Assembly: GCA_963716725.1 (NCBI GenBank)
Contig: CAVQUB010000005.1
Location: 480,001-544,000 of the forward strand
Source: an uncultured delta proteobacterium
Lineage (GTDB): Bacteria; Myxococcota_A; Polyangia; Polyangiales; Polyangiaceae
Direction: 5' to 3'
DNA length: 64,000 bases
Below, piece after piece: positions 1 through 64,000 of this stretch. Each line of letters opens with the position of its first letter. Position 1 is the stretch's first letter. Both the position numbers and the translations under genes were made by a program. The notes under the pieces were generated by a model. That model had not been told where the DNA came from. It worked only from the letters and a program-made list of their open reading frames with translations, and searched no databases.

Positions 1-1490
1 GCCAAGGCCAAGAGGCGCTCGCGATCGAACTCGGCGCGCGACAGATCAGCGCGGCACTTGCCGCGGAACAGCACCAGGACGCGGTGGCAGAGCGTCATCA
101 GCTCGTCGAACTCCGACGACGCCACCAGGACTGTCGCGCCTCGCGCAGCGACCTCGCGCACGAGTCGATGCACGTCGGCCTTCGCCGCCACGTCGATGCC
201 TCGGGTCGGATCGTCGAGCAAGAGCAGCTTCGGCTTCGAGAGCAGGCAGCGCGCGAGCGCGACCTTCTGCTGGTTCCCGCCAGAGAGGCAGCCTGCGGGC
301 GCCGCCATCGATGGGGCCACGAGGGCGAGGCGATTGGTCATCGCTGTAGCGAGCCTGCGCTCGCTCGTGAGTGAGAGCAGACCGTGGGGGAAGAGCCTGC
401 GGAGGCTGGTCAGCGTCACGTTGTCCGCGACCGGGCGAGCGGAAAACACGCTGTGAGAACGATCGCGGGCCAGGAGGGTGACGCCGCGCGAGACCGCCTG
501 CACTGGCGAGCGCGGCGCGTAGGCGTCGCCCGACAGTGTCATCTTTCCAACTGGCCGCGGCGCGATCGCGCCGAACAACGCCAGCAAGACCTCGCTCGCG
601 CCGGAGTCCGAGAGCCCCGCCACGCCGACGATCTCGCCCGCGCGGGCCTCGAAGGAGACCCGGTCCAACAGCGGGCGCCCGCCGGGCCCGCCCGGGACGC
701 CGAGCCCCGACACCGCGAGCGTGACCGGCCCCGGCTGCCCCTCGGCCGTCGCGCTGTCGCGCTCGACGCTGCGTCCCGCCATCTTCTCCACCAACGACCC
801 TTCGTCGAGCTCGCTGGCCGCCCCCGAGAACACCCCCCGTCCGTCGCGCAGCACCGTGACGCGATCGGCGACGCGGAAGATCTCCTCCAACCGATGCGAG
901 ATGAACACGATGCCCTTGCCCTGCTCGCGCAGTTCAGCCACGCGCTCGAACAAGAGCTTTGCTTCCGGCTCCGAGAGCGCGCTGGTGGGCTCGTCGAGGA
1001 TGAGCACCCGCGCGGCTTGGTGCAGAGCGCGCGCGATCTCGATCAGCTGTCGCTTGGCCAATCCGAGACATTCCACGCGCTCGCGGGGGTCCACGCCGAC
1101 GCCGACCTGCTCGAGGATCTGCCGCGCTTCATCGAGTCGGCGCGCAGCGAGCCAGGGCGCGGCGAGGCTTCGCCGCTCTCCCAAGAACAGGTTGTCGATC
1201 ACCGAAAGCGATGGGACCAGTGACAGCTCTTGGTGAATGGTCGCGACCCCGGCGCGCACCGCACTGTGCGGTTCGTCGAAGCGCACCATCTCGCCGCTCA
1301 CACGAAGCTCCCCCTCGAAGTCGGTGATCGCGCCCGACAGGATCTTGATCAGCGTGCTCTTGCCGGCGCCATTGCCGCCGGCCAAGACGTGGACCTCGCC
1401 GGGTCGCAGGTCGAACGAAACCCCCGACAGCGCTCGGGTCGAACCGAACGACTTGGCGACGGCGCGGAGTTCGAGCAGCGGTACGGTCAC
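1..1490 (-). CDS. Sugar ABC transporter ATP-binding protein (RbsA/MglA-like, two ATPase domains), 3' end runs off the window
   Basis: Manual translation from GTG at 1490: MTVPLLELRAVAKSFGSTRALSGVSFDLRPGEVHVLAGGNGAGKSTLIKIL (Walker A); later LILDEPTSAL and VLLLDDPTRGIDV. Absent from the ORF track because its stop lies outside the window. Confidence 0.9.
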   Translation of the reverse strand, partial: MTVPLLELRAVAKSFGSTRALSGVSFDLRPGEVHVLAGGNGAGKSTLIKILSGAITDFEGELRVSGEMVRFDEPHSAVRAGVATIHQELSLVPSLSVIDNLFLGERRSLAAPWLAARRLDEARQILEQVGVGVDPRERVECLGLAKRQLIEIARALHQAARVLILDEPTSALSEPEAKLLFERVAELREQGKGIVFISHRLEEIFRVADRVTVLRDGRGVFSGAASELDEGSLVEKMAGRSVERDSATAEGQPGPVTLAVSGLGVPGGPGGRPLLDRVSFEARAGEIVGVAGLSDSGASEVLLALFGAIAPRPVGKMTLSGDAYAPRSPVQAVSRGVTLLARDRSHSVFSARPVADNVTLTSLRRLFPHGLLSLTSERRLATAMTNRLALVAPSMAAPAGCLSGGNQQKVALARCLLSKPKLLLLDDPTRGIDVAAKADVHRLVREVAARGATVLVASSEFDELMTLCHRVLVLFRGKCRADLSRAEFDRERLLAL

Positions 1491-1552
1491 GCGAGGGAGA
1501 GTAACCAAACCGAGACGAAACGTGGCATGATCGGCGGACGCGGAGGTTCAAC

Positions 1553-2158
1553 ATGCGTGGATTGGCACTTGGCTTGGTGTTGGTGATGCTCTCGGTGAGC
1601 GCTTGTGGCGACGATGGCGACGACGGCGGCGGCAGCGGCGGCAAGAGCACCGGTGGCACTGGCGGCGGCAGCGCGGGCAGCGGCGGAGCGACTGGCGGCA
1701 CGGGTGGCGGAACCGCAGGCAGCGGCGGAGCGACCGGTGGCACTGGCGGCGGCAGCGCGGGCAGCGGCGGAGCGACCGGCGGTACGGGCGGCGGCAGCGC
1801 GGGCAGCGGCGGCACCAGCGGCGCCGGTGGCAGCACCGACGGCGGCAAGCCCGACGGCGGCAAACCCGACGGCGGCAAACCCGACGGCGGCAAGCCCGAC
1901 GGCGGCAACACCGACGGCGGCAACACCGATGGCGGCAAACCCGATGCCAGCCCGAACACGGATGGCGGCGGAGCGTGCACGGCCGACAAACAATGCAAGC
2001 TCTTCTCGTCGTACTGCAGCACGGCTCCCTGTCAGTGTATCGCTCTCCCATCCGGCCAAGCAGATCCCAAGTGCGGTGGCACGCTGGTGAACTGTCTGAA
2101 AGATCCCTGTCTCGGCAAAGTCGCGACGTGCAACGGCGGCACCTGTCAAGTGAAGTGA
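1553..2158 (+). CDS. Gly-rich lipoprotein with DGGKP repeats and a small Cys-rich C-terminal domain
   Basis: GGAGG SD upstream; lipobox SVSA-C; GGSAGSGGATGGT and DGG(K/N)(P/T) repeats; Cys-rich tail. Confidence 0.8.
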   Translation: MRGLALGLVLVMLSVSACGDDGDDGGGSGGKSTGGTGGGSAGSGGATGGTGGGTAGSGGATGGTGGGSAGSGGATGGTGGGSAGSGGTSGAGGSTDGGKPDGGKPDGGKPDGGKPDGGNTDGGNTDGGKPDASPNTDGGGACTADKQCKLFSSYCSTAPCQCIALPSGQADPKCGGTLVNCLKDPCLGKVATCNGGTCQVK

Positions 2159-3504
2159 GAGCGGCAGCGCTCGCACTTGTCGTCAGCGTCTCGGCCTGCG
2201 GCTCGCGCTCGGGCTTACTCGAGCCCGGGCCCAGCGCCGGCGGTGCATCGGGCAGCGGCGCGACCAGCGGAGCTGGCGGTGGCGGTGGAAGCGGCGGCGG
2301 GGGGGTCGGCGGCGTCGGTGGAAGCGTCGGCGGCGTCGGCGGCGGCGGCACCGGCGGCACTGTCGCGTGCAATAGCCTGTTTCAAATCGAGCCCAGCGTC
2401 GTGGTGCAGCAGCTTGCCGGCGATCAGGACTCCGCGCCCGACCTCGTGTTCTCGAGCGACGGCGGCGAGCAGGTCAGCGTCGCGTTCTTGCGTCAGCCCC
2501 TGGGTCCGGCGAGCTTCCGACAGATCCGCCACGCGACCCTGTCGCCGTGGTCGGACTGGCCGACGGCAGGCCAGCTCGCGCCGGCCTACGAAACCTTCAA
2601 AAGTCCCCAGCTTTCGCCCAAGTTCCGGGCCGGTTCGGGCTTCGGTGAGCACCTGTCGCTCCTGGTGGCGCACGAGGCGGGCGCTACGGCCGTCACCAGC
2701 TTCGCGCCGATGGTCGCGGCCCAAGCGTCGAGCGCCGGGCCGACCGTGGGCGTCCAGGGTTCGACGCCGGCCTTCGTCGCGCGCGGATCGGGGGGCCGCC
2801 ACTTGGTCGGAACGCGGGACGACACGTTGCTCTGGGGCCAGGTCGTTCAAGGCAACTCGGTCGTTCAGAGCAGCATCGTGGGATGCGCCGCCTTCGCGCC
2901 CATCGCGGATGCGGTTCAGTTCGGCGACGGTTGGTTGGTGGCGGTGGCGTCGGGTCAGAAGACGCCGATCTTGGGCTGCGAGGCAGATCCGGGCCCGCCG
3001 AGTCGCGTCGATGTGGTCCGAGTGAATGCAGATGGCACGGCAGAGTTCGTCACCGGCATCGATGCTGGCGCGCCGATCATGCACCTCGCGGCGGCGCCTC
3101 ACCCCGACGGCCTGTACGTCGTGTATCGCGTCGCCAGCGGTGGCGTAATGGCGCCCATCCGATGGTTGCGCGTCTCCGCGTCGGGTGCGGGCATCGTCGG
3201 TCCCGGAGACGTGTCGGGGCCGGCGGACGTACCCCTCGACTTCGACGCGACCTCCCTCGGCGATCGCCTGGTCGTGGCGTGGGGCAACGATCCGGCGGGC
3301 AACCCGCCAGATCTCGTGATCTCCGTGCTCGACCCCTTCGGAGCACAGCTCGCTCAGCACGCCTGGGAGCCCGAGTTCTTCGGGCCCGTATCGGTGATTG
3401 GCGCCCCGTCGGGCAATTCGCTCTTGGTCGCGTGGCAGGGCCCGTCCCCGGCACTCGTGACCGGTGTCTCGCTGACCCGCCTCGACTGCGTTGGCGATCT
3501 GTAG
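2155..3504 (+). CDS. Putative lipoprotein, hypothetical (beta-rich)
   Basis: GTG at 2155 overlaps the upstream stop (GTGA); MRAAALALVVSVSA-CGSRSGL lipobox; Gly linker; same frame as ORF 1603..3504. Confidence 0.75.
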   Translation: MRAAALALVVSVSACGSRSGLLEPGPSAGGASGSGATSGAGGGGGSGGGGVGGVGGSVGGVGGGGTGGTVACNSLFQIEPSVVVQQLAGDQDSAPDLVFSSDGGEQVSVAFLRQPLGPASFRQIRHATLSPWSDWPTAGQLAPAYETFKSPQLSPKFRAGSGFGEHLSLLVAHEAGATAVTSFAPMVAAQASSAGPTVGVQGSTPAFVARGSGGRHLVGTRDDTLLWGQVVQGNSVVQSSIVGCAAFAPIADAVQFGDGWLVAVASGQKTPILGCEADPGPPSRVDVVRVNADGTAEFVTGIDAGAPIMHLAAAPHPDGLYVVYRVASGGVMAPIRWLRVSASGAGIVGPGDVSGPADVPLDFDATSLGDRLVVAWGNDPAGNPPDLVISVLDPFGAQLAQHAWEPEFFGPVSVIGAPSGNSLLVAWQGPSPALVTGVSLTRLDCVGDL

Positions 3505-3506
3505 AA

Positions 3507-3550
3507 ACACGAACGCCGCGGATCCCCGAAGGAACCCGCGGCGCGCGTGT
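3507..3550 (-). terminator. Hairpin, probable intrinsic terminator between convergent genes
   Basis: Minus strand ACACGCGCGCCGCGGGTTCC-TTCG-GGGATCCGCGGCGTTCGTGTTT: long stem, cTTCGg loop, short T run. Confidence 0.55.
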
Positions 3551-3564
3551 GGCAGAGGCGACTG

Positions 3565-6078
3565 TCAGCCAGTGCCGGGCAGGGTGGCGTTCGACAGCCA
3601 CTTGAAGCCGTCGAGCAACACGCTCGAGTCGAAGGCCGTGTCACCCACGTCCCAGACCACGATGCGCAGCTCGACGATCTGTCCCGGAACGACGTTGCCC
3701 GCCGTGGTCAGCCAGAACGATCCGCCACCGACCGTGCATGCGCCGGACTTCTCGAAGCCGGTCCCGAGCAGACCGCCGATGCCCGCGCCGCACGAGGCCG
3801 CGTTCACGCTGCTGTCCCAGCAACCCGGGTTGCTCGCCTGGCTCTCGCACACCGCGAACAGGCTGGTGCCCGCCGCGATGTTGATACCGATGGGCCACTT
3901 CTTGCCCGCCGTGTCCAGGTAGGTCATCAGGTTCTTGTCGATGGGGTTCGGAATCGGCGAGGGCGCGCCGCTTGGCGTGTCCACCAGCGCGACCAGCTGG
4001 TCGTTGAAGTCCGTGCACACGTACTCGGGGTACTCCGCGCTCAGGAAGTACGAGTTGAACGAGAAGGCCCGAGCGTTGGTCGGCGCGCGCAGGCGCAGCC
4101 GCAGCATGACCGAGTCGCGAGCGAGGTTCGGTCCACCCGAGGTCCCCGAGCCGCAGTTCGGCGCCACGGGCAGCGCGTTGGCGGCCTTGAGCGGCGGGTT
4201 TGCGGTGGTGAACCAGTCCTTGATGCAGCGCGCGTCCGTGCAGGTCGAGACGTTGACCGAGCTGCTCGGACCGTGCGTCGTGCTGACGTTGAACCCGCCC
4301 GGCGCGCCGCCGTTCGGACCTGGGTTGGTCTGCGTCGCGTCGGAGGCAATGCCGCTCGAGAAGACCGCCATCGAGCCGCCCTCGATCGGCACGTTGTTCG
4401 TGCCGAACTTCGGTCGGATCGAGCGAGCTCGGACGTCGCCCAGGGCAGAGCCGTCGGCGCGCAAGAGCTCGGCGGTGATCAAGCCCCAGGTCTTGTCCTT
4501 CTTGGCCGCGGGGGTTTCGGTGGTCGTGCGGCAGACCCCAATCGCCTTGGCGTAGTCGCCCGCCGTCGCGGAGTTGGACGCCAGCGTCTGATCGCAGGGC
4601 AGCGCGTCTTCTTGGTCGAAGAGATCGATCTTGGCGTTGCAGTTGTCGTCGATGCCGTTGCCCACGACCTCCACCGCGCCCGGGTTCACGTACTGCGGCT
4701 CACTGCCGCAGGTGCCCGGCTTGTCGCAGCAGTCACCTTCGGAGGCCAGCCAACCGTCGCCGTCGCAATCGGTGGTGGCGCTGTTGCACTGCTGGCAGGT
4801 TCCGGTCACGCACTTCGCGCCGGGCGCGCAGGCGTTGCCGCAGGTTCCGCAGTTGGCCAAATCGATCTGCGTGTTGACGCACGAGTTGCCACACTTGGTG
4901 AGGCTGCCGCCGCATACACTGGCGCAGGTGCCGTTGTTGCAGATCTGGCCCGACGTGCAGGCGGTGCCGCAGGTGCCGCAGTTCGCGCCGTCGGTCTTGG
5001 TGTCGACGCAGGTCGAGCCGCACTTGGTGGTGCCGCCGGAGCACTGCAAGCTGCAGGTGCCCGTCGAGCAGACCTGGCCGCTGGGGCACGCATTGCCGCA
5101 GCCGCCACAGTTCGCGGGATCGGTGTCGGTGACGACGCAGGCTGTGCCGCATTTGATGGCGCCGCCGGAACACTGCAGGCCGCAGGTCCCCGTCGAGCAG
5201 ACCTGCCCGCCGGTGCAGGCGTTTCCGCAAGTGCCGCAGTTGGTCGAGTCGCTGTTGGTGTCGACGCATACGGTGCCACACTTGGTGGTGCCGCCGCTGC
5301 AGGTCAGACCGCAGGTGCCCGTCGAGCAGACCTCGCCCCCGCTGCAGGCGGTGCCGCAGGTGCCGCAATTGGCCGGATCGATCTGAGTGTCGACGCATTT
5401 GTTCCCGCAGAGCGCGGTGCCGCCGAGACACTGGCTCGCGCACTGCCCCGCGGAGCAGACCTCGCCGGTCTTGCAGGTCGTGCCGCAAGCGCCGCAGTTG
5501 GCGGGATCGATCTGGGTGTCGACGCACTTGTTGCTGCACTCAGTGGTTCCGCCCAGGCACTGGCTCGCGCATTTTCCGGCGGAGCAGAGCTCGCCGGTCT
5601 TGCACGCGGTGCCGCAAGCGCCGCAGTTGGCGGGATCGATCTGGGTGTCGACGCACTTGTTGCTGCACTCGGTAGTCCCGCCCAGGCACTGGCTCGAACA
5701 CTGCGCGGCCGAGCAGAGCTCACCGGTCTTGCATGCCATCTCGCAGCCGCCGCAGTTGGACGGGTCGATAGTGGTGTCGACGCACTTGCCGTTGCACAGC
5801 GTGGCGCCAGGACACTGCCCGCCGCCGCCGCCGGTGGCGCCGCTGCCGCCCGTAGCGCCGCTGCCGCCCGTAGCGCCGCTGCCGCCGGTGGCGCCGCTGC
5901 CGCCTGTGGCGCCGCTGCCGCCTGTGGCGCCGCTGCCGCCTGTGGCGCCGCTGCCGCCAATGCCCGCAGATGACCCGCTGTCGCTGCCGCAGCCGGCGAG
6001 CGGGGCGGCCGCGAACGCGGCGAGCGCAGCGACGGTCAGAGCCGCCGAGCGCAGTTTGGATCGATGATTGGTTTTCAT
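3565..6078 (-). CDS. Large Cys-rich surface lipoprotein: eight 43-aa Stig1/MXAN_6577-like repeats, putative metal-binding motif, choice-of-anchor-L-like C-terminal domain
   Basis: Start MKTNHRSK at 6078 with GGAG SD; lipobox LAG-C; repeats CVDTQIDPANCGACGTAC; DCDGDGW..DCCD..PGAVEVVGNGIDDNC; SAEYPEYVCTDFND and WDVGDTAFDSSV motifs. Confidence 0.8.
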   Translation of the reverse strand: MKTNHRSKLRSAALTVAALAAFAAAPLAGCGSDSGSSAGIGGSGATGGSGATGGSGATGGSGATGGSGATGGSGATGGSGATGGGGGQCPGATLCNGKCVDTTIDPSNCGGCEMACKTGELCSAAQCSSQCLGGTTECSNKCVDTQIDPANCGACGTACKTGELCSAGKCASQCLGGTTECSNKCVDTQIDPANCGACGTTCKTGEVCSAGQCASQCLGGTALCGNKCVDTQIDPANCGTCGTACSGGEVCSTGTCGLTCSGGTTKCGTVCVDTNSDSTNCGTCGNACTGGQVCSTGTCGLQCSGGAIKCGTACVVTDTDPANCGGCGNACPSGQVCSTGTCSLQCSGGTTKCGSTCVDTKTDGANCGTCGTACTSGQICNNGTCASVCGGSLTKCGNSCVNTQIDLANCGTCGNACAPGAKCVTGTCQQCNSATTDCDGDGWLASEGDCCDKPGTCGSEPQYVNPGAVEVVGNGIDDNCNAKIDLFDQEDALPCDQTLASNSATAGDYAKAIGVCRTTTETPAAKKDKTWGLITAELLRADGSALGDVRARSIRPKFGTNNVPIEGGSMAVFSSGIASDATQTNPGPNGGAPGGFNVSTTHGPSSSVNVSTCTDARCIKDWFTTANPPLKAANALPVAPNCGSGTSGGPNLARDSVMLRLRLRAPTNARAFSFNSYFLSAEYPEYVCTDFNDQLVALVDTPSGAPSPIPNPIDKNLMTYLDTAGKKWPIGINIAAGTSLFAVCESQASNPGCWDSSVNAASCGAGIGGLLGTGFEKSGACTVGGGSFWLTTAGNVVPGQIVELRIVVWDVGDTAFDSSVLLDGFKWLSNATLPGTG

Positions 6079-6314
6079 TTCAGCTCCATTGCTTGCGGAC
6101 CTGCCCGCAGCGACCCCGCGGACGTGCGCCTGCCAAGAGGTGGGCGCACCGTCGCCGGGTCTCATACCTGCGCCGCAGGCTCGATCTTCCTCGAGCCCGC
6201 ATGTCGCAGTTTTCATGGGAAATTTTGCCGTGGCGCTGGTTGCCGAGCAGTCATGTTAGAAGGCGGGTCCCGACTGAGAGTGATGTCACCTCAGGTTCTT
6301 CCACGGAGATCGTC

Positions 6315-6674
6315 GTGAGCCACTGGGCCTCAGCGCTGGCTTTTCTCGTCCTATCCGCCGTCGTCGGCGCGAGCATGCTCCTCATCGCGAGACTGCTCGG
6401 GGTGCGCGCGCGCGTACACTCGCCGCTGAAGCACCAGACCTACGAATGTGGCGAAGAGCCGGAGGGGCCGGCCTGGCTCAAATTCCATCCGCGCTACTAC
6501 GTGGTGGCGCTGGTCTTTGTCGTCTTCGACGTCGAGGCGGCGTTCTTGTTCCCCTGGGCCGTGAGCGTCGGCAAGCTCGGGCTCATCGCCATCATCGACA
6601 TGGTGATCTTTGTCGCCATCCTGATGCTCGGCTGGTGGTACGCGGTCAAGAAGGGCGCCCTGAAGTGGCAGTGA
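6315..6674 (+). CDS. nuoA: NADH-quinone oxidoreductase subunit A
   Basis: GTG start at 6315; YECGEEP and FVVFDVE motifs, three TM segments, C-terminal KGALKW. Confidence 0.95.
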
Positions 6675-7411
6675 ACGAAGACGACCGGTCGTTTCAGCAC
6701 CCGCTCTACGACAGCCTGGCCCGCATGCCGGGGCTCGACGTCGCGACCACGAGCGTGGACAAGCTCCTGAGCTGGGGTGCGTCCAACTCGCTCTGGATCT
6801 TTGCCATGGCCACCAGCTGTTGCGGCATCGAGCTGATGGCCGCCGCCGCGAGCCGAGTCGATCTCGACCGCATGGGCACTATCGTCCGCGGCTCGCCGCG
6901 CCAGAGTGATCTGATGGTGGTCGCCGGGACCATCACGGTGAAGATGGCGCCGCGCGTGAAGAAGCTCTGGGATCAGATGCCCGAACCGAAGTGGTGCATC
7001 GCCATGGGCTCGTGCGCCATCAGCGGCGATTTCTACCGAGACATCTACTCGGTCGTGCCGGGCATCGACACCTTTTTGCCGGTCGACGTCTACATCCCGG
7101 GCTGTCCGCCCAACCCAGAGGCGCTGATGCACGGGCTCATGCGCCTACAGGAGAAGATCAAGGCCTTCCGTGCTGGAGAGCCCCGCGACGCCGCCGAGCG
7201 GCCGCCGACGCCCGAGCACATGCGGCTACCGCGCCTGCCCCGCCTCGACGATCCAAGTCGGCCCGAAGAGCTGAGCCTGCTGCAGACTCGGAGTGCCGGA
7301 AGCCTTGGCCTCGGGACGGAGCTGAACTTGGTCGAGCTTCGCCGCTCCAAGGAAGGCGAAGCCCTGGAAGCCAAGCTCGCGGGGCTGCGTGCCCCCGTGA
7401 AGAAGGAGTAG
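6671..7411 (+). CDS. nuoB: NADH-quinone oxidoreductase subunit B with C-terminal extension
   Basis: GTGA overlap with nuo[19 protein letters not shown] and YIPGCPP motifs. Confidence 0.95.
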
Positions 7412-7414
7412 CCC

Positions 7415-7903
7415 GTGAAAGGCGCTGCGAAGAACCAAGAGCTCGAGAAGCTGCTTGCCGACGAGTTCGGCGTGACCGATTTCCCGGCCGATGCGCCGGC
7501 GATCGTGGACCGCTCACGTCACCTCGAGCTTGCCGAAAGGCTCAAACAACTCGGCTACCGCATCTACGTGACCGTGGTCGTCACCCACTACCTGCCCCAG
7601 CTTGCGAGCAAGACCGGTCCGGAGCAGCCGGAGCACTTCGAGGTGGCCACGGCGCTGCGCAAGCCGACGAAGGGTGCGGCCCTCGCCGTCTGGCGGACCC
7701 GACTCGCTCCGGGCGAGAGCCTCGACTCTCTTGTCTCGCTGTTTGCGGGAGCCGACTGGCAAGAACGCGAGCAATACGACCTGCTGGGCGTGACGTTCGA
7801 GAACCACCCGGATCTGCGCCGGCTGATGATGCCCGACGACTGGGAAGGGCACCCGCTACGCAAGGACTACGCCATCGATACGGCGTGCACGCCTTGGAGG
7901 TGA
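7415..7903 (+). CDS. nuoC: NADH-quinone oxidoreductase subunit C
   Basis: [40 protein letters not shown] signature. Confidence 0.93.
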
Positions 7904-7907
7904 GCCG

Positions 7908-9176
7908 ATGGAGCTGAGCGTCGATCCCAAGCCAGGCAAGCCCGCCAAGAAGGCCTCGGAGCAGACCGGACCGCCCTGGTTCGTCCAGGGCGCCGCGGCG
8001 CCCATCGAGCGCGCGAACCCCTACCTCGAGATCGAGGACTACGATCCCGAGGCGGATCTGATGGTGCTGAACCTCGGGCCCCAGCACCCGAGCACTCACG
8101 GAGTCTTCCGCGTCAAGCTCTACCTCGACGGTGAGTTGATCGTGAAAGCCGTGCCCTACGCCGGCTATCTGCATCGCGGGGTCGAGAAGTTGTGCGAGAA
8201 GCTGGCGTTCACCCAGATCACGCCCATCGTCGACAAGAACGACTACGTGTCGCCGATGATGAACGAGCAGGCCATCAACATGGCCTTCGAGGCCCTGCTC
8301 GGCGCCGAGGTGCCGCGACGCGCTCGTTACATCCGCACCATCGTCGCGGAACTCCAGCGCATCGCCAGCCACCTGCTCTGGCTCGGGACCTTCGGCCTCG
8401 ACCTGGGCGGCGCGCTTGGCGGCGGATCGACGGTGTTCCTTCACTGTTTCCGCGAGCGCGAGCTGATCATGGACCTCTTCGAGGCCCTGACCGGCTGCCG
8501 CTTCCACTACAACACGCACACCGTCGGCGGTAACCGTCACGACATCCCCGAGGGCTGGGCTTCGCAGGTGAAGCAAGCGCTCTCGGTCATCGACTCGCGA
8601 GTCGGCGAGTACGAAGAGCTGATGACGCACAACGCCATCTTCGTGAAGCGCACGCGCGGGGTCGGGGTCGTCGACGGCGAGCTGTGCTTGGAGCTCGGGA
8701 TCACCGGGCCCATGCTCCGAGCCGCGGGCGTCGACTACGACATGCGCCGCGATGCGCCCTACCACGCCTACGACGAGATCGAGGTGCGGGTTCCGACCGA
8801 GACCGCCGGTGATTGCGAGGCGCGGACGGTGGTCCGCATCCGCGAGATCGCGGAGAGCACGCGCATCGTGCGCGAGCTGATCGACGGCGTGCCGGAAGGC
8901 CCGATTTGCGGTCACAAACCAATCAAGATCGTGCTGCAAGAGCGCAGTGCTGGCGGGCAAGCCTACGCGGCCCTCGAGAGTCCTCGCGGAGAGCTCGGCA
9001 CCTGGGTCATCGGAGGCGGCGCCAACAAGGGCACGAGCCCCTATCGACTGAAGATCCGGCCTCCAAGCCTGCACGCCGCGAGCTGCTTGCCCTACGTGCT
9101 TCCCGGCCACAGCTTGAGCGACGCCATCGTAATTCTGGGCAGCGTCGACCCCATCATGGGCGAAGTCGATCGTTGA
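7908..9176 (+). CDS. nuoD: NADH-quinone oxidoreductase subunit D
   Basis: LNLGPQHPSTHGVFR, GYLHRGVEK, ESPRGELG and C-terminal GEVDR motifs. Confidence 0.95.
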   Translation: MELSVDPKPGKPAKKASEQTGPPWFVQGAAAPIERANPYLEIEDYDPEADLMVLNLGPQHPSTHGVFRVKLYLDGELIVKAVPYAGYLHRGVEKLCEKLAFTQITPIVDKNDYVSPMMNEQAINMAFEALLGAEVPRRARYIRTIVAELQRIASHLLWLGTFGLDLGGALGGGSTVFLHCFRERELIMDLFEALTGCRFHYNTHTVGGNRHDIPEGWASQVKQALSVIDSRVGEYEELMTHNAIFVKRTRGVGVVDGELCLELGITGPMLRAAGVDYDMRRDAPYHAYDEIEVRVPTETAGDCEARTVVRIREIAESTRIVRELIDGVPEGPICGHKPIKIVLQERSAGGQAYAALESPRGELGTWVIGGGANKGTSPYRLKIRPPSLHAASCLPYVLPGHSLSDAIVILGSVDPIMGEVDR

Positions 9177-9207
9177 CCCCGGCGTCGCTCTCCGCGACAC
9201 TGCCCGC

Positions 9208-10464
9208 ATGAACGGGGTCAAACTCTGGGGAGTTCGAGGCGTTGGACTGATCGCGGCAATGGCCATCGGCCAAGCCTGTTCTGGGGACGGCGCGCCCGCA
9301 GAGCGCGGTTCTGCCGGTCAAGTGTCTTCGCCCGTGCAGGTCGCGAGCGGCGGCGGCTGCACCGTCGAGTGGGTGCGGCTCAACTACGACACGCCCGGTA
9401 CCGACAGCGGTGAGTTCCTCGAGCTTCGGGTCACTAATTCCGGCTCGGCGGCGACTACGCTGGGAGCTTGCGGACTCGCCAGCATTCGATTGGTCAGCGA
9501 TTCGGACTGCGGCACCTATCGGACCATCGCGCTATCAGCCGTCGCCATTCCGAACGACGGCATCATCGTGATCTGCGACTCGACCCAGATCACGGGCGGA
9601 GTGTGTGACGTGGACGTCAGCGCGGGCGCCACCGGCTGGATCCAGAACGGCGCCCCGGACCACCTCAGCTTCGTGGCGGGTGACGACAGCGTCACGCTCC
9701 ACGCCACCTACGAGGGTTCCGCCGCGGGGTGTCTGCCCGACGGCGGCGCGGTCCCAACGCTGCTCCTCCAGACGGAAGACAACGCCGCCCCCGACATGGT
9801 CAACACCTGGTGCGACAACAAGTGGATCCTCCAGGATGTCACGGACTCGGGACCCGGCACGCCGCTCAAGTGTCCGGTCGACGGCGGCGCCGACGCCGGG
9901 GACGAAGGCGGGGACGCCACGGCCGACGCGACCGCCGACGCCACGGCCGACGCGACCGCCGATGCCACGGCTGACGCGACCGCCGATGCCACGGCTGACG
10001 CGACCGCCGATGCCACGGCTGACGCGACCGCCGATGCCACGGCTGACGCGACCGCCGACGCCACGGCTGACGCCACGGCTGACGCCACGGCTGACGCGAC
10101 CGCCGACGCCACGAGCGACGCGACCGCGACGGGTGGGACCGGTGGCACGGCAGGTGCCGGCGGCACGGCTGGAGCCGGTGGTACGGCAGGCGCGGGTGGC
10201 GCATCGGGCGGCAGCGGCGGCGCGAGCAGCGGCGGCGCGAGCAGCGGCGGCGCGAGCTTCGGCGGCGCGAGCAGCGGCGGCGCGAGCTTCGGCGGTACCG
10301 GTGGCAAGTCGGACGCCGGCGTGGGCGGGTCGAAGTTTTCCGGTGGTGGCTCTGACGACGACGGTGGCTGTGGCTGCGCGCTGCCGGGCCGTCAGCCCGC
10401 GTCTCCGGGTGCGTTTGCGCTCCTGGCGCTCGGACTCGCGGCGCTCTCGCGTCGCCGACGCTGA
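9208..10464 (+). CDS. MYXO-CTERM surface protein with lamin-tail-like N-terminal domain and DATA repeats
   Basis: NYDTPGTDSGEFLEL and IQNGAPD motifs; C-terminal DDDGGCGC..hydrophobic..RRRR sorting signal. Confidence 0.85.
   Translation: MNGVKLWGVRGVGLIAAMAIGQACSGDGAPAERGSAGQVSSPVQVASGGGCTVEWVRLNYDTPGTDSGEFLELRVTNSGSAATTLGACGLASIRLVSDSDCGTYRTIALSAVAIPNDGIIVICDSTQITGGVCDVDVSAGATGWIQNGAPDHLSFVAGDDSVTLHATYEGSAAGCLPDGGAVPTLLLQTEDNAAPDMVNTWCDNKWILQDVTDSGPGTPLKCPVDGGADAGDEGGDATADATADATADATADATADATADATADATADATADATADATADATADATADATADATADATADATSDATATGGTGGTAGAGGTAGAGGTAGAGGASGGSGGASSGGASSGGASFGGASSGGASFGGTGGKSDAGVGGSKFSGGGSDDDGGCGCALPGRQPASPGAFALLALGLAALSRRRR
9913..10128 (+). repeat. Coding tandem repeat, 18 x 12 nt (Asp-Ala-Thr-Ala)
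   Basis: GA(C/T)GC(C/G)AC(C/G)GC(C/T) units varying mainly at wobble positions; one DATS variant. Confidence 0.9.
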
Positions 10465-10465
10465 G

Positions 10466-10585
10466 CTACCTCACACGAAAGATCGCGGCGCCCTTCGCGG
10501 GCAAACTCAGCTTGCCGCCAGCGGCGTCGTCCGCGCATCCCGAGAGCGCCAGGCACAGGCTCAGACCAGCGCCGAGGCGTCTCAT
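10466..10585 (-). CDS. 39-aa micro-lipoprotein or truncated lipoprotein remnant coupled to the A2M gene
   Basis: ATG overlaps the A2M stop (ATGA); MRRLGAGLSLCLALSG-C signal peptide followed by only 22 residues after the Cys. Confidence 0.45.
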   Translation of the reverse strand: MRRLGAGLSLCLALSGCADDAAGGKLSLPAKGAAIFRVR

Positions 10586-13500
10586 TCGACGATCACTCGA
10601 TCGCCGGCGCCGCGCCCGAAGGTCTCGGGGTCGTACATTTCTTCGACCTTCGGCGGTGGCACCACGAACTCTCCGGGCGTCGTGGCTCGCGCGACGTAGG
10701 TGTAGTCGTAGACGCCCGAGTAGAGCAGCGAAGCGAAGGCCTCCACGCGTTCGTCCCGCATGTTCTGGTGTTCGTACCAGGCGCGGCTCCACCACCACGG
10801 CGTCTTCGATTTGCCCTCCTCGGCCTTGGCGTCCACGGGGATCGTGCCGGTGGTGGCCAAGGCCGGATTCAGGGGCTCGAGGCCAGCTGGCAAGGGATCG
10901 ACCAGCGCGACGTGATAGCGCCGCCCCGGCGCGACCATGGCCAGGCGCACGCGCACCAGGGACCCGGCTTTGACGCGCCATGTGCCGTCCGGATCGCGAC
11001 GCACGTCTTCGGGCTTCTCCGCGCCCTCGTAGAGTCGGCTCACCGAGAAGCCGTGCTCGGCGGGCGGTGGCCGAAGGTCCCGTGGTGCGTACTGCATCCC
11101 GAGGCGGTAGTAGAGGCGTCCATCGCCTTCTTTGGCGAGCACCAGAGCCGCGGGCTGCGGCAGCTCAGCGAGCATGGCCAGGGGAATGTCCACGTGCTTG
11201 CGATCGGTGGTGCGACCTTGAAACCGGTGCTCACTGGCGAGGCGAGTGCCGAGCCACGAACGCGCCGTGAAGTTCGGCGTCACCTTCTCGTAGGTCGTGA
11301 AATAGCGGTGCAGCGCGAGCAGCACGAACGCGTTCTCTTGAGTCGAGAGCCAACGCCCGCGCTTCTTGTGGGCGAGCAGACCCGACACGACCTTCGGGAT
11401 CACGTCGCTGTCCGGGCGGTCTTCGATCAACGCCTCGAGCAAGATGGAGTCGCTCCTCCGGCTCGATGCCAAGAGCACATGCTCGTCGCTCTCGTCGAAC
11501 TTCGTGACGAAGTGCGCCTTGCCCGCGGTCTCACTGGTCCGGTTGTCGACGTGGCGACGGATCTGTTCGACCTGGGCCGCCGATGCCCCGTCTTTGCTCA
11601 GAACCGGCAAGAGCCAGCCGAGGGCGTCCAGCGGCAGCTTTTCGACCCCGCCCGCCTCCGTGATCAGCGCGCGCGCTCGGGCGGGATCCCCATCCTTCGC
11701 CAGCCACCGCACGTTCAGAGCGTAAGCCTCGATCACGCGTCGTGCGTCCGGTGGATACCAGTTCGGGAAGTAGTTGCGGATCGTTCGGAGGAAGCTCAGC
11801 GCAGAGCCGCGCATCTCCTGAGGGAGCGAGTAGCCGGCCTTCTCTGCGCGGATCAGGGCGTGCGTCACATGAACGCTCACGTAGGGTACGGGCGCTCGAT
11901 CGCGCCGCCAGTAGTCCCAGCCGCCGGTGTAGCTCTGGCGGGTCTTGAGCTTCTCGATGTCGGCCTTCACCGTGGCGTTGAGCGCCTTGGGCGACGGCAG
12001 CCCCTCGGCGTTGAAGGCTTCGAGCACGTCGCGCAGAGCCGCGATCGACAGAATGCGCGACGAGATCTGCTCGTTGCACTCGAAGGGATATCGCACCAGG
12101 TAGAGCAGCGCGTCCGTCAGACCCTGGAGCGCTGTCGAAGAGGTCGTGATCTCGACGTTGCCGAATTCCTTGAAGACACCGCTCGGCAGCTTCACCGGCT
12201 GCGAGATGGCGCCTTGGTCGATCTGGCCGTAAGTCGCGAAGGCCTCGGTGGTCGCCGGCGTCCAGACCGGGAGCTCGATCTCGGAGGCGTCGTCTCCGGC
12301 GGCAGACACCGCCCCGACCTGCAGGCGCGCGCTGCCCGCGGACATGGCCGCCGCCGGGAACCTGACCTCCACGCGATCGTTGGCGGGCACGCTCACCCGC
12401 AGCGCGTTCGGTCCGGTCACCTTCAGGTTGTCCGCTCGAAACGCGACATCGACGCTGAGCGGGGTCGCGGTTTGGTTCTGCAGGACCACCGGTAGCGTGA
12501 AGCGATCGCCGAAGTTCAGGAAACGCGGAGCCGAAGGTCGGACCATCAGAGGCAGGCGTGCGGTGACCGCGCCTTCGCCGGATCCGAAGCGGTTCTCGCC
12601 GGAGGCGACCACCGCCATGATCCGGTACCGCGTCAGATTGTCGGGCAGCTTCACGGTGGCTTCCGCCCGCCCGCGAGCGTCGGTCACGAGCTTCGGCACG
12701 AACGCCGCCAGCGAGCCGAAGTCGGTGCGCATCGCGATGGGTTTGGGCTTGCCTTCCTTGCTTTTGTCGGCCCGTCGTTCCACCACGGATCCGGGCGGCG
12801 CTGGCGGCGGCGGCGGAGCCGTCATGGCGCGCCGCGTCGCTCCGGGCTTGGCGGCGGCGTAGCGGCCGCTTACGACCGAGGGGCTAAGCCCGCCCCCGCT
12901 CTTGAAAGGCATGTCCGGCGCGAAGCGCCCGTTCTGCTTCTTCGACTTCGCCTCGAGGTGATGCCGCGCCGTGTCCGGTCGCATCAACGCCACGTTGAGC
13001 CGGGTCTCGTAGTCCCGCACGCCAGCCCCGCGGGTCGGGTAAAAGACCTCGAGTGGATCCGGCAGGTCGTAGCCTGCGAGGGCGAGCACGCTCTCGTCCA
13101 CCGCAACCATGGCGAGGGAAGCGCCGCTGACCGGGTGTCCGCTGGAGTCGCTCACCTGGAGTGCAACGCGGGTCTTGCCGCCCGGCGAGAGTTCCTTCTT
13201 CTCGGGTGTGATGCGCACGCTGAGCGAGCGATCCTTCGGCGGGATCTTCAGCGTCGCGGCGCCCGACGCAAAGGCGGGTCGCTTGGGCAAGCTGAGGTCG
13301 GGCTCTCCTCGCTCGTTGTCCCGCGCAACAGCGCCCACGATATCCAGCTCAACCGTCACGTTGGGCAGCCACCGGTCCGAGAGCGGCAGCTTGATCGTGG
13401 ACGAGCGCCGCTCGAGGCGCACGCGTTCAATCTTGACCAGGCCATCCCGACGCACCGTGAGCAGACCTTCGGCCGGAGCAAAGGGGGCGACCACCAGGAT

Positions 13501-16500
13501 CTCCGCGGTGTCCGTCGGGCGATACTCGCGCTTGCCCGGCACCAGCTGCACCTTGGACCCGCGCAGCGTGGGGTTTTCGGGCGGGTCCTCCCCGAGCACC
13601 CACAGCTCGATCTGGGTCTGACTCGGCCGACCGTGAACGTCGGTCACCGTAGCCGTCACCCGGTGCAGGCCGCCGGCTCGCGTCGCCAGGATGCAGGTCA
13701 CTGACTCGGTCGTGCTGGTGACGGAGCAGGTCTCTGCCGGGCCGATGTCCTCTTCCGAGGTCGAGCCGTGCCAACGGGTAGTGACCCGTTCGAGCTTCAC
13801 GCCCACGGGCCGTCCAGCAATCGCGGTGCCGTCCAGATCGGTGACGATCATGTCGAGGTTCAAGCTCTTGCCCGCGGCGAGCACGGTGCTCTCCTCGCGC
13901 AACCCGACCGTGACGTTCGCGGGATGCACCAGCATGGTGGAGCGCGCCGTCCAGCTCTGTCGATTCACGTCCGTCACCGACGCTTCGAGATCGAGCTGCC
14001 GCGCGTACGCGGGTTCCAAGCCGTCGAAATCGACTCTGAGGCGATGTTGGCCGGCGGCGTCGGTCTTGGCTTTCCATTCCTCCCGCGCCGGGCGGTCTTT
14101 TTCGGACCGGCTCCACCACGACCAACGATTCGGCTTCCCGAAGTGGTAGCCCGCGCGGTTCGGCGGTACGAAGCTCGCGTCGGCGGCGCTCACGTTCCAC
14201 TCGACCTCCGCGTCGGGCAGTCCGCCGCCGGCAAAGTAGCTCGCGGACACCGTCCCGATCGCGTGCTTGCCGACGTAGTGCGGGCCTTCGGTGGATTGCG
14301 CCGTGACCTCGAACTCCGGCTTGCGGAACTCCTGCACCTGGAACGGGTGCCGGTGGCTCTCCCCATGGAATTGTCGAGCCTCGTCGAGTTCCAGCGCGAT
14401 GTGCGCGTTCCCGAGGTTGGCGGCCTTCGGAATGTCGAAGGCGAGGTGGAAGCCGCCGTCGGAGTCGACCGAGGTGCTGCCTTTCGCGATCTCGTTGCCC
14501 ATGGGTTCGTAGACTTCGAAGGTGACGCGGGTGGCGCTGCCCGCGGGCAGGCGCGTCACGTCACCGCTCTTGCCGGCTCCGGCAAGCCGCACGAAGCCCT
14601 TGGCGTTGACCCGCTCCCCGGGTTTGTACAGGTTGCGATCGTCGAACACGAACCAACGGACCCGATCGCTGATGGGTTGCGCGACGAAGGAACCGCCTCC
14701 GAGCCACACCAAATCGTCCGCCTGACGTCCGACCAATTGAGCCCCCTCGTTGACGAGCGTGAGGGTGGCGAGGCCATCAGTGCCGGTCTTCTGGCGACTG
14801 CCGCGCGGCTCGACCGTGACGTCGACGCCCGGCAGCGGTGTGCCGTCCGCGAGACGCGTGGCAAACACGTGTCCCGAGTCCGAGTCCGTGAACGCCGTCA
14901 GGCCGATCTTGGTGACCTGGAGCCAGACGCGAACCCACTGCCTCGAGCGGTAACCCCAACGATCGGGTGGCGGATGCGTTGGCGGCTCGACGATGGCGAG
15001 CACCTGTCCGACGCCGTTCTTCAGCGCCGGCGAGAGGTCGACGGAGGTTTCGGTGAGATCGTCGGCAACGCCCTTGACCTCCACCGTGCGATTCGAGATC
15101 AGCCGACCCGGTGGCGTTCCCAGCTTGCCTTCCCAATCCCAGTCCCGGCGCCATTTCTGGTAGCTCTCGAACTCGCTGGGGGTCACGGCGTAGAGCCGCA
15201 CCTTGAGGCGCGGGCGGTTGATGCTGAACACGCCGAGCTTGGGTCCGAAGCCCGGGTCGAGCACCACCATCTCGTCCTGCTCGGCGAAGAGGTACGGCTC
15301 CGCGGAGTCCACCTGGATCTCGAGCGTCGCCGCGGAGCCGAGGGTCTGACCAAACTGGTCTCCGAGCTCCGGGCCCACCGTGACTTGGTACTTGGTGCGC
15401 CCCTTGCTGCGCCCGCGGATCGCGATGTCGCTCCCGGATTGCTCGACGCGCATCTCGGGCAAGTTCGGAGCGACGCTGATCAACCGCTTGTCGAAGGTCT
15501 TGGGGTCGAGCGGGTTGGTGAAGCGCACCGACCATGCAGCGAGCGGCGGGCAGTGTTCGTCCCAACCGCAACTGATCCGCTCGGCCTTGAGGGGGCCGAA
15601 GGTGCGGAAGTTGAAGGACTGATCCTTCGCGGTGAGCCGTTTGCCTTCCGCGCTCGGCGTGCCGGCCTTGAAGACGGCGTGCAGCTGCGTGTTCTTGGGC
15701 AGCGGGCTCAGGGGCTTGAGGGCAATGAAGCGGTCTTTCTTGGCGCGATCCCGGGCCGAGCGAGCGTCCTGCGACCGCTCGATCTCGTCCTCGTGGGCCA
15801 GCCTCACCGGAAACGAAGCTTGCCCAGCCCGCAGCGCAAAAGCGGCGAGCACCGCGTTCCGGTCGATGCGCTGGTCGAAGGTGGCAAACATCATCGGCTC
15901 GAGCTCCGACGGATCACCCCAAGGTCGCGGGGAGAAGCTCTGAACGTCCACGGTCGGAGTGGCGAAGCGCCAGCTCTTGGCCTGCGCGAAGGCTTGTCCG
16001 TTTGCTGAGCGTGTCCCCGCCGGGACCTCGACCTGATACTCCGTGGCCATCGGGAGGCGCTCGTCGCTGGGATCGAAGACCAGCGTTTGCGTTCCGACCC
16101 AACGCCAGCGCCCGGGTGGTTCGGGCACGAGGCGCACCGGCACGCCCTTCTTGGCGAGATCGTCGTGCGAGGTCAGCTCGACCATGGGCTCCGAGAAGGT
16201 CACGCTCAAGCTCGGCGCCATGCTCACTTCGCCTTCCGGTTGGAAGCGCGTGACTTCGACCGGACCCTTGGCGGTCGGGGTCGCCGGCGGCGGCGCGCCG
16301 CGTGGTGGGAAGTCCGTCTTGACGGTCTCGCCGGGGCGCGGCGGCGCCATGGACTTCTCCCGCAGCGCGAAGGCCTTCTTCTCCGCCGCGACCTTGAAGG
16401 GCGGCAGTCTCGCCATCAGGCGGTCCGCATCCGCGCCGGTCAGCGGAGACGCTGGTGCGGACTTGGCGCGCGAAGGGCGTTCGGGATCGGCGTCACTCAG

Positions 16501-16665
16501 GCGAAAGCCGAGGCCAGACTTCGAGACGCGCCACACCACCTTCTCTTCGGCCAGCGCAGTCGGTGGTTCGGCCTTCTTCACGGGCGCCACCGGCGGCGGC
16601 GTTCCCGGACAGGCGGCGGCCAAGAGCGCGAGCAACACGACCAGCGGTGCGGGTGAGCGTTTCAT
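10582..16665 (-). CDS. Bacterial alpha-2-macroglobulin family lipoprotein
   Basis: 2027 aa; lipobox LAAA-C; DRNLYKPGE, QEFRKPEF, KLPDNLTRYR, thioester YPFECNEQ, W..TQEN, C-terminal EEMYDPE. Confidence 0.93.
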   Translation of the reverse strand: MKRSPAPLVVLLALLAAACPGTPPPVAPVKKAEPPTALAEEKVVWRVSKSGLGFRLSDADPERPSRAKSAPASPLTGADADRLMARLPPFKVAAEKKAFALREKSMAPPRPGETVKTDFPPRGAPPPATPTAKGPVEVTRFQPEGEVSMAPSLSVTFSEPMVELTSHDDLAKKGVPVRLVPEPPGRWRWVGTQTLVFDPSDERLPMATEYQVEVPAGTRSANGQAFAQAKSWRFATPTVDVQSFSPRPWGDPSELEPMMFATFDQRIDRNAVLAAFALRAGQASFPVRLAHEDEIERSQDARSARDRAKKDRFIALKPLSPLPKNTQLHAVFKAGTPSAEGKRLTAKDQSFNFRTFGPLKAERISCGWDEHCPPLAAWSVRFTNPLDPKTFDKRLISVAPNLPEMRVEQSGSDIAIRGRSKGRTKYQVTVGPELGDQFGQTLGSAATLEIQVDSAEPYLFAEQDEMVVLDPGFGPKLGVFSINRPRLKVRLYAVTPSEFESYQKWRRDWDWEGKLGTPPGRLISNRTVEVKGVADDLTETSVDLSPALKNGVGQVLAIVEPPTHPPPDRWGYRSRQWVRVWLQVTKIGLTAFTDSDSGHVFATRLADGTPLPGVDVTVEPRGSRQKTGTDGLATLTLVNEGAQLVGRQADDLVWLGGGSFVAQPISDRVRWFVFDDRNLYKPGERVNAKGFVRLAGAGKSGDVTRLPAGSATRVTFEVYEPMGNEIAKGSTSVDSDGGFHLAFDIPKAANLGNAHIALELDEARQFHGESHRHPFQVQEFRKPEFEVTAQSTEGPHYVGKHAIGTVSASYFAGGGLPDAEVEWNVSAADASFVPPNRAGYHFGKPNRWSWWSRSEKDRPAREEWKAKTDAAGQHRLRVDFDGLEPAYARQLDLEASVTDVNRQSWTARSTMLVHPANVTVGLREESTVLAAGKSLNLDMIVTDLDGTAIAGRPVGVKLERVTTRWHGSTSEEDIGPAETCSVTSTTESVTCILATRAGGLHRVTATVTDVHGRPSQTQIELWVLGEDPPENPTLRGSKVQLVPGKREYRPTDTAEILVVAPFAPAEGLLTVRRDGLVKIERVRLERRSSTIKLPLSDRWLPNVTVELDIVGAVARDNERGEPDLSLPKRPAFASGAATLKIPPKDRSLSVRITPEKKELSPGGKTRVALQVSDSSGHPVSGASLAMVAVDESVLALAGYDLPDPLEVFYPTRGAGVRDYETRLNVALMRPDTARHHLEAKSKKQNGRFAPDMPFKSGGGLSPSVVSGRYAAAKPGATRRAMTAPPPPPAPPGSVVERRADKSKEGKPKPIAMRTDFGSLAAFVPKLVTDARGRAEATVKLPDNLTRYRIMAVVASGENRFGSGEGAVTARLPLMVRPSAPRFLNFGDRFTLPVVLQNQTATPLSVDVAFRADNLKVTGPNALRVSVPANDRVEVRFPAAAMSAGSARLQVGAVSAAGDDASEIELPVWTPATTEAFATYGQIDQGAISQPVKLPSGVFKEFGNVEITTSSTALQGLTDALLYLVRYPFECNEQISSRILSIAALRDVLEAFNAEGLPSPKALNATVKADIEKLKTRQSYTGGWDYWRRDRAPVPYVSVHVTHALIRAEKAGYSLPQEMRGSALSFLRTIRNYFPNWYPPDARRVIEAYALNVRWLAKDGDPARARALITEAGGVEKLPLDALGWLLPVLSKDGASAAQVEQIRRHVDNRTSETAGKAHFVTKFDESDEHVLLASSRRSDSILLEALIEDRPDSDVIPKVVSGLLAHKKRGRWLSTQENAFVLLALHRYFTTYEKVTPNFTARSWLGTRLASEHRFQGRTTDRKHVDIPLAMLAELPQPAALVLAKEGDGRLYYRLGMQYAPRDLRPPPAEHGFSVSRLYEGAEKPEDVRRDPDGTWRVKAGSLVRVRLAMVAPGRRYHVALVDPLPAGLEPLNPALATTGTIPVDAKAEEGKSKTPWWWSRAWYEHQNMRDERVEAFASLLYSGVYDYTYVARATTPGEFVVPPPKVEEMYDPETFGRGAGDRVIVE

Positions 16666-16692
16666 CGGGGTCCCTCTCGGTGGCCACGGATG

Positions 16693-16965
16693 CTACCGCG
16701 TGCGCGCCCCGAGTCGCTTGGCGATCGAAAGGGCGAAGAAAACCAGGTTGGCGATCGACGCCGCGGCACCGCCGACCACCCCGACCCCGAGCACGAGGAG
16801 ACCCAAAGTTCGAAGCATTGCGCTCGACTCCGAGATCCCCACCACCAGGCAGACGACGCCCGCGACGCCCGCGACTCCCCCAGCCGCCACCCCGAGACAA
16901 CTCAGGCGCGTGAGCTGGCGGTAGCGTGCGGCTTCCGCCTCGGCGGGGGTCGGGGCAGGTTGCAC
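16693..16965 (-). CDS. Small two-TM membrane protein
   Basis: Two hydrophobic Gly/Val-rich helices in ORF 16693..17118; the GTG start at 16965 is a guess. Confidence 0.5.
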   Translation of the reverse strand: MQPAPTPAEAEAARYRQLTRLSCLGVAAGGVAGVAGVVCLVVGISESSAMLRTLGLLVLGVGVVGGAAASIANLVFFALSIAKRLGARTR

Positions 16966-17110
16966 GGCGGTCCAGGCTGTGTACCGCACAAAACCTGCGT
17001 GAGCTTGAAGGGTCGCTGGCCTTGCTGCTAAATGGCCCTCCCCGCGTCGGGAATATGACGTTACGTACGCTTCATGCGTTGCCGGGCCGCGCCCGGCCAG
17101 CGAGCGATCT

Positions 17111-18121
17111 GTGCCCACCGAGTTGTTGAAGAACCCCTTCGTTCACGGCGCCGTCTACGGCGTCTTGATCGTCACCGTGCTGATGACCATCACGGCGTGG
17201 AGCATCTGGTTCGAGCGCAAGTTCGCCGGTCGCATGCAGAGTCGCGTCGGGCCCACGCTGGTCGGCCCCTTTGGTTTGCTGCAGCCCCTCGCCGACGCGG
17301 TGAAGCTCCTCCAGAAAGAGGACATCGTCCCGGCCGCCGCTGACCGCACGCTCTTCAATCTGGCGCCGCCGCTGACGGTTCTCTTCGCGCTGGCCACCGC
17401 GGCCGTGATCCCGTTTGGCCCCGAGGTGATCGCTGCGGATCTCGACATCGGTGTGCTCTGGGTTCTCGCGATGGGCGGGCTCACGGTGTTCCCGGTTTGG
17501 ATCGCGGGCTGGGCCAGCAACAACAAGTACGCGCTGCTGGGCGGGATGCGCGCGGTCGCCCAGGGTATCTCCTACGAGATCCCGCTCGTGCTCGCCGCGC
17601 TCGTGCCGGTCACCCTCGCCGGATCGATGAGCATTTCGGACATTGTGCGCTACCAAGAGCAGCACGGCTGGATCGTGGGCTTCCCGCCGGGCCCGGGCTT
17701 GATCGCTTTTCTGATCTTCTTCATGGCATCGCTGGCGGAGGCCAACCGCATCCCATTCGACATCCCCGAGGCCGAGAGCGAGCTCATCGCAGGTGTGACG
17801 ACCGAGTACACTGGAATGAAGTTCGGGCTGTTCTACTTGGCCGAGTACCTGCACACGTTGATCGTGAGCGCGCTCGGCGCCGCGCTCTTCTTTGGCGGCT
17901 GGGCGGGCCCGATGGGACTCGCGCCCGGGCTCCACTGGATGGTGATCAAGTCGCTGCTGCTGTTCTTCGTGGTTTTTTGGGTGCGCTGGACGTTCCTGCG
18001 CTTCCGTGCCGATCAGCTGATGAGCTTGTGCTGGAAGTACCTGGTCCCGGCGGGCCTCGTGCTGGTCATGCTCGCCGCCTTCTGGGTTCACTACGGCGTC
18101 GGCAAAGCGGGAACGAACTGA
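17111..18121 (+). CDS. nuoH: NADH-quinone oxidoreductase subunit H
   Basis: ERKFAGRMQSRVGP, GLLQPLADAVKLLQKE, GWASNNKY and RIPFDIPEAESEL motifs. Confidence 0.96.
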   Translation: MPTELLKNPFVHGAVYGVLIVTVLMTITAWSIWFERKFAGRMQSRVGPTLVGPFGLLQPLADAVKLLQKEDIVPAAADRTLFNLAPPLTVLFALATAAVIPFGPEVIAADLDIGVLWVLAMGGLTVFPVWIAGWASNNKYALLGGMRAVAQGISYEIPLVLAALVPVTLAGSMSISDIVRYQEQHGWIVGFPPGPGLIAFLIFFMASLAEANRIPFDIPEAESELIAGVTTEYTGMKFGLFYLAEYLHTLIVSALGAALFFGGWAGPMGLAPGLHWMVIKSLLLFFVVFWVRWTFLRFRADQLMSLCWKYLVPAGLVLVMLAAFWVHYGVGKAGTN

Positions 18122-19077
18122 TGGGCTACCTGGGCGACAGCCTGCGCGCCCTGGCGCTCACGCTGAAGAACGCGTTTCGCCAACCGGTGACCGTGCGATT
18201 TCCCGCCGAGAAAAGGCAACGTGCGGCGCGCTTCCGCACCAGCTTCGCGCTGCTCCACGACGCGGAGGGTGACGAGGCCTGCGTGGGTTGCCTGCAATGC
18301 GAGAAGGTCTGCCCTTCGCAGGTCATCACCATCGTGGTCGAGAAGCGCGACTCCCCGGTGACTCAGAAGCGGCGCGGCTACGCCACGGATTTCACCCTCG
18401 ATCTCAACGCTTGCATCTACTGTGAGCTGTGCGTCCAGGTCTGTCCGACCGACGCCATCGTGATGACGCGCGAGGCCGAAGTGCCGGCGTACTCTCGGGA
18501 GGCACTCGTGCTCACGATGGACCGGCTCTACGCCAACGAGAAGAACAAGCCGCTGGCGTGGGGCACCGCGACGAACCTGATGGAGATGCAGAACCCGAAG
18601 CGGGGTCAGGCCGCGGAGGCACCCAAGCCGAAAGCGGAGCCTACGTCGCCCGCCAAGCCCGCGTCGCCTGCCAAGCCCGCGTCGCCTGCCAAGCCCGCGT
18701 CGCCTGCCAAGCCCGCGTCGCCGGCGGAGCCTGCGTCGCCCGCGGGGGCTGCGTCGCCGGCGGAGGCTGCGTCGCCGGCGGAGACTGCGTCGCCCGGGCC
18801 GCCTGCGTCGCCTGCGTCGCCCGCGTCGCCTGCCAAGCCTGCGTCGCCCGGGTCGCCTGCGTCGCCCGGGTCGCCCGCGTCGCCCGCGTCGCCTGCGTCG
18901 CCCGCGGAGCCTGCGTCGCCCGCGGAGCCTGCGTTGCCCGCGGAGCCTGCGTCGCCCGCGGAGCCTGCGTCGCTCGCGGAGCCTGCGTCGCCTGGCAAGC
19001 CTGCGTCGCCCGCGGAGAGCAAGCCGACAGCGGAGAGCAAGCCGACAGGCGAAACCGATCCGCCTCGGGCCGAGTGA
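18121..19077 (+). CDS. nuoI: NADH-quinone oxidoreductase subunit I with a long Pro/Ala/Ser repeat tail
   Basis: TGATG overlap with nuoH; CVGCLQCEKVCP and CIYCELCVQVCP ferredoxin motifs; about 140-aa hexapeptide repeat tail. Confidence 0.93.
   Translation: MGYLGDSLRALALTLKNAFRQPVTVRFPAEKRQRAARFRTSFALLHDAEGDEACVGCLQCEKVCPSQVITIVVEKRDSPVTQKRRGYATDFTLDLNACIYCELCVQVCPTDAIVMTREAEVPAYSREALVLTMDRLYANEKNKPLAWGTATNLMEMQNPKRGQAAEAPKPKAEPTSPAKPASPAKPASPAKPASPAKPASPAEPASPAGAASPAEAASPAETASPGPPASPASPASPAKPASPGSPASPGSPASPASPASPAEPASPAEPALPAEPASPAEPASLAEPASPGKPASPAESKPTAESKPTGETDPPRAE
18637..19050 (+). repeat. 18-nt tandem array 1: 21 units of consensus GAGCCTGCGTCGCCCGCG plus 2 units GAGAGCAAGCCGACAG(CG/GC), in frame in nuoI
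   Basis: Exact 18-nt register from 18637 to 19050; encodes xPASPA-type hexapeptides, then ESKPT(A/G). Confidence 0.9.
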
Positions 19078-19096
19078 TGCACTCGGGCGGCGCGTG

Positions 19097-20143
19097 CTAG
19101 TCGAAGCCTGGCGGCGCCACCGGGTGCTCGGGCCAGGCGGACAGGCGAGCCGCGGACGGTCCGGGAGTGGCCGTCGGATCGAGCAGTCCGTAGCGGCGCC
19201 ACCCGATCCGCAACAGCCCGACGCGCGGCGGCTGGATCCCCGTAGGCAGCTCGACGCATGGGTCGCGATCCAAGGCGAGCGCGCGCACCAGCCCCCGCGT
19301 CGATCTCCAGCCGTCGAAGTGTCGTGCTGACGAGAATGGGTCGAGGAAGTCGGTTGGCAGTTGCCTGCCCACCTGCGCTTGATGCCGCCGGAAGTTGGCC
19401 AGCACGTAAAGCAAAGCACTCCGCACCTCGAGCGGTGTCCGAAGCGGACGAGCGTAGTACCGACCCGTGAATACAGGGCCACGCGTTCCCATGAGCGCGT
19501 TTAGGCCGCGCGCAATCCGAACACAGAGGCCTTTCATTGCCCGCGAGAGGGCGACTCGATCCGGAGCTTCGGCGATCAGGTGCAAGTGGTTGCCCTGCAC
19601 GGAGTAGTGCACCAAGCGAAACCCGAACCGTTCGCAGCTCCCCGCAAACGCACGGCGCAGCGCCTTCAGACCACGTTTGCTGCGCAAGTTCCAGACGCGG
19701 TCGAGCACGCGAAGCGTTACATGGACCGGGTGCGCCGATCGATGCGCCGGGCGCTCTCGGTGAGGCACGGGGCGACGTGCCCCCGGCTTGCGACCGGCGC
19801 CCGCGCGGCGCCCGCCGTGACCGTGACCAGGATCGCCCGTGCGATCGGCCTGCGCGCGGCGCCTGTCGTGTCCGGAGTCGCCTGCGCGCCCGGAGTCGCG
19901 TGCGCGCCCAGAATCGCCTGCGCGCCTGGAATCGCCTGCGCGCCTGGAATCGCCTGCGCGCCCGGAATCGCCTGCGCGCCTGGAATCGCCTGCGCGCCCG
20001 AAGTCGCCTGCGCGCCTGGAATCGCCTGCGCGCGCGCTCGGGGGCGGCCCCGAGTCGCCGGATCGCCTGCGCGAAGGGCGGACTGGAGCCGAGCGAGCGG
20101 CATTCAGACGGGCCGACGGCCGAGTTGGAGACGGATTCACCAC
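19097..20143 (-). mobile_element. REP-associated tyrosine transposase-like HUH/Y1 nuclease (RAYT/TnpA-REP, IS200-related); start uncertain
   Basis: HGGRRAGAGRKP leader, PVHVTLR, HYSVQGNHLHLI (HUH), VFTGRY, catalytic YVLAN, DPFSSA. Candidate GTG starts at 20143/20140; the frame stays open to 20527. Confidence 0.85.
19874..20035 (+). repeat. 18-nt tandem array 2: 9 units of consensus GGA(A/G)TCGCCTGCGCGCC(C/T)
   Basis: Counted directly; degenerate copies near 19843 and 20060; reads RAGDS(R/G) in the RAYT frame. Confidence 0.92.
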
Positions 20144-20207
20144 TTGATTAGGGCGGACATTAGCGCCGCCGGCGCCATCTCGCAAGCCCAGAGTGACCGG
20201 CCCAGCG

Positions 20208-20545
20208 TGAGTCGGGTGCGAGCCCTGAGCCGAGTGCGAGCCCTGAGCCGAGTGCGAGCCCTGAGCCGGGTGCGAGCCGTGGGTCGGGTGCGAGCCGTGA
20301 GCCGGGTGCGAGCCGTGAGCCGAGTGCGAGCCCTGAGCCGAGTGCGAGCCCTGAGCCGAGTGCGAGCCCTGAGCCGAGTGCGAGCCCTGAGCCGAGTGCG
20401 AGCCCTGAGCCGAGTGCGAGCCCTGAGCCGAGTGCGAGCCCTGAGCCGAGTGCGAGCCCTGAGCCGAGTGCAAGCCGTGAGCCGCGTGCGAGCCCTGAGC
20501 CGCGTGCGAGCCCTGAGCCGCGTGCAAGCCGTGAGCCGCGAGCCG
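20208..20545 (+). repeat. 18-nt tandem array 3: 18 full units of consensus TGAGCCGAGTGCGAGCCC plus a partial unit
   Basis: Exact register from 20208 to 20531; identical central units, diverged units toward both ends; no spacers. Confidence 0.95.
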
Positions 20546-20558
20546 CGGGTCGGTTGCG

Positions 20559-21555
20559 TCAGCGCCGTGCGAGCACCCGCGAGATACTCGGGACGACGTC
20601 TGCCCGGCCGGCCATCAACATGTTGAGCTCGACCGATCCGCAGAATCCGCAACCGGCGCAATCGAATCCAGGCAGCTCGCTCAGGGCGCGAGCCACGCCG
20701 TGGGTCCGGACGTTCGGTGCCGGCGCGTCGTATCGGATGCGATCGCAGGGCACAACGTCGCCGTTGGCTTCGATCATCGCGAATACCCGCCCCGCCCAGC
20801 AGTCGAGTCCGCGAATCGCTGGCCAACTCGCGATGTGTCGGAGCCCCCCCAGGCTGTTGCGCAGGCGGCGCGGGTCGCGGAGCTTGGTCCGAACGAGCAG
20901 CGCGATGGCGCGGCGATAGTCGCTGGCGTCCGGAAAGAGGTCCTCGCAAACCCGGTCGGCCGAGTGCTCGGTGGCCATCACGGGCTGGAAGGCCACGAAC
21001 GTGTCGTGCTTCCGGGCGAGTTCGATCGCGAACGGGATTTCGGAGAGGTTCTCGCGGGTCATGGTGAAGGCGAACGAGAACTTCACGCCCAGCTCCTTCA
21101 AGACGGCGATGCCGCTCGTGAGCTCGGCGAACGCACCCGGTCGGTCGCGGATGTGGTCGTGCACCGGCGGGCTGCCATCCAGCGAGAGCTTCACCAGTTC
21201 GAGCGGGCGAAGCGCAGCTCGTCGTTCCGAGAACAAGTAGCCCGTGGAGTTGAGCTCGGTGGCGATGCCTTGGTCGACCGCGGCGCGGACTATCTCTGCG
21301 AGATTCTCGGCGCAACGTTGGCTCTCCGCCGGAGAGCGAGAGGCGCCGGGCCCCGAGCCGCGACAGATCCGCGATCACGGTGCGCCATTCTTCGGTCGAG
21401 AGTTCCTCGGTTGGGGTCGACCAAAAGGAGCAAAACCGGCAGCGCGAATGGCAGCGATTGTTCAAGTTGATGCGGACGGCAACGGGAATGCGGCGCCCCA
21501 GGGCACGAACCTTCGCCATGTCGACCAGGGCAGCGACCTTGTCCGAGGCCCTCAT
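20559..21555 (-). pseudogene. Radical SAM protein with Twitch/SPASM-like C-terminus, interrupted by one extra base near 21304 (possible sequencing error)
   Basis: MRASDK..CHSRCRFC..SGGEPTLRR in one frame; LAEIVRAA..ELNSTG..SLDG..CWAG..PC..CAGCGFC in the next. Removing one A from CGAGAATCTC restores RDLAEI. Confidence 0.85.
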
Positions 21556-23309
21556 TGTCCTGCGGGCCTGCGCGTGGTGCTCGCCAACGCCAACGCGGGC
21601 GCGCGCAGGCCGTCGAAGAAGGTCTGGTAGCGCCCGAACGCAGGCACGGAGCCGCCGCGCGTGGGGCCGAGCTCGGCCACTCGATCCCGTGTCAGCGCGG
21701 GATCGGGCCCAGCACGCTGGGCCTCCTCGCGGGCCAGCGTGAGCGCGCCGCCGAGCCCGCCGCCGCGGGCAAACACGCCATGCCGCGCGCCGGGGCTGGC
21801 GACCGTGATCGCCGCTTCCGCGAAGGTCATCAGCGCACGGGCCAACCGGCGTGCGATCCCCGCCGTCGTCGCCGGCCTGAGGGGCCGCAGCGCGAGTTGC
21901 GCGCCGACGCGCGCGTAGCGGCCCAGTTCCTCGAGGCTCTGAACGCGCCGCAGCATCGAGAGCGCATAGCGCGGTCGCGAATAGAAACGCAGGTACGCTC
22001 GCCGCGCCATGTGTTCGAGTTCGGCGCGCTCGAGCTTCGTCCACGGGGTGGGGAGCAGGTGCTCGCCCACGCGCCCCGCCACGTACTCGCGCCAATAGTC
22101 GATGCCGAGTTCCTCGATGACGTGGCGCCGTTCGAGTTCGGTATGGGGCTTGATGACGGCGATCTGGTACTGCGCGTAGGCGAGCGGCAACGACAGCGAC
22201 AAATCCACGGTGCGGCGCACGCTCGCCCTCGTGTCGCCGGGCGCTCCGAGAATGAAGAATCCCAGCGCCATGATGCCCGCTTCGTGGACCACGGCCAGCG
22301 TCTTTCCCAGATTCGTGGAGGCAGACTGACCTTTCATCATGTGCTTGAGCACGTCGTCGTCGCCGCTCTCGATGCCGAAGTAGATCCGCCGACATCCGCC
22401 CTCCGAGAGCGTTTCGATGAGTTCGTGGTCCGCGCCGCTCTTGCTGCCGTGGAAACTCAGGGAATCCACCCGGGAACGACATGACCAGATGACGTCGAGC
22501 TTGCGGCGTCGCACTTCACGGGCAATGTCCAGAGCGCGCTGACGGTCATGGAGCATCAAGGGGTCGAACCAGTCGATCTCGCGAATGCCGAGCGCGATGC
22601 ACTCTTGCATCTCGTCGACCACTTGTTCAGCTGTGCGAGCGTCCCACCCGCTCTGCCGCATGCAGCAGAATGTGCACGGGTACGGGCAGCCAATCTCGCT
22701 CATGCCGACGGTGAAGCTCCTGCGCTGCGAGACGTGGGAGTAGTAAAGACGATTGTCGAAGATGCTCCGATCCGGGGTCGGGTAGTCCCGGAAACGTCGG
22801 CGCTCGCCCGCGAAGGTGTGCCGAAGCTCGCCGCCGCGTCGCCAGAACAAATCCGCGACCTGCTCGTAGCCGCGGCCTCGTTCGAACGCGGGCAAGAAGG
22901 CCGGCAAGAAGTCGTGCCCCTCGGCGCCGCACAGGTAGTCGAAGCCGCCTTGGTCGACGATCTCGTGGGGAAATGCCTTGGCTTCGTAGCCGCCCACCAG
23001 CGTGGGCAGCCCGGTACGCTGCTTGATGGGCTTCGACCATGCGTACAGGTCGCGAATGGTCTGACAGGCGTGGGCGGAGAACGCCACGAGGTCGGGGCTG
23101 AACTCCGAGATCTCCCGCACGACTTGGTCGAGGGACTTCTTCTCGGCGGGCGCGTCCCAGAGGCGGACCTGCCAGCCGGCGGCCTTCGCGCCGCGCGCCG
23201 CCCATCCGAAGCCGATGTGCGGGAACAAACCGAACTCGTCATCGACGGTCGGCAGGTTCTCGTTGAACGACTTGGCGAAAAACGGGGGGTAGACGAGGGC
23301 GAGCTTCAC
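21552..23309 (-). CDS. Cobalamin-binding radical SAM protein (class B methylase-like)
   Basis: N-terminal B12-binding-like region (PDLVAFS, LVGG); GCPYPCTFC; FGIESGDD; GFFILGAPGDT. Confidence 0.9.
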   Translation of the reverse strand: MKLALVYPPFFAKSFNENLPTVDDEFGLFPHIGFGWAARGAKAAGWQVRLWDAPAEKKSLDQVVREISEFSPDLVAFSAHACQTIRDLYAWSKPIKQRTGLPTLVGGYEAKAFPHEIVDQGGFDYLCGAEGHDFLPAFLPAFERGRGYEQVADLFWRRGGELRHTFAGERRRFRDYPTPDRSIFDNRLYYSHVSQRRSFTVGMSEIGCPYPCTFCCMRQSGWDARTAEQVVDEMQECIALGIREIDWFDPLMLHDRQRALDIAREVRRRKLDVIWSCRSRVDSLSFHGSKSGADHELIETLSEGGCRRIYFGIESGDDDVLKHMMKGQSASTNLGKTLAVVHEAGIMALGFFILGAPGDTRASVRRTVDLSLSLPLAYAQYQIAVIKPHTELERRHVIEELGIDYWREYVAGRVGEHLLPTPWTKLERAELEHMARRAYLRFYSRPRYALSMLRRVQSLEELGRYARVGAQLALRPLRPATTAGIARRLARALMTFAEAAITVASPGARHGVFARGGGLGGALTLAREEAQRAGPDPALTRDRVAELGPTRGGSVPAFGRYQTFFDGLRAPALALASTTRRPAGQ

Positions 23310-23324
23310 GAGTCGACCGTGCGC

Positions 23325-24044
23325 TCAGCGTACACTGGGCCGGGGCGCTGCGCTTGGTGCTCGGCGGCCGAGCTCGCGGAGCGCGCGAATGGCCACCAGC
23401 GCCCAAGCCGCGTAAAACGCGACCTGAAAGAAGCCCAGCGCGCCGCCGATGGCATCGCCCGCGCCGGCGCGAGGAACGTAGCCGAGCCCTCGTTCCAGCA
23501 GCGGAAGGCCGTCGATTACCACCGTTACGATCGCTGCCACGAAGAATGAAACGCCTTCGACGGTGTGCGAACTCGCGGGTGAGCACCGCGCCCACAGCGC
23601 CCGAACCCGGGCAAATGGCAGCAAGGGAAGCCCAAAGAACAACACCATTGGGCTGCTCATCCAGATCAGCGCCCAACCCAGCACCGAAGCGTGGGTCGCC
23701 TGAGCGTTGTGAAAGTTGGGCGAGCCGCCGGTGATCGTTGCGACCAAGCTGTGTCCCAGGTCGAGGCCGTACACCGCGCCCCAGTCGATCTCCTCTTGGA
23801 ATGTCGCCGTCAGGTAGACGACCACTGCCATCGCCAACCCGCGGGCCGCGCCCGCCGCCCGGGCCGCCACCCAGAGCCACAGCGTGGTTGTCAGCGCCAG
23901 CAGCAGGTGCCCAGCGTGCTCAATGGGTCCCTCCTTCGCCGCGAGGCGAAGCCAGAGCTCCGGCGCCGCGAGCACCACGGCGAAGTACATTGCGACCATC
24001 GCAGTGAACAGCTTTGCGAACGGCAGGTCGAAGAGCCTTCGCAT
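23325..24044 (-). CDS. Polytopic membrane protein, hypothetical
   Basis: About six hydrophobic segments; KEGPIE, EEIDWG and NFHN motifs. Confidence 0.7.
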   Translation of the reverse strand: MRRLFDLPFAKLFTAMVAMYFAVVLAAPELWLRLAAKEGPIEHAGHLLLALTTTLWLWVAARAAGAARGLAMAVVVYLTATFQEEIDWGAVYGLDLGHSLVATITGGSPNFHNAQATHASVLGWALIWMSSPMVLFFGLPLLPFARVRALWARCSPASSHTVEGVSFFVAAIVTVVIDGLPLLERGLGYVPRAGAGDAIGGALGFFQVAFYAAWALVAIRALRELGRRAPSAAPRPSVR

Positions 24045-24104
24045 CTGAAGGCCGGCATTCTACAGCGGTTCGCACCCAAGGGAACGCTGACGTACAGTCG
24101 ACTG

Positions 24105-25121
24105 ATGTCGCTCCGGACCACGCTCGGCAGTGCGGCACGCTTCGGAGCCGCCTCGGTCTTGGGTCGGCCACAGCTCTTGGGTTTGGGCTGGTCGATCACC
24201 CGGATCTGCAACGCCCGTTGCACTTTTTGCAGCCGGCATGGCGGCCCCGGAGGGCCGCCCACCGCTCTGGCCCTGGGCTTGATCGATCAGCTGGCAGAGC
24301 TCGGGTGTCGGCGCGTGCATTTTACGGGCGGCGAGCCGCTGACGCGGAGCGATCTTCCGGACCTGCTGCGTCGCGTTCGATCGCGCGGCATGACCAGCAG
24401 CGTGAATACCAACGGCACGTTGGTGGCCGAACGCAGCGACGTGGTGCGGGACGCGGGGTCCTTCTTGGTCAGCGTCGACGGGCCCCGAGCCATCCATGAC
24501 CAGTATCGCGGCGCGGGAGCCTTCTCGCGCCTCGTCACCGGGCTCGGCGTGCTCGCCCGAGCGCAGAAGCCCATACTGCTCTCGGTCACCTTCTTCGACT
24601 TCAACCTCGAACAGATGCCGTTCTTCTTGGAACTCGCGCAGCGTTTCGGCGCCCGCCTGGTGCTCCAGCCGGGGGCCACTCACGTGCTCGGATCGACCGA
24701 ACCGAACCCCGTAGCACCTAACGTCGAGCGCTACCGCGCGTTGCTCGCATCGCTGCTGGACGATCCCCAGGCGCTGGGGCTCGTGTGGAACTCTGCGCGT
24801 GGACTTCGTGAGCTCGCGCGATTCCCGGAGCAGCACCGACTACGCACCCACGCCGGCCGCATCACCGCACGCCTGGAAGCGGATGGGCGCCTCTTTCCGT
24901 GCTCTCGCAGCGTGAACGATCCAGCGGCACTGCCTGCCCCCGACGCCTTCGAACTCGGGATGCGCGAGGCCTTCCGACGGTTGCCGCGAATCGACTGCTC
25001 CGGTCACGTCTGCCAGTGCGCCAACAACGTCGAAAAGAGCCTGCTCTACGCCCTCGACCCCGGCGCCTGGTACGACGCCGCGACGCGCCGATTTGCCGAG
25101 ATGCGCCGGATGGCTGGGTGA
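24105..25121 (+). CDS. Radical SAM protein, paralog of 20559-21555 and 30361-31377
   Basis: ATG at 24105; CNARCTFC, FTGGEP, VNTNG, SVDG, LQP. Confidence 0.9.
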   Translation: MSLRTTLGSAARFGAASVLGRPQLLGLGWSITRICNARCTFCSRHGGPGGPPTALALGLIDQLAELGCRRVHFTGGEPLTRSDLPDLLRRVRSRGMTSSVNTNGTLVAERSDVVRDAGSFLVSVDGPRAIHDQYRGAGAFSRLVTGLGVLARAQKPILLSVTFFDFNLEQMPFFLELAQRFGARLVLQPGATHVLGSTEPNPVAPNVERYRALLASLLDDPQALGLVWNSARGLRELARFPEQHRLRTHAGRITARLEADGRLFPCSRSVNDPAALPAPDAFELGMREAFRRLPRIDCSGHVCQCANNVEKSLLYALDPGAWYDAATRRFAEMRRMAG

Positions 25122-25966
25122 CGCCCCACCGATCTCGTGGGTGGCACTTGGCCGTGGCCGTCGGGGTGTCGGCCGGGCTGCTTTGGCTTATCGCGACCCA
25201 GGTCGACGTGCATCGAGTTTCAGCGGTCCTTGGCGCAGCCGACGCTTGGCTGATCGCCTCGGCCGTCGTCGCGGCGCTGTTCGTCAATCTACCGCTCTCG
25301 GCGCTCTCACTCGAGCGCGCGCTCGCCGCTCACGGCGTGAAGCTTTCCTTGGGCGCCGCCCTGGGCGCAACCGTGGGCCACCTGGCGCTGCACGCGGGTG
25401 GGACCGCGGTGGTGGGGAAGGCCGCGCGGGCGCTGTACTTGTCGAAGGCTCACGGAGTGGAGGCGGCAGCTGCGGTTCGCGCGGAGGTGACGCTTCTCGT
25501 GATCAAGCTGGCGGCGTTGTTGGTGCTGGCTGCTGCTGGAGCGGCGCTCGCGCGCGCGTGGTGGAGCGCGCCCTGCTTGGTGCTGGTGCTCGGCGCACTC
25601 GTGGCGTGGGGCGAGCGTCGAGGCGCCCGCGCGGCTGCGCTGTCGGGGGCGTTCGCCTGCGCGCTCGCGATGGGGATGGGGCAGCTCGTGGTCTTCACGC
25701 TCGCCCTCCGATCGCTGGACGTGACGCTGCCCGTCATCCAAGTGCTCGGCCTGTTCCCGCTATGTCTCGTGGGCGCCAAGCTCCCCGTTTCGTTGATGGG
25801 ACTCGGCGTCCGCGAGGCGCTGGTATTGCTGATGTTTCGCGGCAGCGTGCCGGCCGAGGCGCTGCTCGGCGCGACGCTGCTGTTCAGTTTGACCGAGCAA
25901 GTCTTGCCAGGTCTGCTTGGTCTTGGGTTTTCACCGCGTTTCGTCGCACGCACGCTGCGCGGCTGA
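25118..25966 (+). CDS. Lysylphosphatidylglycerol synthase TM / UPF0104 flippase-like membrane protein
   Basis: GTGA overlap with the upstream gene; multi-TM; KAARALYL and LPVSLMGLGVRE motifs. Confidence 0.8.
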   Translation: MTPHRSRGWHLAVAVGVSAGLLWLIATQVDVHRVSAVLGAADAWLIASAVVAALFVNLPLSALSLERALAAHGVKLSLGAALGATVGHLALHAGGTAVVGKAARALYLSKAHGVEAAAAVRAEVTLLVIKLAALLVLAAAGAALARAWWSAPCLVLVLGALVAWGERRGARAAALSGAFACALAMGMGQLVVFTLALRSLDVTLPVIQVLGLFPLCLVGAKLPVSLMGLGVREALVLLMFRGSVPAEALLGATLLFSLTEQVLPGLLGLGFSPRFVARTLRG

Positions 25967-25967
25967 C

Positions 25968-26651
25968 TCAGCCGAGCAGCGCTTCGATTGCACCGGGCTG
26001 GTCGAGATCGCGGAACACGAAGTGAGCGCCACGAGTCCGCAGCACCTCGAGTTCTTCGCCGCCGGTGCCTACCGCGACGACGTCGGCTCCGATGGCCAGA
26101 CCTGCGTCGACGTCTCTCACGGTGTCGCCGATGACGACCACACGGCACTCGCCGGGAGGGCGGCCGAACAGCTCCGCTCCGCGCTCGGCGCCGGTCCGCA
26201 ACAGCTGCGCTCGGTCCTCGTGGTCGCAACCAAAGCCCCCGAACGCAAAACGTTCGTAGAGCTCCACCTTCGACAGCTTGATCCGTGCGCCGCGGCGTAG
26301 GTTTCCGGTGCCGAGCCCGATGGCCGTGTGGTCGGCCCCGAGCGCCGCGTCCAACGCCCGAATGATGCCCGGGTACACCGCGTACTCGGTCGCCGAGCTT
26401 ACCTCCTGCTCGAGAAGCCCGACGTAGAGAGATAGTAGTCGCTCGATGCTGGCGTCGTCGTCGTCGTGCCCGACGTGAACGAGCCCCGCCCGCACGATGG
26501 CGCGATCGGTCATGCCTGCAAAGGGGAAGTGCGTGGCGTCCCCGCGCCCCGTCAATACCTCGAAGGCGCGATCCATCGCGCGTCGCCCGGCGCCGCCCGT
26601 CGTGACGAGCGTGCCATCGATGTCGAAGAGCAGAACCGTGTGCGCGCGCAA
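25968..26651 (-). CDS. HAD-superfamily hydrolase
   Basis: LLFDIDGTL (motif I), LGTGN, VIGDTVRDV. Confidence 0.9.
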   Translation of the reverse strand: MRAHTVLLFDIDGTLVTTGGAGRRAMDRAFEVLTGRGDATHFPFAGMTDRAIVRAGLVHVGHDDDDASIERLLSLYVGLLEQEVSSATEYAVYPGIIRALDAALGADHTAIGLGTGNLRRGARIKLSKVELYERFAFGGFGCDHEDRAQLLRTGAERGAELFGRPPGECRVVVIGDTVRDVDAGLAIGADVVAVGTGGEELEVLRTRGAHFVFRDLDQPGAIEALLG

Positions 26652-26676
26652 GCCAGCATGATAGCTTCATCTCGCG

Positions 26677-27063
26677 ATGGAGATGTTCAGAGAGTGTGGC
26701 TGGCCCGCGTTCGTCGTGCTGGCCTTGGCGATGGTCGCCGTGCTCGTCGGGATGGTCGCTCTCGGTGTCGCGATCGCTCGTCCTCGCGCCGGTCTGATCC
26801 TGGGCGTGGTCGCGCTGGCGACCTCCTGCTCCGTAGCGGCGATGGGAGCCGGGGGGACGGTCATCGGCAAAAACGCCACCGACCGAGCGTTGTCAGGGGC
26901 CGGCGTGAACCCGGAGCAGCGCGAGCGGATCCGCGTGGTGGGTTATGCGGAAGCGGGCCAGTGCACCAGTTTGGGCGCGGGTTTCGGCGCCTTGCCGCTG
27001 GTACTGGCAGCGGCTGCCATTGTTGTGGGGTTGTTGCGCAAGAAGTCCGCGTTCGCTCAGTAG
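26677..27063 (+). CDS. Small three-TM membrane protein, loosely MotA/TolQ/ExbB-like
   Basis: F..CGW N-terminus; three hydrophobic helices with a short loop. Confidence 0.6.
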   Translation: MEMFRECGWPAFVVLALAMVAVLVGMVALGVAIARPRAGLILGVVALATSCSVAAMGAGGTVIGKNATDRALSGAGVNPEQRERIRVVGYAEAGQCTSLGAGFGALPLVLAAAAIVVGLLRKKSAFAQ

Positions 27064-27458
27064 CCGACGTCGTCCTTGGGCAACGGTTTCAGTCCCGAGC
27101 CCAGCGGCGGATATCCTGGTGGCGTGGTCGTCAGCGGCACGGCGGTGGGGTAGGGCGCGGTGGAGGACCCGTAGGGTGTCGGCGCGAGATCGATTCGAGG
27201 CGCCCAGCCCGACTGCAGCGCGGCCTGCCCCGGCCCGCGGCAGCGGAGCAAAAAGCTCTCGCGATCGGAGTGGGTGCGGGACAAGTCGTACCCCGTCGGA
27301 CAGCGTTCGCCCGCGAGTTGGTAACAACGCGCCTCCTGGCCCTTGCAGCTCAAATGGAACATGCGCGAGCCATCCGGCCCCACGATGGGCGAGACCGTCG
27401 CTTCGACGGCGCACGATAGGGCCAACGAACACATGATCGCTGCGGCGAGGCTGCGCAC
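27057..27458 (-). CDS. Small lipoprotein
   Basis: LALS-C lipobox; GPDG..C..C...AG..CP.GY motif; Pro-rich tail. Confidence 0.7.
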   Translation of the reverse strand: MRSLAAAIMCSLALSCAVEATVSPIVGPDGSRMFHLSCKGQEARCYQLAGERCPTGYDLSRTHSDRESFLLRCRGPGQAALQSGWAPRIDLAPTPYGSSTAPYPTAVPLTTTPPGYPPLGSGLKPLPKDDVGY

Positions 27459-27482
27459 AGGCGCAGTCTACCACGAGTCGAT

Positions 27483-29690
27483 TCAGCCTCGCGTCTCGAG
27501 CAGCTTGGCCCGCAACGTCGCCGTGTCCCGCCTCGAGCTTCGCTGCGGCGAAAGGCGGCTGAACAATGGCAGCGCCACGGAGCGCAACGCTTCGGGCAGC
27601 ACGTTCTCGAAGTACTCCAGCGCCGTTCCCCTCAGCGCGTCGTCTCCACTCCTCAGGGCACGGTAGGCAAGTGAGAGCGGCTCGCGTTCGAGCACCAACG
27701 ACAAGAGCACGATGGCGTGCTCCACGGACTCGAGCGCTGAGTGGTCGCCGGAGTGGTCCATCCCGCGCCGAGCCAGCGCCTCCGACCCCCGCCGTAGCTC
27801 GATTTCGACAGCGGAAAGCAGGCGATCCTTCGGCAAGGCATGGTCGACGGCCTGACGCTGCAGGGCAAACGCGGCCTGGTGACGGACCTCGGTCTCGGTC
27901 GCGAACAGCGCGTCAGTCAGCGCCGCGCGGGAACGTGGATCCGTCGAGGACTCGAGGGCGCGGGGAATGCGCCGACGAATCACGGCGCTCAGGCGCGCGT
28001 CGCCGAGCGAGCGCACCAGCTCGGTGGTGGCCCGCGGGCCGGCGCGCCGCAGGGCGCGCAGCGCATCTCGGGAGAGTTCGTCGTCACCCAGCAAGTCGAT
28101 CACGTCCGCGATGAGCTCGGGGGCGATGTCCGCGTCGTTCGTCAGCCGCGCGCGCGCCCGACTTGGATTTCTGGAACGGAGATCGTCTCGGGCTCGGTCC
28201 AGGTCAATCTCGTCGCCCGACAGGAGGAGGCGCAGCGAGACGGGCGCTGATCCGAATCCTTCTTCGCGGACGTCGGGCGGCAGGTCCCCCAGCGTCTCCT
28301 CGGAGATCGACTCCGGAGGTGGTGCTTCAGTGGGCTGGGTGCCGCTCTGGCGCATGCGCTCGATGCTCGCGAGCAGCTTCCGGCGGTCGAGCGCTGAGGT
28401 CTCCGCCAATGTTCGTCGTGTCGTCGCGTCGAGCGCGTCTCGCGCGGTGAGGCGGACCGCGCCTCTCCGAAGGCTCTCGGCCAACGCAGACACGTACCCG
28501 CGATGCAGTCGGATCGTCGTGAGCAACGCTGCCACGGCGGCCCCCGCCGCGAGCAGCAAGATGATGCTCTCGGCGTCGGCGACCCGCGGCAGGATCTGAA
28601 GCGTGAGACCGCTGCCGAGGGCGGTGCCGATGCGGTCGAAGCCCACGTCGATCAGCATCTTCGCCGGGCGTTTCTGGGCCCGGGGCACCGGGGTGTACGC
28701 CACCTCGTACGCCGCCCGGTACACCGAACTCTGCACGAGGGCGTCGGTGCCCCGCGCAGCGACGGCGGTCCCGAAGCCCGGGACGAAGAGCGCGAGCAGC
28801 GATGCGCCCGTCACGCTGATTGGCAAGATGGCCATCGTGCCCGCAAGGCCCAGCCGACCCAGCGTGGCGCGCGTCGCCAGCCCCTGCACCGCGAACGACG
28901 CCAGGCCGACCCCCATGTGGAACAACGCGAAGAACGCCATCAACTCGGGGCCCTTCGGGACCCGCGCGACGACCCGCGCGCTCATCACGTAGTCGAGCAG
29001 GGCACTGGTCATGGCCACCAAGACCACCAAGACTCCGAGCTTCCCGAGATAGGGGTGAGCCTGGATCACTTCGAATCCGGAGCGCGTGCCCACGCGCTCG
29101 GCTGGGGGAGCGAGCTTGGCGCGCGCTCCGAGGACCCGTACTGGCACGATCGCCAGCAGGTTCATCAGGGCTAGCACGGCGAGCATCACGGGGACGCCAC
29201 TGGTTCGCCCGAGCGTGAACGCCAAGAGCCCCCCAGCGGCACCGCCAGCGGTTCCACCCATGGCGATGCGGCCGACGACGCGGCGGGCCGTGTGTGGATT
29301 GAAGCACTCGTTGATCAAGGCCCAGGTCCCTGCGGTCAATGCCGCACCCAGGAACGCGACCTGGAGATAGAGCGTGATAGCGGCGCTCGCGGGCGCATGC
29401 GTCGACAGCACCCATTCGGCTCCGAACAAGATCGCATTGACGACCAGCGCTACGGGCAGCACTCGCGCGGGCGTCCAGGACGCCATCACTCGCGCCGCAG
29501 CCAGGGCGGCGACCAACGAGACCCCGGCTGCCGCTGCCATCATCTCGGGCAATCGGCTCACGTCGTGATGCGAGAGGAATAGGGCGTCCCGCGCCGCCTT
29601 GGCGCCGACCAACTGGGCGACGCTGGCCCCGGAGGCCAGCGCGGCCATCAGCACCGCTCGGCCCACTTGCTCGCGACGGTCGGGGCCCAT
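27483..29690 (-). CDS. Npt1/Npt2 (TLC/NTT) family transporter with C-terminal HEAT-like repeats
   Basis: KAARDALFL, YTPVPRAQKRPAKMLID; about 12 TM segments followed by a helical repeat region ending GTALEYFENVL. Confidence 0.8.
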   Translation of the reverse strand: MGPDRREQVGRAVLMAALASGASVAQLVGAKAARDALFLSHHDVSRLPEMMAAAAGVSLVAALAAARVMASWTPARVLPVALVVNAILFGAEWVLSTHAPASAAITLYLQVAFLGAALTAGTWALINECFNPHTARRVVGRIAMGGTAGGAAGGLLAFTLGRTSGVPVMLAVLALMNLLAIVPVRVLGARAKLAPPAERVGTRSGFEVIQAHPYLGKLGVLVVLVAMTSALLDYVMSARVVARVPKGPELMAFFALFHMGVGLASFAVQGLATRATLGRLGLAGTMAILPISVTGASLLALFVPGFGTAVAARGTDALVQSSVYRAAYEVAYTPVPRAQKRPAKMLIDVGFDRIGTALGSGLTLQILPRVADAESIILLLAAGAAVAALLTTIRLHRGYVSALAESLRRGAVRLTARDALDATTRRTLAETSALDRRKLLASIERMRQSGTQPTEAPPPESISEETLGDLPPDVREEGFGSAPVSLRLLLSGDEIDLDRARDDLRSRNPSRARARLTNDADIAPELIADVIDLLGDDELSRDALRALRRAGPRATTELVRSLGDARLSAVIRRRIPRALESSTDPRSRAALTDALFATETEVRHQAAFALQRQAVDHALPKDRLLSAVEIELRRGSEALARRGMDHSGDHSALESVEHAIVLLSLVLEREPLSLAYRALRSGDDALRGTALEYFENVLPEALRSVALPLFSRLSPQRSSRRDTATLRAKLLETRG

Positions 29691-29890
29691 GAACTCAGAC
29701 CGAGGATACGCCGCCTGGGGTCCGGGAGGACGGCTACCTCGGGGGTCGATGCTTGAAAAAAACTGAACAAATACGCACCACTGCGGCTGCTGGTTATCGA
29801 AGCGCGCAGGCGCGCGAGCCGATTCTCTGCGGCCGTGCGTCTGGGCTGTGTTGGGCCGGGCTTCGGTCCACCACAGGAGGATCTTCGAAG

Positions 29891-30106
29891 ATGAATCTGC
29901 GTACCGCTATCGCTCTCGTTTCGCTCGTTTCCATCAGCGCCCTCGGCATTGCCTGTGGTGGCACCCCGGCCCCCGAGGCGAAGGCCCCGGAGACCCCCGC
30001 GGCCCCCGAGGCGACGCCTCCGGAGACCCCCGAGGTTCCCGCCGCTGGCGGCGACGAGAAGAAGGAAGAGCCGGCCGCCGAGCCCAAGGAAGAAGAGAAG
30101 AAGTGA
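29891..30106 (+). CDS. Small Pro/Glu-rich lipoprotein
   Basis: CAGGAGG SD; MNLRTAIALVSLVSISALGIA-C; acidic disordered body. Confidence 0.75.
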   Translation: MNLRTAIALVSLVSISALGIACGGTPAPEAKAPETPAAPEATPPETPEVPAAGGDEKKEEPAAEPKEEEKK

Positions 30107-30149
30107 GCCCGCCGTCGAGCCCCCTTCCGGGAGCTCGACGCGATTCACG

Positions 30150-30181
30150 GAGGGCGGCCCTCGGGTCGCCCTCTTTCTTTT
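30150..30181 (+). terminator. Rho-independent terminator
   Basis: GAGGGCGGCC-CTCG-GGTCGCCCTC followed by TTTCTTTT. Confidence 0.8.
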
Positions 30182-30360
30182 GTGCGCCGACCGTGGGCGC
30201 GGGTTCAAGGGGGACGCCCTAGCGCGCCGCCTGTGATGCGAGCGCACAGGCGTTGCCACGGCGGCACTCGAAGCGCGGCAACGCGCTCACGGTGAGTGCT
30301 TCGATCGGCGCTGTCCCTCGCGATCGAGTACCGGCACGTCCGTTGCAATCGTCCGTTGCG

Positions 30361-31377
30361 ATGGATCTTCCCACGCTTGCACGTGGGCTTGGCGCACGTT
30401 CGGGGTTCGGTCCGGCACCGATCTCCATCGGCTTCGAGCTCACTCATCGCTGCAATCTCGCGTGTAGCTACTGTGATCGGCACACGCCGGCACACAGCGA
30501 GATGACACGCGCCGAGATCCTGAAGGCGCTGTCACAGCTGCACGACTTGGGCATGCGGCACGTGTCAGTCGACGGCGGGGAGCCGCTGACGCACAAGCAC
30601 GTGGACGAGATCACGGCCTTTCTCGTCCAGCGGCAGGTGCGGGTATACATGAATACCAACGGCATCCTCGTTCCGAGGAAGCTCGCGACTATCCGCCTGC
30701 TCTCGAAGGTGAAGATCAGCCTGGACGGTCCGGCAGCGTGCCACGACGCGGTGCGGGGCGAGGGGTCGTGGCGGAAAGCCGTGGTCGGGGCCCTCGCTGC
30801 GCGCGACGCGGGCGTGCCCGTGGAGCTCACCTGCGTCGTCGGCAGACACAACGTCGATCAGATCGAAGAGCTCTTGGCTTTCGCCGACCACGCTCGCTTC
30901 TCGGTGGTCTTTCAGCCGGCTCGCAACAGCCTCTTCGTGGGCAGCGCCCGTGACGGCGGCGCGTTCCAGCTCGAAGCGGCGGAGGTGCGGCGGGTGTTCC
31001 GTCGTCTCGAGGCTGCCAAGCTGCGGGGCTGCGCGGCGGTGGCGAATCGCTGGTCCAGTCTGCGACATTTTCGCGACTTTCCCCGGGATGTCGCGCCGCC
31101 CTGCGCCGCGGGCTTCATCAACGCCACCCTCGACCCCGAAGGCAATCTCTTTCATTGCGGGCAGCTGAGCCGGCTCGGCCGCTCGGCGAACGTCGTCGCG
31201 ATGGGAGCGCGAGCTGCCTTCGAGGGGCTGGCGAGGCACGGATGCTCGCAGTGCTGGTGCGCGCGAGTGGTCGAAGAAAACTACGCCTGGGGTGGGCGCG
31301 TGCACCGCATGTTGCCGCCGCTGGGCGTCGCCGAACCGACACCCCGAGCGTCGCGGCGCCTGAAGGTGGTGGCGTGA
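30361..31377 (+). CDS. Radical SAM protein with Twitch/SPASM-like C-terminus
   Basis: CNLACSYC, DGGEP, MNTNG, SLDG, CAAG..HC..CSQCWC. Confidence 0.9.
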   Translation: MDLPTLARGLGARSGFGPAPISIGFELTHRCNLACSYCDRHTPAHSEMTRAEILKALSQLHDLGMRHVSVDGGEPLTHKHVDEITAFLVQRQVRVYMNTNGILVPRKLATIRLLSKVKISLDGPAACHDAVRGEGSWRKAVVGALAARDAGVPVELTCVVGRHNVDQIEELLAFADHARFSVVFQPARNSLFVGSARDGGAFQLEAAEVRRVFRRLEAAKLRGCAAVANRWSSLRHFRDFPRDVAPPCAAGFINATLDPEGNLFHCGQLSRLGRSANVVAMGARAAFEGLARHGCSQCWCARVVEENYAWGGRVHRMLPPLGVAEPTPRASRRLKVVA

Positions 31378-32558
31378 CGCTCGGCTCCGCTGCGGCGCTT
31401 CGCTCGGCCCGCCCGCTGCGCGTGTCCATCGATGCGCGCTACGTGCGAGAGCGGCCCAGTGGGATCGGTGCCTACGTACGCGCCCTCGTCGATCGCCTGC
31501 CGGCCCTCGACGAAGCGTCGCATTTTCACTTCTGGGTGGACCCGCGCGCGCCGCGCCCGCTCTCGACCGGGGACAATACGAGCGAGTCGTTGGTGCACAG
31601 CGCGGCCAACGGGTTCTCGACGTTGGCCCTGCCGACTCGACTGGTGAACCTCGAGGGCATCGACGTGCTGCACGCGCCGTTCAACATTCTCGGACGCGGC
31701 ATCCCGTGCCCGACCGTGGTGACGATCCACGACCTGATGTGGCTCGAGGCTCCCGCGGACGCCGAAGGGCTCTCGCTGGTTACGCCCTTCAAGGCCGCGT
31801 ATTACGCCGATGGGATCCGTAGGGCGCTGCGACGAGCCGACTGCCTGGTAGCGATCTCGAAGGCAACGGCCGACGCCATTCGGCGGGCGGAGCCCCGCGC
31901 GTCAAGCCGCGTGCACGTCGTTCATCACGGCGTCGAAGCGCGTTTCTGCCCGCCTTCCGACCGGGAGGCCGCGCGCGACGCGGCGTTGGAGCGATTGGGG
32001 ATCCGTGGCCGCTACCTCTTGGTGGTGGGTCAGAACACGCCCAGCAAGAACCACCGCGCCGTGCTCGAGGCCTTTGCTGCTGCGCGGCTGCCACGCGACG
32101 TATCCCTGGTCGTGCTCCAGCGGCTGTACGCCGGGCGCCGGCCGGGAGTGCTCGGCGCCTCACCACTCCACCAGCGCGCGAGGGAGCTTGGGGTCTCCGA
32201 GAGGCTGGTCTTGCCCCGCGACCTCTCGGACGATTCCTTGATCGGCGTCCTACAAGGCGCCGAGGCCCTCGTGCAGTTTTCGCGATACGAAGGCTTCGGA
32301 ATGCCAGCGCTGGAAGCTCTCGCGTGCGGAACTCCGGTGGTCGCGAGTGACATCGCCCCGCTCGTCGAGGTGCTGGGCGGCGCGGCGCTGGCGGTGCCTC
32401 TGCGCGTCGAGGCGTTGGCGCGGGCCCTGGAGCGCGTCACCAGCGACCGAAGCCTCGCGGCCGAGCTCTCGGCGCGAGGACCCGAACGCGCGAGGGAGTT
32501 CACCTGGGACCGCTGCGCGCGACTCCACCTCGAGCTTTACCGAGCAGCCGCCCGCTGA
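31374..32558 (+). CDS. GT4 family glycosyltransferase
   Basis: GTGA overlap; SGIGAY, VVTIHDL, EGFGMPALEA (EX7E). Confidence 0.92.
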   Translation: MTLGSAAALRSARPLRVSIDARYVRERPSGIGAYVRALVDRLPALDEASHFHFWVDPRAPRPLSTGDNTSESLVHSAANGFSTLALPTRLVNLEGIDVLHAPFNILGRGIPCPTVVTIHDLMWLEAPADAEGLSLVTPFKAAYYADGIRRALRRADCLVAISKATADAIRRAEPRASSRVHVVHHGVEARFCPPSDREAARDAALERLGIRGRYLLVVGQNTPSKNHRAVLEAFAAARLPRDVSLVVLQRLYAGRRPGVLGASPLHQRARELGVSERLVLPRDLSDDSLIGVLQGAEALVQFSRYEGFGMPALEALACGTPVVASDIAPLVEVLGGAALAVPLRVEALARALERVTSDRSLAAELSARGPERAREFTWDRCARLHLELYRAAAR

Positions 32559-32565
32559 CGCGCGG

Positions 32566-34683
32566 TCACTGCGGGACTTGCTGTGTGCAGAAGCCGCCCA
32601 GGCATTTGGTCCCAGCGGAGGCGCAGCAGTCGGTGTCCACCACGCACTTGTCGCCCACCTGAGAGCACCCGGTCTTCTCTCCGCAGACCTTCGGAGAGCT
32701 CGGATTCCCCGGGTTCTGTGTGACGCAGAAGCCCTCACAACACTCATCGCCGGTCTCGCACGACGCGCCCTTGGGTTTGCAGGGGTCGAGCGCCCAGAAG
32801 CCGCGCTCGTTCTTGCTCGCGGTCTGGTTCGGCAAAAAGAAGGGCGGATGGCTGGGGTCTGCCGTGCCGTTGGGCGTGATGGCGGCCACCCAGAGTTGCT
32901 TTCGCACCTGGGCGCCTTGGAACATGTTGCCGTACTCGCGGATGCTGGTGAAGACCACCCAGTAGTAACCACCCGCGGGCACAGGCAGCGCGAAAGGCTC
33001 GTAGTTGTGCTCGGCGTCCGCCGGTACATTGCCCGCGTTGGTCTTTGCCAGTTCGACGTGACCACTGTTCGCGATGTCGATCAAGTAGAGGCGACCGTCG
33101 GCGGCGCCGTAGGTCCCACTGGCGTCTCGGCTGGCCAGCATGCCGCCGTGCGCCGGGTCGAACTTCACGCTCTCTTGCAGCACGATCAGGTTCGAGTCGG
33201 GCAAGAAGGTCGAATACTTGGTGATCCGGCCGCTTGCGCCGTTGTCGAGCACGACCTTCCGATTCGTGAAGGTGAGGCTGCCCGCTGGCCCAGCAGTCTC
33301 GTCGATGCTCAGATCCATGATTTGAATCGAGCGAGCGGCGGTGCCAGGTGGGCTCGTCTCGCCGTGACCCTGGGTGAAGGCGTAGCGCTTGCCGTCGTGG
33401 GAGATGGTCGGCAAATAGGCGCTCACGCCCGCGCCGAGCCCGACGACGGTCGCGGGGTCGAGCTTCTTGCCCACCGCGTCCACCTTCCAGGCGAGCTGGT
33501 TCACGCCACCCCAGAAGTCGTTCTTGCTGCGCATCACGTACTTGCCCGTCGGGGTCCAGGTGCCGAACGAGAGGCCGCGAGTGTCCCCTCCCAATCCGGC
33601 CGGTGACTGCGAGACCTGCGAAGCGTTGCCGGCCAGGTCGACCTGATAGACGCCGCTCTCTGCGCTCTGCACGTTGACCTCGGCGCCCGTCGACAGCATC
33701 TGCCCGTAGGCGGCGACGGAGTGGCACACCACGCAGCCCTTCTTGATCTGGGTGGCGGCGCCGATGTTGCCGGGGCGTGCTGCCCACAGGCCCGTGTGCG
33801 GCGCCTCGTAGGTCATGTAGTACACCGCACCTTTGAGCGAGCCCGGAGCGGCGACGATCTGGGTGGAATAGGGGCCGTAGGCCTGGCCGCTGGCAGCCTT
33901 GGTGATCTCGACAGAGAGCTTGCCGCCCGCCGCCGTCGCCAGCGCCGCGTTCCACACCTCTTGAGGCAGCGTGAAGCGCGGTGTGGCGGGGGCCGCGACC
34001 TTGTAATATCCCTCCCAGGTGAAGAGCGGAGCGCTGAGCTTCACCTTGGCGTCCACCGGCGCAACGCTGCCGGCGCTGATCATCAGCAGCGGAGCGACGA
34101 CGCCCTTGGGCATCACCGTCTGATCGTAGGGGTAGAGGAACGTGCTCGCGGTGGGACCGGGATCGGCGCTGGGCGGGCCGCCGAGGGCGGCCTTGTTCGC
34201 GGCGTCGAGGTTGGGATCGACGTCCTCGCTGAGCTTGACCTCGATGGTGAGATCCGCGGTCGCCGTCTTGCCGCCATACGATGCGATGACCTTGACCTTG
34301 CCCGCCATGATCCCGGTCGAGGTCGCGATGCCTTGAGCATCTACGCTCGCGATGTCGTAGGTCGAAAGGGTCCAGGTCGCGGCCACCTGACCGGCGCCCG
34401 CCATGGCCTTGAACGGTTGACTCTGCGGACTGCTCTTGCCCGTGATCGTCAACGTCGCCGTCGCTGGCTCGACCTTCAGATCGCCCGCGGAGCTGTCGAT
34501 GTTGATGCCACCTCCGGTGCCGCCACCGCCCGTGCCGCTGTCGTTCTTGCCGCCGCCGCCGCCCCCGGCGCCGGCGTTCGAGACGGTTCCGCCGTCGTCA
34601 CCGCCGCAGCCCGCGAAGCCCGCGAGCGTGCACGCGACCACCAACAGCCAGAGCATGCCCCAACGCCGGATCGTTTTGCCCAT
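32566..34683 (-). CDS. Lipoprotein with Ig-like domain, TolB-like beta-propeller and Cys-rich C-terminus
   Basis: FAG-C lipobox; LYPYDQTV, CVVCH, YYWVVFTSIR, DPSHPPFFLPNQ; C-terminal CC-containing knots. Confidence 0.75.
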   Translation of the reverse strand: MGKTIRRWGMLWLLVVACTLAGFAGCGGDDGGTVSNAGAGGGGGGKNDSGTGGGGTGGGINIDSSAGDLKVEPATATLTITGKSSPQSQPFKAMAGAGQVAATWTLSTYDIASVDAQGIATSTGIMAGKVKVIASYGGKTATADLTIEVKLSEDVDPNLDAANKAALGGPPSADPGPTASTFLYPYDQTVMPKGVVAPLLMISAGSVAPVDAKVKLSAPLFTWEGYYKVAAPATPRFTLPQEVWNAALATAAGGKLSVEITKAASGQAYGPYSTQIVAAPGSLKGAVYYMTYEAPHTGLWAARPGNIGAATQIKKGCVVCHSVAAYGQMLSTGAEVNVQSAESGVYQVDLAGNASQVSQSPAGLGGDTRGLSFGTWTPTGKYVMRSKNDFWGGVNQLAWKVDAVGKKLDPATVVGLGAGVSAYLPTISHDGKRYAFTQGHGETSPPGTAARSIQIMDLSIDETAGPAGSLTFTNRKVVLDNGASGRITKYSTFLPDSNLIVLQESVKFDPAHGGMLASRDASGTYGAADGRLYLIDIANSGHVELAKTNAGNVPADAEHNYEPFALPVPAGGYYWVVFTSIREYGNMFQGAQVRKQLWVAAITPNGTADPSHPPFFLPNQTASKNERGFWALDPCKPKGASCETGDECCEGFCVTQNPGNPSSPKVCGEKTGCSQVGDKCVVDTDCCASAGTKCLGGFCTQQVPQ

Positions 34684-34860
34684 CTCAGGAGTATAGGCTG
34701 GCGCACCCAGTGAGCCGAGCTGTTACAATGACGCTGTGCTTTTGAAGTCGGGTCGGGGCCTCGGCGATTGCCAGCCGCCACGCTGATCGCCTGCCCGGTC
34801 GTGGCGCCCGCGGGGGCAGGCACTGGGGCGGCGGTCATGCTCGCGGCGGGGGAGCGGACC

Positions 34861-36093
34861 TCAAGACGACGACGGCGCCGACGCGCCGCCCTCGGAGAGT
34901 CGTGCACGCAGGCTCAGGTTCTCCCAAGAGCGAGAGACGAGCAGCAAATCTTCCCGACTCTTCTTCTTGGGCGTGCACAGCGGCGCGAGCCGGTCGAAGA
35001 AAGCGTCCGGGTCGATGATCGCCTCCGGCGCAAACACCCCGCGCGGCACGTCGCCGTCCGGTCGCACGGCTGCCAGCCCCACCGCGAGTGGGACGCCCGT
35101 GGCTCCGCCCATGCCGACCGCCGGCGCCGACATGATCGACGCCGCGACGCTCTCGCGCCGCCCGTTGCGCCGGCCGTTGACCACCGCGAATAGCGGCGGC
35201 AGCGTGCGCTGTCGCCCGCTCAGGAGCTCACGGAGATAGTCTTCGGGGGTCTTGACCGGTTTGCCGACGCCCTCGGCCCACTCGATGAAGCCCGCGGCGC
35301 GCTCGACCGAGAGCCAGCCGGCATCGACCAGTCGGGCCAGGACGCGCATCACCGTCATGTTGGTCCGCGACATGGTCATGAGCACCAGGCAGCGCGAGAG
35401 CTCGGGGTAAGACGCCGGAAAGGTGATCGCCTCAGGGTGGCCCATGGTGAACGCTTCGCAGCGGCCGAGGCCCGGATACTCGAAGCTGACCCGACGCAGG
35501 GGCGGTTCGTCCACCACTTTGCCGCCGTCGAACACGCGGATCGTGCCGGTGAGCTGGTGCACGCCGTGGATCGTGGCAGCGCAGGGCTTCTCGCCTCGGC
35601 TCTCGGGCATCGCGGCGTCGAGGTCGAAGCCCGCGTAGACCTCGTCGACCTGGTCCAGCTCGCGCATGGCCGTGACCGCCAACAAGTTCGAGATCCCCGG
35701 GCTCGCACCCATGCCGATCACGGCAGTGATGCCAACGGCACGGGCGTCCGAGTTCAGGGCCATCATCGCCTCGGTCGACTCCCAGTCGTCGTTGATGTCG
35801 AGGTAGTGGCACTTCGCGGCGATGGCAGCGCGGAGGACGGGCGGACCCAGTCGAAAGAAGGGCCCGACCGAGTTGAGCACGGCGTGGGCGCCTTCGAAGG
35901 CCGTCGCCAGCGACGACGCGTCCGTCACGTCGACTCGCATCGAGCGTGCCTTCGACCCGATCGACTCAGCGAGCCGGCTCGCCGCGCTCTGGTCGAGGTC
36001 AGCGATGATCAGCTCATCGACGAAGTCGAAACCAGCGGCGGTCTTGGCTGCGTAACGGCCCATGCCGCCCGCGCCCAATGCGACGACCCTCAT
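34861..36093 (-). CDS. Saccharopine dehydrogenase-like NAD(P)-dependent oxidoreductase
   Basis: MRVVALGAGGMG, NSVGPF, YLDI, GMGASPG, GHPE, GVFAPE. Confidence 0.88.
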   Translation of the reverse strand: MRVVALGAGGMGRYAAKTAAGFDFVDELIIADLDQSAASRLAESIGSKARSMRVDVTDASSLATAFEGAHAVLNSVGPFFRLGPPVLRAAIAAKCHYLDINDDWESTEAMMALNSDARAVGITAVIGMGASPGISNLLAVTAMRELDQVDEVYAGFDLDAAMPESRGEKPCAATIHGVHQLTGTIRVFDGGKVVDEPPLRRVSFEYPGLGRCEAFTMGHPEAITFPASYPELSRCLVLMTMSRTNMTVMRVLARLVDAGWLSVERAAGFIEWAEGVGKPVKTPEDYLRELLSGRQRTLPPLFAVVNGRRNGRRESVAASIMSAPAVGMGGATGVPLAVGLAAVRPDGDVPRGVFAPEAIIDPDAFFDRLAPLCTPKKKSREDLLLVSRSWENLSLRARLSEGGASAPSSS

Positions 36094-36148
36094 GAACACA
36101 CAAACTACCACGGTCACCCGCGGGCGGGGAGAAGGGTGCGGCGCGCCC

Positions 36149-36736
36149 TCAGTGAGTGACTTCGACCTCGGGCTTGTAGCTGGTGCCAAACATCACCCAA
36201 CCCACCGGCGTGATGGTCAGGCCGCCCAGCAGCAGCACCAAGCCGCCGCTCACCCGGGCGCGATCCGATGCCGAGCGTTCGCACTCGGGTCCACAGGACA
36301 GCGCGACGCCAAGACCCACGATGGTGATGACGGGCCCCACGATGCCCATGATCAGTCCGGCGGTGCGGTGCATTTGGGTGTCGGGATCCACGCTCACCTG
36401 CGCCGGACCGCGCGTCTCGAAGACCCGACGACCCGCCACAGTCTCCGAGCCCTCGCTCACGTGGATTTGGTAACGACCGGGCCACAGCGGCACGCGGCAG
36501 GGAGGCGAAGCGCAGTAGACTAGCGGAGCGTCGCGCGCAGGATTGGCCCGCTCCGGGAACACGCTGAGTGACACTCCGGGCTCGGTGCTGAACAGCTCGA
36601 CCGGCGGCGGGAGGGCGAGTTGCGGCGGCGGTGGCCAGCCCCAGCCCGGTGGCGGCGCGGCCGCGGGGCCCTCGGCTCGTGCTCTCGACGGCCAAGTGAA
36701 CACCAAGACCAACGCCGCGCAGAGGGCCGACCGCAT
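36149..36736 (-). CDS. Exported/membrane protein with a small PEGA-like domain and C-terminal TM hairpin
   Basis: Signal peptide ending ARA; CASPPC..PGRY; two Gly-rich hydrophobic helices. Confidence 0.65.
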   Translation of the reverse strand: MRSALCAALVLVFTWPSRARAEGPAAAPPPGWGWPPPPQLALPPPVELFSTEPGVSLSVFPERANPARDAPLVYCASPPCRVPLWPGRYQIHVSEGSETVAGRRVFETRGPAQVSVDPDTQMHRTAGLIMGIVGPVITIVGLGVALSCGPECERSASDRARVSGGLVLLLGGLTITPVGWVMFGTSYKPEVEVTH

Positions 36737-36770
36737 GTGGTCGTCAGACTAGCACCAGTGGCCGCCGGGA

Positions 36771-37070
36771 TCAGATCTCCGAAAACTCGAAGCTCTGCGC
36801 GAGCAGTTCATCGATGGCGTTGAAGTCGTCGATGGCGACCGGGTGCAGTGACGCGCGGTATTCATCCGAGCCGTCACCGAGCCCGGACAAGGTGCGCGTG
36901 CGTTGTCGTCGCCGCGTGGAGGGCGGCGGCGGAATCGACGAATCCGTCTCGGCATCACGGACGATTACCGCGGGCTCGCGCTCGAGATCGGGGATCAGCG
37001 GCAGCGAGTGGGCATGATTTCTGGCGTTCACTGTGCGTCCGGCATCGCGCACCCTCGGCCTTTTGGCCAA
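36771..37070 (-). CDS. Hypothetical small protein
   Basis: Fills the gap between same-strand genes; acidic C-terminus; start uncertain. Confidence 0.4.
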   Translation of the reverse strand: MAKRPRVRDAGRTVNARNHAHSLPLIPDLEREPAVIVRDAETDSSIPPPPSTRRRQRTRTLSGLGDGSDEYRASLHPVAIDDFNAIDELLAQSFEFSEI

Positions 37071-37106
37071 GAAAGCTGCGCCGCAGGCCCCGCCGACGCC
37101 GCTGGC

Positions 37107-38447
37107 TCACTGGATCGTCGAGTTGGTCACCGTGGGCGCGGTCTTGGCGAGCACGAAGATCCCGGGAAAGCCCTGGGTCTCGAACTTCCCGCTCTTGTTG
37201 TTACTCAAGAACGAGTCCTTGATCACCAGCGAGCCGCTCTTGTCATTGCTGACGAAGAAGATGGCGCCGCCGCCTTCGTTGGCCGTGTTGTCGACGATCT
37301 TCGTGCCGCAGAGCGTGAGCGTGAAGGTGTTTCCGTCGTTGTAGATGGCGCCGCCGCTGCCTCCCCCGGGCGTGCCGGCCTTGGCCGGGTTGGCGCCGTT
37401 GCCGACGGCTTTGTTGTGGGAAAATAGGCTGTTGATCACCGTGTACGACACCCCGATGCTCGACAGGCCCGCGCCGTTGGAGCAGGTGTTGCCGTAGCCC
37501 GGGGCGCCGCCGAAGGTGCTATTCACCACGTACGCGGGCTTGCCGTCGAACTGACTCAGGACGCGGACCGACGCGCCGCCGAGATCCGGGCCCACGTCGT
37601 CGCACACGTTGCCGAAGAAGCGTGAGTTGATGATCTTGACGCGCCCACCGCGCACGAACACCGCGCCGCCGCCGCCGCCGTCTTTCGTCTCACCCTTCGA
37701 ATTGCCGTCGATGAAGCTCAGGTTCTGCAGGCTCAGCTGAGGGTGGTCCTGGTTCTGACAATGCGACGTCGTCCACTTCTGCGCTTGGTCGCAGGTGTTC
37801 TGATACAGGATGCGCACCTTGCCGCCGCCAGAGAGCGTGACCTTGCCACCTCCGTCGATGACAATCTTGGGGCCCTTGTCGTTGAAGATCTTCGCAGTCT
37901 TGTCCAAGGTGATGGTGACCGGGTTCGGTCCGCAGCTGAAGGTGATGACGCCGCCCTTCGCCACCGCGTCGACGAAGGCTTGGGAGGTGCAGCTGGCTGG
38001 AGTTCCGGCGCCCACGACTGTCGTCGGTGCAGCAACGCTCTCGAGGTTGGCGTCGGCGGGCAAGGGATCGGAGCACTTGCCGTCGGGGTTGCCTGCGGGC
38101 GGCCCGCCACCGGAGCTCGACCCGCCGGTGCCGCCGCTGCTGGCGCCGCCGGTCGAAGCCCCACCGCTGCTGGCGCCGCCGGTCGAAGCCCCACCGCTGC
38201 TGGCGCCGCCGGTCGAAGCCCCACCGCTGCTGGCGCCGCCGCTGCTGCTGCCGCCGCTGCCGGAAGCGCCCGCCGTGCCGCCGCTGCTGGTGCCACCAGT
38301 GCTGGCCCCGCCACTCGAGGTGCCGCCGGACGAAGCTCCCCCGCTGCTGGCGCCGCCCGTGCCGTCGTCACCGCCGTCGTCACCGCTGCAGCCGCCCGCC
38401 ACCGCACAAGTCGTGAGCACGCCGAGAATTGCCCAAGCGGTTCGCAT
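37107..38447 (-). CDS. Gly-rich lipoprotein with right-handed beta-helix (pectin-lyase/Pmp-like) domain
   Basis: AGG-C lipobox; GGAS(S/T) linker; TPASCT..GGVITFSCG; repeated GGA(I/V) and FxxN motifs. Confidence 0.8.
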   Translation of the reverse strand: MRTAWAILGVLTTCAVAGGCSGDDGGDDGTGGASSGGASSGGTSSGGASTGGTSSGGTAGASGSGGSSSGGASSGGASTGGASSGGASTGGASSGGASTGGASSGGTGGSSSGGGPPAGNPDGKCSDPLPADANLESVAAPTTVVGAGTPASCTSQAFVDAVAKGGVITFSCGPNPVTITLDKTAKIFNDKGPKIVIDGGGKVTLSGGGKVRILYQNTCDQAQKWTTSHCQNQDHPQLSLQNLSFIDGNSKGETKDGGGGGAVFVRGGRVKIINSRFFGNVCDDVGPDLGGASVRVLSQFDGKPAYVVNSTFGGAPGYGNTCSNGAGLSSIGVSYTVINSLFSHNKAVGNGANPAKAGTPGGGSGGAIYNDGNTFTLTLCGTKIVDNTANEGGGAIFFVSNDKSGSLVIKDSFLSNNKSGKFETQGFPGIFVLAKTAPTVTNSTIQ

Positions 38448-38565
38448 GATGGACCTCCAGCGCCGAGTATCTCACGGCTCGTGCCGGCGTGTCGCTTCTC
38501 GAATCGCGGAGCGCTCGCGACCCCTCAGTCAAGCGCCGCCGGGGACCGAGAAGTGCCGCCCGCGC

Positions 38566-39957
38566 TCAGCGGAGCAGCTCGCCCGTCAGCGCGCGCTTCA
38601 CGAAGCGTCCGCCGCCGCGGGTCCGTTGTTTGCCCTTCTCGACGATCACGCGCCCGCGCGAGAGCACCGTCTCCGGGTAGCCTTGGACCTCGAAGCCTTC
38701 ATATGCGCTGTAGTCCACTTTCATGTGGTGGGTCTCGGGGTTGTTCACGCTGATCGTGACGCGCTTGCCGGGATCGAAGACCACAATGTCGGCGTCGCTG
38801 CCGATCGCGACGGTGCCCTTCTTCGGGAACATGCCGAAGGTGCGCGCGGCTGCCGTCGAGCTGATCTCGACGAATCGGTTCAGGTCGTAGTGACCCTTCA
38901 GAACGCCCTGATAGAGCAGCGTCATTCGGTTCTCGACGCCCGGCGCGCCGTTCGGGATCTTGGTGAAGCTCTCGCGTCCGAGCTCCTTCTGGCCTTTGAA
39001 GCAGAAGGGGCAGTGGTCGGTGGCGACCAACGCCAGGTGGCCCATGCGTAGGCCCTGCCAGAGCACGGCTTGGTTCGACTTGTCGCGCAGCGCCGGGGTC
39101 ATCACCCACTTAGCACCCTCGAAATCGGGTTTCTCGTAGTAGCTGTCGTCGAGGAAGAGGTACTGCGGGCAGGTCTCTGCTTGCACGTCGACGCCGCGCA
39201 TGCGACCGAGCTTCACCTGTTCGAGGGCGTCGGCGCAGGACAGGTGCACGATGTGCAACGGGACGTCCGCGACCTCGGCGATGGCGATGGCGCGATGCAC
39301 GCCCTCGGCCTCCATCCTCGTGGGGCGGGTGATGGCGTGGTACTTCGGCTCGATCTTGCCGTCTTTGACCGCGCCCTTGATGATCTCGTCGATCACGATG
39401 CCGTTTTCGGCGTGCATGCAGATGCGGGTCTTGTTCTCGCCCGCCTGGCGGAAGGTTCGATACAGCGTGCCGTCGTCCACGTAGAGCACGCCGGGGTACG
39501 CCATGAACAGCTTGTACGAAGTGACGCCCGCATCCGCGAGCGTGCGCAGTTCGGGCAGGCGCTCGTCGGGCATGTCGGTGACGATCATGTGGAACGCGTA
39601 GTCGATGGTGGCCTTGCCCTCGGCCTTGGCGTGCCAGGTGTCGAGCCCCTTCAGGGTGCTCTCGCCTTTGGTCTGGATCGCGAAATCGACCAGGCTGGTG
39701 GTGCCGCCGAAGGCCGCGGCGATGGTGCCGCTCTCGAAGTCGTCGGCGCTGTTGGTCCCGCCGAAAGGCATGTCGAGGTGGGTGTGTGGATCGATGCCGC
39801 CGGGGATCACGAGCTTGCCCGTGGCGTCGATGACTTCGTCGGCTCGCACCGAGAGATCCTTGCCGATGGTGTGAACCTTCTCGCCCTCGATGAAGACATC
39901 CGCGACGTAGTCGTCAGCGGCAGTCACCACCCGTCCGCCCTTGATCAGAATGCTCAT
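38566..39957 (-). CDS. hydA: Dihydropyrimidinase (D-hydantoinase)
   Basis: PGGIDPHTH, SYKLFMAY, HAENG, ETCPQYL, TDHCPF, IPNGAPGVE. Confidence 0.93.
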   Translation of the reverse strand: MSILIKGGRVVTAADDYVADVFIEGEKVHTIGKDLSVRADEVIDATGKLVIPGGIDPHTHLDMPFGGTNSADDFESGTIAAAFGGTTSLVDFAIQTKGESTLKGLDTWHAKAEGKATIDYAFHMIVTDMPDERLPELRTLADAGVTSYKLFMAYPGVLYVDDGTLYRTFRQAGENKTRICMHAENGIVIDEIIKGAVKDGKIEPKYHAITRPTRMEAEGVHRAIAIAEVADVPLHIVHLSCADALEQVKLGRMRGVDVQAETCPQYLFLDDSYYEKPDFEGAKWVMTPALRDKSNQAVLWQGLRMGHLALVATDHCPFCFKGQKELGRESFTKIPNGAPGVENRMTLLYQGVLKGHYDLNRFVEISSTAAARTFGMFPKKGTVAIGSDADIVVFDPGKRVTISVNNPETHHMKVDYSAYEGFEVQGYPETVLSRGRVIVEKGKQRTRGGGRFVKRALTGELLR

Positions 39958-39991
39958 GGCTCCGTCTCCCAAGATCGAATGTTAGACCACG

Positions 39992-40534
39992 TCAGTCAGC
40001 TCCGGCGTCGGCCGGGGCGCCAGCTGCGCCTCCCGTGCCGCCACCGCTGCCAGCTGCGCCTCCCGTGCTGCCACCGCTGCCAGCCGTGCCGCCGCTGCCC
40101 GCGCCGCCGCCGGTGCCGCCGGTGCCGCCGCTGCCCGTCGGCCCACAGCCGTGAATTGCCTGCGCATTCGGCAGGTTGATCAGCGTGACGCTCGCGCACT
40201 GAGCGCCGTTGGCGCAGGTATTGTCCTTCGCGCAGAAGGGCTCACAGGTTCCGGCGGCGCTGCCGGACTGACCTGGGAAGCACATGAGTCCCGCGTTGCA
40301 CTGCGCTGAGCCGACCATGTTCTGGCAGGTCGCACCTTGCGCTTTGTCGGTGGTGGCGGTCAGGCAGGAGTAGCTGCCGTTGGCATCCGCCAGCCAGCAG
40401 GTCTTGTCGGCCGGACAGCTCAGCGGATCGGTGGCGCACGACGTCGTGGAGTTCCCCTTTTCGTCGTCGCTGCTGCTGCAAGCGACCAGACTCGACCCGA
40501 CCGCGACGACCCAAAGCAATGCTCGAATGCGCAT
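39992..40534 (-). CDS. Cys-rich lipoprotein with Gly-rich tail
   Basis: GGAGGT SD; MRIRALLWVVAVGSSLVA-C; multiple Cys. Confidence 0.75.
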   Translation of the reverse strand: MRIRALLWVVAVGSSLVACSSSDDEKGNSTTSCATDPLSCPADKTCWLADANGSYSCLTATTDKAQGATCQNMVGSAQCNAGLMCFPGQSGSAAGTCEPFCAKDNTCANGAQCASVTLINLPNAQAIHGCGPTGSGGTGGTGGGAGSGGTAGSGGSTGGAAGSGGGTGGAAGAPADAGAD

Positions 40535-40630
40535 GTGAACCTCCGAAATGCGGACCAGAACCTCGCACGGCGTGTGCGACGCCGCAACACGGGCGGGAAG
40601 CCGCGAGTCCTGGTAAACGTACGAGGAGCG

Positions 40631-42514
40631 ATGCGCCTCACGACTTGGGCTCTCGGCATGCTGGCCTTGGCCTGCGGGGCAGCGCAGCAGCCGCCCGATC
40701 AGTCGGCGAAGGCCCCGTCGGTCTCCGTACCGCCGCCCGAGCAGGCGCCGGATCCGGAGCCTGCCGCCCCCACCGGCCCTCTGATCCTCGATGTCCGCGC
40801 CGAGCGCGCGCGCTGGCTCGACATGGAGATGCCGGAGCGCTCCGCACGGCGCCGCGCCTACGACACCCTGCTCGCGTCCGGAGATCGCGCTGCGGTCACT
40901 CGGAGCACGGTCGGAGAGTATTTCGGATTCCACGAGGCCACGGGCGTGGTCGGGCCTCTCGCGCTGCCGCGTCCGCTGAAGAAGGTGATGTTCGGGCCGG
41001 CGGACTCGGTGCTGGTCGTGACCGTTGACGGCAAGTTGCACTCGGCCATGACCGTCAAAGCGGCCATGAGCTGGCAGGGATTCGCGCCACGGACTGCGCC
41101 GGAGAAAGCCGTGAGCTGGGACTCCGCCGGCGACTATCTCGTCGCTGCGGACGACAAACAGGTCCACCTGTCACGGGACGGTGGCACCTCCTGGAAGAGC
41201 ACCAAACGCGCGCCGTGGGGCACCCCTCGCACGGTGCTCGTGCGCTCCGACGGCGTGATGGCAGTGCAAGGCGGCCCAGCGAAGGCCCCCGTCACCTTTC
41301 TTTCGCGCGACGATGGCAAGAGCTGGCAACGGTCGTCCTTCCAGCCCGAGCGAATCAGCCGGAGCGGCGCCTTCATCTGGTCCGATGTGTGGCGATGCAA
41401 CGCGGTGCTGAGCGAGAACGGCAGCACCTGGACCAAAGATCGCCTGGAGCGCACCACGCGGGCCTGGACCGAGAGCTTCCGCACGACCTCGACACCAGAG
41501 GGCGTCATCGACGGAGCCCATCGCGCGCTGGCGGACCCTCCACCTCCGCGGGTGCCGCCGGCCAAAGACCGACGCACCGGGCGCGGCTGCACGCCGCCGC
41601 CACGAGCGAAGGGCACGCCGACGAGCATGGGCATCCTCGGCGCGCTCAGCGGTGGAAGCGTGAACGGTCTCTTCGGGGCCAACGGGGCCGGACTCGGCGC
41701 CATTGGGGGGCTCGGCTCCGCCGGCGGGCTCACCGGATCCGCCTTTGGCGTTCGACCCACCGCCGAGCCAGCTTGGGGGACCTGTCGCGGCGCGAGCTGC
41801 CTGCGTCCGCCGCCGGTCGAGGCTCGAATGACCCGCACGCGCTTCGAGCTGTTCCGCGACGGTCGCTGCGCCGACTCCCGCGCAGGCCGGATGTGTCGTG
41901 AAGGTTTCGAGCGCCCGCCCCACGTTTCCATCGTCAATGAGGCGACAGGTGAACGCCGGGTCGCGGAGATCCCGGTCGGCTGCGCACCCAGGCACGTGAC
42001 CGGAGTCGCGGGGCTGGGGATTCTGAGCTGCGGCGGGCCGCAGGGACTCACGCTGCACGTCGCGGATTCGAGCGGTACGTTCAAGGAGGAGGGGTCGATC
42101 TCGGACGAGGCCATGACGAAGTGGTCGGCGAGCGTGCAAAGCGACGGGACCTTGATGTTCCACGAGGCGTGCAGCGAGCTTCGGAAGTGTCGCGCGCTGG
42201 TTCGGCGCCCCGTCGAGCCTGGGACGCGGGGCGCGTTCCGCGAGCTCAGCCACGCGAACGCTGCCGCATACCGTGCTCTCCCCGGAGGGCGCGTATTGGT
42301 GGTCTCGCGTGGCAAGTCAGAGCGCTTCGTCGACCTCTTCATGGCGGAACCGGGCAAGTCCGCCGCGGCCCTGGTGACCGGGGTCGAAGTCCCAGGCGAC
42401 CTGCTGGAGGTCCAGCTGGACGACGCCGGCCGAGTCGTCATGCGCCAGCGGCTCGACCGGAGCACGACCGAGACCTTCCTCGTGGGCGTTGACGGCAAGC
42501 GTCATCCCCCGTGA
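40631..42514 (+). CDS. Lipoprotein with BNR/Asp-box repeats
   Basis: GAGGAG SD; LALA-C; SRDGGTSW and SRDDGKSW Asp-boxes. Confidence 0.75.
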   Translation: MRLTTWALGMLALACGAAQQPPDQSAKAPSVSVPPPEQAPDPEPAAPTGPLILDVRAERARWLDMEMPERSARRRAYDTLLASGDRAAVTRSTVGEYFGFHEATGVVGPLALPRPLKKVMFGPADSVLVVTVDGKLHSAMTVKAAMSWQGFAPRTAPEKAVSWDSAGDYLVAADDKQVHLSRDGGTSWKSTKRAPWGTPRTVLVRSDGVMAVQGGPAKAPVTFLSRDDGKSWQRSSFQPERISRSGAFIWSDVWRCNAVLSENGSTWTKDRLERTTRAWTESFRTTSTPEGVIDGAHRALADPPPPRVPPAKDRRTGRGCTPPPRAKGTPTSMGILGALSGGSVNGLFGANGAGLGAIGGLGSAGGLTGSAFGVRPTAEPAWGTCRGASCLRPPPVEARMTRTRFELFRDGRCADSRAGRMCREGFERPPHVSIVNEATGERRVAEIPVGCAPRHVTGVAGLGILSCGGPQGLTLHVADSSGTFKEEGSISDEAMTKWSASVQSDGTLMFHEACSELRKCRALVRRPVEPGTRGAFRELSHANAAAYRALPGGRVLVVSRGKSERFVDLFMAEPGKSAAALVTGVEVPGDLLEVQLDDAGRVVMRQRLDRSTTETFLVGVDGKRHPP

Positions 42515-42586
42515 ATTTGCGGGGTATCTGCCCTGTCCGCCCGAGCAGGGGGCGGGAACGGGTCGAATTGGCTAAGATGGCGTCGG

Positions 42587-44092
42587 ATGGCCGGATCTCA
42601 GAGTGTCGGTCGCTATGTCCTGTACGACCAGATCGCATCTGGGGGCATGGCGACGGTCCATCTTGGACGACTGATCGGTCCCGTCGGGTTTTCTCGCGTC
42701 GTCGCGGTCAAGCGTCTGCACCCCATCTACGCGAACGATCCGGAGTTCGTCACCATGCTGCTCGACGAGGCCCGGTTCGCCTCGCGGATCAGGCATCCCA
42801 ACGTTGTTCCCATTCTGGACGTTGTCGCCTCGGACGCCGAGCTCTTGCTCGTGATGGAGTATGTGCACGGCGAGACCCTGGCGCGCCTGCTCCGGGCCGG
42901 TAGCAAAGCCGGCGAACGCATGCCGCCGGAAGTTGGAGCTGCCGTCGTGATCGACATCTTGCGCGGGCTGCATGCCGCGCACGAAGCCCCTGACGCTGCG
43001 GGGCACCCGCTTGGAATCGTCCACCGCGACGTGTCCCCGCAGAACATCTTGGTGGCCACGGACGGCTCGGCGCGCTTGCTGGATTTCGGTGTCGCCAAGG
43101 CGGCATCGCGGTCGCAGAACACCGCCGACGGGCAGCTCAAGGGCAAGCTGGGCTATTTTGCACCTGAGCAGATCGCCGGTGGCGAGGTCGATCGGCGGGT
43201 CGACATCTTCGCGGCTTCCATCGTGGCGTGGGAGTGCATTGCTGGCCGCAGGCTGTTCACCGCTGACGACATGATCGCCACCTTCGCTCAGATCGTGGAC
43301 GCGGAAGTCCCCTCGCTCCGCGGAGCGGGCTATCAGATCTCCGAAGCGCTCTCGAGGACCATTCAGCGCGGGCTGGAGAAGAACCCGGCGGATCGATTCC
43401 AGACCGCCGAAGAGATGGCACGCGAGATCGAGGCGGCGCTGCGGCCGGCTTCTCGCGAGGCGGTGCGCGCTTGGGTCGAGAAGCTCGCGGGGCCGACGCT
43501 GGCCGCGCGGCTCAAGGTCATGCAGCGAATCGAGACCGGCGACGTGGACGCGACCGTCGCGCAGGTTCCCGTGGACATCAGCCCCGATCAGTCTGGAAAA
43601 CTCCCGACCCTCAGGGCTGCGCTGGCCGCCACGCCGGGGGACGACGGAGGCACTTTTCCGGCGACGCTGGCGACGCTGTCCATCGCGTCAGCGGTGCCCC
43701 GTGGCCGCGGCTGGCGGATCGCTGCGGCCCTGGCCCTGGTGGTCGTCGTCTTCGGTGCAGGCGGCGCCTTCGCGCTCTTGAGTCGATCGGTCACGAACGA
43801 ACGCCAAGCCGGCACGCCCCTCGCCGAGGTCACGCCGCCGCCGGCAGCGCAGCCGGCCGCGACCGTGGCGCTGCCCGCAGCCGCCACGACCGCGGAGCCC
43901 GCGAGCTCGGCGGTGGAGGTCGACGCTGGAGCGCCCGTGGCTGCCACCGCGCTCGAGCTCTCGCCCCCACCGGCGACTCGCTCGACTCGACCGGTGTCCG
44001 CGGCCGCGCCCAAGAAGCCGGGCTCGGCAGCCTCCGGCGTGGCGGCTCCGTCCCCGCCGCCCCCCGTGGATCCGCTCTCGGACCAGCGTTGA
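42587..44092 (+). CDS. Membrane Ser/Thr protein kinase
   Basis: ASGGMATV, VAVK, HRDVSPQN, DFG, APE; single TM; Pro/Ala-rich tail. Confidence 0.95.
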   Translation: MAGSQSVGRYVLYDQIASGGMATVHLGRLIGPVGFSRVVAVKRLHPIYANDPEFVTMLLDEARFASRIRHPNVVPILDVVASDAELLLVMEYVHGETLARLLRAGSKAGERMPPEVGAAVVIDILRGLHAAHEAPDAAGHPLGIVHRDVSPQNILVATDGSARLLDFGVAKAASRSQNTADGQLKGKLGYFAPEQIAGGEVDRRVDIFAASIVAWECIAGRRLFTADDMIATFAQIVDAEVPSLRGAGYQISEALSRTIQRGLEKNPADRFQTAEEMAREIEAALRPASREAVRAWVEKLAGPTLAARLKVMQRIETGDVDATVAQVPVDISPDQSGKLPTLRAALAATPGDDGGTFPATLATLSIASAVPRGRGWRIAAALALVVVVFGAGGAFALLSRSVTNERQAGTPLAEVTPPPAAQPAATVALPAAATTAEPASSAVEVDAGAPVAATALELSPPPATRSTRPVSAAAPKKPGSAASGVAAPSPPPPVDPLSDQR

Positions 44093-44134
44093 GCTGGTCA
44101 GGCGAGGGACCTTGTCGCATGATCGCGCGGTCGC

Positions 44135-45103
44135 ATGCGTTCATGGCTTGCAGGGATTTCCATCGTGGCGCTCGCCGGGAGCGCGGGCGCGGACGTGAGC
44201 CCGACCCAACGCGCCCTCGCCCGGGAGCTGTTCCAGCAGGGGCGAGCGCTGATGGCCAAGAAGGACTACGTGAAGGCTTGCGCCAAGCTCGCCGAGAGCC
44301 AGCGCATCGATCCCGCAACCGGCACGCTGCTCAACCTTGCGGTGTGTCACGAAGCGGAGGGCAAGACGGCGTCGGCGTGGGCCGAGTTCAACGACGCGCT
44401 GTCGCTCTCTCGACAGGACGGTCGTAAAGATCGCGTCGAGCTCGCGACCAAGCACATCGCCAATCTGGAGCCCCGCCTGTCGCGACTCACCATCGACGTC
44501 CCCCTGGACGCACGCGTCGCCGGCCTCGAGATCAAGCTTGACGACGGCCGCGTGGGGCGCACCGCGTGGGGGACCGCGGTCCCCGTCGATCCCGGGACTC
44601 ACACGGTGCGCGCGCTGGCTGCGGGCTGGAAAGAGTGGCAGACGGAGATCACCGTCGGCGCTGACTCCGATCGACAGACCGTGTCCGTTCCGGCCCTCCA
44701 GCGGGTGCCGACGCAGGCCCGCCCGCCGCCGTCCTCTGAGAGAGCGGCCCCCAAGGACTCGGGATCGAGCTCCGGAGCGAGCCAACGCACCGCTGGCTAC
44801 GTCGTGGGCGGGGTCGGCGTCGTGGCGCTGGGAGTCGGCGCCTACTTTGGGTTGCGCGCTTACTCACGCTGGGACGAACGCAACGCACACTGCTCAGATG
44901 CCGGATGCGATCCCACGGGAGTGGCCGCCGGCGACGACGCCGGTCAAGCCGCGACCTTGGCAAACGTCGGGATCGGGCTGGGCGTCGCGGCTTTGGCGAC
45001 GGGCGCCGTCCTCGTGCTCACCGCCGGGCCCTCCGAGCGCGCGACGGCCTCAGTGACGCGGGACGGTCGCGGGTTCGTGCTGGGCTACGGCCGAGCGTTC
45101 TGA
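44135..45103 (+). CDS. TPR + PEGA domain protein with C-terminal Gly-rich hydrophobic hairpin
   Basis: ARELFQQGR..ACAKLAES..GTLLNLAVC; PVDPGTH; C-terminal GRAF. Confidence 0.82.
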   Translation: MRSWLAGISIVALAGSAGADVSPTQRALARELFQQGRALMAKKDYVKACAKLAESQRIDPATGTLLNLAVCHEAEGKTASAWAEFNDALSLSRQDGRKDRVELATKHIANLEPRLSRLTIDVPLDARVAGLEIKLDDGRVGRTAWGTAVPVDPGTHTVRALAAGWKEWQTEITVGADSDRQTVSVPALQRVPTQARPPPSSERAAPKDSGSSSGASQRTAGYVVGGVGVVALGVGAYFGLRAYSRWDERNAHCSDAGCDPTGVAAGDDAGQAATLANVGIGLGVAALATGAVLVLTAGPSERATASVTRDGRGFVLGYGRAF

Positions 45104-45109
45104 GGCGCG

Positions 45110-46306
45110 TCAGCAGCTGTCGTCCTTCGGATCCTTACCCGCAGCGCAGGGGCTCGGCACGAGCACGTTGGTCCAGACCTCGCCGAGCTTGGCAGCATCT
45201 CCGCGCATCTTGAAGCCGAGTGAGAAGTGATCGCAGGGCTTGGTCGGCGTTCCGAGCACGGACATGTCTGGGAAGTCACAGACGATCTGCTTGACCCCGG
45301 GGTAGAGCAGGTTGTCCGTGCACAGCGGCTTCTTGGTCACGGGATCGTCCACGGCGGAGAGCACGCCGAGCACCTCGCCGACCGCGGTGATGCCTGCCAA
45401 CACCCCGTCTTCTAGGGCCCAACTGTTGCCGGTCTTCTGGAGCTTGGCCGTGAAGAATGCGGCGGTGAAATTGATCGACTGATTCGGGGTCAGCGCGAAG
45501 ACACCGGCGGGCAGGCTGGCCGAGAGCGTGCCGTTGGTCACGTACCCAAGTTTGTCTACGTACTTCGCGTGATCGACGTCGTAGGTGGTTCCGCCGTCCG
45601 GGGCGCTGAGGGGCTGGAGCGACGTCGACAAGACCGGCCATGGGTCGCTGCCGTCCCACTTCGGCGGATTCGGATTGGTGTCGTCGAAGTCAGCGCTGGA
45701 GAACCACGTGACTTCCACCTGTGAGTCGTTGGCCTCGCCGTTGTAGTTGCGCACGCGGACCAAGATCGTGTTGGTGCCGCCTTCGATCTTCGTGCTCAGC
45801 TGCTCGGAGCTGGCATCCGTGATCTTGAAGACGTTGCGCATTTGGTGCAAAAATGCGCCAAGGGAGTTGTCCTTCCCTTCGAGCCCGTCGCAGACTGTCT
45901 CTTTGGGGGACTTGCAGCTGCCCGCGCTATCGACGCTGCAGGTGCAGAGCTTGTCGAGGTCGTAGCCGATCTTCTTCCAGGTCGGGCCGTCCGAGTCGTT
46001 CCGGTCGCCGAGATCGAGCTCGCGAATGGCGAACACCAGCTCGACCTCCGCGCCCGGACCGCTGCTCGTCGGCGGCCCCGGCGGCTGCGCCGAGTGGCAA
46101 CCCGAGTCCGCTTCGCCACCCGAACCGCCCGAGCCGCCCGAGCCGCCGCCGTCGGAGCCGCCCGAGCCGCCCGAGCCGCCGCCTCCGGAGTTCCCACCGC
46201 CGACCGACAGGGGTGGTGAGTCCTCGATCCCGACGAGGGACTGGCAGGCCGCCACGAAGCACATCGCTGCGACGCCGCACACCACCACGGGTCGAACCGT
46301 CGGCAT
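45110..46306 (-). CDS. Putative lipoprotein
   Basis: FVAA-CQSLVGIED; Gly linker; GYDLD..CTC and DG..G.DN motifs. Confidence 0.75.
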   Translation of the reverse strand: MPTVRPVVVCGVAAMCFVAACQSLVGIEDSPPLSVGGGNSGGGGSGGSGGSDGGGSGGSGGSGGEADSGCHSAQPPGPPTSSGPGAEVELVFAIRELDLGDRNDSDGPTWKKIGYDLDKLCTCSVDSAGSCKSPKETVCDGLEGKDNSLGAFLHQMRNVFKITDASSEQLSTKIEGGTNTILVRVRNYNGEANDSQVEVTWFSSADFDDTNPNPPKWDGSDPWPVLSTSLQPLSAPDGGTTYDVDHAKYVDKLGYVTNGTLSASLPAGVFALTPNQSINFTAAFFTAKLQKTGNSWALEDGVLAGITAVGEVLGVLSAVDDPVTKKPLCTDNLLYPGVKQIVCDFPDMSVLGTPTKPCDHFSLGFKMRGDAAKLGEVWTNVLVPSPCAAGKDPKDDSC

Positions 46307-46443
46307 GGGGCCATGATAGCGCGAGCTTGCTCGCGACCCAAACGTCCAGCTCAGGTCCGGTTCGTTTGGCGGAAGGGGACCTGCCGAATGCTTCGAGATT
46401 CGCCGTCGCCCCCGCCGCCGGGCAGATCCGCTACGCTCCGGGA

Positions 46444-47580
46444 ATGTCCACTCGCTTCGTCTTCGACCGTGCTCCGGCGCGCATCTACTGGGAGACCACC
46501 CGCGCGTGTGACCTCGCGTGTCGACACTGTCGTGCGGAGGCCGCGCCGATGGCAGATCCACGGGAGCTCACGACGGAACAGGGCAAGAAGCTGCTCGCCG
46601 ACCTCGCGGCATTCGGTGCGCCGCTGCCCCACCTGGTGCTGACCGGCGGCGATCCGCTCAAGCGTGCCGACCTGTTCGAGCTGATCGCCGAGGCGCAGGC
46701 GCTGGGGCTGGCGGTCTCCGTGTCGCCGAGCGGCACGCCTCTGCTCACGGCCGACGCCATCGGGAGGCTGAAGCGAGCAGGCGTGGACGCCATCTCGCTG
46801 AGCTTGGACGGCGCGACCGCTCCGCACCACGACGACATTCGACAGGTGCCGGGCTGCTTCGAGCGGACTTTGGAGGCCGCACGCGCGGCGAGCCACGAGC
46901 AGCTGATGTTCCAAGTGAACACGCTGGTGGCCAAGGAGACCCTCGGAGATCTCGAGGCCATCTACCCGCTGGTGAAGTCCATCGGCGCTGCGCGCTGGAG
47001 TCTCTTCTTCTTGGTCACCGTCGGCCGAGGCACGGTGCTGAGTCCCATTTCAGCGGACGAGTGCGAGACGCTCTTTGGTTGGCTCGCCGACTTGCCGCGC
47101 GGCCGCGGGCTACCCATCGTGACCACCACCGAGGCGCCGCACTACCGACGCATCTTGCTGGAGCGGGTCAAGGCGCGCCCGCCGGGGACTGCACCCGCTG
47201 CCGGTGGCCATCCCGGCGGCGGTCACCCCGGCGGCGGGCACCCCCACGGCGCAGGAGCACCGGTGCCCGGTCTCGGCATCCGGGACGGCAATGGCATCAT
47301 GTTCGTCTCGAACGTCGGGGACGTTTCGCCCTCGGGGTTCTTGCCGCTCGTCGCCGGCAACGTGAAGCTGGAGAGCCCGGTGGAGATCTACCGCAGCTCG
47401 CAGATGTTCGTGGCGCTGCGCCGCGCCGAGGCATTCGAGGGCCGCTGCGGCATCTGCGAATACCGGGGTCCCTGCGGCGGTTCGCGATCCCGAGCGCTGG
47501 CCGCGACCGGCAACATGCTGGCCGAGGATCCGCTGTGTGCCTACCAGCCTCGAGTGGGTGCGGCGCTTTCGGCCGAGTGA
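46444..47580 (+). CDS. Radical SAM/SPASM protein of the NirJ/AhbD-like (TIGR04053-type) group
   Basis: WETTRACDLACRHCRA, TGGDP, TTEAPHYRR, CGICEY..CGGSRSRA..EDPLC. Confidence 0.88.
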   Translation: MSTRFVFDRAPARIYWETTRACDLACRHCRAEAAPMADPRELTTEQGKKLLADLAAFGAPLPHLVLTGGDPLKRADLFELIAEAQALGLAVSVSPSGTPLLTADAIGRLKRAGVDAISLSLDGATAPHHDDIRQVPGCFERTLEAARAASHEQLMFQVNTLVAKETLGDLEAIYPLVKSIGAARWSLFFLVTVGRGTVLSPISADECETLFGWLADLPRGRGLPIVTTTEAPHYRRILLERVKARPPGTAPAAGGHPGGGHPGGGHPHGAGAPVPGLGIRDGNGIMFVSNVGDVSPSGFLPLVAGNVKLESPVEIYRSSQMFVALRRAEAFEGRCGICEYRGPCGGSRSRALAATGNMLAEDPLCAYQPRVGAALSAE

Positions 47581-49490
47581 GCGGTGTGAGGGGCTTCGTC
47601 ATCGTGACCGAGGAAGGCACCTCGAAGGGGCGTCGCTGGCTGGCTGCGCTGCTCGCGGCGTTTGCGCTCTACTTCGCGCTCTTCGCCTGGTTCGCGCCCC
47701 CGGGCGTGTTGTTCTCCAAGGATCCCGTCATCGTCGTGGACTACGCGTTGCACGCGTACCAGGTCGACCGCGCGCTGACCGCCTTTCGTGGTTCGGGTGC
47801 CCTGTGGGGCTGGGATCCACTGGTGCTCGCGGGGCATCCCGCGGGGGCCCTCGAGGATCTCACCAGCAAAGGCACCGAGCTGTTCGTGATCGGGCTGCGC
47901 GCGCTGGGAATGCACGCCGGCGTTGCCTTCAACCTCTTCATCGCCCTGGTGATGGCGCTGGTTCCCTTCGTCGGCTACGCGTCGGCGCGACTCTTCGGAC
48001 TCGATCGCCCGGCGTCCGTCGTGACCGTGCTGCTCTGGACGCTGCTCTGGTACTTCGACTCCTTTTTGCACTGGAACTGGTGGATCGGGATGATCTCCTG
48101 GTCCTTTGCGGCCTACGGGGTCGTGCTCTTCATGGCGCTCTTGCACCGCGCGCTCGAGTCGAGGCAGACCCGATGGTTCGTCGCGCTGGCGGCCCTCGCA
48201 CCTGCGCTCGCCATCGTGCACCCCTTCTCGGGGATCACGCTCTTGGTGCCCGGCGCGCTGGTCTACTTTCGGTCACGCAAGCAGCTGTCGGCGAAGCACC
48301 ACGCCCTGATTTGGCTCGTGGCTTTCGTGGGCGCGTCCACGGCCCTGGTCTGGGTCTTTCCCGCGTACCGCTTCAAGCACTACGTGACGACCGCGGATTC
48401 GTATCTCAACGCGCGCCTCGAGTATGTGTTCTACGATCTCTTCGATCTGCTCCGGAACGCCGACAACACCGGGTTGCCGGTTCGCACGGTGGTGCGGGCG
48501 CTGTGCTTCGCCGCCGGCGGCATCATGCTCTGGCGCTGGCGTGCAGCTGCCGACCGTCGCGCGCTGCCGCTCGCGTCACTCGTGCTCTGGGCCGCCGGCT
48601 ATGCGTACCTGGCGGCCTACACCAACGCCGGCCGTCAGACCCAGCCCTACCGGCAGATCGCGCCGGCGATGCTGGCAGCTGCCATCCCTGCTGCTGCGCT
48701 CTTGCGGGAGCTGTTCTCGCCCGAGTCGCTCCGCGGTCTGAACAAAACGGCACGGCTGCTCTTGATCTTGGCTGCCCTGTTGATCCTTCCGCGCTTCGGT
48801 CGCACGGTGATCTACTTCTTGCCGGATCTCCTGCCGACGCACCACAACTCGGTGGTCGCCATGAACGAGCCCAAGCCCTTCTCGTCGCGGCTCTTCAGCG
48901 CCAACGTCGAGGCGCGGGACTTGCGAGACTGGTTGCTCGCTCACGCGCAAGGACAGGGGCGCATCGCCGTGCGGGGGGCACAGCCGTCGCATTGGGTCTT
49001 GGCCGAGTACCTGGCGGCGACCACGCGCCTGCCCATCTTGGGCGGGCTCGAGCACCGCAACATTCACCACGCCGACGCGCATCTGTTTCGACGGTACCGC
49101 GCGGGCAACCCGCCGGGCGAGGAGCTCCAGCGGTTCTTCGAGACCTACGCTGTTGGTTGGGTCGTGCTCGGAGGCGAGTACGGGTCGCTCGACTACCGGC
49201 AGGAGTACATGGAGCTCGTCGCGACGGTGGCCGAACACCGCATCTACCGGGTTCGCAAGCCCCCCAGCTACTTCATGCGCGGCAGCGGCCGAGTCAGCGA
49301 GCAGGCGATGAATCGAGTGAAGGTGGAGGGAGCGGGCGGCGACGACGTGGTGCTGCGTTTCCACTGGTTCGAGCCGCTGGCCTGCCGTCCGAACTGCACG
49401 GTCGAGCGCTTTACCGTGGACGGCGACCGCGTCGGGTTCATCCGCGTTCCGAACCCGCCGTCGAACTTCGAGATCTACGTGAAGTACTGA
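47577..49490 (+). CDS. Polytopic membrane protein, probable GT-C-like glycosyltransferase; start approximate
   Basis: GTGA overlap with the rSAM gene; D..LH.Y..WDP...GHP first loop; many TM segments, then a soluble C-terminal domain. Confidence 0.65.
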   Translation: MSGVRGFVIVTEEGTSKGRRWLAALLAAFALYFALFAWFAPPGVLFSKDPVIVVDYALHAYQVDRALTAFRGSGALWGWDPLVLAGHPAGALEDLTSKGTELFVIGLRALGMHAGVAFNLFIALVMALVPFVGYASARLFGLDRPASVVTVLLWTLLWYFDSFLHWNWWIGMISWSFAAYGVVLFMALLHRALESRQTRWFVALAALAPALAIVHPFSGITLLVPGALVYFRSRKQLSAKHHALIWLVAFVGASTALVWVFPAYRFKHYVTTADSYLNARLEYVFYDLFDLLRNADNTGLPVRTVVRALCFAAGGIMLWRWRAAADRRALPLASLVLWAAGYAYLAAYTNAGRQTQPYRQIAPAMLAAAIPAAALLRELFSPESLRGLNKTARLLLILAALLILPRFGRTVIYFLPDLLPTHHNSVVAMNEPKPFSSRLFSANVEARDLRDWLLAHAQGQGRIAVRGAQPSHWVLAEYLAATTRLPILGGLEHRNIHHADAHLFRRYRAGNPPGEELQRFFETYAVGWVVLGGEYGSLDYRQEYMELVATVAEHRIYRVRKPPSYFMRGSGRVSEQAMNRVKVEGAGGDDVVLRFHWFEPLACRPNCTVERFTVDGDRVGFIRVPNPPSNFEIYVKY

Positions 49491-49498
49491 GGGAGGCC

Positions 49499-50743
<1,245 letters not shown>

Positions 50744-50824
50744 TTCCAGGGAAAACCCTACCACGGCGAGGTCGACGGGCTCGCCTCCGCAGGTCATGGC
50801 GCCGGTGCTAGGGTTGTTGGCGCG

Positions 50825-52135
50825 ATGAAGGACCCGGGCACGGTCGCCATCAAGATGCCCGGCGCGATGCCGGTGCGCACCGTCGGCGTCCAGGTGGTGG
50901 AGGGTCCCGACCGCGGAGCCCGCTGGGAGGGCGAGCAGGGGACGCTGGGTACGGCCCCCGGGAACGACCTCGTCCTCACGGACGATACGGTCTCGGGATA
51001 CCACGTCCGTGTCTCCGCAGTTCCAGAGGGGATCCGAGTTGCGGACTTCGGCTCGACGAACGGCACCTTCCTCGGCGAAGCCCGGCTGGAAGCCGCCGTC
51101 CTGACGCCCGGGACCACGCTGCGCCTGGGGCGATCGGTGGTGAGCCTCGGCACCGGCGAGCCTTCGAGCGTGGGGCTGCACGACGAGAACCGCCTGGGCG
51201 AGGTGCGGGGAGGCTCCCGGACCATCCGTCGGTTGATGAAGGATGTTCGTCGCGTTGCCGACAGCAACGTCGCGGTGCTCCTGCTGGGCGAGTCGGGCAC
51301 GGGCAAAGAGCTGGTGGCGCGGGCGATCCACGCCGAGGGAGCACGCGCTGACCGTCCTTTCGTGACCATCGATTGTGGCTCGCTCACACCCAGTCTGGTC
51401 GCGAGCGAGCTCTTCGGGCACGAGCGCGGCGCATTCACCGGAGCACACCGAACGCGGCACGGCGCGTTCGAGCACGCCAACGGCGGTACACTGTTTCTGG
51501 ACGAGGTCGGTGAATTGCCACCGGAGCTGCAGACCACCTTGCTCGGTGCCATCGAGCGTCGGCGATTCTGCCGTGTGGGCGGCCACGAGGAGATCGCCGT
51601 CGACGTCCGTGTCGTGGCCGCCACCAACCGTGATCTGCGCAGCGAGGTCAACGCCGGGTCATTTCGCCTGGATCTCTACTATCGCCTCGCCGTGGTCACG
51701 CTCGAAGTGCCGCCGCTGCGCGACCGGACCGAAGACATCCCCGGCCTGGTCGAGCACTTCTTGGAAGAGGAGGGGTTCGGGGGGCGAGCTGGCGAGCTCG
51801 TTCCGGCGGCAGTCATGCAGCGACTGAAGCAACATCGCTGGCCCGGCAACGTTCGCGAGCTGAAGAACTTCGTTCAAGCCACGCTCGCGATGGGAGAGCC
51901 CGTCGCGCTCCACGATGCGCTCGAGGCTCCCCGGGTCGAGCTTGCGTCGATGCTCGAGCGCTTTCTCCCGCTCCCCTACGCCGAGGCTCGGGCCAAGCTC
52001 GTGGCCGAGTTCGAGGCCGTCTACGTGCGGCGTTTGCTCGAGCAGAACGACGGCAACGTCGCGCGGGCTGCCCGCAATGCCCAAGTCGCACGTTCGCATT
52101 TGAACGAACTCCTGCGCCGTCACGGGCTCCGCTGA
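50825..52135 (+). CDS. FHA-domain sigma54-dependent enhancer-binding protein
   Basis: FHA (VSGYH, GSTNGT); [28 protein letters not shown]-terminal HTH. Confidence 0.95.
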
Positions 52136-52138
52136 GCA

Positions 52139-52885
52139 TCACAGCCCCGAGTACTCCACCAGCTCGACCCGCTCGCCGCCCTCTTCTTCGAGGACGAGGC
52201 CGACGCCTGGGCAGTAGTATTTGAAAGCGTCGATGGTCGCGTCCAGGACCGAGCGATCGCGGGTTTTCACACAGCCCTCGAAGCTGCCGGCTGGGACGCT
52301 CACCTGGAGCTTGGTCGCGATGATCTCGGCGTAGTCCTCGGCTTCGCCCGGAGCGTATTCCTGGCGGTAGACGTGGCCGACCACCGGTGCGTTCGGCATG
52401 ATCACGCCGGGCAGCGCGCTATTGACTCCCGCTTCCCACGCGCCGCAGTGGCAGACGGGATTACCGTTCTTGAACTCGGTGGTGTCTTCGCCCAGGTACC
52501 AGACATGTCCGTTGTCGTCCTGCGCGTACCAGTCCCAAGTGTCTTCGATTAGTTCGCCGTCGAGCGTGACGGTGTCGCGCACGATGCTGGCTTTGGTCCC
52601 CCAGACCTCCTTCTCGCCGGGCTCGACGGAGATATCGATCCGCTCGGTGACGCCGCCGGCCTTGTTCTCGTAGACCCACTTCGCCCCAGCCTTGACCGGA
52701 AAGAGCGGATTGGTGAGGTGTGAGGTGAGATCAGCGGCGTCGACGTCGATGCCGTAGGTCTGTCCGGGCTGGTACACCGCTGGCAGATCCGCCGGTAGCT
52801 CCTTGTCGGGCGCTTCGGAGTTGGACGAACAGCCCGCGCAGAGGGTGAGGGCGAAGGCGAAGGTGGAGATGATTCGGAGGTTCAT
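52139..52885 (-). CDS. Lipoprotein, hypothetical
   Basis: AGGAG SD; LCAG-C; NPLFP, DWYAQD..G.VWYLGE, KYYCPGVG motifs. Confidence 0.8.
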   Translation of the reverse strand: MNLRIISTFAFALTLCAGCSSNSEAPDKELPADLPAVYQPGQTYGIDVDAADLTSHLTNPLFPVKAGAKWVYENKAGGVTERIDISVEPGEKEVWGTKASIVRDTVTLDGELIEDTWDWYAQDDNGHVWYLGEDTTEFKNGNPVCHCGAWEAGVNSALPGVIMPNAPVVGHVYRQEYAPGEAEDYAEIIATKLQVSVPAGSFEGCVKTRDRSVLDATIDAFKYYCPGVGLVLEEEGGERVELVEYSGL

Positions 52886-52950
52886 GCGGGCGTGCTCCTG
52901 ATTCGAATGCGACTGACGCGAGCCCAAGCGGCGGCGTCGAGTGTTCATGG

Positions 52951-52966
52951 AGCAAGGGCCGTGCCG
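52951..52966 (-). promoter_or_regulatory. Sigma54 (-24/-12) promoter
   Basis: Minus strand CGGCACGGCCCTTGCT: GG-N10-GC spacing, matching TGGCACG-N4-TTGC(A/T) except the first base; about 65 nt upstream of ATG 52885. Confidence 0.75.
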
Positions 52967-53004
52967 GTCGCGCATCCGCGATTTCTTGCAGGTGTCGCTG
53001 TCGG

Positions 53005-53024
53005 GTGTCCGCTCCAGGGGACAC
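53005..53024. promoter_or_regulatory. Palindrome GTGTCC-N8-GGACAC, candidate upstream activator site
   Basis: Perfect 6-bp inverted repeat about 40-60 bp upstream of the sigma54 element, next to further TGTC half-sites at about 52993 and 52999. Confidence 0.4.
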
Positions 53025-53117
53025 TCGTTGGCTGCTCGAGCGGACGGCGCGATGAGTGCGACCCGCGCCGATCGCGCCGCAGTCCGCTCGGCATGCAGCG
53101 TGCTAGCCTGCGCGCGG

Positions 53118-54026
53118 ATGGTGCCCGCACTTCTCCGCACCGCGTGGGTCTCCGGAATCCTGCTCCTAGGGACGGGTTGCGGGTCGCTCGTGGACCTGGA
53201 CGTCGACTATCGAGACTGCGTGCCAGTCACCGCCTCGCGCCACACCGAGAGCTTCGAGCCGGGCACGAGCCTCCAAGATCTGCGGGATCGCTGCTGGCAA
53301 GTCGAGAACCCGGGCACCGCTCCGGGTGGGCTGAACGAGAAGTTCTTCGTCGACGACGGGGATCTGGTGCTGCGCGTCTTCCCGCCGGCGGACGACGACT
53401 TCGATCAGTGGTCCGGGCTCGATCAGGGGCCGATGATCGCCTGGAGCGTTCCCGGCGATTTCGTGGCGGTGGCTCGGGTGGAAGCGCTGCGGAAGTCCGT
53501 CCCCAGCCACTGTCTCGATCCCGGCGAAGGTGCCGGGTTGGCGGTCCGGCGCAGGTCTGATCCTTCGTCTTGGGCCACCTGGTTGGTCGAGCCTTTCCTC
53601 TGGGAACGCGACGGAAAAAAGGCGGTCTGCGCCGAGGACACCGACGACACCAACAACCCCAGCGTACAGGCCCGAGCGCACACCAGCGTCGCCGGCGCAC
53701 CCGATTTCTCCGCCCTCGACTTCGGCGCCGACGGCGAGGCCGACATCGCGCTGTGTCGGATTGGAGCTGAACTCTACTACTTCCTTCGCGCCGGCGACGA
53801 TCCGAAGACCCCAGTCTGGGTCCAGCCCAAAGGGGCTACCCACACCCTCGGCAGCGGGGTGGTAGAGGTCGGGCTGACCGCGAGCGGAGTGGACGCCGAT
53901 GGGCTGGGCGGCGATCCCGGCTTTCACACTGAAGCCCACTTTGCCTGGGTAGTCTTCAACGAGGGGCCCGTCGCGGACGGATGCGTCGGCGCGTTGGAGT
54001 CCATCGCGCTACCCGAGGGCGACTGA
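53118..54026 (+). CDS. Lipoprotein with beta-sandwich (DUF1349/ConA-like) character
   Basis: LGTG-CGSLVDLD; GDFVAVARV, AGLAVR and VEVGLTA segments. Confidence 0.7.
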   Translation: MVPALLRTAWVSGILLLGTGCGSLVDLDVDYRDCVPVTASRHTESFEPGTSLQDLRDRCWQVENPGTAPGGLNEKFFVDDGDLVLRVFPPADDDFDQWSGLDQGPMIAWSVPGDFVAVARVEALRKSVPSHCLDPGEGAGLAVRRRSDPSSWATWLVEPFLWERDGKKAVCAEDTDDTNNPSVQARAHTSVAGAPDFSALDFGADGEADIALCRIGAELYYFLRAGDDPKTPVWVQPKGATHTLGSGVVEVGLTASGVDADGLGGDPGFHTEAHFAWVVFNEGPVADGCVGALESIALPEGD

Positions 54027-54979
54027 TGCGTGTCGCTTGGGTTTGGTGGTCGTTCGCACTCCTGCTCGGAGCGCCCAGAGCATACGCGGGCGAGCCCGAA
54101 GCCCCGCCCGTCTCGGCGCCCCAGGCAGTCGAGAAGGCGAACGCCGGCGTCGCGTTGTATCAAGACGGGAAGTGGCGAGAGGCGCTCGCGCTCTTTCGTC
54201 AGGCCGAGAGTCTCTACCACTCGCCGGTCTTCGTGCTCTACGCCGCGCGTTGCCTCCGGAGCTCCGGCGAGTTGCTGCTGGCGCGGCGGGAATACCAACG
54301 CCTGCTTGCCGAAAACTTGAAACCTGACGCGCCATCGAGCTGGGTTGAGGCCCAGGTCGACGGCCGCGCGGAGCTCGCGGTGCTGGCGGACGAAATCCCC
54401 AGCGTCATCGTCACGATCGCGGGCGGGTCGGCGGCCGCGGACATCAGCGTCGACGGCCAACGGGTCGCGGCGAATCGCGCGCTGGAGCTCGACCCCGGAG
54501 CGCACACTTTCGCAGCATTCGACCGCGGACGCCGTGTGCAACGCGTTCTGACGCTGCGCCCCAAGGACGGTCTTCTGCGCGTCCTGCTCGAGTTGCCGGT
54601 CGTCGCACCGGGTCCGCGAAAGCGGCCACCCCCGCCTGAGCGTTCGGTAGAGCGCGGGCCAAACCTCACTGGCATGGTCGTGACCGGGCTGGGAGGAACC
54701 GCGCTCCTGGCGGGCGGAGTGATTGGCGTGGTCGCCCTAGGCAAGGCGGCAAGCGTCCGCAACGCTTACCCAGACAGCTGCGTGGGGTCCACCTGCCCGA
54801 TCTCACAGCGAACGAGGATCGAAGATGACGCCCGGCCAGTGCGGACGTTGGCGGCCGTTTCCGACGTGTTGCTCATCTCAGGCGCGGTGATCACCGTGAC
54901 TGGTGTCGTGCTCTTGCTCACCGGAACCGGTGCGCCGACGCGGCTTTCCGTCGGTGCCCCGGCTGGGTTTGCGTTCTGA
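54026..54979 (+). CDS. TPR + PEGA domain protein with C-terminal Gly-rich hydrophobic hairpin
   Basis: TGATG overlap; G..LY..G.W.EAL..F TPR; ELDPGAH; C-terminal Phe. Confidence 0.8.
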   Translation: MRVAWVWWSFALLLGAPRAYAGEPEAPPVSAPQAVEKANAGVALYQDGKWREALALFRQAESLYHSPVFVLYAARCLRSSGELLLARREYQRLLAENLKPDAPSSWVEAQVDGRAELAVLADEIPSVIVTIAGGSAAADISVDGQRVAANRALELDPGAHTFAAFDRGRRVQRVLTLRPKDGLLRVLLELPVVAPGPRKRPPPPERSVERGPNLTGMVVTGLGGTALLAGGVIGVVALGKAASVRNAYPDSCVGSTCPISQRTRIEDDARPVRTLAAVSDVLLISGAVITVTGVVLLLTGTGAPTRLSVGAPAGFAF

Positions 54980-54985
54980 CTCGAT

Positions 54986-55555
54986 CTACTTCTTCAGCAC
55001 CAGCTCCAGGACTTTCTTGGCGATCGCGGGCTTGCCGTCGACCACGATCATGATCACGACCTCGGCCTGCTCGTCGAGGAAGACCGCGCCGCGGTCTTCG
55101 CGCATCTTGGCCTGATCCTTGGGCGACATCATGCTGCCCGACGACCCAGTCGGCTTCGCCGCTCGTCGCACCAGCTCGAAGGTGCCCTTGTCGGTGCCCT
55201 TGAGGATGCCGAACTCGATGCTCTCGAACTTGCCGACGGTGCCGTGATTGATTTGCACATCTTCTGGCGCCCAACCCGCCTTCTGAACGGCAGCGATCAA
55301 GGTCTTCGGATCGATCTCGCTGATGCTCACGCCGCCGATGGTGGCGGTGCTCTTCGGCGTCTCCGCGGCAGGTGGAGCCTCCGGCGTGTCCTGCGGCGGC
55401 GGCTCTTCGGCCTTGGGCTCCGGCTTCGCTTCGGGCGCTGGCGGCGGCGCCGGCGCCGGTTCGGGCGCCTTCGGTGTCTCCGGTGGAGGCGGTGAGCCAC
55501 ACGCGGCTAGCAAGAGCCCAACCCCAAGCACCCACCCTGCTTTCGACTGTTGCAT
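54986..55555 (-). CDS. Pro-rich lipoprotein
   Basis: LLAA-C lipobox, Pro/Glu linker, small globular domain. Confidence 0.72.
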   Translation of the reverse strand: MQQSKAGWVLGVGLLLAACGSPPPPETPKAPEPAPAPPPAPEAKPEPKAEEPPPQDTPEAPPAAETPKSTATIGGVSISEIDPKTLIAAVQKAGWAPEDVQINHGTVGKFESIEFGILKGTDKGTFELVRRAAKPTGSSGSMMSPKDQAKMREDRGAVFLDEQAEVVIMIVVDGKPAIAKKVLELVLKK

Positions 55556-55635
55556 GCGCCGCTCATAACGCCGCCACGTGCGGTCGTCCACTTCGCGGCT
55601 CATCGCGTGATATCTGATGATCTCCAACCCTCCCG

Positions 55636-57087
55636 ATGAGCCTCTCGTACCACTCCGCTGTCGCGCTGGTTCGCACCCTGGTGCGCGCGTTCTTCCGGCG
55701 CGTGGAGGTCAGCGGGCTCGAGAACGTCCCCGAGACGGGCGGCGGCATCATCGTCGCGTGGCATCCGAATGGCCTGGTCGATCCGGGTTTGATCTTGGCG
55801 CAATGCCCCCGCCGCGTGGTGTTCGGCGCGAGGCACGGCCTGTTCCGCGTGCCGATCCTGGGCTTCTTGATGCGCGGGGTCGGCGCCGTCCCGATTTACC
55901 GCGCGGCGGACGCGGCGGCCGGGGGCAGCGACCGGCGCGCAAAAAACCAGCAGAGCCTCGCCGCCTTGGCCGAGGCCATCGCCGAGGGCTCCTTCGCCGC
56001 GCTCTTTCCCGAGGGCGTGAGCCACGACTCGCCGCGCATGATGGAGCTGAAGACCGGGGCGGCACGGCTCTACTACCAGGCCAAGGCGGCGGCGCCGGAC
56101 TCGCCCATCGAGATCATTCCTGTCGGCCTGCACTACGACGACAAGCGCTCGTTTCGTTCGTACGCGTTCGTCGACTTTCATGCGCCGCTCGAACTCTCGC
56201 CCCTGCTCGCGGCCGTCCCGTCTCCGGAGCAAGCGCGTGAGCGTGCGCAGGCGCTCACGGACGAGATCGAAGCGCACCTCGCCGAGGCGGTGCATCCGAC
56301 CGAGAGTTGGGCGCTACACCACCAGATGCATCGCGCGCGCAAGCTCGTGCGTGCAGAGCGAGCCCACCGGGCCGAAGCCGATCCTGGACGGCCCGACATG
56401 CACGAGAAGGTGCTCGGCTTCAGTCGGATCTGGGCCGGCTACAACGCGCTCTTCGCCACGCACCCCGCGCAAGTCGAGCTCTTGAGATCGCGACTCCAGC
56501 GCTACGACGAGACATTGCGGGCCCTGGCCGTCGAAGACCATGAGCTCGATCTCGATCCACGCTTGGTCTCGCCCTGGCTCGGCTTTCTTCTGATCTTGCA
56601 GCTCACGACCGTGTACCTGGTCCTGCCGCCCATCTTGATCGTCGGCTACCTGGTGAACGTACCCGTCGCGCTCGTGCTCATCGCGGCGTCGAAGGTCGCG
56701 TCACGGGCCTACAAAGACGAAGCGACGGTCAAGCTCTTGCTCGGCGCCATCTTGTTTCCGCTCACCTGGGTCGCGGTCGGGGTTTTGGCCGCCCAGGGCA
56801 ACATCTGGCTGCGCGCCGCGCTGCCCGGAGTGCCAAACGTGCCGGTGCTCACGGGCGTGCTCATGGGCGTGCTCGCGGCCGTCGGCGGAGCCGCGGGCCT
56901 CCGCTACCTGCGGGTGGCCCGGGAGACGGCCCGCGCGGTGCGCGTGCGGCTCCTGCGCCGCTGGCGGAGGCGCGAGGTCGAGCGTCTCCGCGTGGAACGC
57001 AGCGAACTCTTCGATGCCATCATGGCGATCTCGTCGGGGCTGGCCCTCCCCGGACGCGTCGCGGACGACGGCCGGATCGTACGCTGA
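55636..57087 (+). CDS. PlsC-family phospholipid/glycerol acyltransferase with C-terminal TM helices
   Basis: HPNGLVD (HX4D), GAVPIYR, FPEG, LKTGAAR, IPVG. Confidence 0.9.
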   Translation: MSLSYHSAVALVRTLVRAFFRRVEVSGLENVPETGGGIIVAWHPNGLVDPGLILAQCPRRVVFGARHGLFRVPILGFLMRGVGAVPIYRAADAAAGGSDRRAKNQQSLAALAEAIAEGSFAALFPEGVSHDSPRMMELKTGAARLYYQAKAAAPDSPIEIIPVGLHYDDKRSFRSYAFVDFHAPLELSPLLAAVPSPEQARERAQALTDEIEAHLAEAVHPTESWALHHQMHRARKLVRAERAHRAEADPGRPDMHEKVLGFSRIWAGYNALFATHPAQVELLRSRLQRYDETLRALAVEDHELDLDPRLVSPWLGFLLILQLTTVYLVLPPILIVGYLVNVPVALVLIAASKVASRAYKDEATVKLLLGAILFPLTWVAVGVLAAQGNIWLRAALPGVPNVPVLTGVLMGVLAAVGGAAGLRYLRVARETARAVRVRLLRRWRRREVERLRVERSELFDAIMAISSGLALPGRVADDGRIVR

Positions 57088-57088
57088 T

Positions 57089-57760
57089 TCAGCCTCCGGA
57101 GATCGTCACGAAGCGGATGGCGGAGGGCCCGTCGTCGGTCTTCTTCTTCTTCATGGTCAGCGAGACCTTGTGTCCTTGCTTCCAGACCCAGGTCGCTTCG
57201 AACTCGGCCATGCCGCTGTCGAGGCAAGTGGTGAAGGTCTCGTTCTTGCACTCGTCGGGGATCTTCTGGGTGTCGACCGTGGCAGGACCGTGCAGTGCGA
57301 CGAGCGCCTTCTTGAGCTCGTCGAAGCGCGCGTTCCACGCCGCGAACTCGCTGCCCTCGACCGTGACCGCGACGCCGACCGCGCAGAGCGAGTCCCCGCA
57401 GAAGCTCAGCACCGGCTTGCCATCAATGGCAGCTCCATCCACGCCGCGACTACACGTGTAGCTCTCGCCGCGCTTGCCCCAGGTGCCGCGCTTGCTGCAC
57501 TTGCGCATGGTGTCGTTCTTCGAGTGCCCCAGGGTGAACCCCAGTCCATCGGTCGGGGGCGCCGAGGTCGGTTCGGGGGGCGGCGGCGGCGGCGTGGGCT
57601 TGGGTGTGTCCTCCGGTTCGGGCTCGACCCACTTCTCCTCTTGGCCCGGAGGAGCCGGCGTCGTGAACTCGTCGAGGCCACTCTGGTTCTTGGCCGGCTT
57701 GCGGTGGCAGGCTGCGGAGGGGACGAGCAGGAGGGGGAGGAGCAGGTAAACGCCGCGCAT
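57089..57760 (-). CDS. Putative lipoprotein
   Basis: MRGVYLLLPLLLVPSAA-C; Pro linker; Cys-containing domain. Confidence 0.7.
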   Translation of the reverse strand: MRGVYLLLPLLLVPSAACHRKPAKNQSGLDEFTTPAPPGQEEKWVEPEPEDTPKPTPPPPPPEPTSAPPTDGLGFTLGHSKNDTMRKCSKRGTWGKRGESYTCSRGVDGAAIDGKPVLSFCGDSLCAVGVAVTVEGSEFAAWNARFDELKKALVALHGPATVDTQKIPDECKNETFTTCLDSGMAEFEATWVWKQGHKVSLTMKKKKTDDGPSAIRFVTISGG

Positions 57761-57781
57761 GGCCGCGCGTTTTATCACAGC

Positions 57782-58810
57782 TCAGGGCAGGTGTTCGAGC
57801 AGCTTCAACACCCCGAGCTTCACGGGCGACCGATGGTGGGAGGCGCCGTGGCGGGTCAGGACCTCGTCGCGGTGGGCGACGTACCAGTCGTAGCTGTCGG
57901 CGATCATCTCGGCGTTGCTGAATTTGGGCTTCCAGCCGATGGCCTCCGAGGTGCTGGTGATGTCGAAGTACATCTCGCGGCCGTACATCAGCGAGTGGTA
58001 GTCGCCGAGGGGCGAGACGCCGAGCTTGCTGGTGACCTTCATGGCGGCCACCGTCGGCCCGAAGGGCAGCGAGCGCACCGGGCTCCGACTGCCGGCGTGG
58101 GCCACCAGCCCCTCGAGCAGGTCGCGCATGGTGCCGAAGCGATCCGTGCCGCAGAGCAATACGTCGTTCTCCTTGCGGGCGTCGGCGAGCAGGCACGCCG
58201 CGGCGAGGTCGTCGGCGTGCACGAACTGGTAGCGGTTGTGCCCGCTGCCGAGCAGGTAGACGGGGCGGCTCTTTCGCACCCACTCGAACAAGATCTGGAA
58301 GATGCCGAGCCGACCGTGACCCAGGATGGTGCGCGGGCGCACCACGCTGACCGAGAGGCCGCGGCTCGTGACCGTCTTGGCATACTCTTCACCCTCGAGC
58401 TTGGCTCGCCCGTAGGCCTCGCGTGGTTCGGGGCGGGTCGCGAGCGTCACCGGGTTCGAAGCTGGCACGCCGTAGATCGCGCTCGAGCTCACCAGCACCA
58501 CCTTGCGCACGCCGGCCTTCAGCGCCTCGTCGAGCACGATGCGGGTGCCATCCACGTTGACCGACCAGAACTCGTGGCGGTTCTTGGCCAACGGGACCTG
58601 CGCCACGTTGTGATGCACCACCTCGACGCCGGCCATCGCGCGGCGCACCGACTCGCGATCGCGCACGTCGCCGCGCATCAGTTCGACGTGCGCCGGTCGG
58701 TCTTCGTTGTCGACCAGATCGAAGACGCGCACCGAGTCGCCGCGCTCGAGCAAGCGCTGGACGACGACCTCGCCAAAGTATCCGGAACCACCCGTAACGA
58801 GAGTTTTCAT
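57782..58810 (-). CDS. NAD-dependent epimerase/dehydratase (extended SDR)
   Basis: TGGSGYFG, VSSSAIYG, YGRAK (YxxxK). Confidence 0.92.
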   Translation of the reverse strand: MKTLVTGGSGYFGEVVVQRLLERGDSVRVFDLVDNEDRPAHVELMRGDVRDRESVRRAMAGVEVVHHNVAQVPLAKNRHEFWSVNVDGTRIVLDEALKAGVRKVVLVSSSAIYGVPASNPVTLATRPEPREAYGRAKLEGEEYAKTVTSRGLSVSVVRPRTILGHGRLGIFQILFEWVRKSRPVYLLGSGHNRYQFVHADDLAAACLLADARKENDVLLCGTDRFGTMRDLLEGLVAHAGSRSPVRSLPFGPTVAAMKVTSKLGVSPLGDYHSLMYGREMYFDITSTSEAIGWKPKFSNAEMIADSYDWYVAHRDEVLTRHGASHHRSPVKLGVLKLLEHLP

Positions 58811-59878
58811 CAGAGCTTCTGTCCGTTGTCGAGCATCCAGCGGATGCTCCGTCGCATGCCTTCTTCGAGATCGATCTTCGGATCGTAGCCCAGCTCCTTT
58901 TCGGCCTTCTTGACCGAGCAGGCGATGGTCTTGTTCATCTCGGACAGCACGTGGATCTTCTGGTGATAGACGCCGAGCCCCTGCAGGACGCTTGTCCACC
59001 AGCCAGGCCACCTGGCTCATGATGCCGGGCAGGCGCATGCGCTTGTGGGCGACGGTCACGCCGAAGTCCTTCTCGATGCACGCGCTCCACCGTGTCGATG
59101 ATCTCGTTCATGGTGTAGGGGCGGCGGTCGGCAATCCAATACGTGCCGCCCGGCGGCGCGATCCACGCGCTCGCACAGGTGCAGGCCCTGGCAGATGTTG
59201 TCGATGAAGGCCATCGAGCGACGGTTCTCGCCGCCGCCCACGATGGGCCCCTTGCCGTCGCGGATCATCTCGAAGAAGAGGCGCCTGCCGCGCGGGCTGC
59301 CCCGGACCGTAGAACCAGGGCGGCCGGATGATCACGGTCTCGAGCTTGCCGCCCTTGCCGGCGGCGTTGACGATCTCTTCGCCGAGCATCTTGCTCTTGC
59401 CGTAGCCCATGTACGGCGCGTACGGGCTCTGCTCGTCGAAGACGTGATCCGGGCGAGGGTTCACGCCGATGGGCGAGTTGGACGACACGTGGACCAGGCG
59501 CCGCGCTCCGGCGCTCTCGGCCTCGGCGGCGATGCGGCGCGTGCCTTCGACGTTCACGTCGGTGAACTGCTTCACGCCGCGGGTCGGATGAATGACGCCT
59601 GCCGAGTGAAACACCGTGGCGCCCTTGGCGCCCTCGAAGAGTCGTTTCACGGACGCCGCGTCGGTGAGATCGCCCTCCACCAATTGCACGCGATCCGAGA
59701 GCTTCGACAGCGACGAGGTGTCGCTGCCCGGCAGGCACAGGCAACGCACGCGGCGCTCGCCGAGCGGCGCCTCGAGGCCGGGCACTTCGGACATGCCTGT
59801 GACGAGGGTTTCGACGAGGCGGGTGCCGAGCCAACCGGGGGCGCCGGTGACGATGGCCAGAGGTGAAGACTGGGTCAT
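58810..59878 (-). pseudogene. NAD-dependent epimerase/dehydratase with four single-base frameshifts (near 59281, 59145, 59078, 58990)
   Basis: TGAPGWLG..YGKSK..WFYGP. Removing one base at each site restores ..LFFEMIR..TYWIADRRPY..IEKDFG..VLQGLGVYHQKIHVLSEMNKTIACS..ELGYDP..QKL, with the stop overlapping the next ATG. Confidence 0.85.
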
Positions 59879-61347
59879 GAGATCTGGTTCAGGAAGTGGA
59901 GCACGTTGCGCCGAGCGAAGGCCATCACGCTACCCTGCGGGTTTACCCCAGGCGAGTCCGGCAAGACACTGGCGTCGTTGACGTAGAGGTTTTCGTAGCG
60001 GCGCAGCTTGCCGAAGGAATCGGCCGCGCAGCGATCCGAGCGCTCGCCGATGGGGCACGACGAAAACGCATGCACCGTGGTCAGGCTCAGGTTGGCCTTG
60101 GGCAGGGGTTCGTCGAGCCAGCGGACCGCCTCCTTTTCGTTGCGAATGACGGGCATGCCACGCACCGCCGGCAGCACTTCTTCGGCGCCGGCCGCCAAGA
60201 GCAGGCTGGCCAGGCGCCCGAGCCCGCGTGAGAGGTTCTTCAGATCTTCGGGACCCACGTCGTAGTGCAAGAGGGTCGCGCCGTCGCCCAGCTTCGACGG
60301 GCGGACCCAGCCGCGCCCGGCGCCCCGGACTGCCACGTAGTACGAGGCCATGTTGCGGTAGCGCGCCATGCGGTCCGAGGTCTCGGGCCAGTTGTCGCTC
60401 AGGCCGAGGGCCAGGTGACCCGGGGTGAAGAACGCGCCGCCCAGCGAGACGTCGGGCCAGAACTCCTTCACCTGGAGCAGCGGCAGCACGCTGTCCTGGG
60501 CGTCGATGGTCTCGGGGAAGCGCGCGGCCACCTTGAGCATGGGGTGCACGCGCAAGGTCTCGCCGACGTGGAACTTCACGCCGCTCCGCCGCAAGAGCGC
60601 CGGCGTCTCGGTCGGACCCGCGCAGACGATGACGTGATCGGCGTCGATGCGAGCCAAGACGCGGCGCCCTTCGTCGACCTCGACCTCGGCCAGCACGCCG
60701 ATGCAGCGATGGCGTTCGAAGAGCAGTTGGTGCACGCGGCAGCGCGTGACCAGCCGCGCTCCGCGCTCGCGCGCCTCGGGCCAGATCGCGCGGCTCATTC
60801 CGCGCTTGGCGCCGGTGGGGCAGCCCGACGCGCAGGCGTTGGTGCTGCGGCAGCCTGGCGCCGCCCGAGGGACTTCTTGTGAAGCCCAGCCCATGGCGTC
60901 GATGCCCCGCGCGAACACCTGGGTGCTCTTGGGCCACTCGCCCTCGTACTTCGAGATGCCCAGGCGCGCTTCGGCCCACTCGAAATGTGGCGTCATCTCG
61001 CCGACGCCGACGTGAGCGAGATCGAACTGCGCGTGCCAACGTGAGAGCACCTCGCGCGGCGTGCGGTGCCAGAAGCCGCTGTTGATCTCGGTGCTGCCGC
61101 CGACACACGCGCCCTCGACGTAGCCCAGGGGCACCTTGCCCAGGATTGGCGTCATGCCGCGCCGCCGGTACAAGAGCCGCATCGCCTCCGGGGAGCTCTT
61201 CCCGTACTCGTCGTCTGCGTGCTCGCCGCCTTCCTCGAGCACCGCCACGTCGCGACCCGCTGCCGCGAGCTCGAAGGCCGTCACCGCGCCGCCGGCGCCC
61301 GATCCGATCACGAGCACCTCGGTTCGCTCACGCGCCGGCTCAGCCAT
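59875..61347 (-). CDS. GMC-family FAD oxidoreductase
   Basis: VIGSGAGG, VGGSTEIN, CRSTNACASGC, VHAFSSC, DAS..GVNP. Confidence 0.92.
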   Translation of the reverse strand: MAEPARERTEVLVIGSGAGGAVTAFELAAAGRDVAVLEEGGEHADDEYGKSSPEAMRLLYRRRGMTPILGKVPLGYVEGACVGGSTEINSGFWHRTPREVLSRWHAQFDLAHVGVGEMTPHFEWAEARLGISKYEGEWPKSTQVFARGIDAMGWASQEVPRAAPGCRSTNACASGCPTGAKRGMSRAIWPEARERGARLVTRCRVHQLLFERHRCIGVLAEVEVDEGRRVLARIDADHVIVCAGPTETPALLRRSGVKFHVGETLRVHPMLKVAARFPETIDAQDSVLPLLQVKEFWPDVSLGGAFFTPGHLALGLSDNWPETSDRMARYRNMASYYVAVRGAGRGWVRPSKLGDGATLLHYDVGPEDLKNLSRGLGRLASLLLAAGAEEVLPAVRGMPVIRNEKEAVRWLDEPLPKANLSLTTVHAFSSCPIGERSDRCAADSFGKLRRYENLYVNDASVLPDSPGVNPQGSVMAFARRNVLHFLNQIS

Positions 61348-62836
61348 GGGCCTCTTCCGTGCTCGAGGTTGCGACGGGCAGTCGCCGGTGCTCTTCGGAG
61401 CCGAGCGTAGCGATGCCCGCCGGATGTTCGTAGAACGCCAAGAGCACCGTGCTGCGCGGCGCGCGGAAGAGCTGCCGCAGAGGCGCGATGCTTCCGAAGG
61501 CCCAGCCGTTCACCACCGCGCGCCGACGCTCCAGCCCGAGCCCGCAGAACGATCGCAGGGTGCGCACGCGAACCCAAAACCGGAACACGCTCATGCCGAT
61601 GGCGTAGAGCGTGCGCACGCGGGTCGGCAGGGCGCCGATCTGTCCCGCGAGGAACCGCGCAGAATCCCGCACGGCTTCGCGGTCGCTGCCAGCGGGCAAG
61701 ATCGCTTCGGCGAGCGCGAGGTCGAACTCGGTGCAGTCAGGAGCTTTCTCGGCCGCGCCGAGCTGCGCGATGATCCGCATCGGCACGCCCCGAATCGGTT
61801 CGACGCCGCCAGAACGCCGCGCCGCACGCGCCAACGCGGCCGTGGCGCCGACCTCGACGCCGTACCAGAGCATGGCGCCCGCGCCCCAGAGTGTGGCCGG
61901 CGCGAAGAAGGCGATGTGAACCAGCACTGCGTAGGCGAGCGCAACCTCGGCGCCCACGCCTTGGGCCATCAGGGCCTGCGAACAGAAGAAGTGGAAGGGC
62001 CCAACGAAGCCCGGCGTCGAGGGCACCAGGATGCCCAAGTTCGTCACGCTCATGGCGATGACCGCGGTGCCGAGATCGAGCTTCAGCCCCAGGGCGGGCA
62101 ACACCGCCGCGAACATGCCCGCCTCGCAAAGCCAGACCACGACGCTGAGCAGGCCGATCACCAGCGCATCGAGGGGACGGCGCAGGCTGGCCGCCCCGTT
62201 GACGACGCTGGTGATGAGCCCGACGCCGGTGTCGTGCGCCCGACGGCCGAGCGGTTGCGACATGCGCGAGGCCAGCGCGCTGAGCGCAGCCGGGAAGAAC
62301 ACCGCCAGCGCCAACCCGCAGAGAGCGAGTCCGAAGACCAGCGCGCCCACTCGCGCGAGATCCGCGATCCAGCCCGCGGTGTGCGTGGCCCAGGTCGCGC
62401 CGATCAGCAGAAACAAGATCGCTACGCCGTCGACCAATCGCTCGATGAAGGTGACGGTCAGCGCTTGCGTCAACGGAATGCCCGTGCGCTCCGCGAGCAT
62501 GCCCGCGCGCACCAGCTCACCGAGCCGAGCGGGCAGCACGTTGTTGCTGGCGTAGCCGACCACCACGACATTGGTCGCCGTCGTGACCGGTAGCCCTGCC
62601 TCGCCCCGCACCAGGTACCTGAGCCGCGCTCCGCGCACGAAGTGCCCGATCACGTACGCGAGCATGGCCAGCGGGATCCACGGCAACGGTTTCGCCGTGC
62701 GCCAGGTGTCGCGCACGCTCCCGAGGTCGATGTGGCGCACCGCGACCCACAGGAACACCGCGCTCACGCCGGCTCCCACCACGGTGACCCATCTCCGCGG
62801 CGACCGAGAAGACATCTTCGCGCCCGGTGTTCGCAT
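61340..62836 (-). CDS. UPF0104/LPG-synthase-TM flippase-like protein fused to a gluconate-2-dehydrogenase subunit-3-like domain
   Basis: NNVLPARLGELVR, IERLVD, PSTPGFVG, then a helical domain LALAEAILP..FCGLGLERR..VLLAFYEHP. Confidence 0.75.
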   Translation of the reverse strand: MRTPGAKMSSRSPRRWVTVVGAGVSAVFLWVAVRHIDLGSVRDTWRTAKPLPWIPLAMLAYVIGHFVRGARLRYLVRGEAGLPVTTATNVVVVGYASNNVLPARLGELVRAGMLAERTGIPLTQALTVTFIERLVDGVAILFLLIGATWATHTAGWIADLARVGALVFGLALCGLALAVFFPAALSALASRMSQPLGRRAHDTGVGLITSVVNGAASLRRPLDALVIGLLSVVVWLCEAGMFAAVLPALGLKLDLGTAVIAMSVTNLGILVPSTPGFVGPFHFFCSQALMAQGVGAEVALAYAVLVHIAFFAPATLWGAGAMLWYGVEVGATAALARAARRSGGVEPIRGVPMRIIAQLGAAEKAPDCTEFDLALAEAILPAGSDREAVRDSARFLAGQIGALPTRVRTLYAIGMSVFRFWVRVRTLRSFCGLGLERRRAVVNGWAFGSIAPLRQLFRAPRSTVLLAFYEHPAGIATLGSEEHRRLPVATSSTEEAHG

Positions 62837-62977
62837 GAAAGCCCCGGGCCGTCCACGAGTCCCCGATCCGAGCGAGCTGCCCCCCTTCGCCCGGCGCTCG
62901 GCGCGGCGACAATGGGGCGCCCATGCCGCGCCTCACGGCGGGCGATTCCCCCCAAACCCTCGCCTCACTGCGGGAGA

Positions 62978-64000
62978 TCAGAGCTTGAAGTCCGCCGCGA
63001 GCGCGGCGTTTTCGGCCGTGTCGGCGCCCTTCTTCAGCAGCACGAAGTCGCCCGCCCGCTTCACCACACCGTAGCGGTTTTCCTTGACGGCCGCGGTGAA
63101 GAGCTTGCGCGTGTCCTCGAAGTCGAGCTCGGTCTTCGAGGCCAAGATGTAGTCGGCGTCATAGAGGCCCCGCCGCATGGCGTACATCTGCGTCCGGGAC
63201 GAGACGTGGGGGCCCACGTTCTCGCTGGCGACCACCGAGGCGTCCTTCGGCAGCGCAGCGATCACGCTCCGGAGCTCGGCGTAGCGTTGCCGCTCGGCGT
63301 CGCTGTAGCTGAAGTCGATGTGGAAATAGACCCCGCGCACGCTATCGGCGCGGCGCGCGAAGGCGCCAAAGTTGTAGCTGAGCGCGGCGCTCGCAACTCC
63401 CAAGGCGACGACGGCGCCGCGCATTCGCGAAGCGCCGTCGGGGTCGGTCTTGGCGATGGCCGCCAGCGCCAGGGGCACCGCCAAGAACAGATACGGGATC
63501 CAGTGCGCGGTGTACTGGAACGAAAACCCGAAGATCGGCTTGTAGTCGGTGACGAAGAGCGTGAGGGCCGTGCCGGGAATGAACGCCGCCCACAGGTACC
63601 AGCGCCGCGCCGGCAACAAGATGATGGGCACCAGGAGGTGCAACACGTAGTGCAGCTTGTCCTTCCTGAGGATCTCGTTCAGCACGTACAGGGGATTGGA
63701 CAGCGCGGTCTTGAGCACGCTGCTGTAGCCCTCTTCTCCCGGGGCCCACAGGCCCTTGTACATGCCCGGGAACCACCAGCTGCCCGCCCGATCCATCATC
63801 GCCCGCAGAACCAGGAACCAGCCCAACGAGACCACCGCCATCAGCGTTCCCGCGACGGGGCGGTGACCGGTGAGCAGCAAGAAGACGCCACCGACGGCGA
63901 GCCCGATGGGCACGTCTTCGCGCATGATGAGCGCAGCAACGAAGGCAAACCCAAACACGACCCACTTCTTGCGCTCGGCGGCCCAGAAGGTCGCGAGCAC
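62978..64000 (-). CDS. DUF2079-like membrane protein (GT-C-like), 5' end outside the window
   Basis: LIMRED, FQYTAH, LPKDASV.A...PH.S.R motifs; multi-TM. Confidence 0.7.
   Translation of the reverse strand: MLATFWAAERKKWVVFGFAFVAALIMREDVPIGLAVGGVFLLLTGHRPVAGTLMAVVSLGWFLVLRAMMDRAGSWWFPGMYKGLWAPGEEGYSSVLKTALSNPLYVLNEILRKDKLHYVLHLLVPIILLPARRWYLWAAFIPGTALTLFVTDYKPIFGFSFQYTAHWIPYLFLAVPLALAAIAKTDPDGASRMRGAVVALGVASAALSYNFGAFARRADSVRGVYFHIDFSYSDAERQRYAELRSVIAALPKDASVVASENVGPHVSSRTQMYAMRRGLYDADYILASKTELDFEDTRKLFTAAVKENRYGVVKRAGDFVLLKKGADTAENAALAADFKL

Follow-up and report, generated by a model that had tools for sequence, protein, structure and literature searches.

The locus described here raises the question of whether a Y1/HUH nuclease gene and the three arrays of 18 nt repeats clustered around it form a single repeat system. 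Within the window (the whole stretch of 64 000 nt that was analysed), Tandem Repeats Finder (TRF) returned four period-18 rows around the Y1 gene, each with 0% indels, and their coordinates and unit counts agree within a few bases with the three arrays in 18 nt register of the original prediction. The features, in window positions, are as follows.

18121..19077, plus strand: nuoI (318 aa), with Pfam Fer4 families and a two-[4Fe-4S] ferredoxin core.
18634..19048, plus strand: array 1, 21.3 + 2.1 units of 18 nt, coding (TRF and translation).
18634-19017: main row of array 1 (TRF), 21.3 copies, 86% matches, score 432.
19012-19048: second unit of array 1 (TRF), 2.1 copies, 100% matches.
19097..20143, minus strand: Y1/HUH gene (P0121, 348 aa), start codon GTG at 20143 or 20140.
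19860-20033, minus strand: array 2 (TRF), 9.6 copies of 18 nt, 89% matches.
20034..20207, minus strand: spacer between arrays 3 and 2, comprising an AT-richer block, the Y1 start and then the first ~35 codons of the arm.
20208-20538, no strand assigned: array 3 (TRF), 18.4 copies of 18 nt, 94% matches, score 543.
20559..21480, minus strand: radical-SAM/SPASM gene, recognized by Pfam SPASM; NCBIfam rSAM/SPASM families scored below their cut-offs.

The neighbours of the Y1 gene are nuoH, nuoI, the radical-SAM/SPASM gene and a B12-radical-SAM gene. No tnpB was found among them, and neither palindromic REPs at the locus nor spacers in the arrays were detected, as had been reported originally. Rfam gave no matches at E ≤ 1 over positions 17000-23500 and a promoter/terminator scan gave no signal above that of shuffled sequences.

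Arrays were counted throughout the 7.9 Mb genome at a threshold of at least three copies, TRF rows having been merged beforehand. Period 18 is the commonest period (126 of 634 arrays) and period-18 arrays also occur genome-wide at sites without any Y1 gene. Three of them within 2 kb are found at this place only, against a Poisson expectation of 0.063 triplets, and the triplet thus exceeds chance. Four other studies yielded contigs that match the locus at 98-100% identity and cover parts of arrays 2 and 3; these are k-mer assemblies from which copy numbers are not verifiable. One such contig differs by exactly 36 nt in array 2 (two units) and 306 nt in array 3 (17 units), differences that may be collapses of the k-mer assembly.

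Array 1 is a coding C-terminal hexapeptide tail of NuoI and is unlinked to the Y1 gene. From about position 18598 the NuoI tail is rich in Pro, Ala, Lys, Glu and Ser, and array 1 translates within it as hexapeptides of the PA(K/E)PAS type. The assignment of the gene rests on the Fer4 matches, on a score of 109.4 bits for the NCBIfam NuoI family TIGR01971 (slightly below the cut-off of 113) and on orthologs adjoining nuoH in three further genomes, G003 (from a sister species), G004 and G005. Period-18 arrays are present at the same place of the nuoI tail in G003 (18.6 units), G004 (17.1) and G005 (5.1), and in G001 an array of at least 7.9 units is ended by the contig end. G004, G005 and G001 contain no Y1 gene at the locus or genome-wide at E ≤ 1e-20. 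The three arrays are therefore not one system, since array 1 occurs in these nuclease-less genomes; the proposal that arrays generated by the nuclease had been absorbed into neighbouring ORFs finds no support here, the NuoI-tail array being present in same-genus genomes without it.

The nuclease itself is intact, as originally read. Pfam Y1_Tnp (PF01797) matched the ORF with 27.7 bits (gathering cut-off 23) and reached 31.1 bits in a six-frame search of the genome. The HUH motif is NHLH (19591-19580), the catalytic tyrosine lies in YVLAN (19408-19394) and the N-terminal arm carries the motif HGGRRAGAGRKP (19819-19784). H81, H83 and Y141 are invariant across 63 aligned homologous sequences. An AF2 model of the protein (pLDDT 90.0, pTM 0.81) was compared with the PDB using Foldseek, which ranked 4ER8 chain A (TnpA-REP) first (E 2e-5, TM 0.63 by target length); 29 matches had E ≤ 0.001, with Y1 transposases in every listed case. 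On the strength of this model, the protein is predicted to share the TnpA-like alpha/beta fold of E. coli TnpA-REP. A sequence-profile search of the PDB gave no matches at E ≤ 1.

The gene is present as a single copy in this genome (G000), which contains two Y1 genes in total. It is syntenic in G003, where the protein has 255 aa and is 73-76% identical; a dN/dS of 0.093 between the two orthologs (0.075-0.16 for neighbouring genes) indicates that the gene is under purifying selection. It was found in just one of six other same-genus genomes and was therefore either gained or lost. In the comparison with G003 the start codon falls opposite the ATG of the ortholog, within a conserved AT-richer block; this comparison is an alignment of the sub-region, as a MAFFT alignment of the whole upstream regions misaligned the arrays. 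The gene is best explained as a single-copy, selectively maintained, domesticated-like RAYT/TIRYT-like HUH enzyme belonging to a very large clade of Myxococcota and Planctomycetota.

Array 2 lies within the coding sequence, where it has expanded the disordered N-terminal arm of this enzyme without leaving the reading frame. It reads RAGDS(R/G) in the frame of the Y1 gene and lengthens the stretch from the start codon to the HGG motif by about 58 aa; no ATG, GTG or TTG codon is present in the translation between array 2 and that motif. The G003 protein has no such repeat, and the N-termini of the homologs differ in length, none of them carrying a RAGDS-type repeat. Five of 80 homolog loci have arrays in the 130 nt preceding the HGG motif, six in all, and each has a period that is a multiple of three.

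Array 3 is non-coding and occupies most of the 417 nt gap between the stop codon of the SPASM gene (20559-20561) and the Y1 start. G003 has a counterpart in the same place with a period of 19 nt and 9.7 copies, which begins 8 nt past the stop codon of the SPASM gene and leaves 77 nt to the ATG of the Y1 gene. No counterpart is present at the loci of G004 and G005, which lack the transposase gene. Array 3 and the 19 nt array of G003 are best explained as local cases of a flank array that is typical of the clade.

That such arrays accompany the enzyme in general was seen in a survey of 80 homolog loci (the clade gave 4600 matches at E ≤ 0.001 among 8000 candidates scored, with several homologs, P0055 and P0057, in the cultivable Anaeromyxobacter dehalogenans 2CP-1), in which arrays were enriched four to ten times next to the gene. 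The 300 nt upstream of the homologs held 12 arrays in 22.7 kb, and at 2-10 kb the density was 0.3-0.4 per 10 kb. When normalized to non-coding DNA, using a crude GC3 heuristic as the coding mask, the figures were 25 arrays in 50.3 kb versus five in 103.2 kb. With one locus per genome, 17 arrays were found in 46.3 kb at less than 600 bp versus 17 in 459 kb beyond 1.5 kb, a ratio of 9.9 (binomial p 1e-9) with a proximal array in 12 of 42 loci; a per-genome sign test was not significant (16 versus 10). Long non-coding gaps adjacent to the transposase gene contained an array in 20 of 59 cases versus seven of 92 for other long gaps (odds ratio 6.2, p 6e-5), with median gap lengths of 670 nt next to the gene and 470 nt in the controls. 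A replicate of 62 metagenome loci gave 13 arrays in 54.6 kb versus seven in 120.9 kb; a metagenome scan did not recover the 99%-identical contig of P0001. Arrays were present at eight of 21 Y1 loci versus two of 30 DDE transposase loci of the same order, and the flanks of the latter held 0.31 arrays per 10 kb versus 1.85. The enrichment is thus family-wide and is absent at DDE transposases, which bears out the originally proposed association of the nuclease family with tandem arrays, although a proximal array is present at only about a third of the homolog loci.

The same survey separated this association from the period of 18 nt. Arrays near homologs have periods anywhere between 4 and 224 nt, and only four of the 37 arrays within 600 bp have period 18, so that of the expectation that period-18 arrays would be enriched near homologs the enrichment of arrays stood and the period did not; the 18 nt period, which had been tied to the enzyme, is also the commonest in this genome and is replaced by 19 nt in G003. 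In some genomes the flank arrays are amplified flank modules. The 63 nt array of locus L038 is a module that is present once per side, in inverted orientation, in other copies of the gene, L049 and L064 have related arrays in inverted orientation, and in G065 one unit family forms arrays at four loci, two of which have no Y1 gene within 1.5 kb. Inverted flank repeats of up to 170 nt were found in 14 of the 67 homolog loci with at least 400 bp on both flanks.

At the present locus the units themselves are confined. Dispersed copies, which had been suggested as a check, were not found in the genome outside the locus for the units of arrays 2 and 3 at up to one mismatch; the array 1 unit has one dispersed copy at this level, and at two mismatches the matches are at chance level. 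The search for terminal inverted repeats (TIRs) flanking the gene returned nothing but short, weak matches in G000 and in G003, those in G000 being 71-86% complementary over 14-26 nt and none better than 87%. Similarity of the array units to one another or to the 19-mer of G003 did not rise above that in a null set of 445 units from other arrays. The closest pair, arrays 1 and 2, matches at 13 of 14 positions of one plus-strand stretch, which is borderline (score 15, reached by 5.8% of null units). The array 3 unit scored 7 against the G003 19-mer, where the null averaged 11.4; as this is no better than random, the comparison reveals no conserved recognition motif. Three further signals were followed up. 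REP-like hairpins in arrays 1-3 and the G003 19-mer array were sought by folding both strands as ssDNA and were rejected at z values of -0.9 to +5.0. A G/C strand polarity of the first set (G>C in 16 of 16 upstream arrays, C>G in 18 of 25 downstream arrays) was not replicated in independent sets (G>C in six of 13 and six of ten), and the oriented k-mers TGCG, GTGCG, GGCTC and GCTCC of the first set likewise failed to replicate.

Taken together, the locus is explained best if arrays 1 and 2 are coding repeats, array 3 is a clade-typical flank array and the enzyme nicks and rejoins the units of the flank array; as a whole, this explanation is judged to be somewhat probable. We infer that the enzyme recognizes and cleaves the array. 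It would bind one strand of the array when this is single-stranded at the replication fork, the catalytic tyrosine would nick a fixed position within the unit and the cut end would be rejoined at the corresponding point of a different unit; whole units would thereby be gained or lost and the array would stay in exact register. The periods of arrays 1 and 2 would be multiples of three because selection on the reading frame keeps them so, and array 1 would be a fast-evolving NuoI tail. What looks like a single array system is the tail of a protein, an expansion inside a gene and a single flank array.

The alternative that survives best, possible yet on the unlikely side, is that the enzyme is uninvolved and that all three arrays are minisatellites produced by replication slippage or unequal crossover in a GC-rich genome prone to slippage, the association arising from the long, weakly constrained non-coding DNA of old mobile elements. 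It is favoured by the 634 arrays of at least three copies, set against only two Y1 genes, by units that are confined to the locus and lack hairpins and TIRs, by the unrelated units at the orthologous loci, by the failed replication of the polarity and motif hints, by the non-significant sign test and by the greater length of the gaps next to the transposase gene. However, the enrichment persists both after normalization to non-coding DNA and on restriction to long gaps, and the flanks of DDE transposases are comparatively poor in arrays. Moreover, divergent copies of the gene in one genome share related units, sometimes inverted on opposite sides, and arrays of the same unit family are found at gene-less loci as well.

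Much less credible, and considered very unlikely, is the idea that the nuclease seeds and amplifies frame-preserving 18-mers, all three arrays being its products and having been absorbed into ORFs such as nuoI. The common period of the three arrays and the uniqueness of the triplet in the genome would fit it, as would the borderline stretch common to arrays 1 and 2 and the fact that arrays 2 and 3 both keep the frame of the Y1 ORF. For array 1 it is contradicted by the NuoI-tail arrays of the gene-less G004 (17 units), G005 and G001; in addition, 18 nt is the most frequent period of the genome as a whole, at sites remote from any Y1 gene, the upstream array of the ortholog has period 19 and the periods near homologs are as varied as described above.

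That array 3 is translated, either as an (SAQGSH)n extension of the Y1 protein from a TTG at 20527 (a 476 aa ORF) or as a repeat peptide for the radical-SAM/SPASM enzymes, is extremely unlikely: the longer minus-strand ORF enclosing the Y1 gene (19097-20527) is indeed open through arrays 3 and 2 into the Y1 domain, GC3 of array 3 in the Y1 frame is 0.84 and the frame of the gene is open through the array in five of the 11 homolog loci with upstream arrays of 3n period, but the last figure does not differ significantly from the four of 22 in the other two frames, a period of 19, as in the G003 counterpart, is incompatible with a regular encoded repeat, the array precedes the conserved start codon, a separate peptide is excluded because no stop codon divides the array from the Y1 gene, and no such array accompanies the radical-SAM cluster in genomes that lack the Y1 gene, so that a repeat-peptide precursor for the radical-SAM enzymes was rejected.

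To return to the preferred explanation, in which the enzyme would resize its flank array, no domesticated transposase that coexists with non-autonomous repeats of its own has been studied better than that of the RAYT-REP systems. To our knowledge, the only known partners of RAYT-type enzymes are palindromic REPs and, less well known, long TIRs. The present enzyme resembles RAYT/TnpA-REP (4ER8) in its Y1/HUH fold, 4ER8 being its best structural match, in being a single-copy gene with synteny in two species and signs of purifying selection, and in having non-coding repeats clustered next to the gene. It differs in that no palindromic REP, GT(A/G)G foot or genome-wide dispersal of units was found here, and in its additional conserved N-terminal Gly/Arg arm and C-terminal region. 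The dispersal of cognate repeats known from RAYTs is thus lacking at this locus; the unit family of G065 occupies four loci. The original description of a RAYT-like Y1/HUH enzyme without palindromic REPs is upheld by the fold match to TnpA-REP and the lack of hairpins in the arrays, whose ssDNA folds had z values of -0.9 to +1.8. In the available text of Nunvar (2010; PMC2817692), BIME-2 elements are tandem reiterations of REP pairs. The signature of RAYT class 2 is given as Y-x3-N-P in the available text of Quentin (2018; PMC6006769), whereas the present protein reads Y-V-L-A-N-F (Y-x3-N-F) and lacks the P; 63 homologs share the consensus YVLxNxRRH, in which N is nearly invariant and P does not occur. 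The NCBIfam model NF047646 (REP_Tyr_transpos) scored 33.3 bits, below its cut-off of 80.

The TIRYT/TIRtron elements, as presented in the available text of Di Nocera et al. (2013; PMC3733652), are similar in that RAYT-like genes without REPs have other repeats in their flanks, and some of the homolog arrays described above are amplified TIR modules. The present case departs from TIRtrons in that neither this window nor the G003 ortholog contains a long TIR and in that the repeats of the flanks consist of short units arranged head to tail. TIRYTs belong mostly to subclass 2.1 in the available text of Quentin et al. (2018; PMC6006769); the C-terminal helix-turn-helix of that subclass was not detected by Pfam, which gave solely Y1_Tnp at E ≤ 0.01. 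The name Myxococcota does not occur in the available text of PMC3733652. RAYT subclass 2.4, as far as the available text of PMC6006769 describes it, also has REP insertions that keep the reading frame in a peripheral, tolerant part of its own transposase; array 2 differs in being an 18 nt tandem array upstream of the first beta-strand, with a unit that is no known cognate repeat.

IS200/IS605 TnpA proteins (IS608, ISDra2) have the same fold and catalytic residues, and Foldseek ranks 2-29 (E 2.7e-5 to 8e-4) consist entirely of Y1 transposases. The present protein exceeds the 125-152 residues of their chains about 2.5-fold in length, its gene is single copy, without subterminal hairpins or tnpB, and NCBIfam NF033573 (transpos_IS200) scored 18.3 bits against a cut-off of 55.

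More generally, it can tentatively be suggested that the cognate DNA of DUF1568-type Y1/HUH enzymes of Myxococcota and Planctomycetota consists of head-to-tail tandem arrays, a kind of bacterial satellite with units of 4 to about 60 nt, in place of dispersed palindromic REPs; the enzyme of this RAYT-like system would resize the arrays by nicking and rejoining single-stranded units, occasionally disperse them and be able to place them in frame in its own gene. If so, bacteria would gain an enzyme-driven means of making and resizing minisatellites, and part of the unusual repeat load of Myxococcota would be explained. In the literature on RAYTs, DUF1568 and domesticated transposases neither the clade with its tandem arrays nor an experiment linking any clade member to a DNA substrate was found, and the habit of this nuclease family of carrying flank arrays is apparently undescribed; the supplements of PMC3733652, PMC2817692 and PMC6006769 may include clade members.

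The SPASM gene is split over two frames, with a shift near 21305, as seen from a three-frame translation compared with the intact G003 ortholog.

The minus-strand RAYT-like Y1/HUH gene of the window and its three period-18 tandem arrays, which the original prediction had described and which were confirmed with TRF without indels, are arranged as follows.

18121–19077, plus strand: nuoI, immediately following nuoH
18634–19017, then 19012–19048: array 1, period 18, 21.3 copies plus 2.1 copies of a second unit
19097–20143, minus strand: Y1 gene, encoding protein P0121
19860–20033: array 2, period 18, 9.6 copies
20208–20538: array 3, period 18, 18.4 copies, 94% identity; non-coding, in the spacer from the stop codon of the radical-SAM/SPASM gene (20559–20561) to the Y1 start

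The source genome (7.89 Mb, 67.8% GC, 35 contigs; the window is C5:480001–544000) was scanned with TRF; overlapping rows were merged and arrays with three or more copies were kept. The period was divisible by 3 in 589 of the resulting 634 arrays (93%), and period 18 was the commonest (126/634), followed by 9 and 15. The three-array cluster is real and unusual; the Y1 locus is the sole site in the genome with three period-18 arrays inside 2 kb (Poisson expectation 0.063 triplets). Many array units in this genome encode Gly/Ser/Ala-rich hexapeptides. Two more period-18 arrays lie in the window far from the Y1 gene, at 5820–5958 (7.7 copies; C5:485820–485958) and 10139–10200 (3.4 copies; C5:490139–490200), the latter beside or just beyond the end of a 2027-aa ORF (10582–16665).

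The product of the Y1 gene scored 27.7 bits against Pfam Y1_Tnp (cut-off 23) and, as predicted, retains an intact HUH motif (NHLH, 19591–19580) and catalytic-type tyrosine motif (YVLAN, 19408–19394); it fell below the NCBIfam cut-offs for both RAYT and IS200. No match was obtained in a sequence-profile search of the PDB. An AF2 model of a 243-residue domain starting just ahead of the HGGxRxGAGRKP motif (pLDDT 90.0) gave E. coli TnpA-REP (4ER8) as the best fold match, followed by the IS200, IS608 and ISDra2 TnpA proteins. Of 8000 candidates scored with the Y1 domain, 4600 proteins matched at E ≤ 0.001, the majority 200–290 aa long; members of the clade are labelled RayT by JGI and DUF1568 in older NCBI records. 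RAYT class 2 carries Y-x3-N-P in the available text of PMC6006769, whereas the protein of the window has Y-x3-N-F. The gene is single-copy in the source genome and was detected in one of six other genomes of the genus (G003), relative to which its dN/dS is 0.093 with dS saturated at 2.1 (neighbouring genes 0.075–0.16). It is read as encoding a maintained, domesticated-like enzyme from a clade apart from the RAYT subclasses described in that text. The sole other Y1_Tnp match of the genome (C5:165574–165909) has a classical IS200-like score of 74.2 bits, and no period-18 array lies within 20 kb of it among the arrays listed for the genome. The neighbouring radical-SAM/SPASM gene is split over two frames on the minus strand (21150–21420, shift near 21305), with the CxxxCxxC part to EPTLRR in one and LAEIVRAAVD... 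in another; its G003 ortholog is a single intact ORF, and the break reflects either a 1-nt error in the assembly or pseudogenization.

Array 1 is coding: from ~18598 onward NuoI translates as PA(K/E)PAS-type hexapeptides. At the orthologous locus of G003, where the Y1 gene is present, the nuoI tail carries an 18.6-unit period-18 array. Two other same-genus genomes, G004 and G005, have no Y1 gene (genome-wide at E ≤ 1e-20, at the locus at 1e-5), yet their nuoI tails keep period 18 (17.1 and 5.1 units, respectively); array 1 is therefore independent of the nuclease. Because the units differ between species (peptides AEAKPA or KPAAEP), the tail evidently turns over quickly. In G001 the contig breaks off in a period-18 array 48 nt past the SPASM gene, and in G002 the SPASM gene is not adjoined by nuoI. 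The G003 tail (L025, 8740–9077; 11% indels) reads one 18-nt unit as AEAKPA and then as GGSEAC past a frame slip, its ORF continuing into the Y1 gene, which is convergent; the cause is either a fault in the assembly or a genuine frameshifted tail.

Array 2 is translated within the 348-aa P0121 (from 20143) as 9.6 in-frame RAGDS[R/G] units between the first ~35 residues and the nearly invariant HGGxRxGAGRKP motif, and translation revealed no start codon between the array and this motif. The G003 ortholog (73–76% identical, 255 aa) starts with an ATG that aligns to GTG 20140, and the AT-richer block around it is kept in the window. Since the model has a pLDDT of 57–61 over the first 20 residues of the domain and 96–98 in the core, the insertion is predicted to occupy a flexible arm. 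Six arrays, every one with a 3n period, lie no more than 130 nt upstream of this motif in 5 of 80 homolog loci. Array 2 parallels the in-frame REP insertions reported inside subclass 2.4 tnpA-REP genes, as far as these are covered in the available text of PMC6006769.

At the position of array 3, G003 has 9.7 copies of a 19-nt period, beginning 8 nt past the SPASM stop and finishing 77 nt ahead of the Y1 ATG; a period of 19 nt excludes a regular coding repeat. G004 and G005, whose loci lack the tnp gene, have no array in this position. The units of array 3 and of G003 are no more alike than by chance, array 3 showed no hairpin propensity, and neither genome has terminal inverted repeats flanking the Y1 gene. 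Dispersed copies of the array-3 unit, for which a search had originally been proposed, were absent from the rest of the source genome at up to one mismatch.

In multicopy genomes, flanks beyond the ORF are common to the Y1 copies. Inverted flank repeats were detected in 14/67 homolog loci; those of the five Planctomycetota copies are 89–170 nt long (144–170 nt in four). At L038 a 63-nt upstream array represents the amplification of a module present once per side, in inverted orientation, at other copies in the assembly. In G065, one Y1 copy has an upstream 45-nt array (21 copies) whose reverse complement appears as a 47-nt array (12 copies) downstream of a second copy, the two genes being only 68% identical as DNA; two more loci, lacking any Y1 gene within 1.5 kb, also have arrays built from this unit family. 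Some of the clade, at least, therefore behaves in the manner of the REPtrons and TIRtrons that Di Nocera et al. describe (PMC3733652, as far as its available text goes), but amplifies its flanks head to tail. The two Y1-less G065 loci (L213, 1356–2850; L214, 1478–1661) hold large satellite-like arrays with units of 38 and 46 nt, reaching 25.6 copies and, in one, 1178 bp; they have a core in common with the arrays at two Y1 genes of this genome. In a Planctomycetota assembly (L096, L099) two entire Y1 elements stand head to tail, ~1.66 kb apart, each with 144–149-nt inverted flank repeats; both loci have a 7-nt microsatellite (TCGCTTC, 7–12 copies) ~400 nt downstream of the Y1 gene.

For the family-wide comparison proposed originally, arrays with three or more copies were counted in 10-kb flanks of the 80 homolog loci (set 1). 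Upstream densities per 10 kb were 5.3 (0–300 nt) and 3.4 (300–600 nt), those downstream 4.2 and 3.5, against 0.3–0.4 at 2–10 kb. With a crude GC3-based coding mask, the density of non-coding arrays, normalized to 10 kb of non-coding sequence, was 4.97 up to 600 bp from the gene (25 in 50.3 kb) and 0.48 at distances above 1.5 kb (5 in 103.2 kb). Non-coding gaps of at least 300 nt held an array in 20/59 tnp-adjacent cases versus 7/92 others (odds ratio 6.2, p = 6e-5). When each of 42 genomes contributed a single locus, the enrichment ratio was 9.9 (p = 1e-9), with a proximal array in 12/42 loci; a per-genome sign test was not significant (16 versus 10, 8 ties). In a further set, made up of 62 loci from metagenomes, 13 arrays fell in the 54.6 kb lying up to 600 bp from the gene, versus 7 in 120.9 kb beyond. 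In a mobile-element control, DDE_Tnp_1 loci from 41 genomes of the same order gave 3 arrays in 97.6 kb (2/30 loci), and identically fetched Y1-clade loci 13 in 70.2 kb (8/21 loci).

On the favoured reading, which is somewhat probable, array 3 is the local form of a clade-typical flank array, and the enzyme would act on it as single-stranded DNA. The enzyme would nick the array at one position per unit and the nicked unit would be rejoined to another, shifting copy number by whole units with the register kept. No conserved motif was found in the flank arrays, and their strand polarity was not replicated. A 1279-nt contig from a 2015 wastewater run spans the Y1 gene at ~98% identity and lacks exactly 36 nt of array 2 (19965–20002; 2 units) and 306 nt of array 3 (20207–20514; 17 units), which may reflect an allele or k-mer assembly collapse. 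The main rival, in which the arrays arise by slippage in weakly constrained DNA and the enzyme plays no part, is rather unlikely; the DDE_Tnp_1 and non-coding-gap comparisons count against it. The original model, a nuclease generating 18-mers for absorption into neighbouring ORFs, is very improbable, as array 1 is independent of the enzyme and the link to 18 nt fails: array enrichment near homologs holds, but periods span 4–224 nt, with period 18 in 4/37 arrays within 600 bp. Its observation and the array association stand.

The window locus itself is a degenerate, single-copy example. The interest lies in the control-tested, family-wide link of a large uncharacterized Y1 clade with tandem arrays, of which no earlier description was found in the accessible text of the literature searched and which is apparently new. 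Upstream flank arrays 130–1000 nt from the gene favour 3n periods (11/16 in set 1, 9/13 in replicate sets), most of them outside any supported coding frame.
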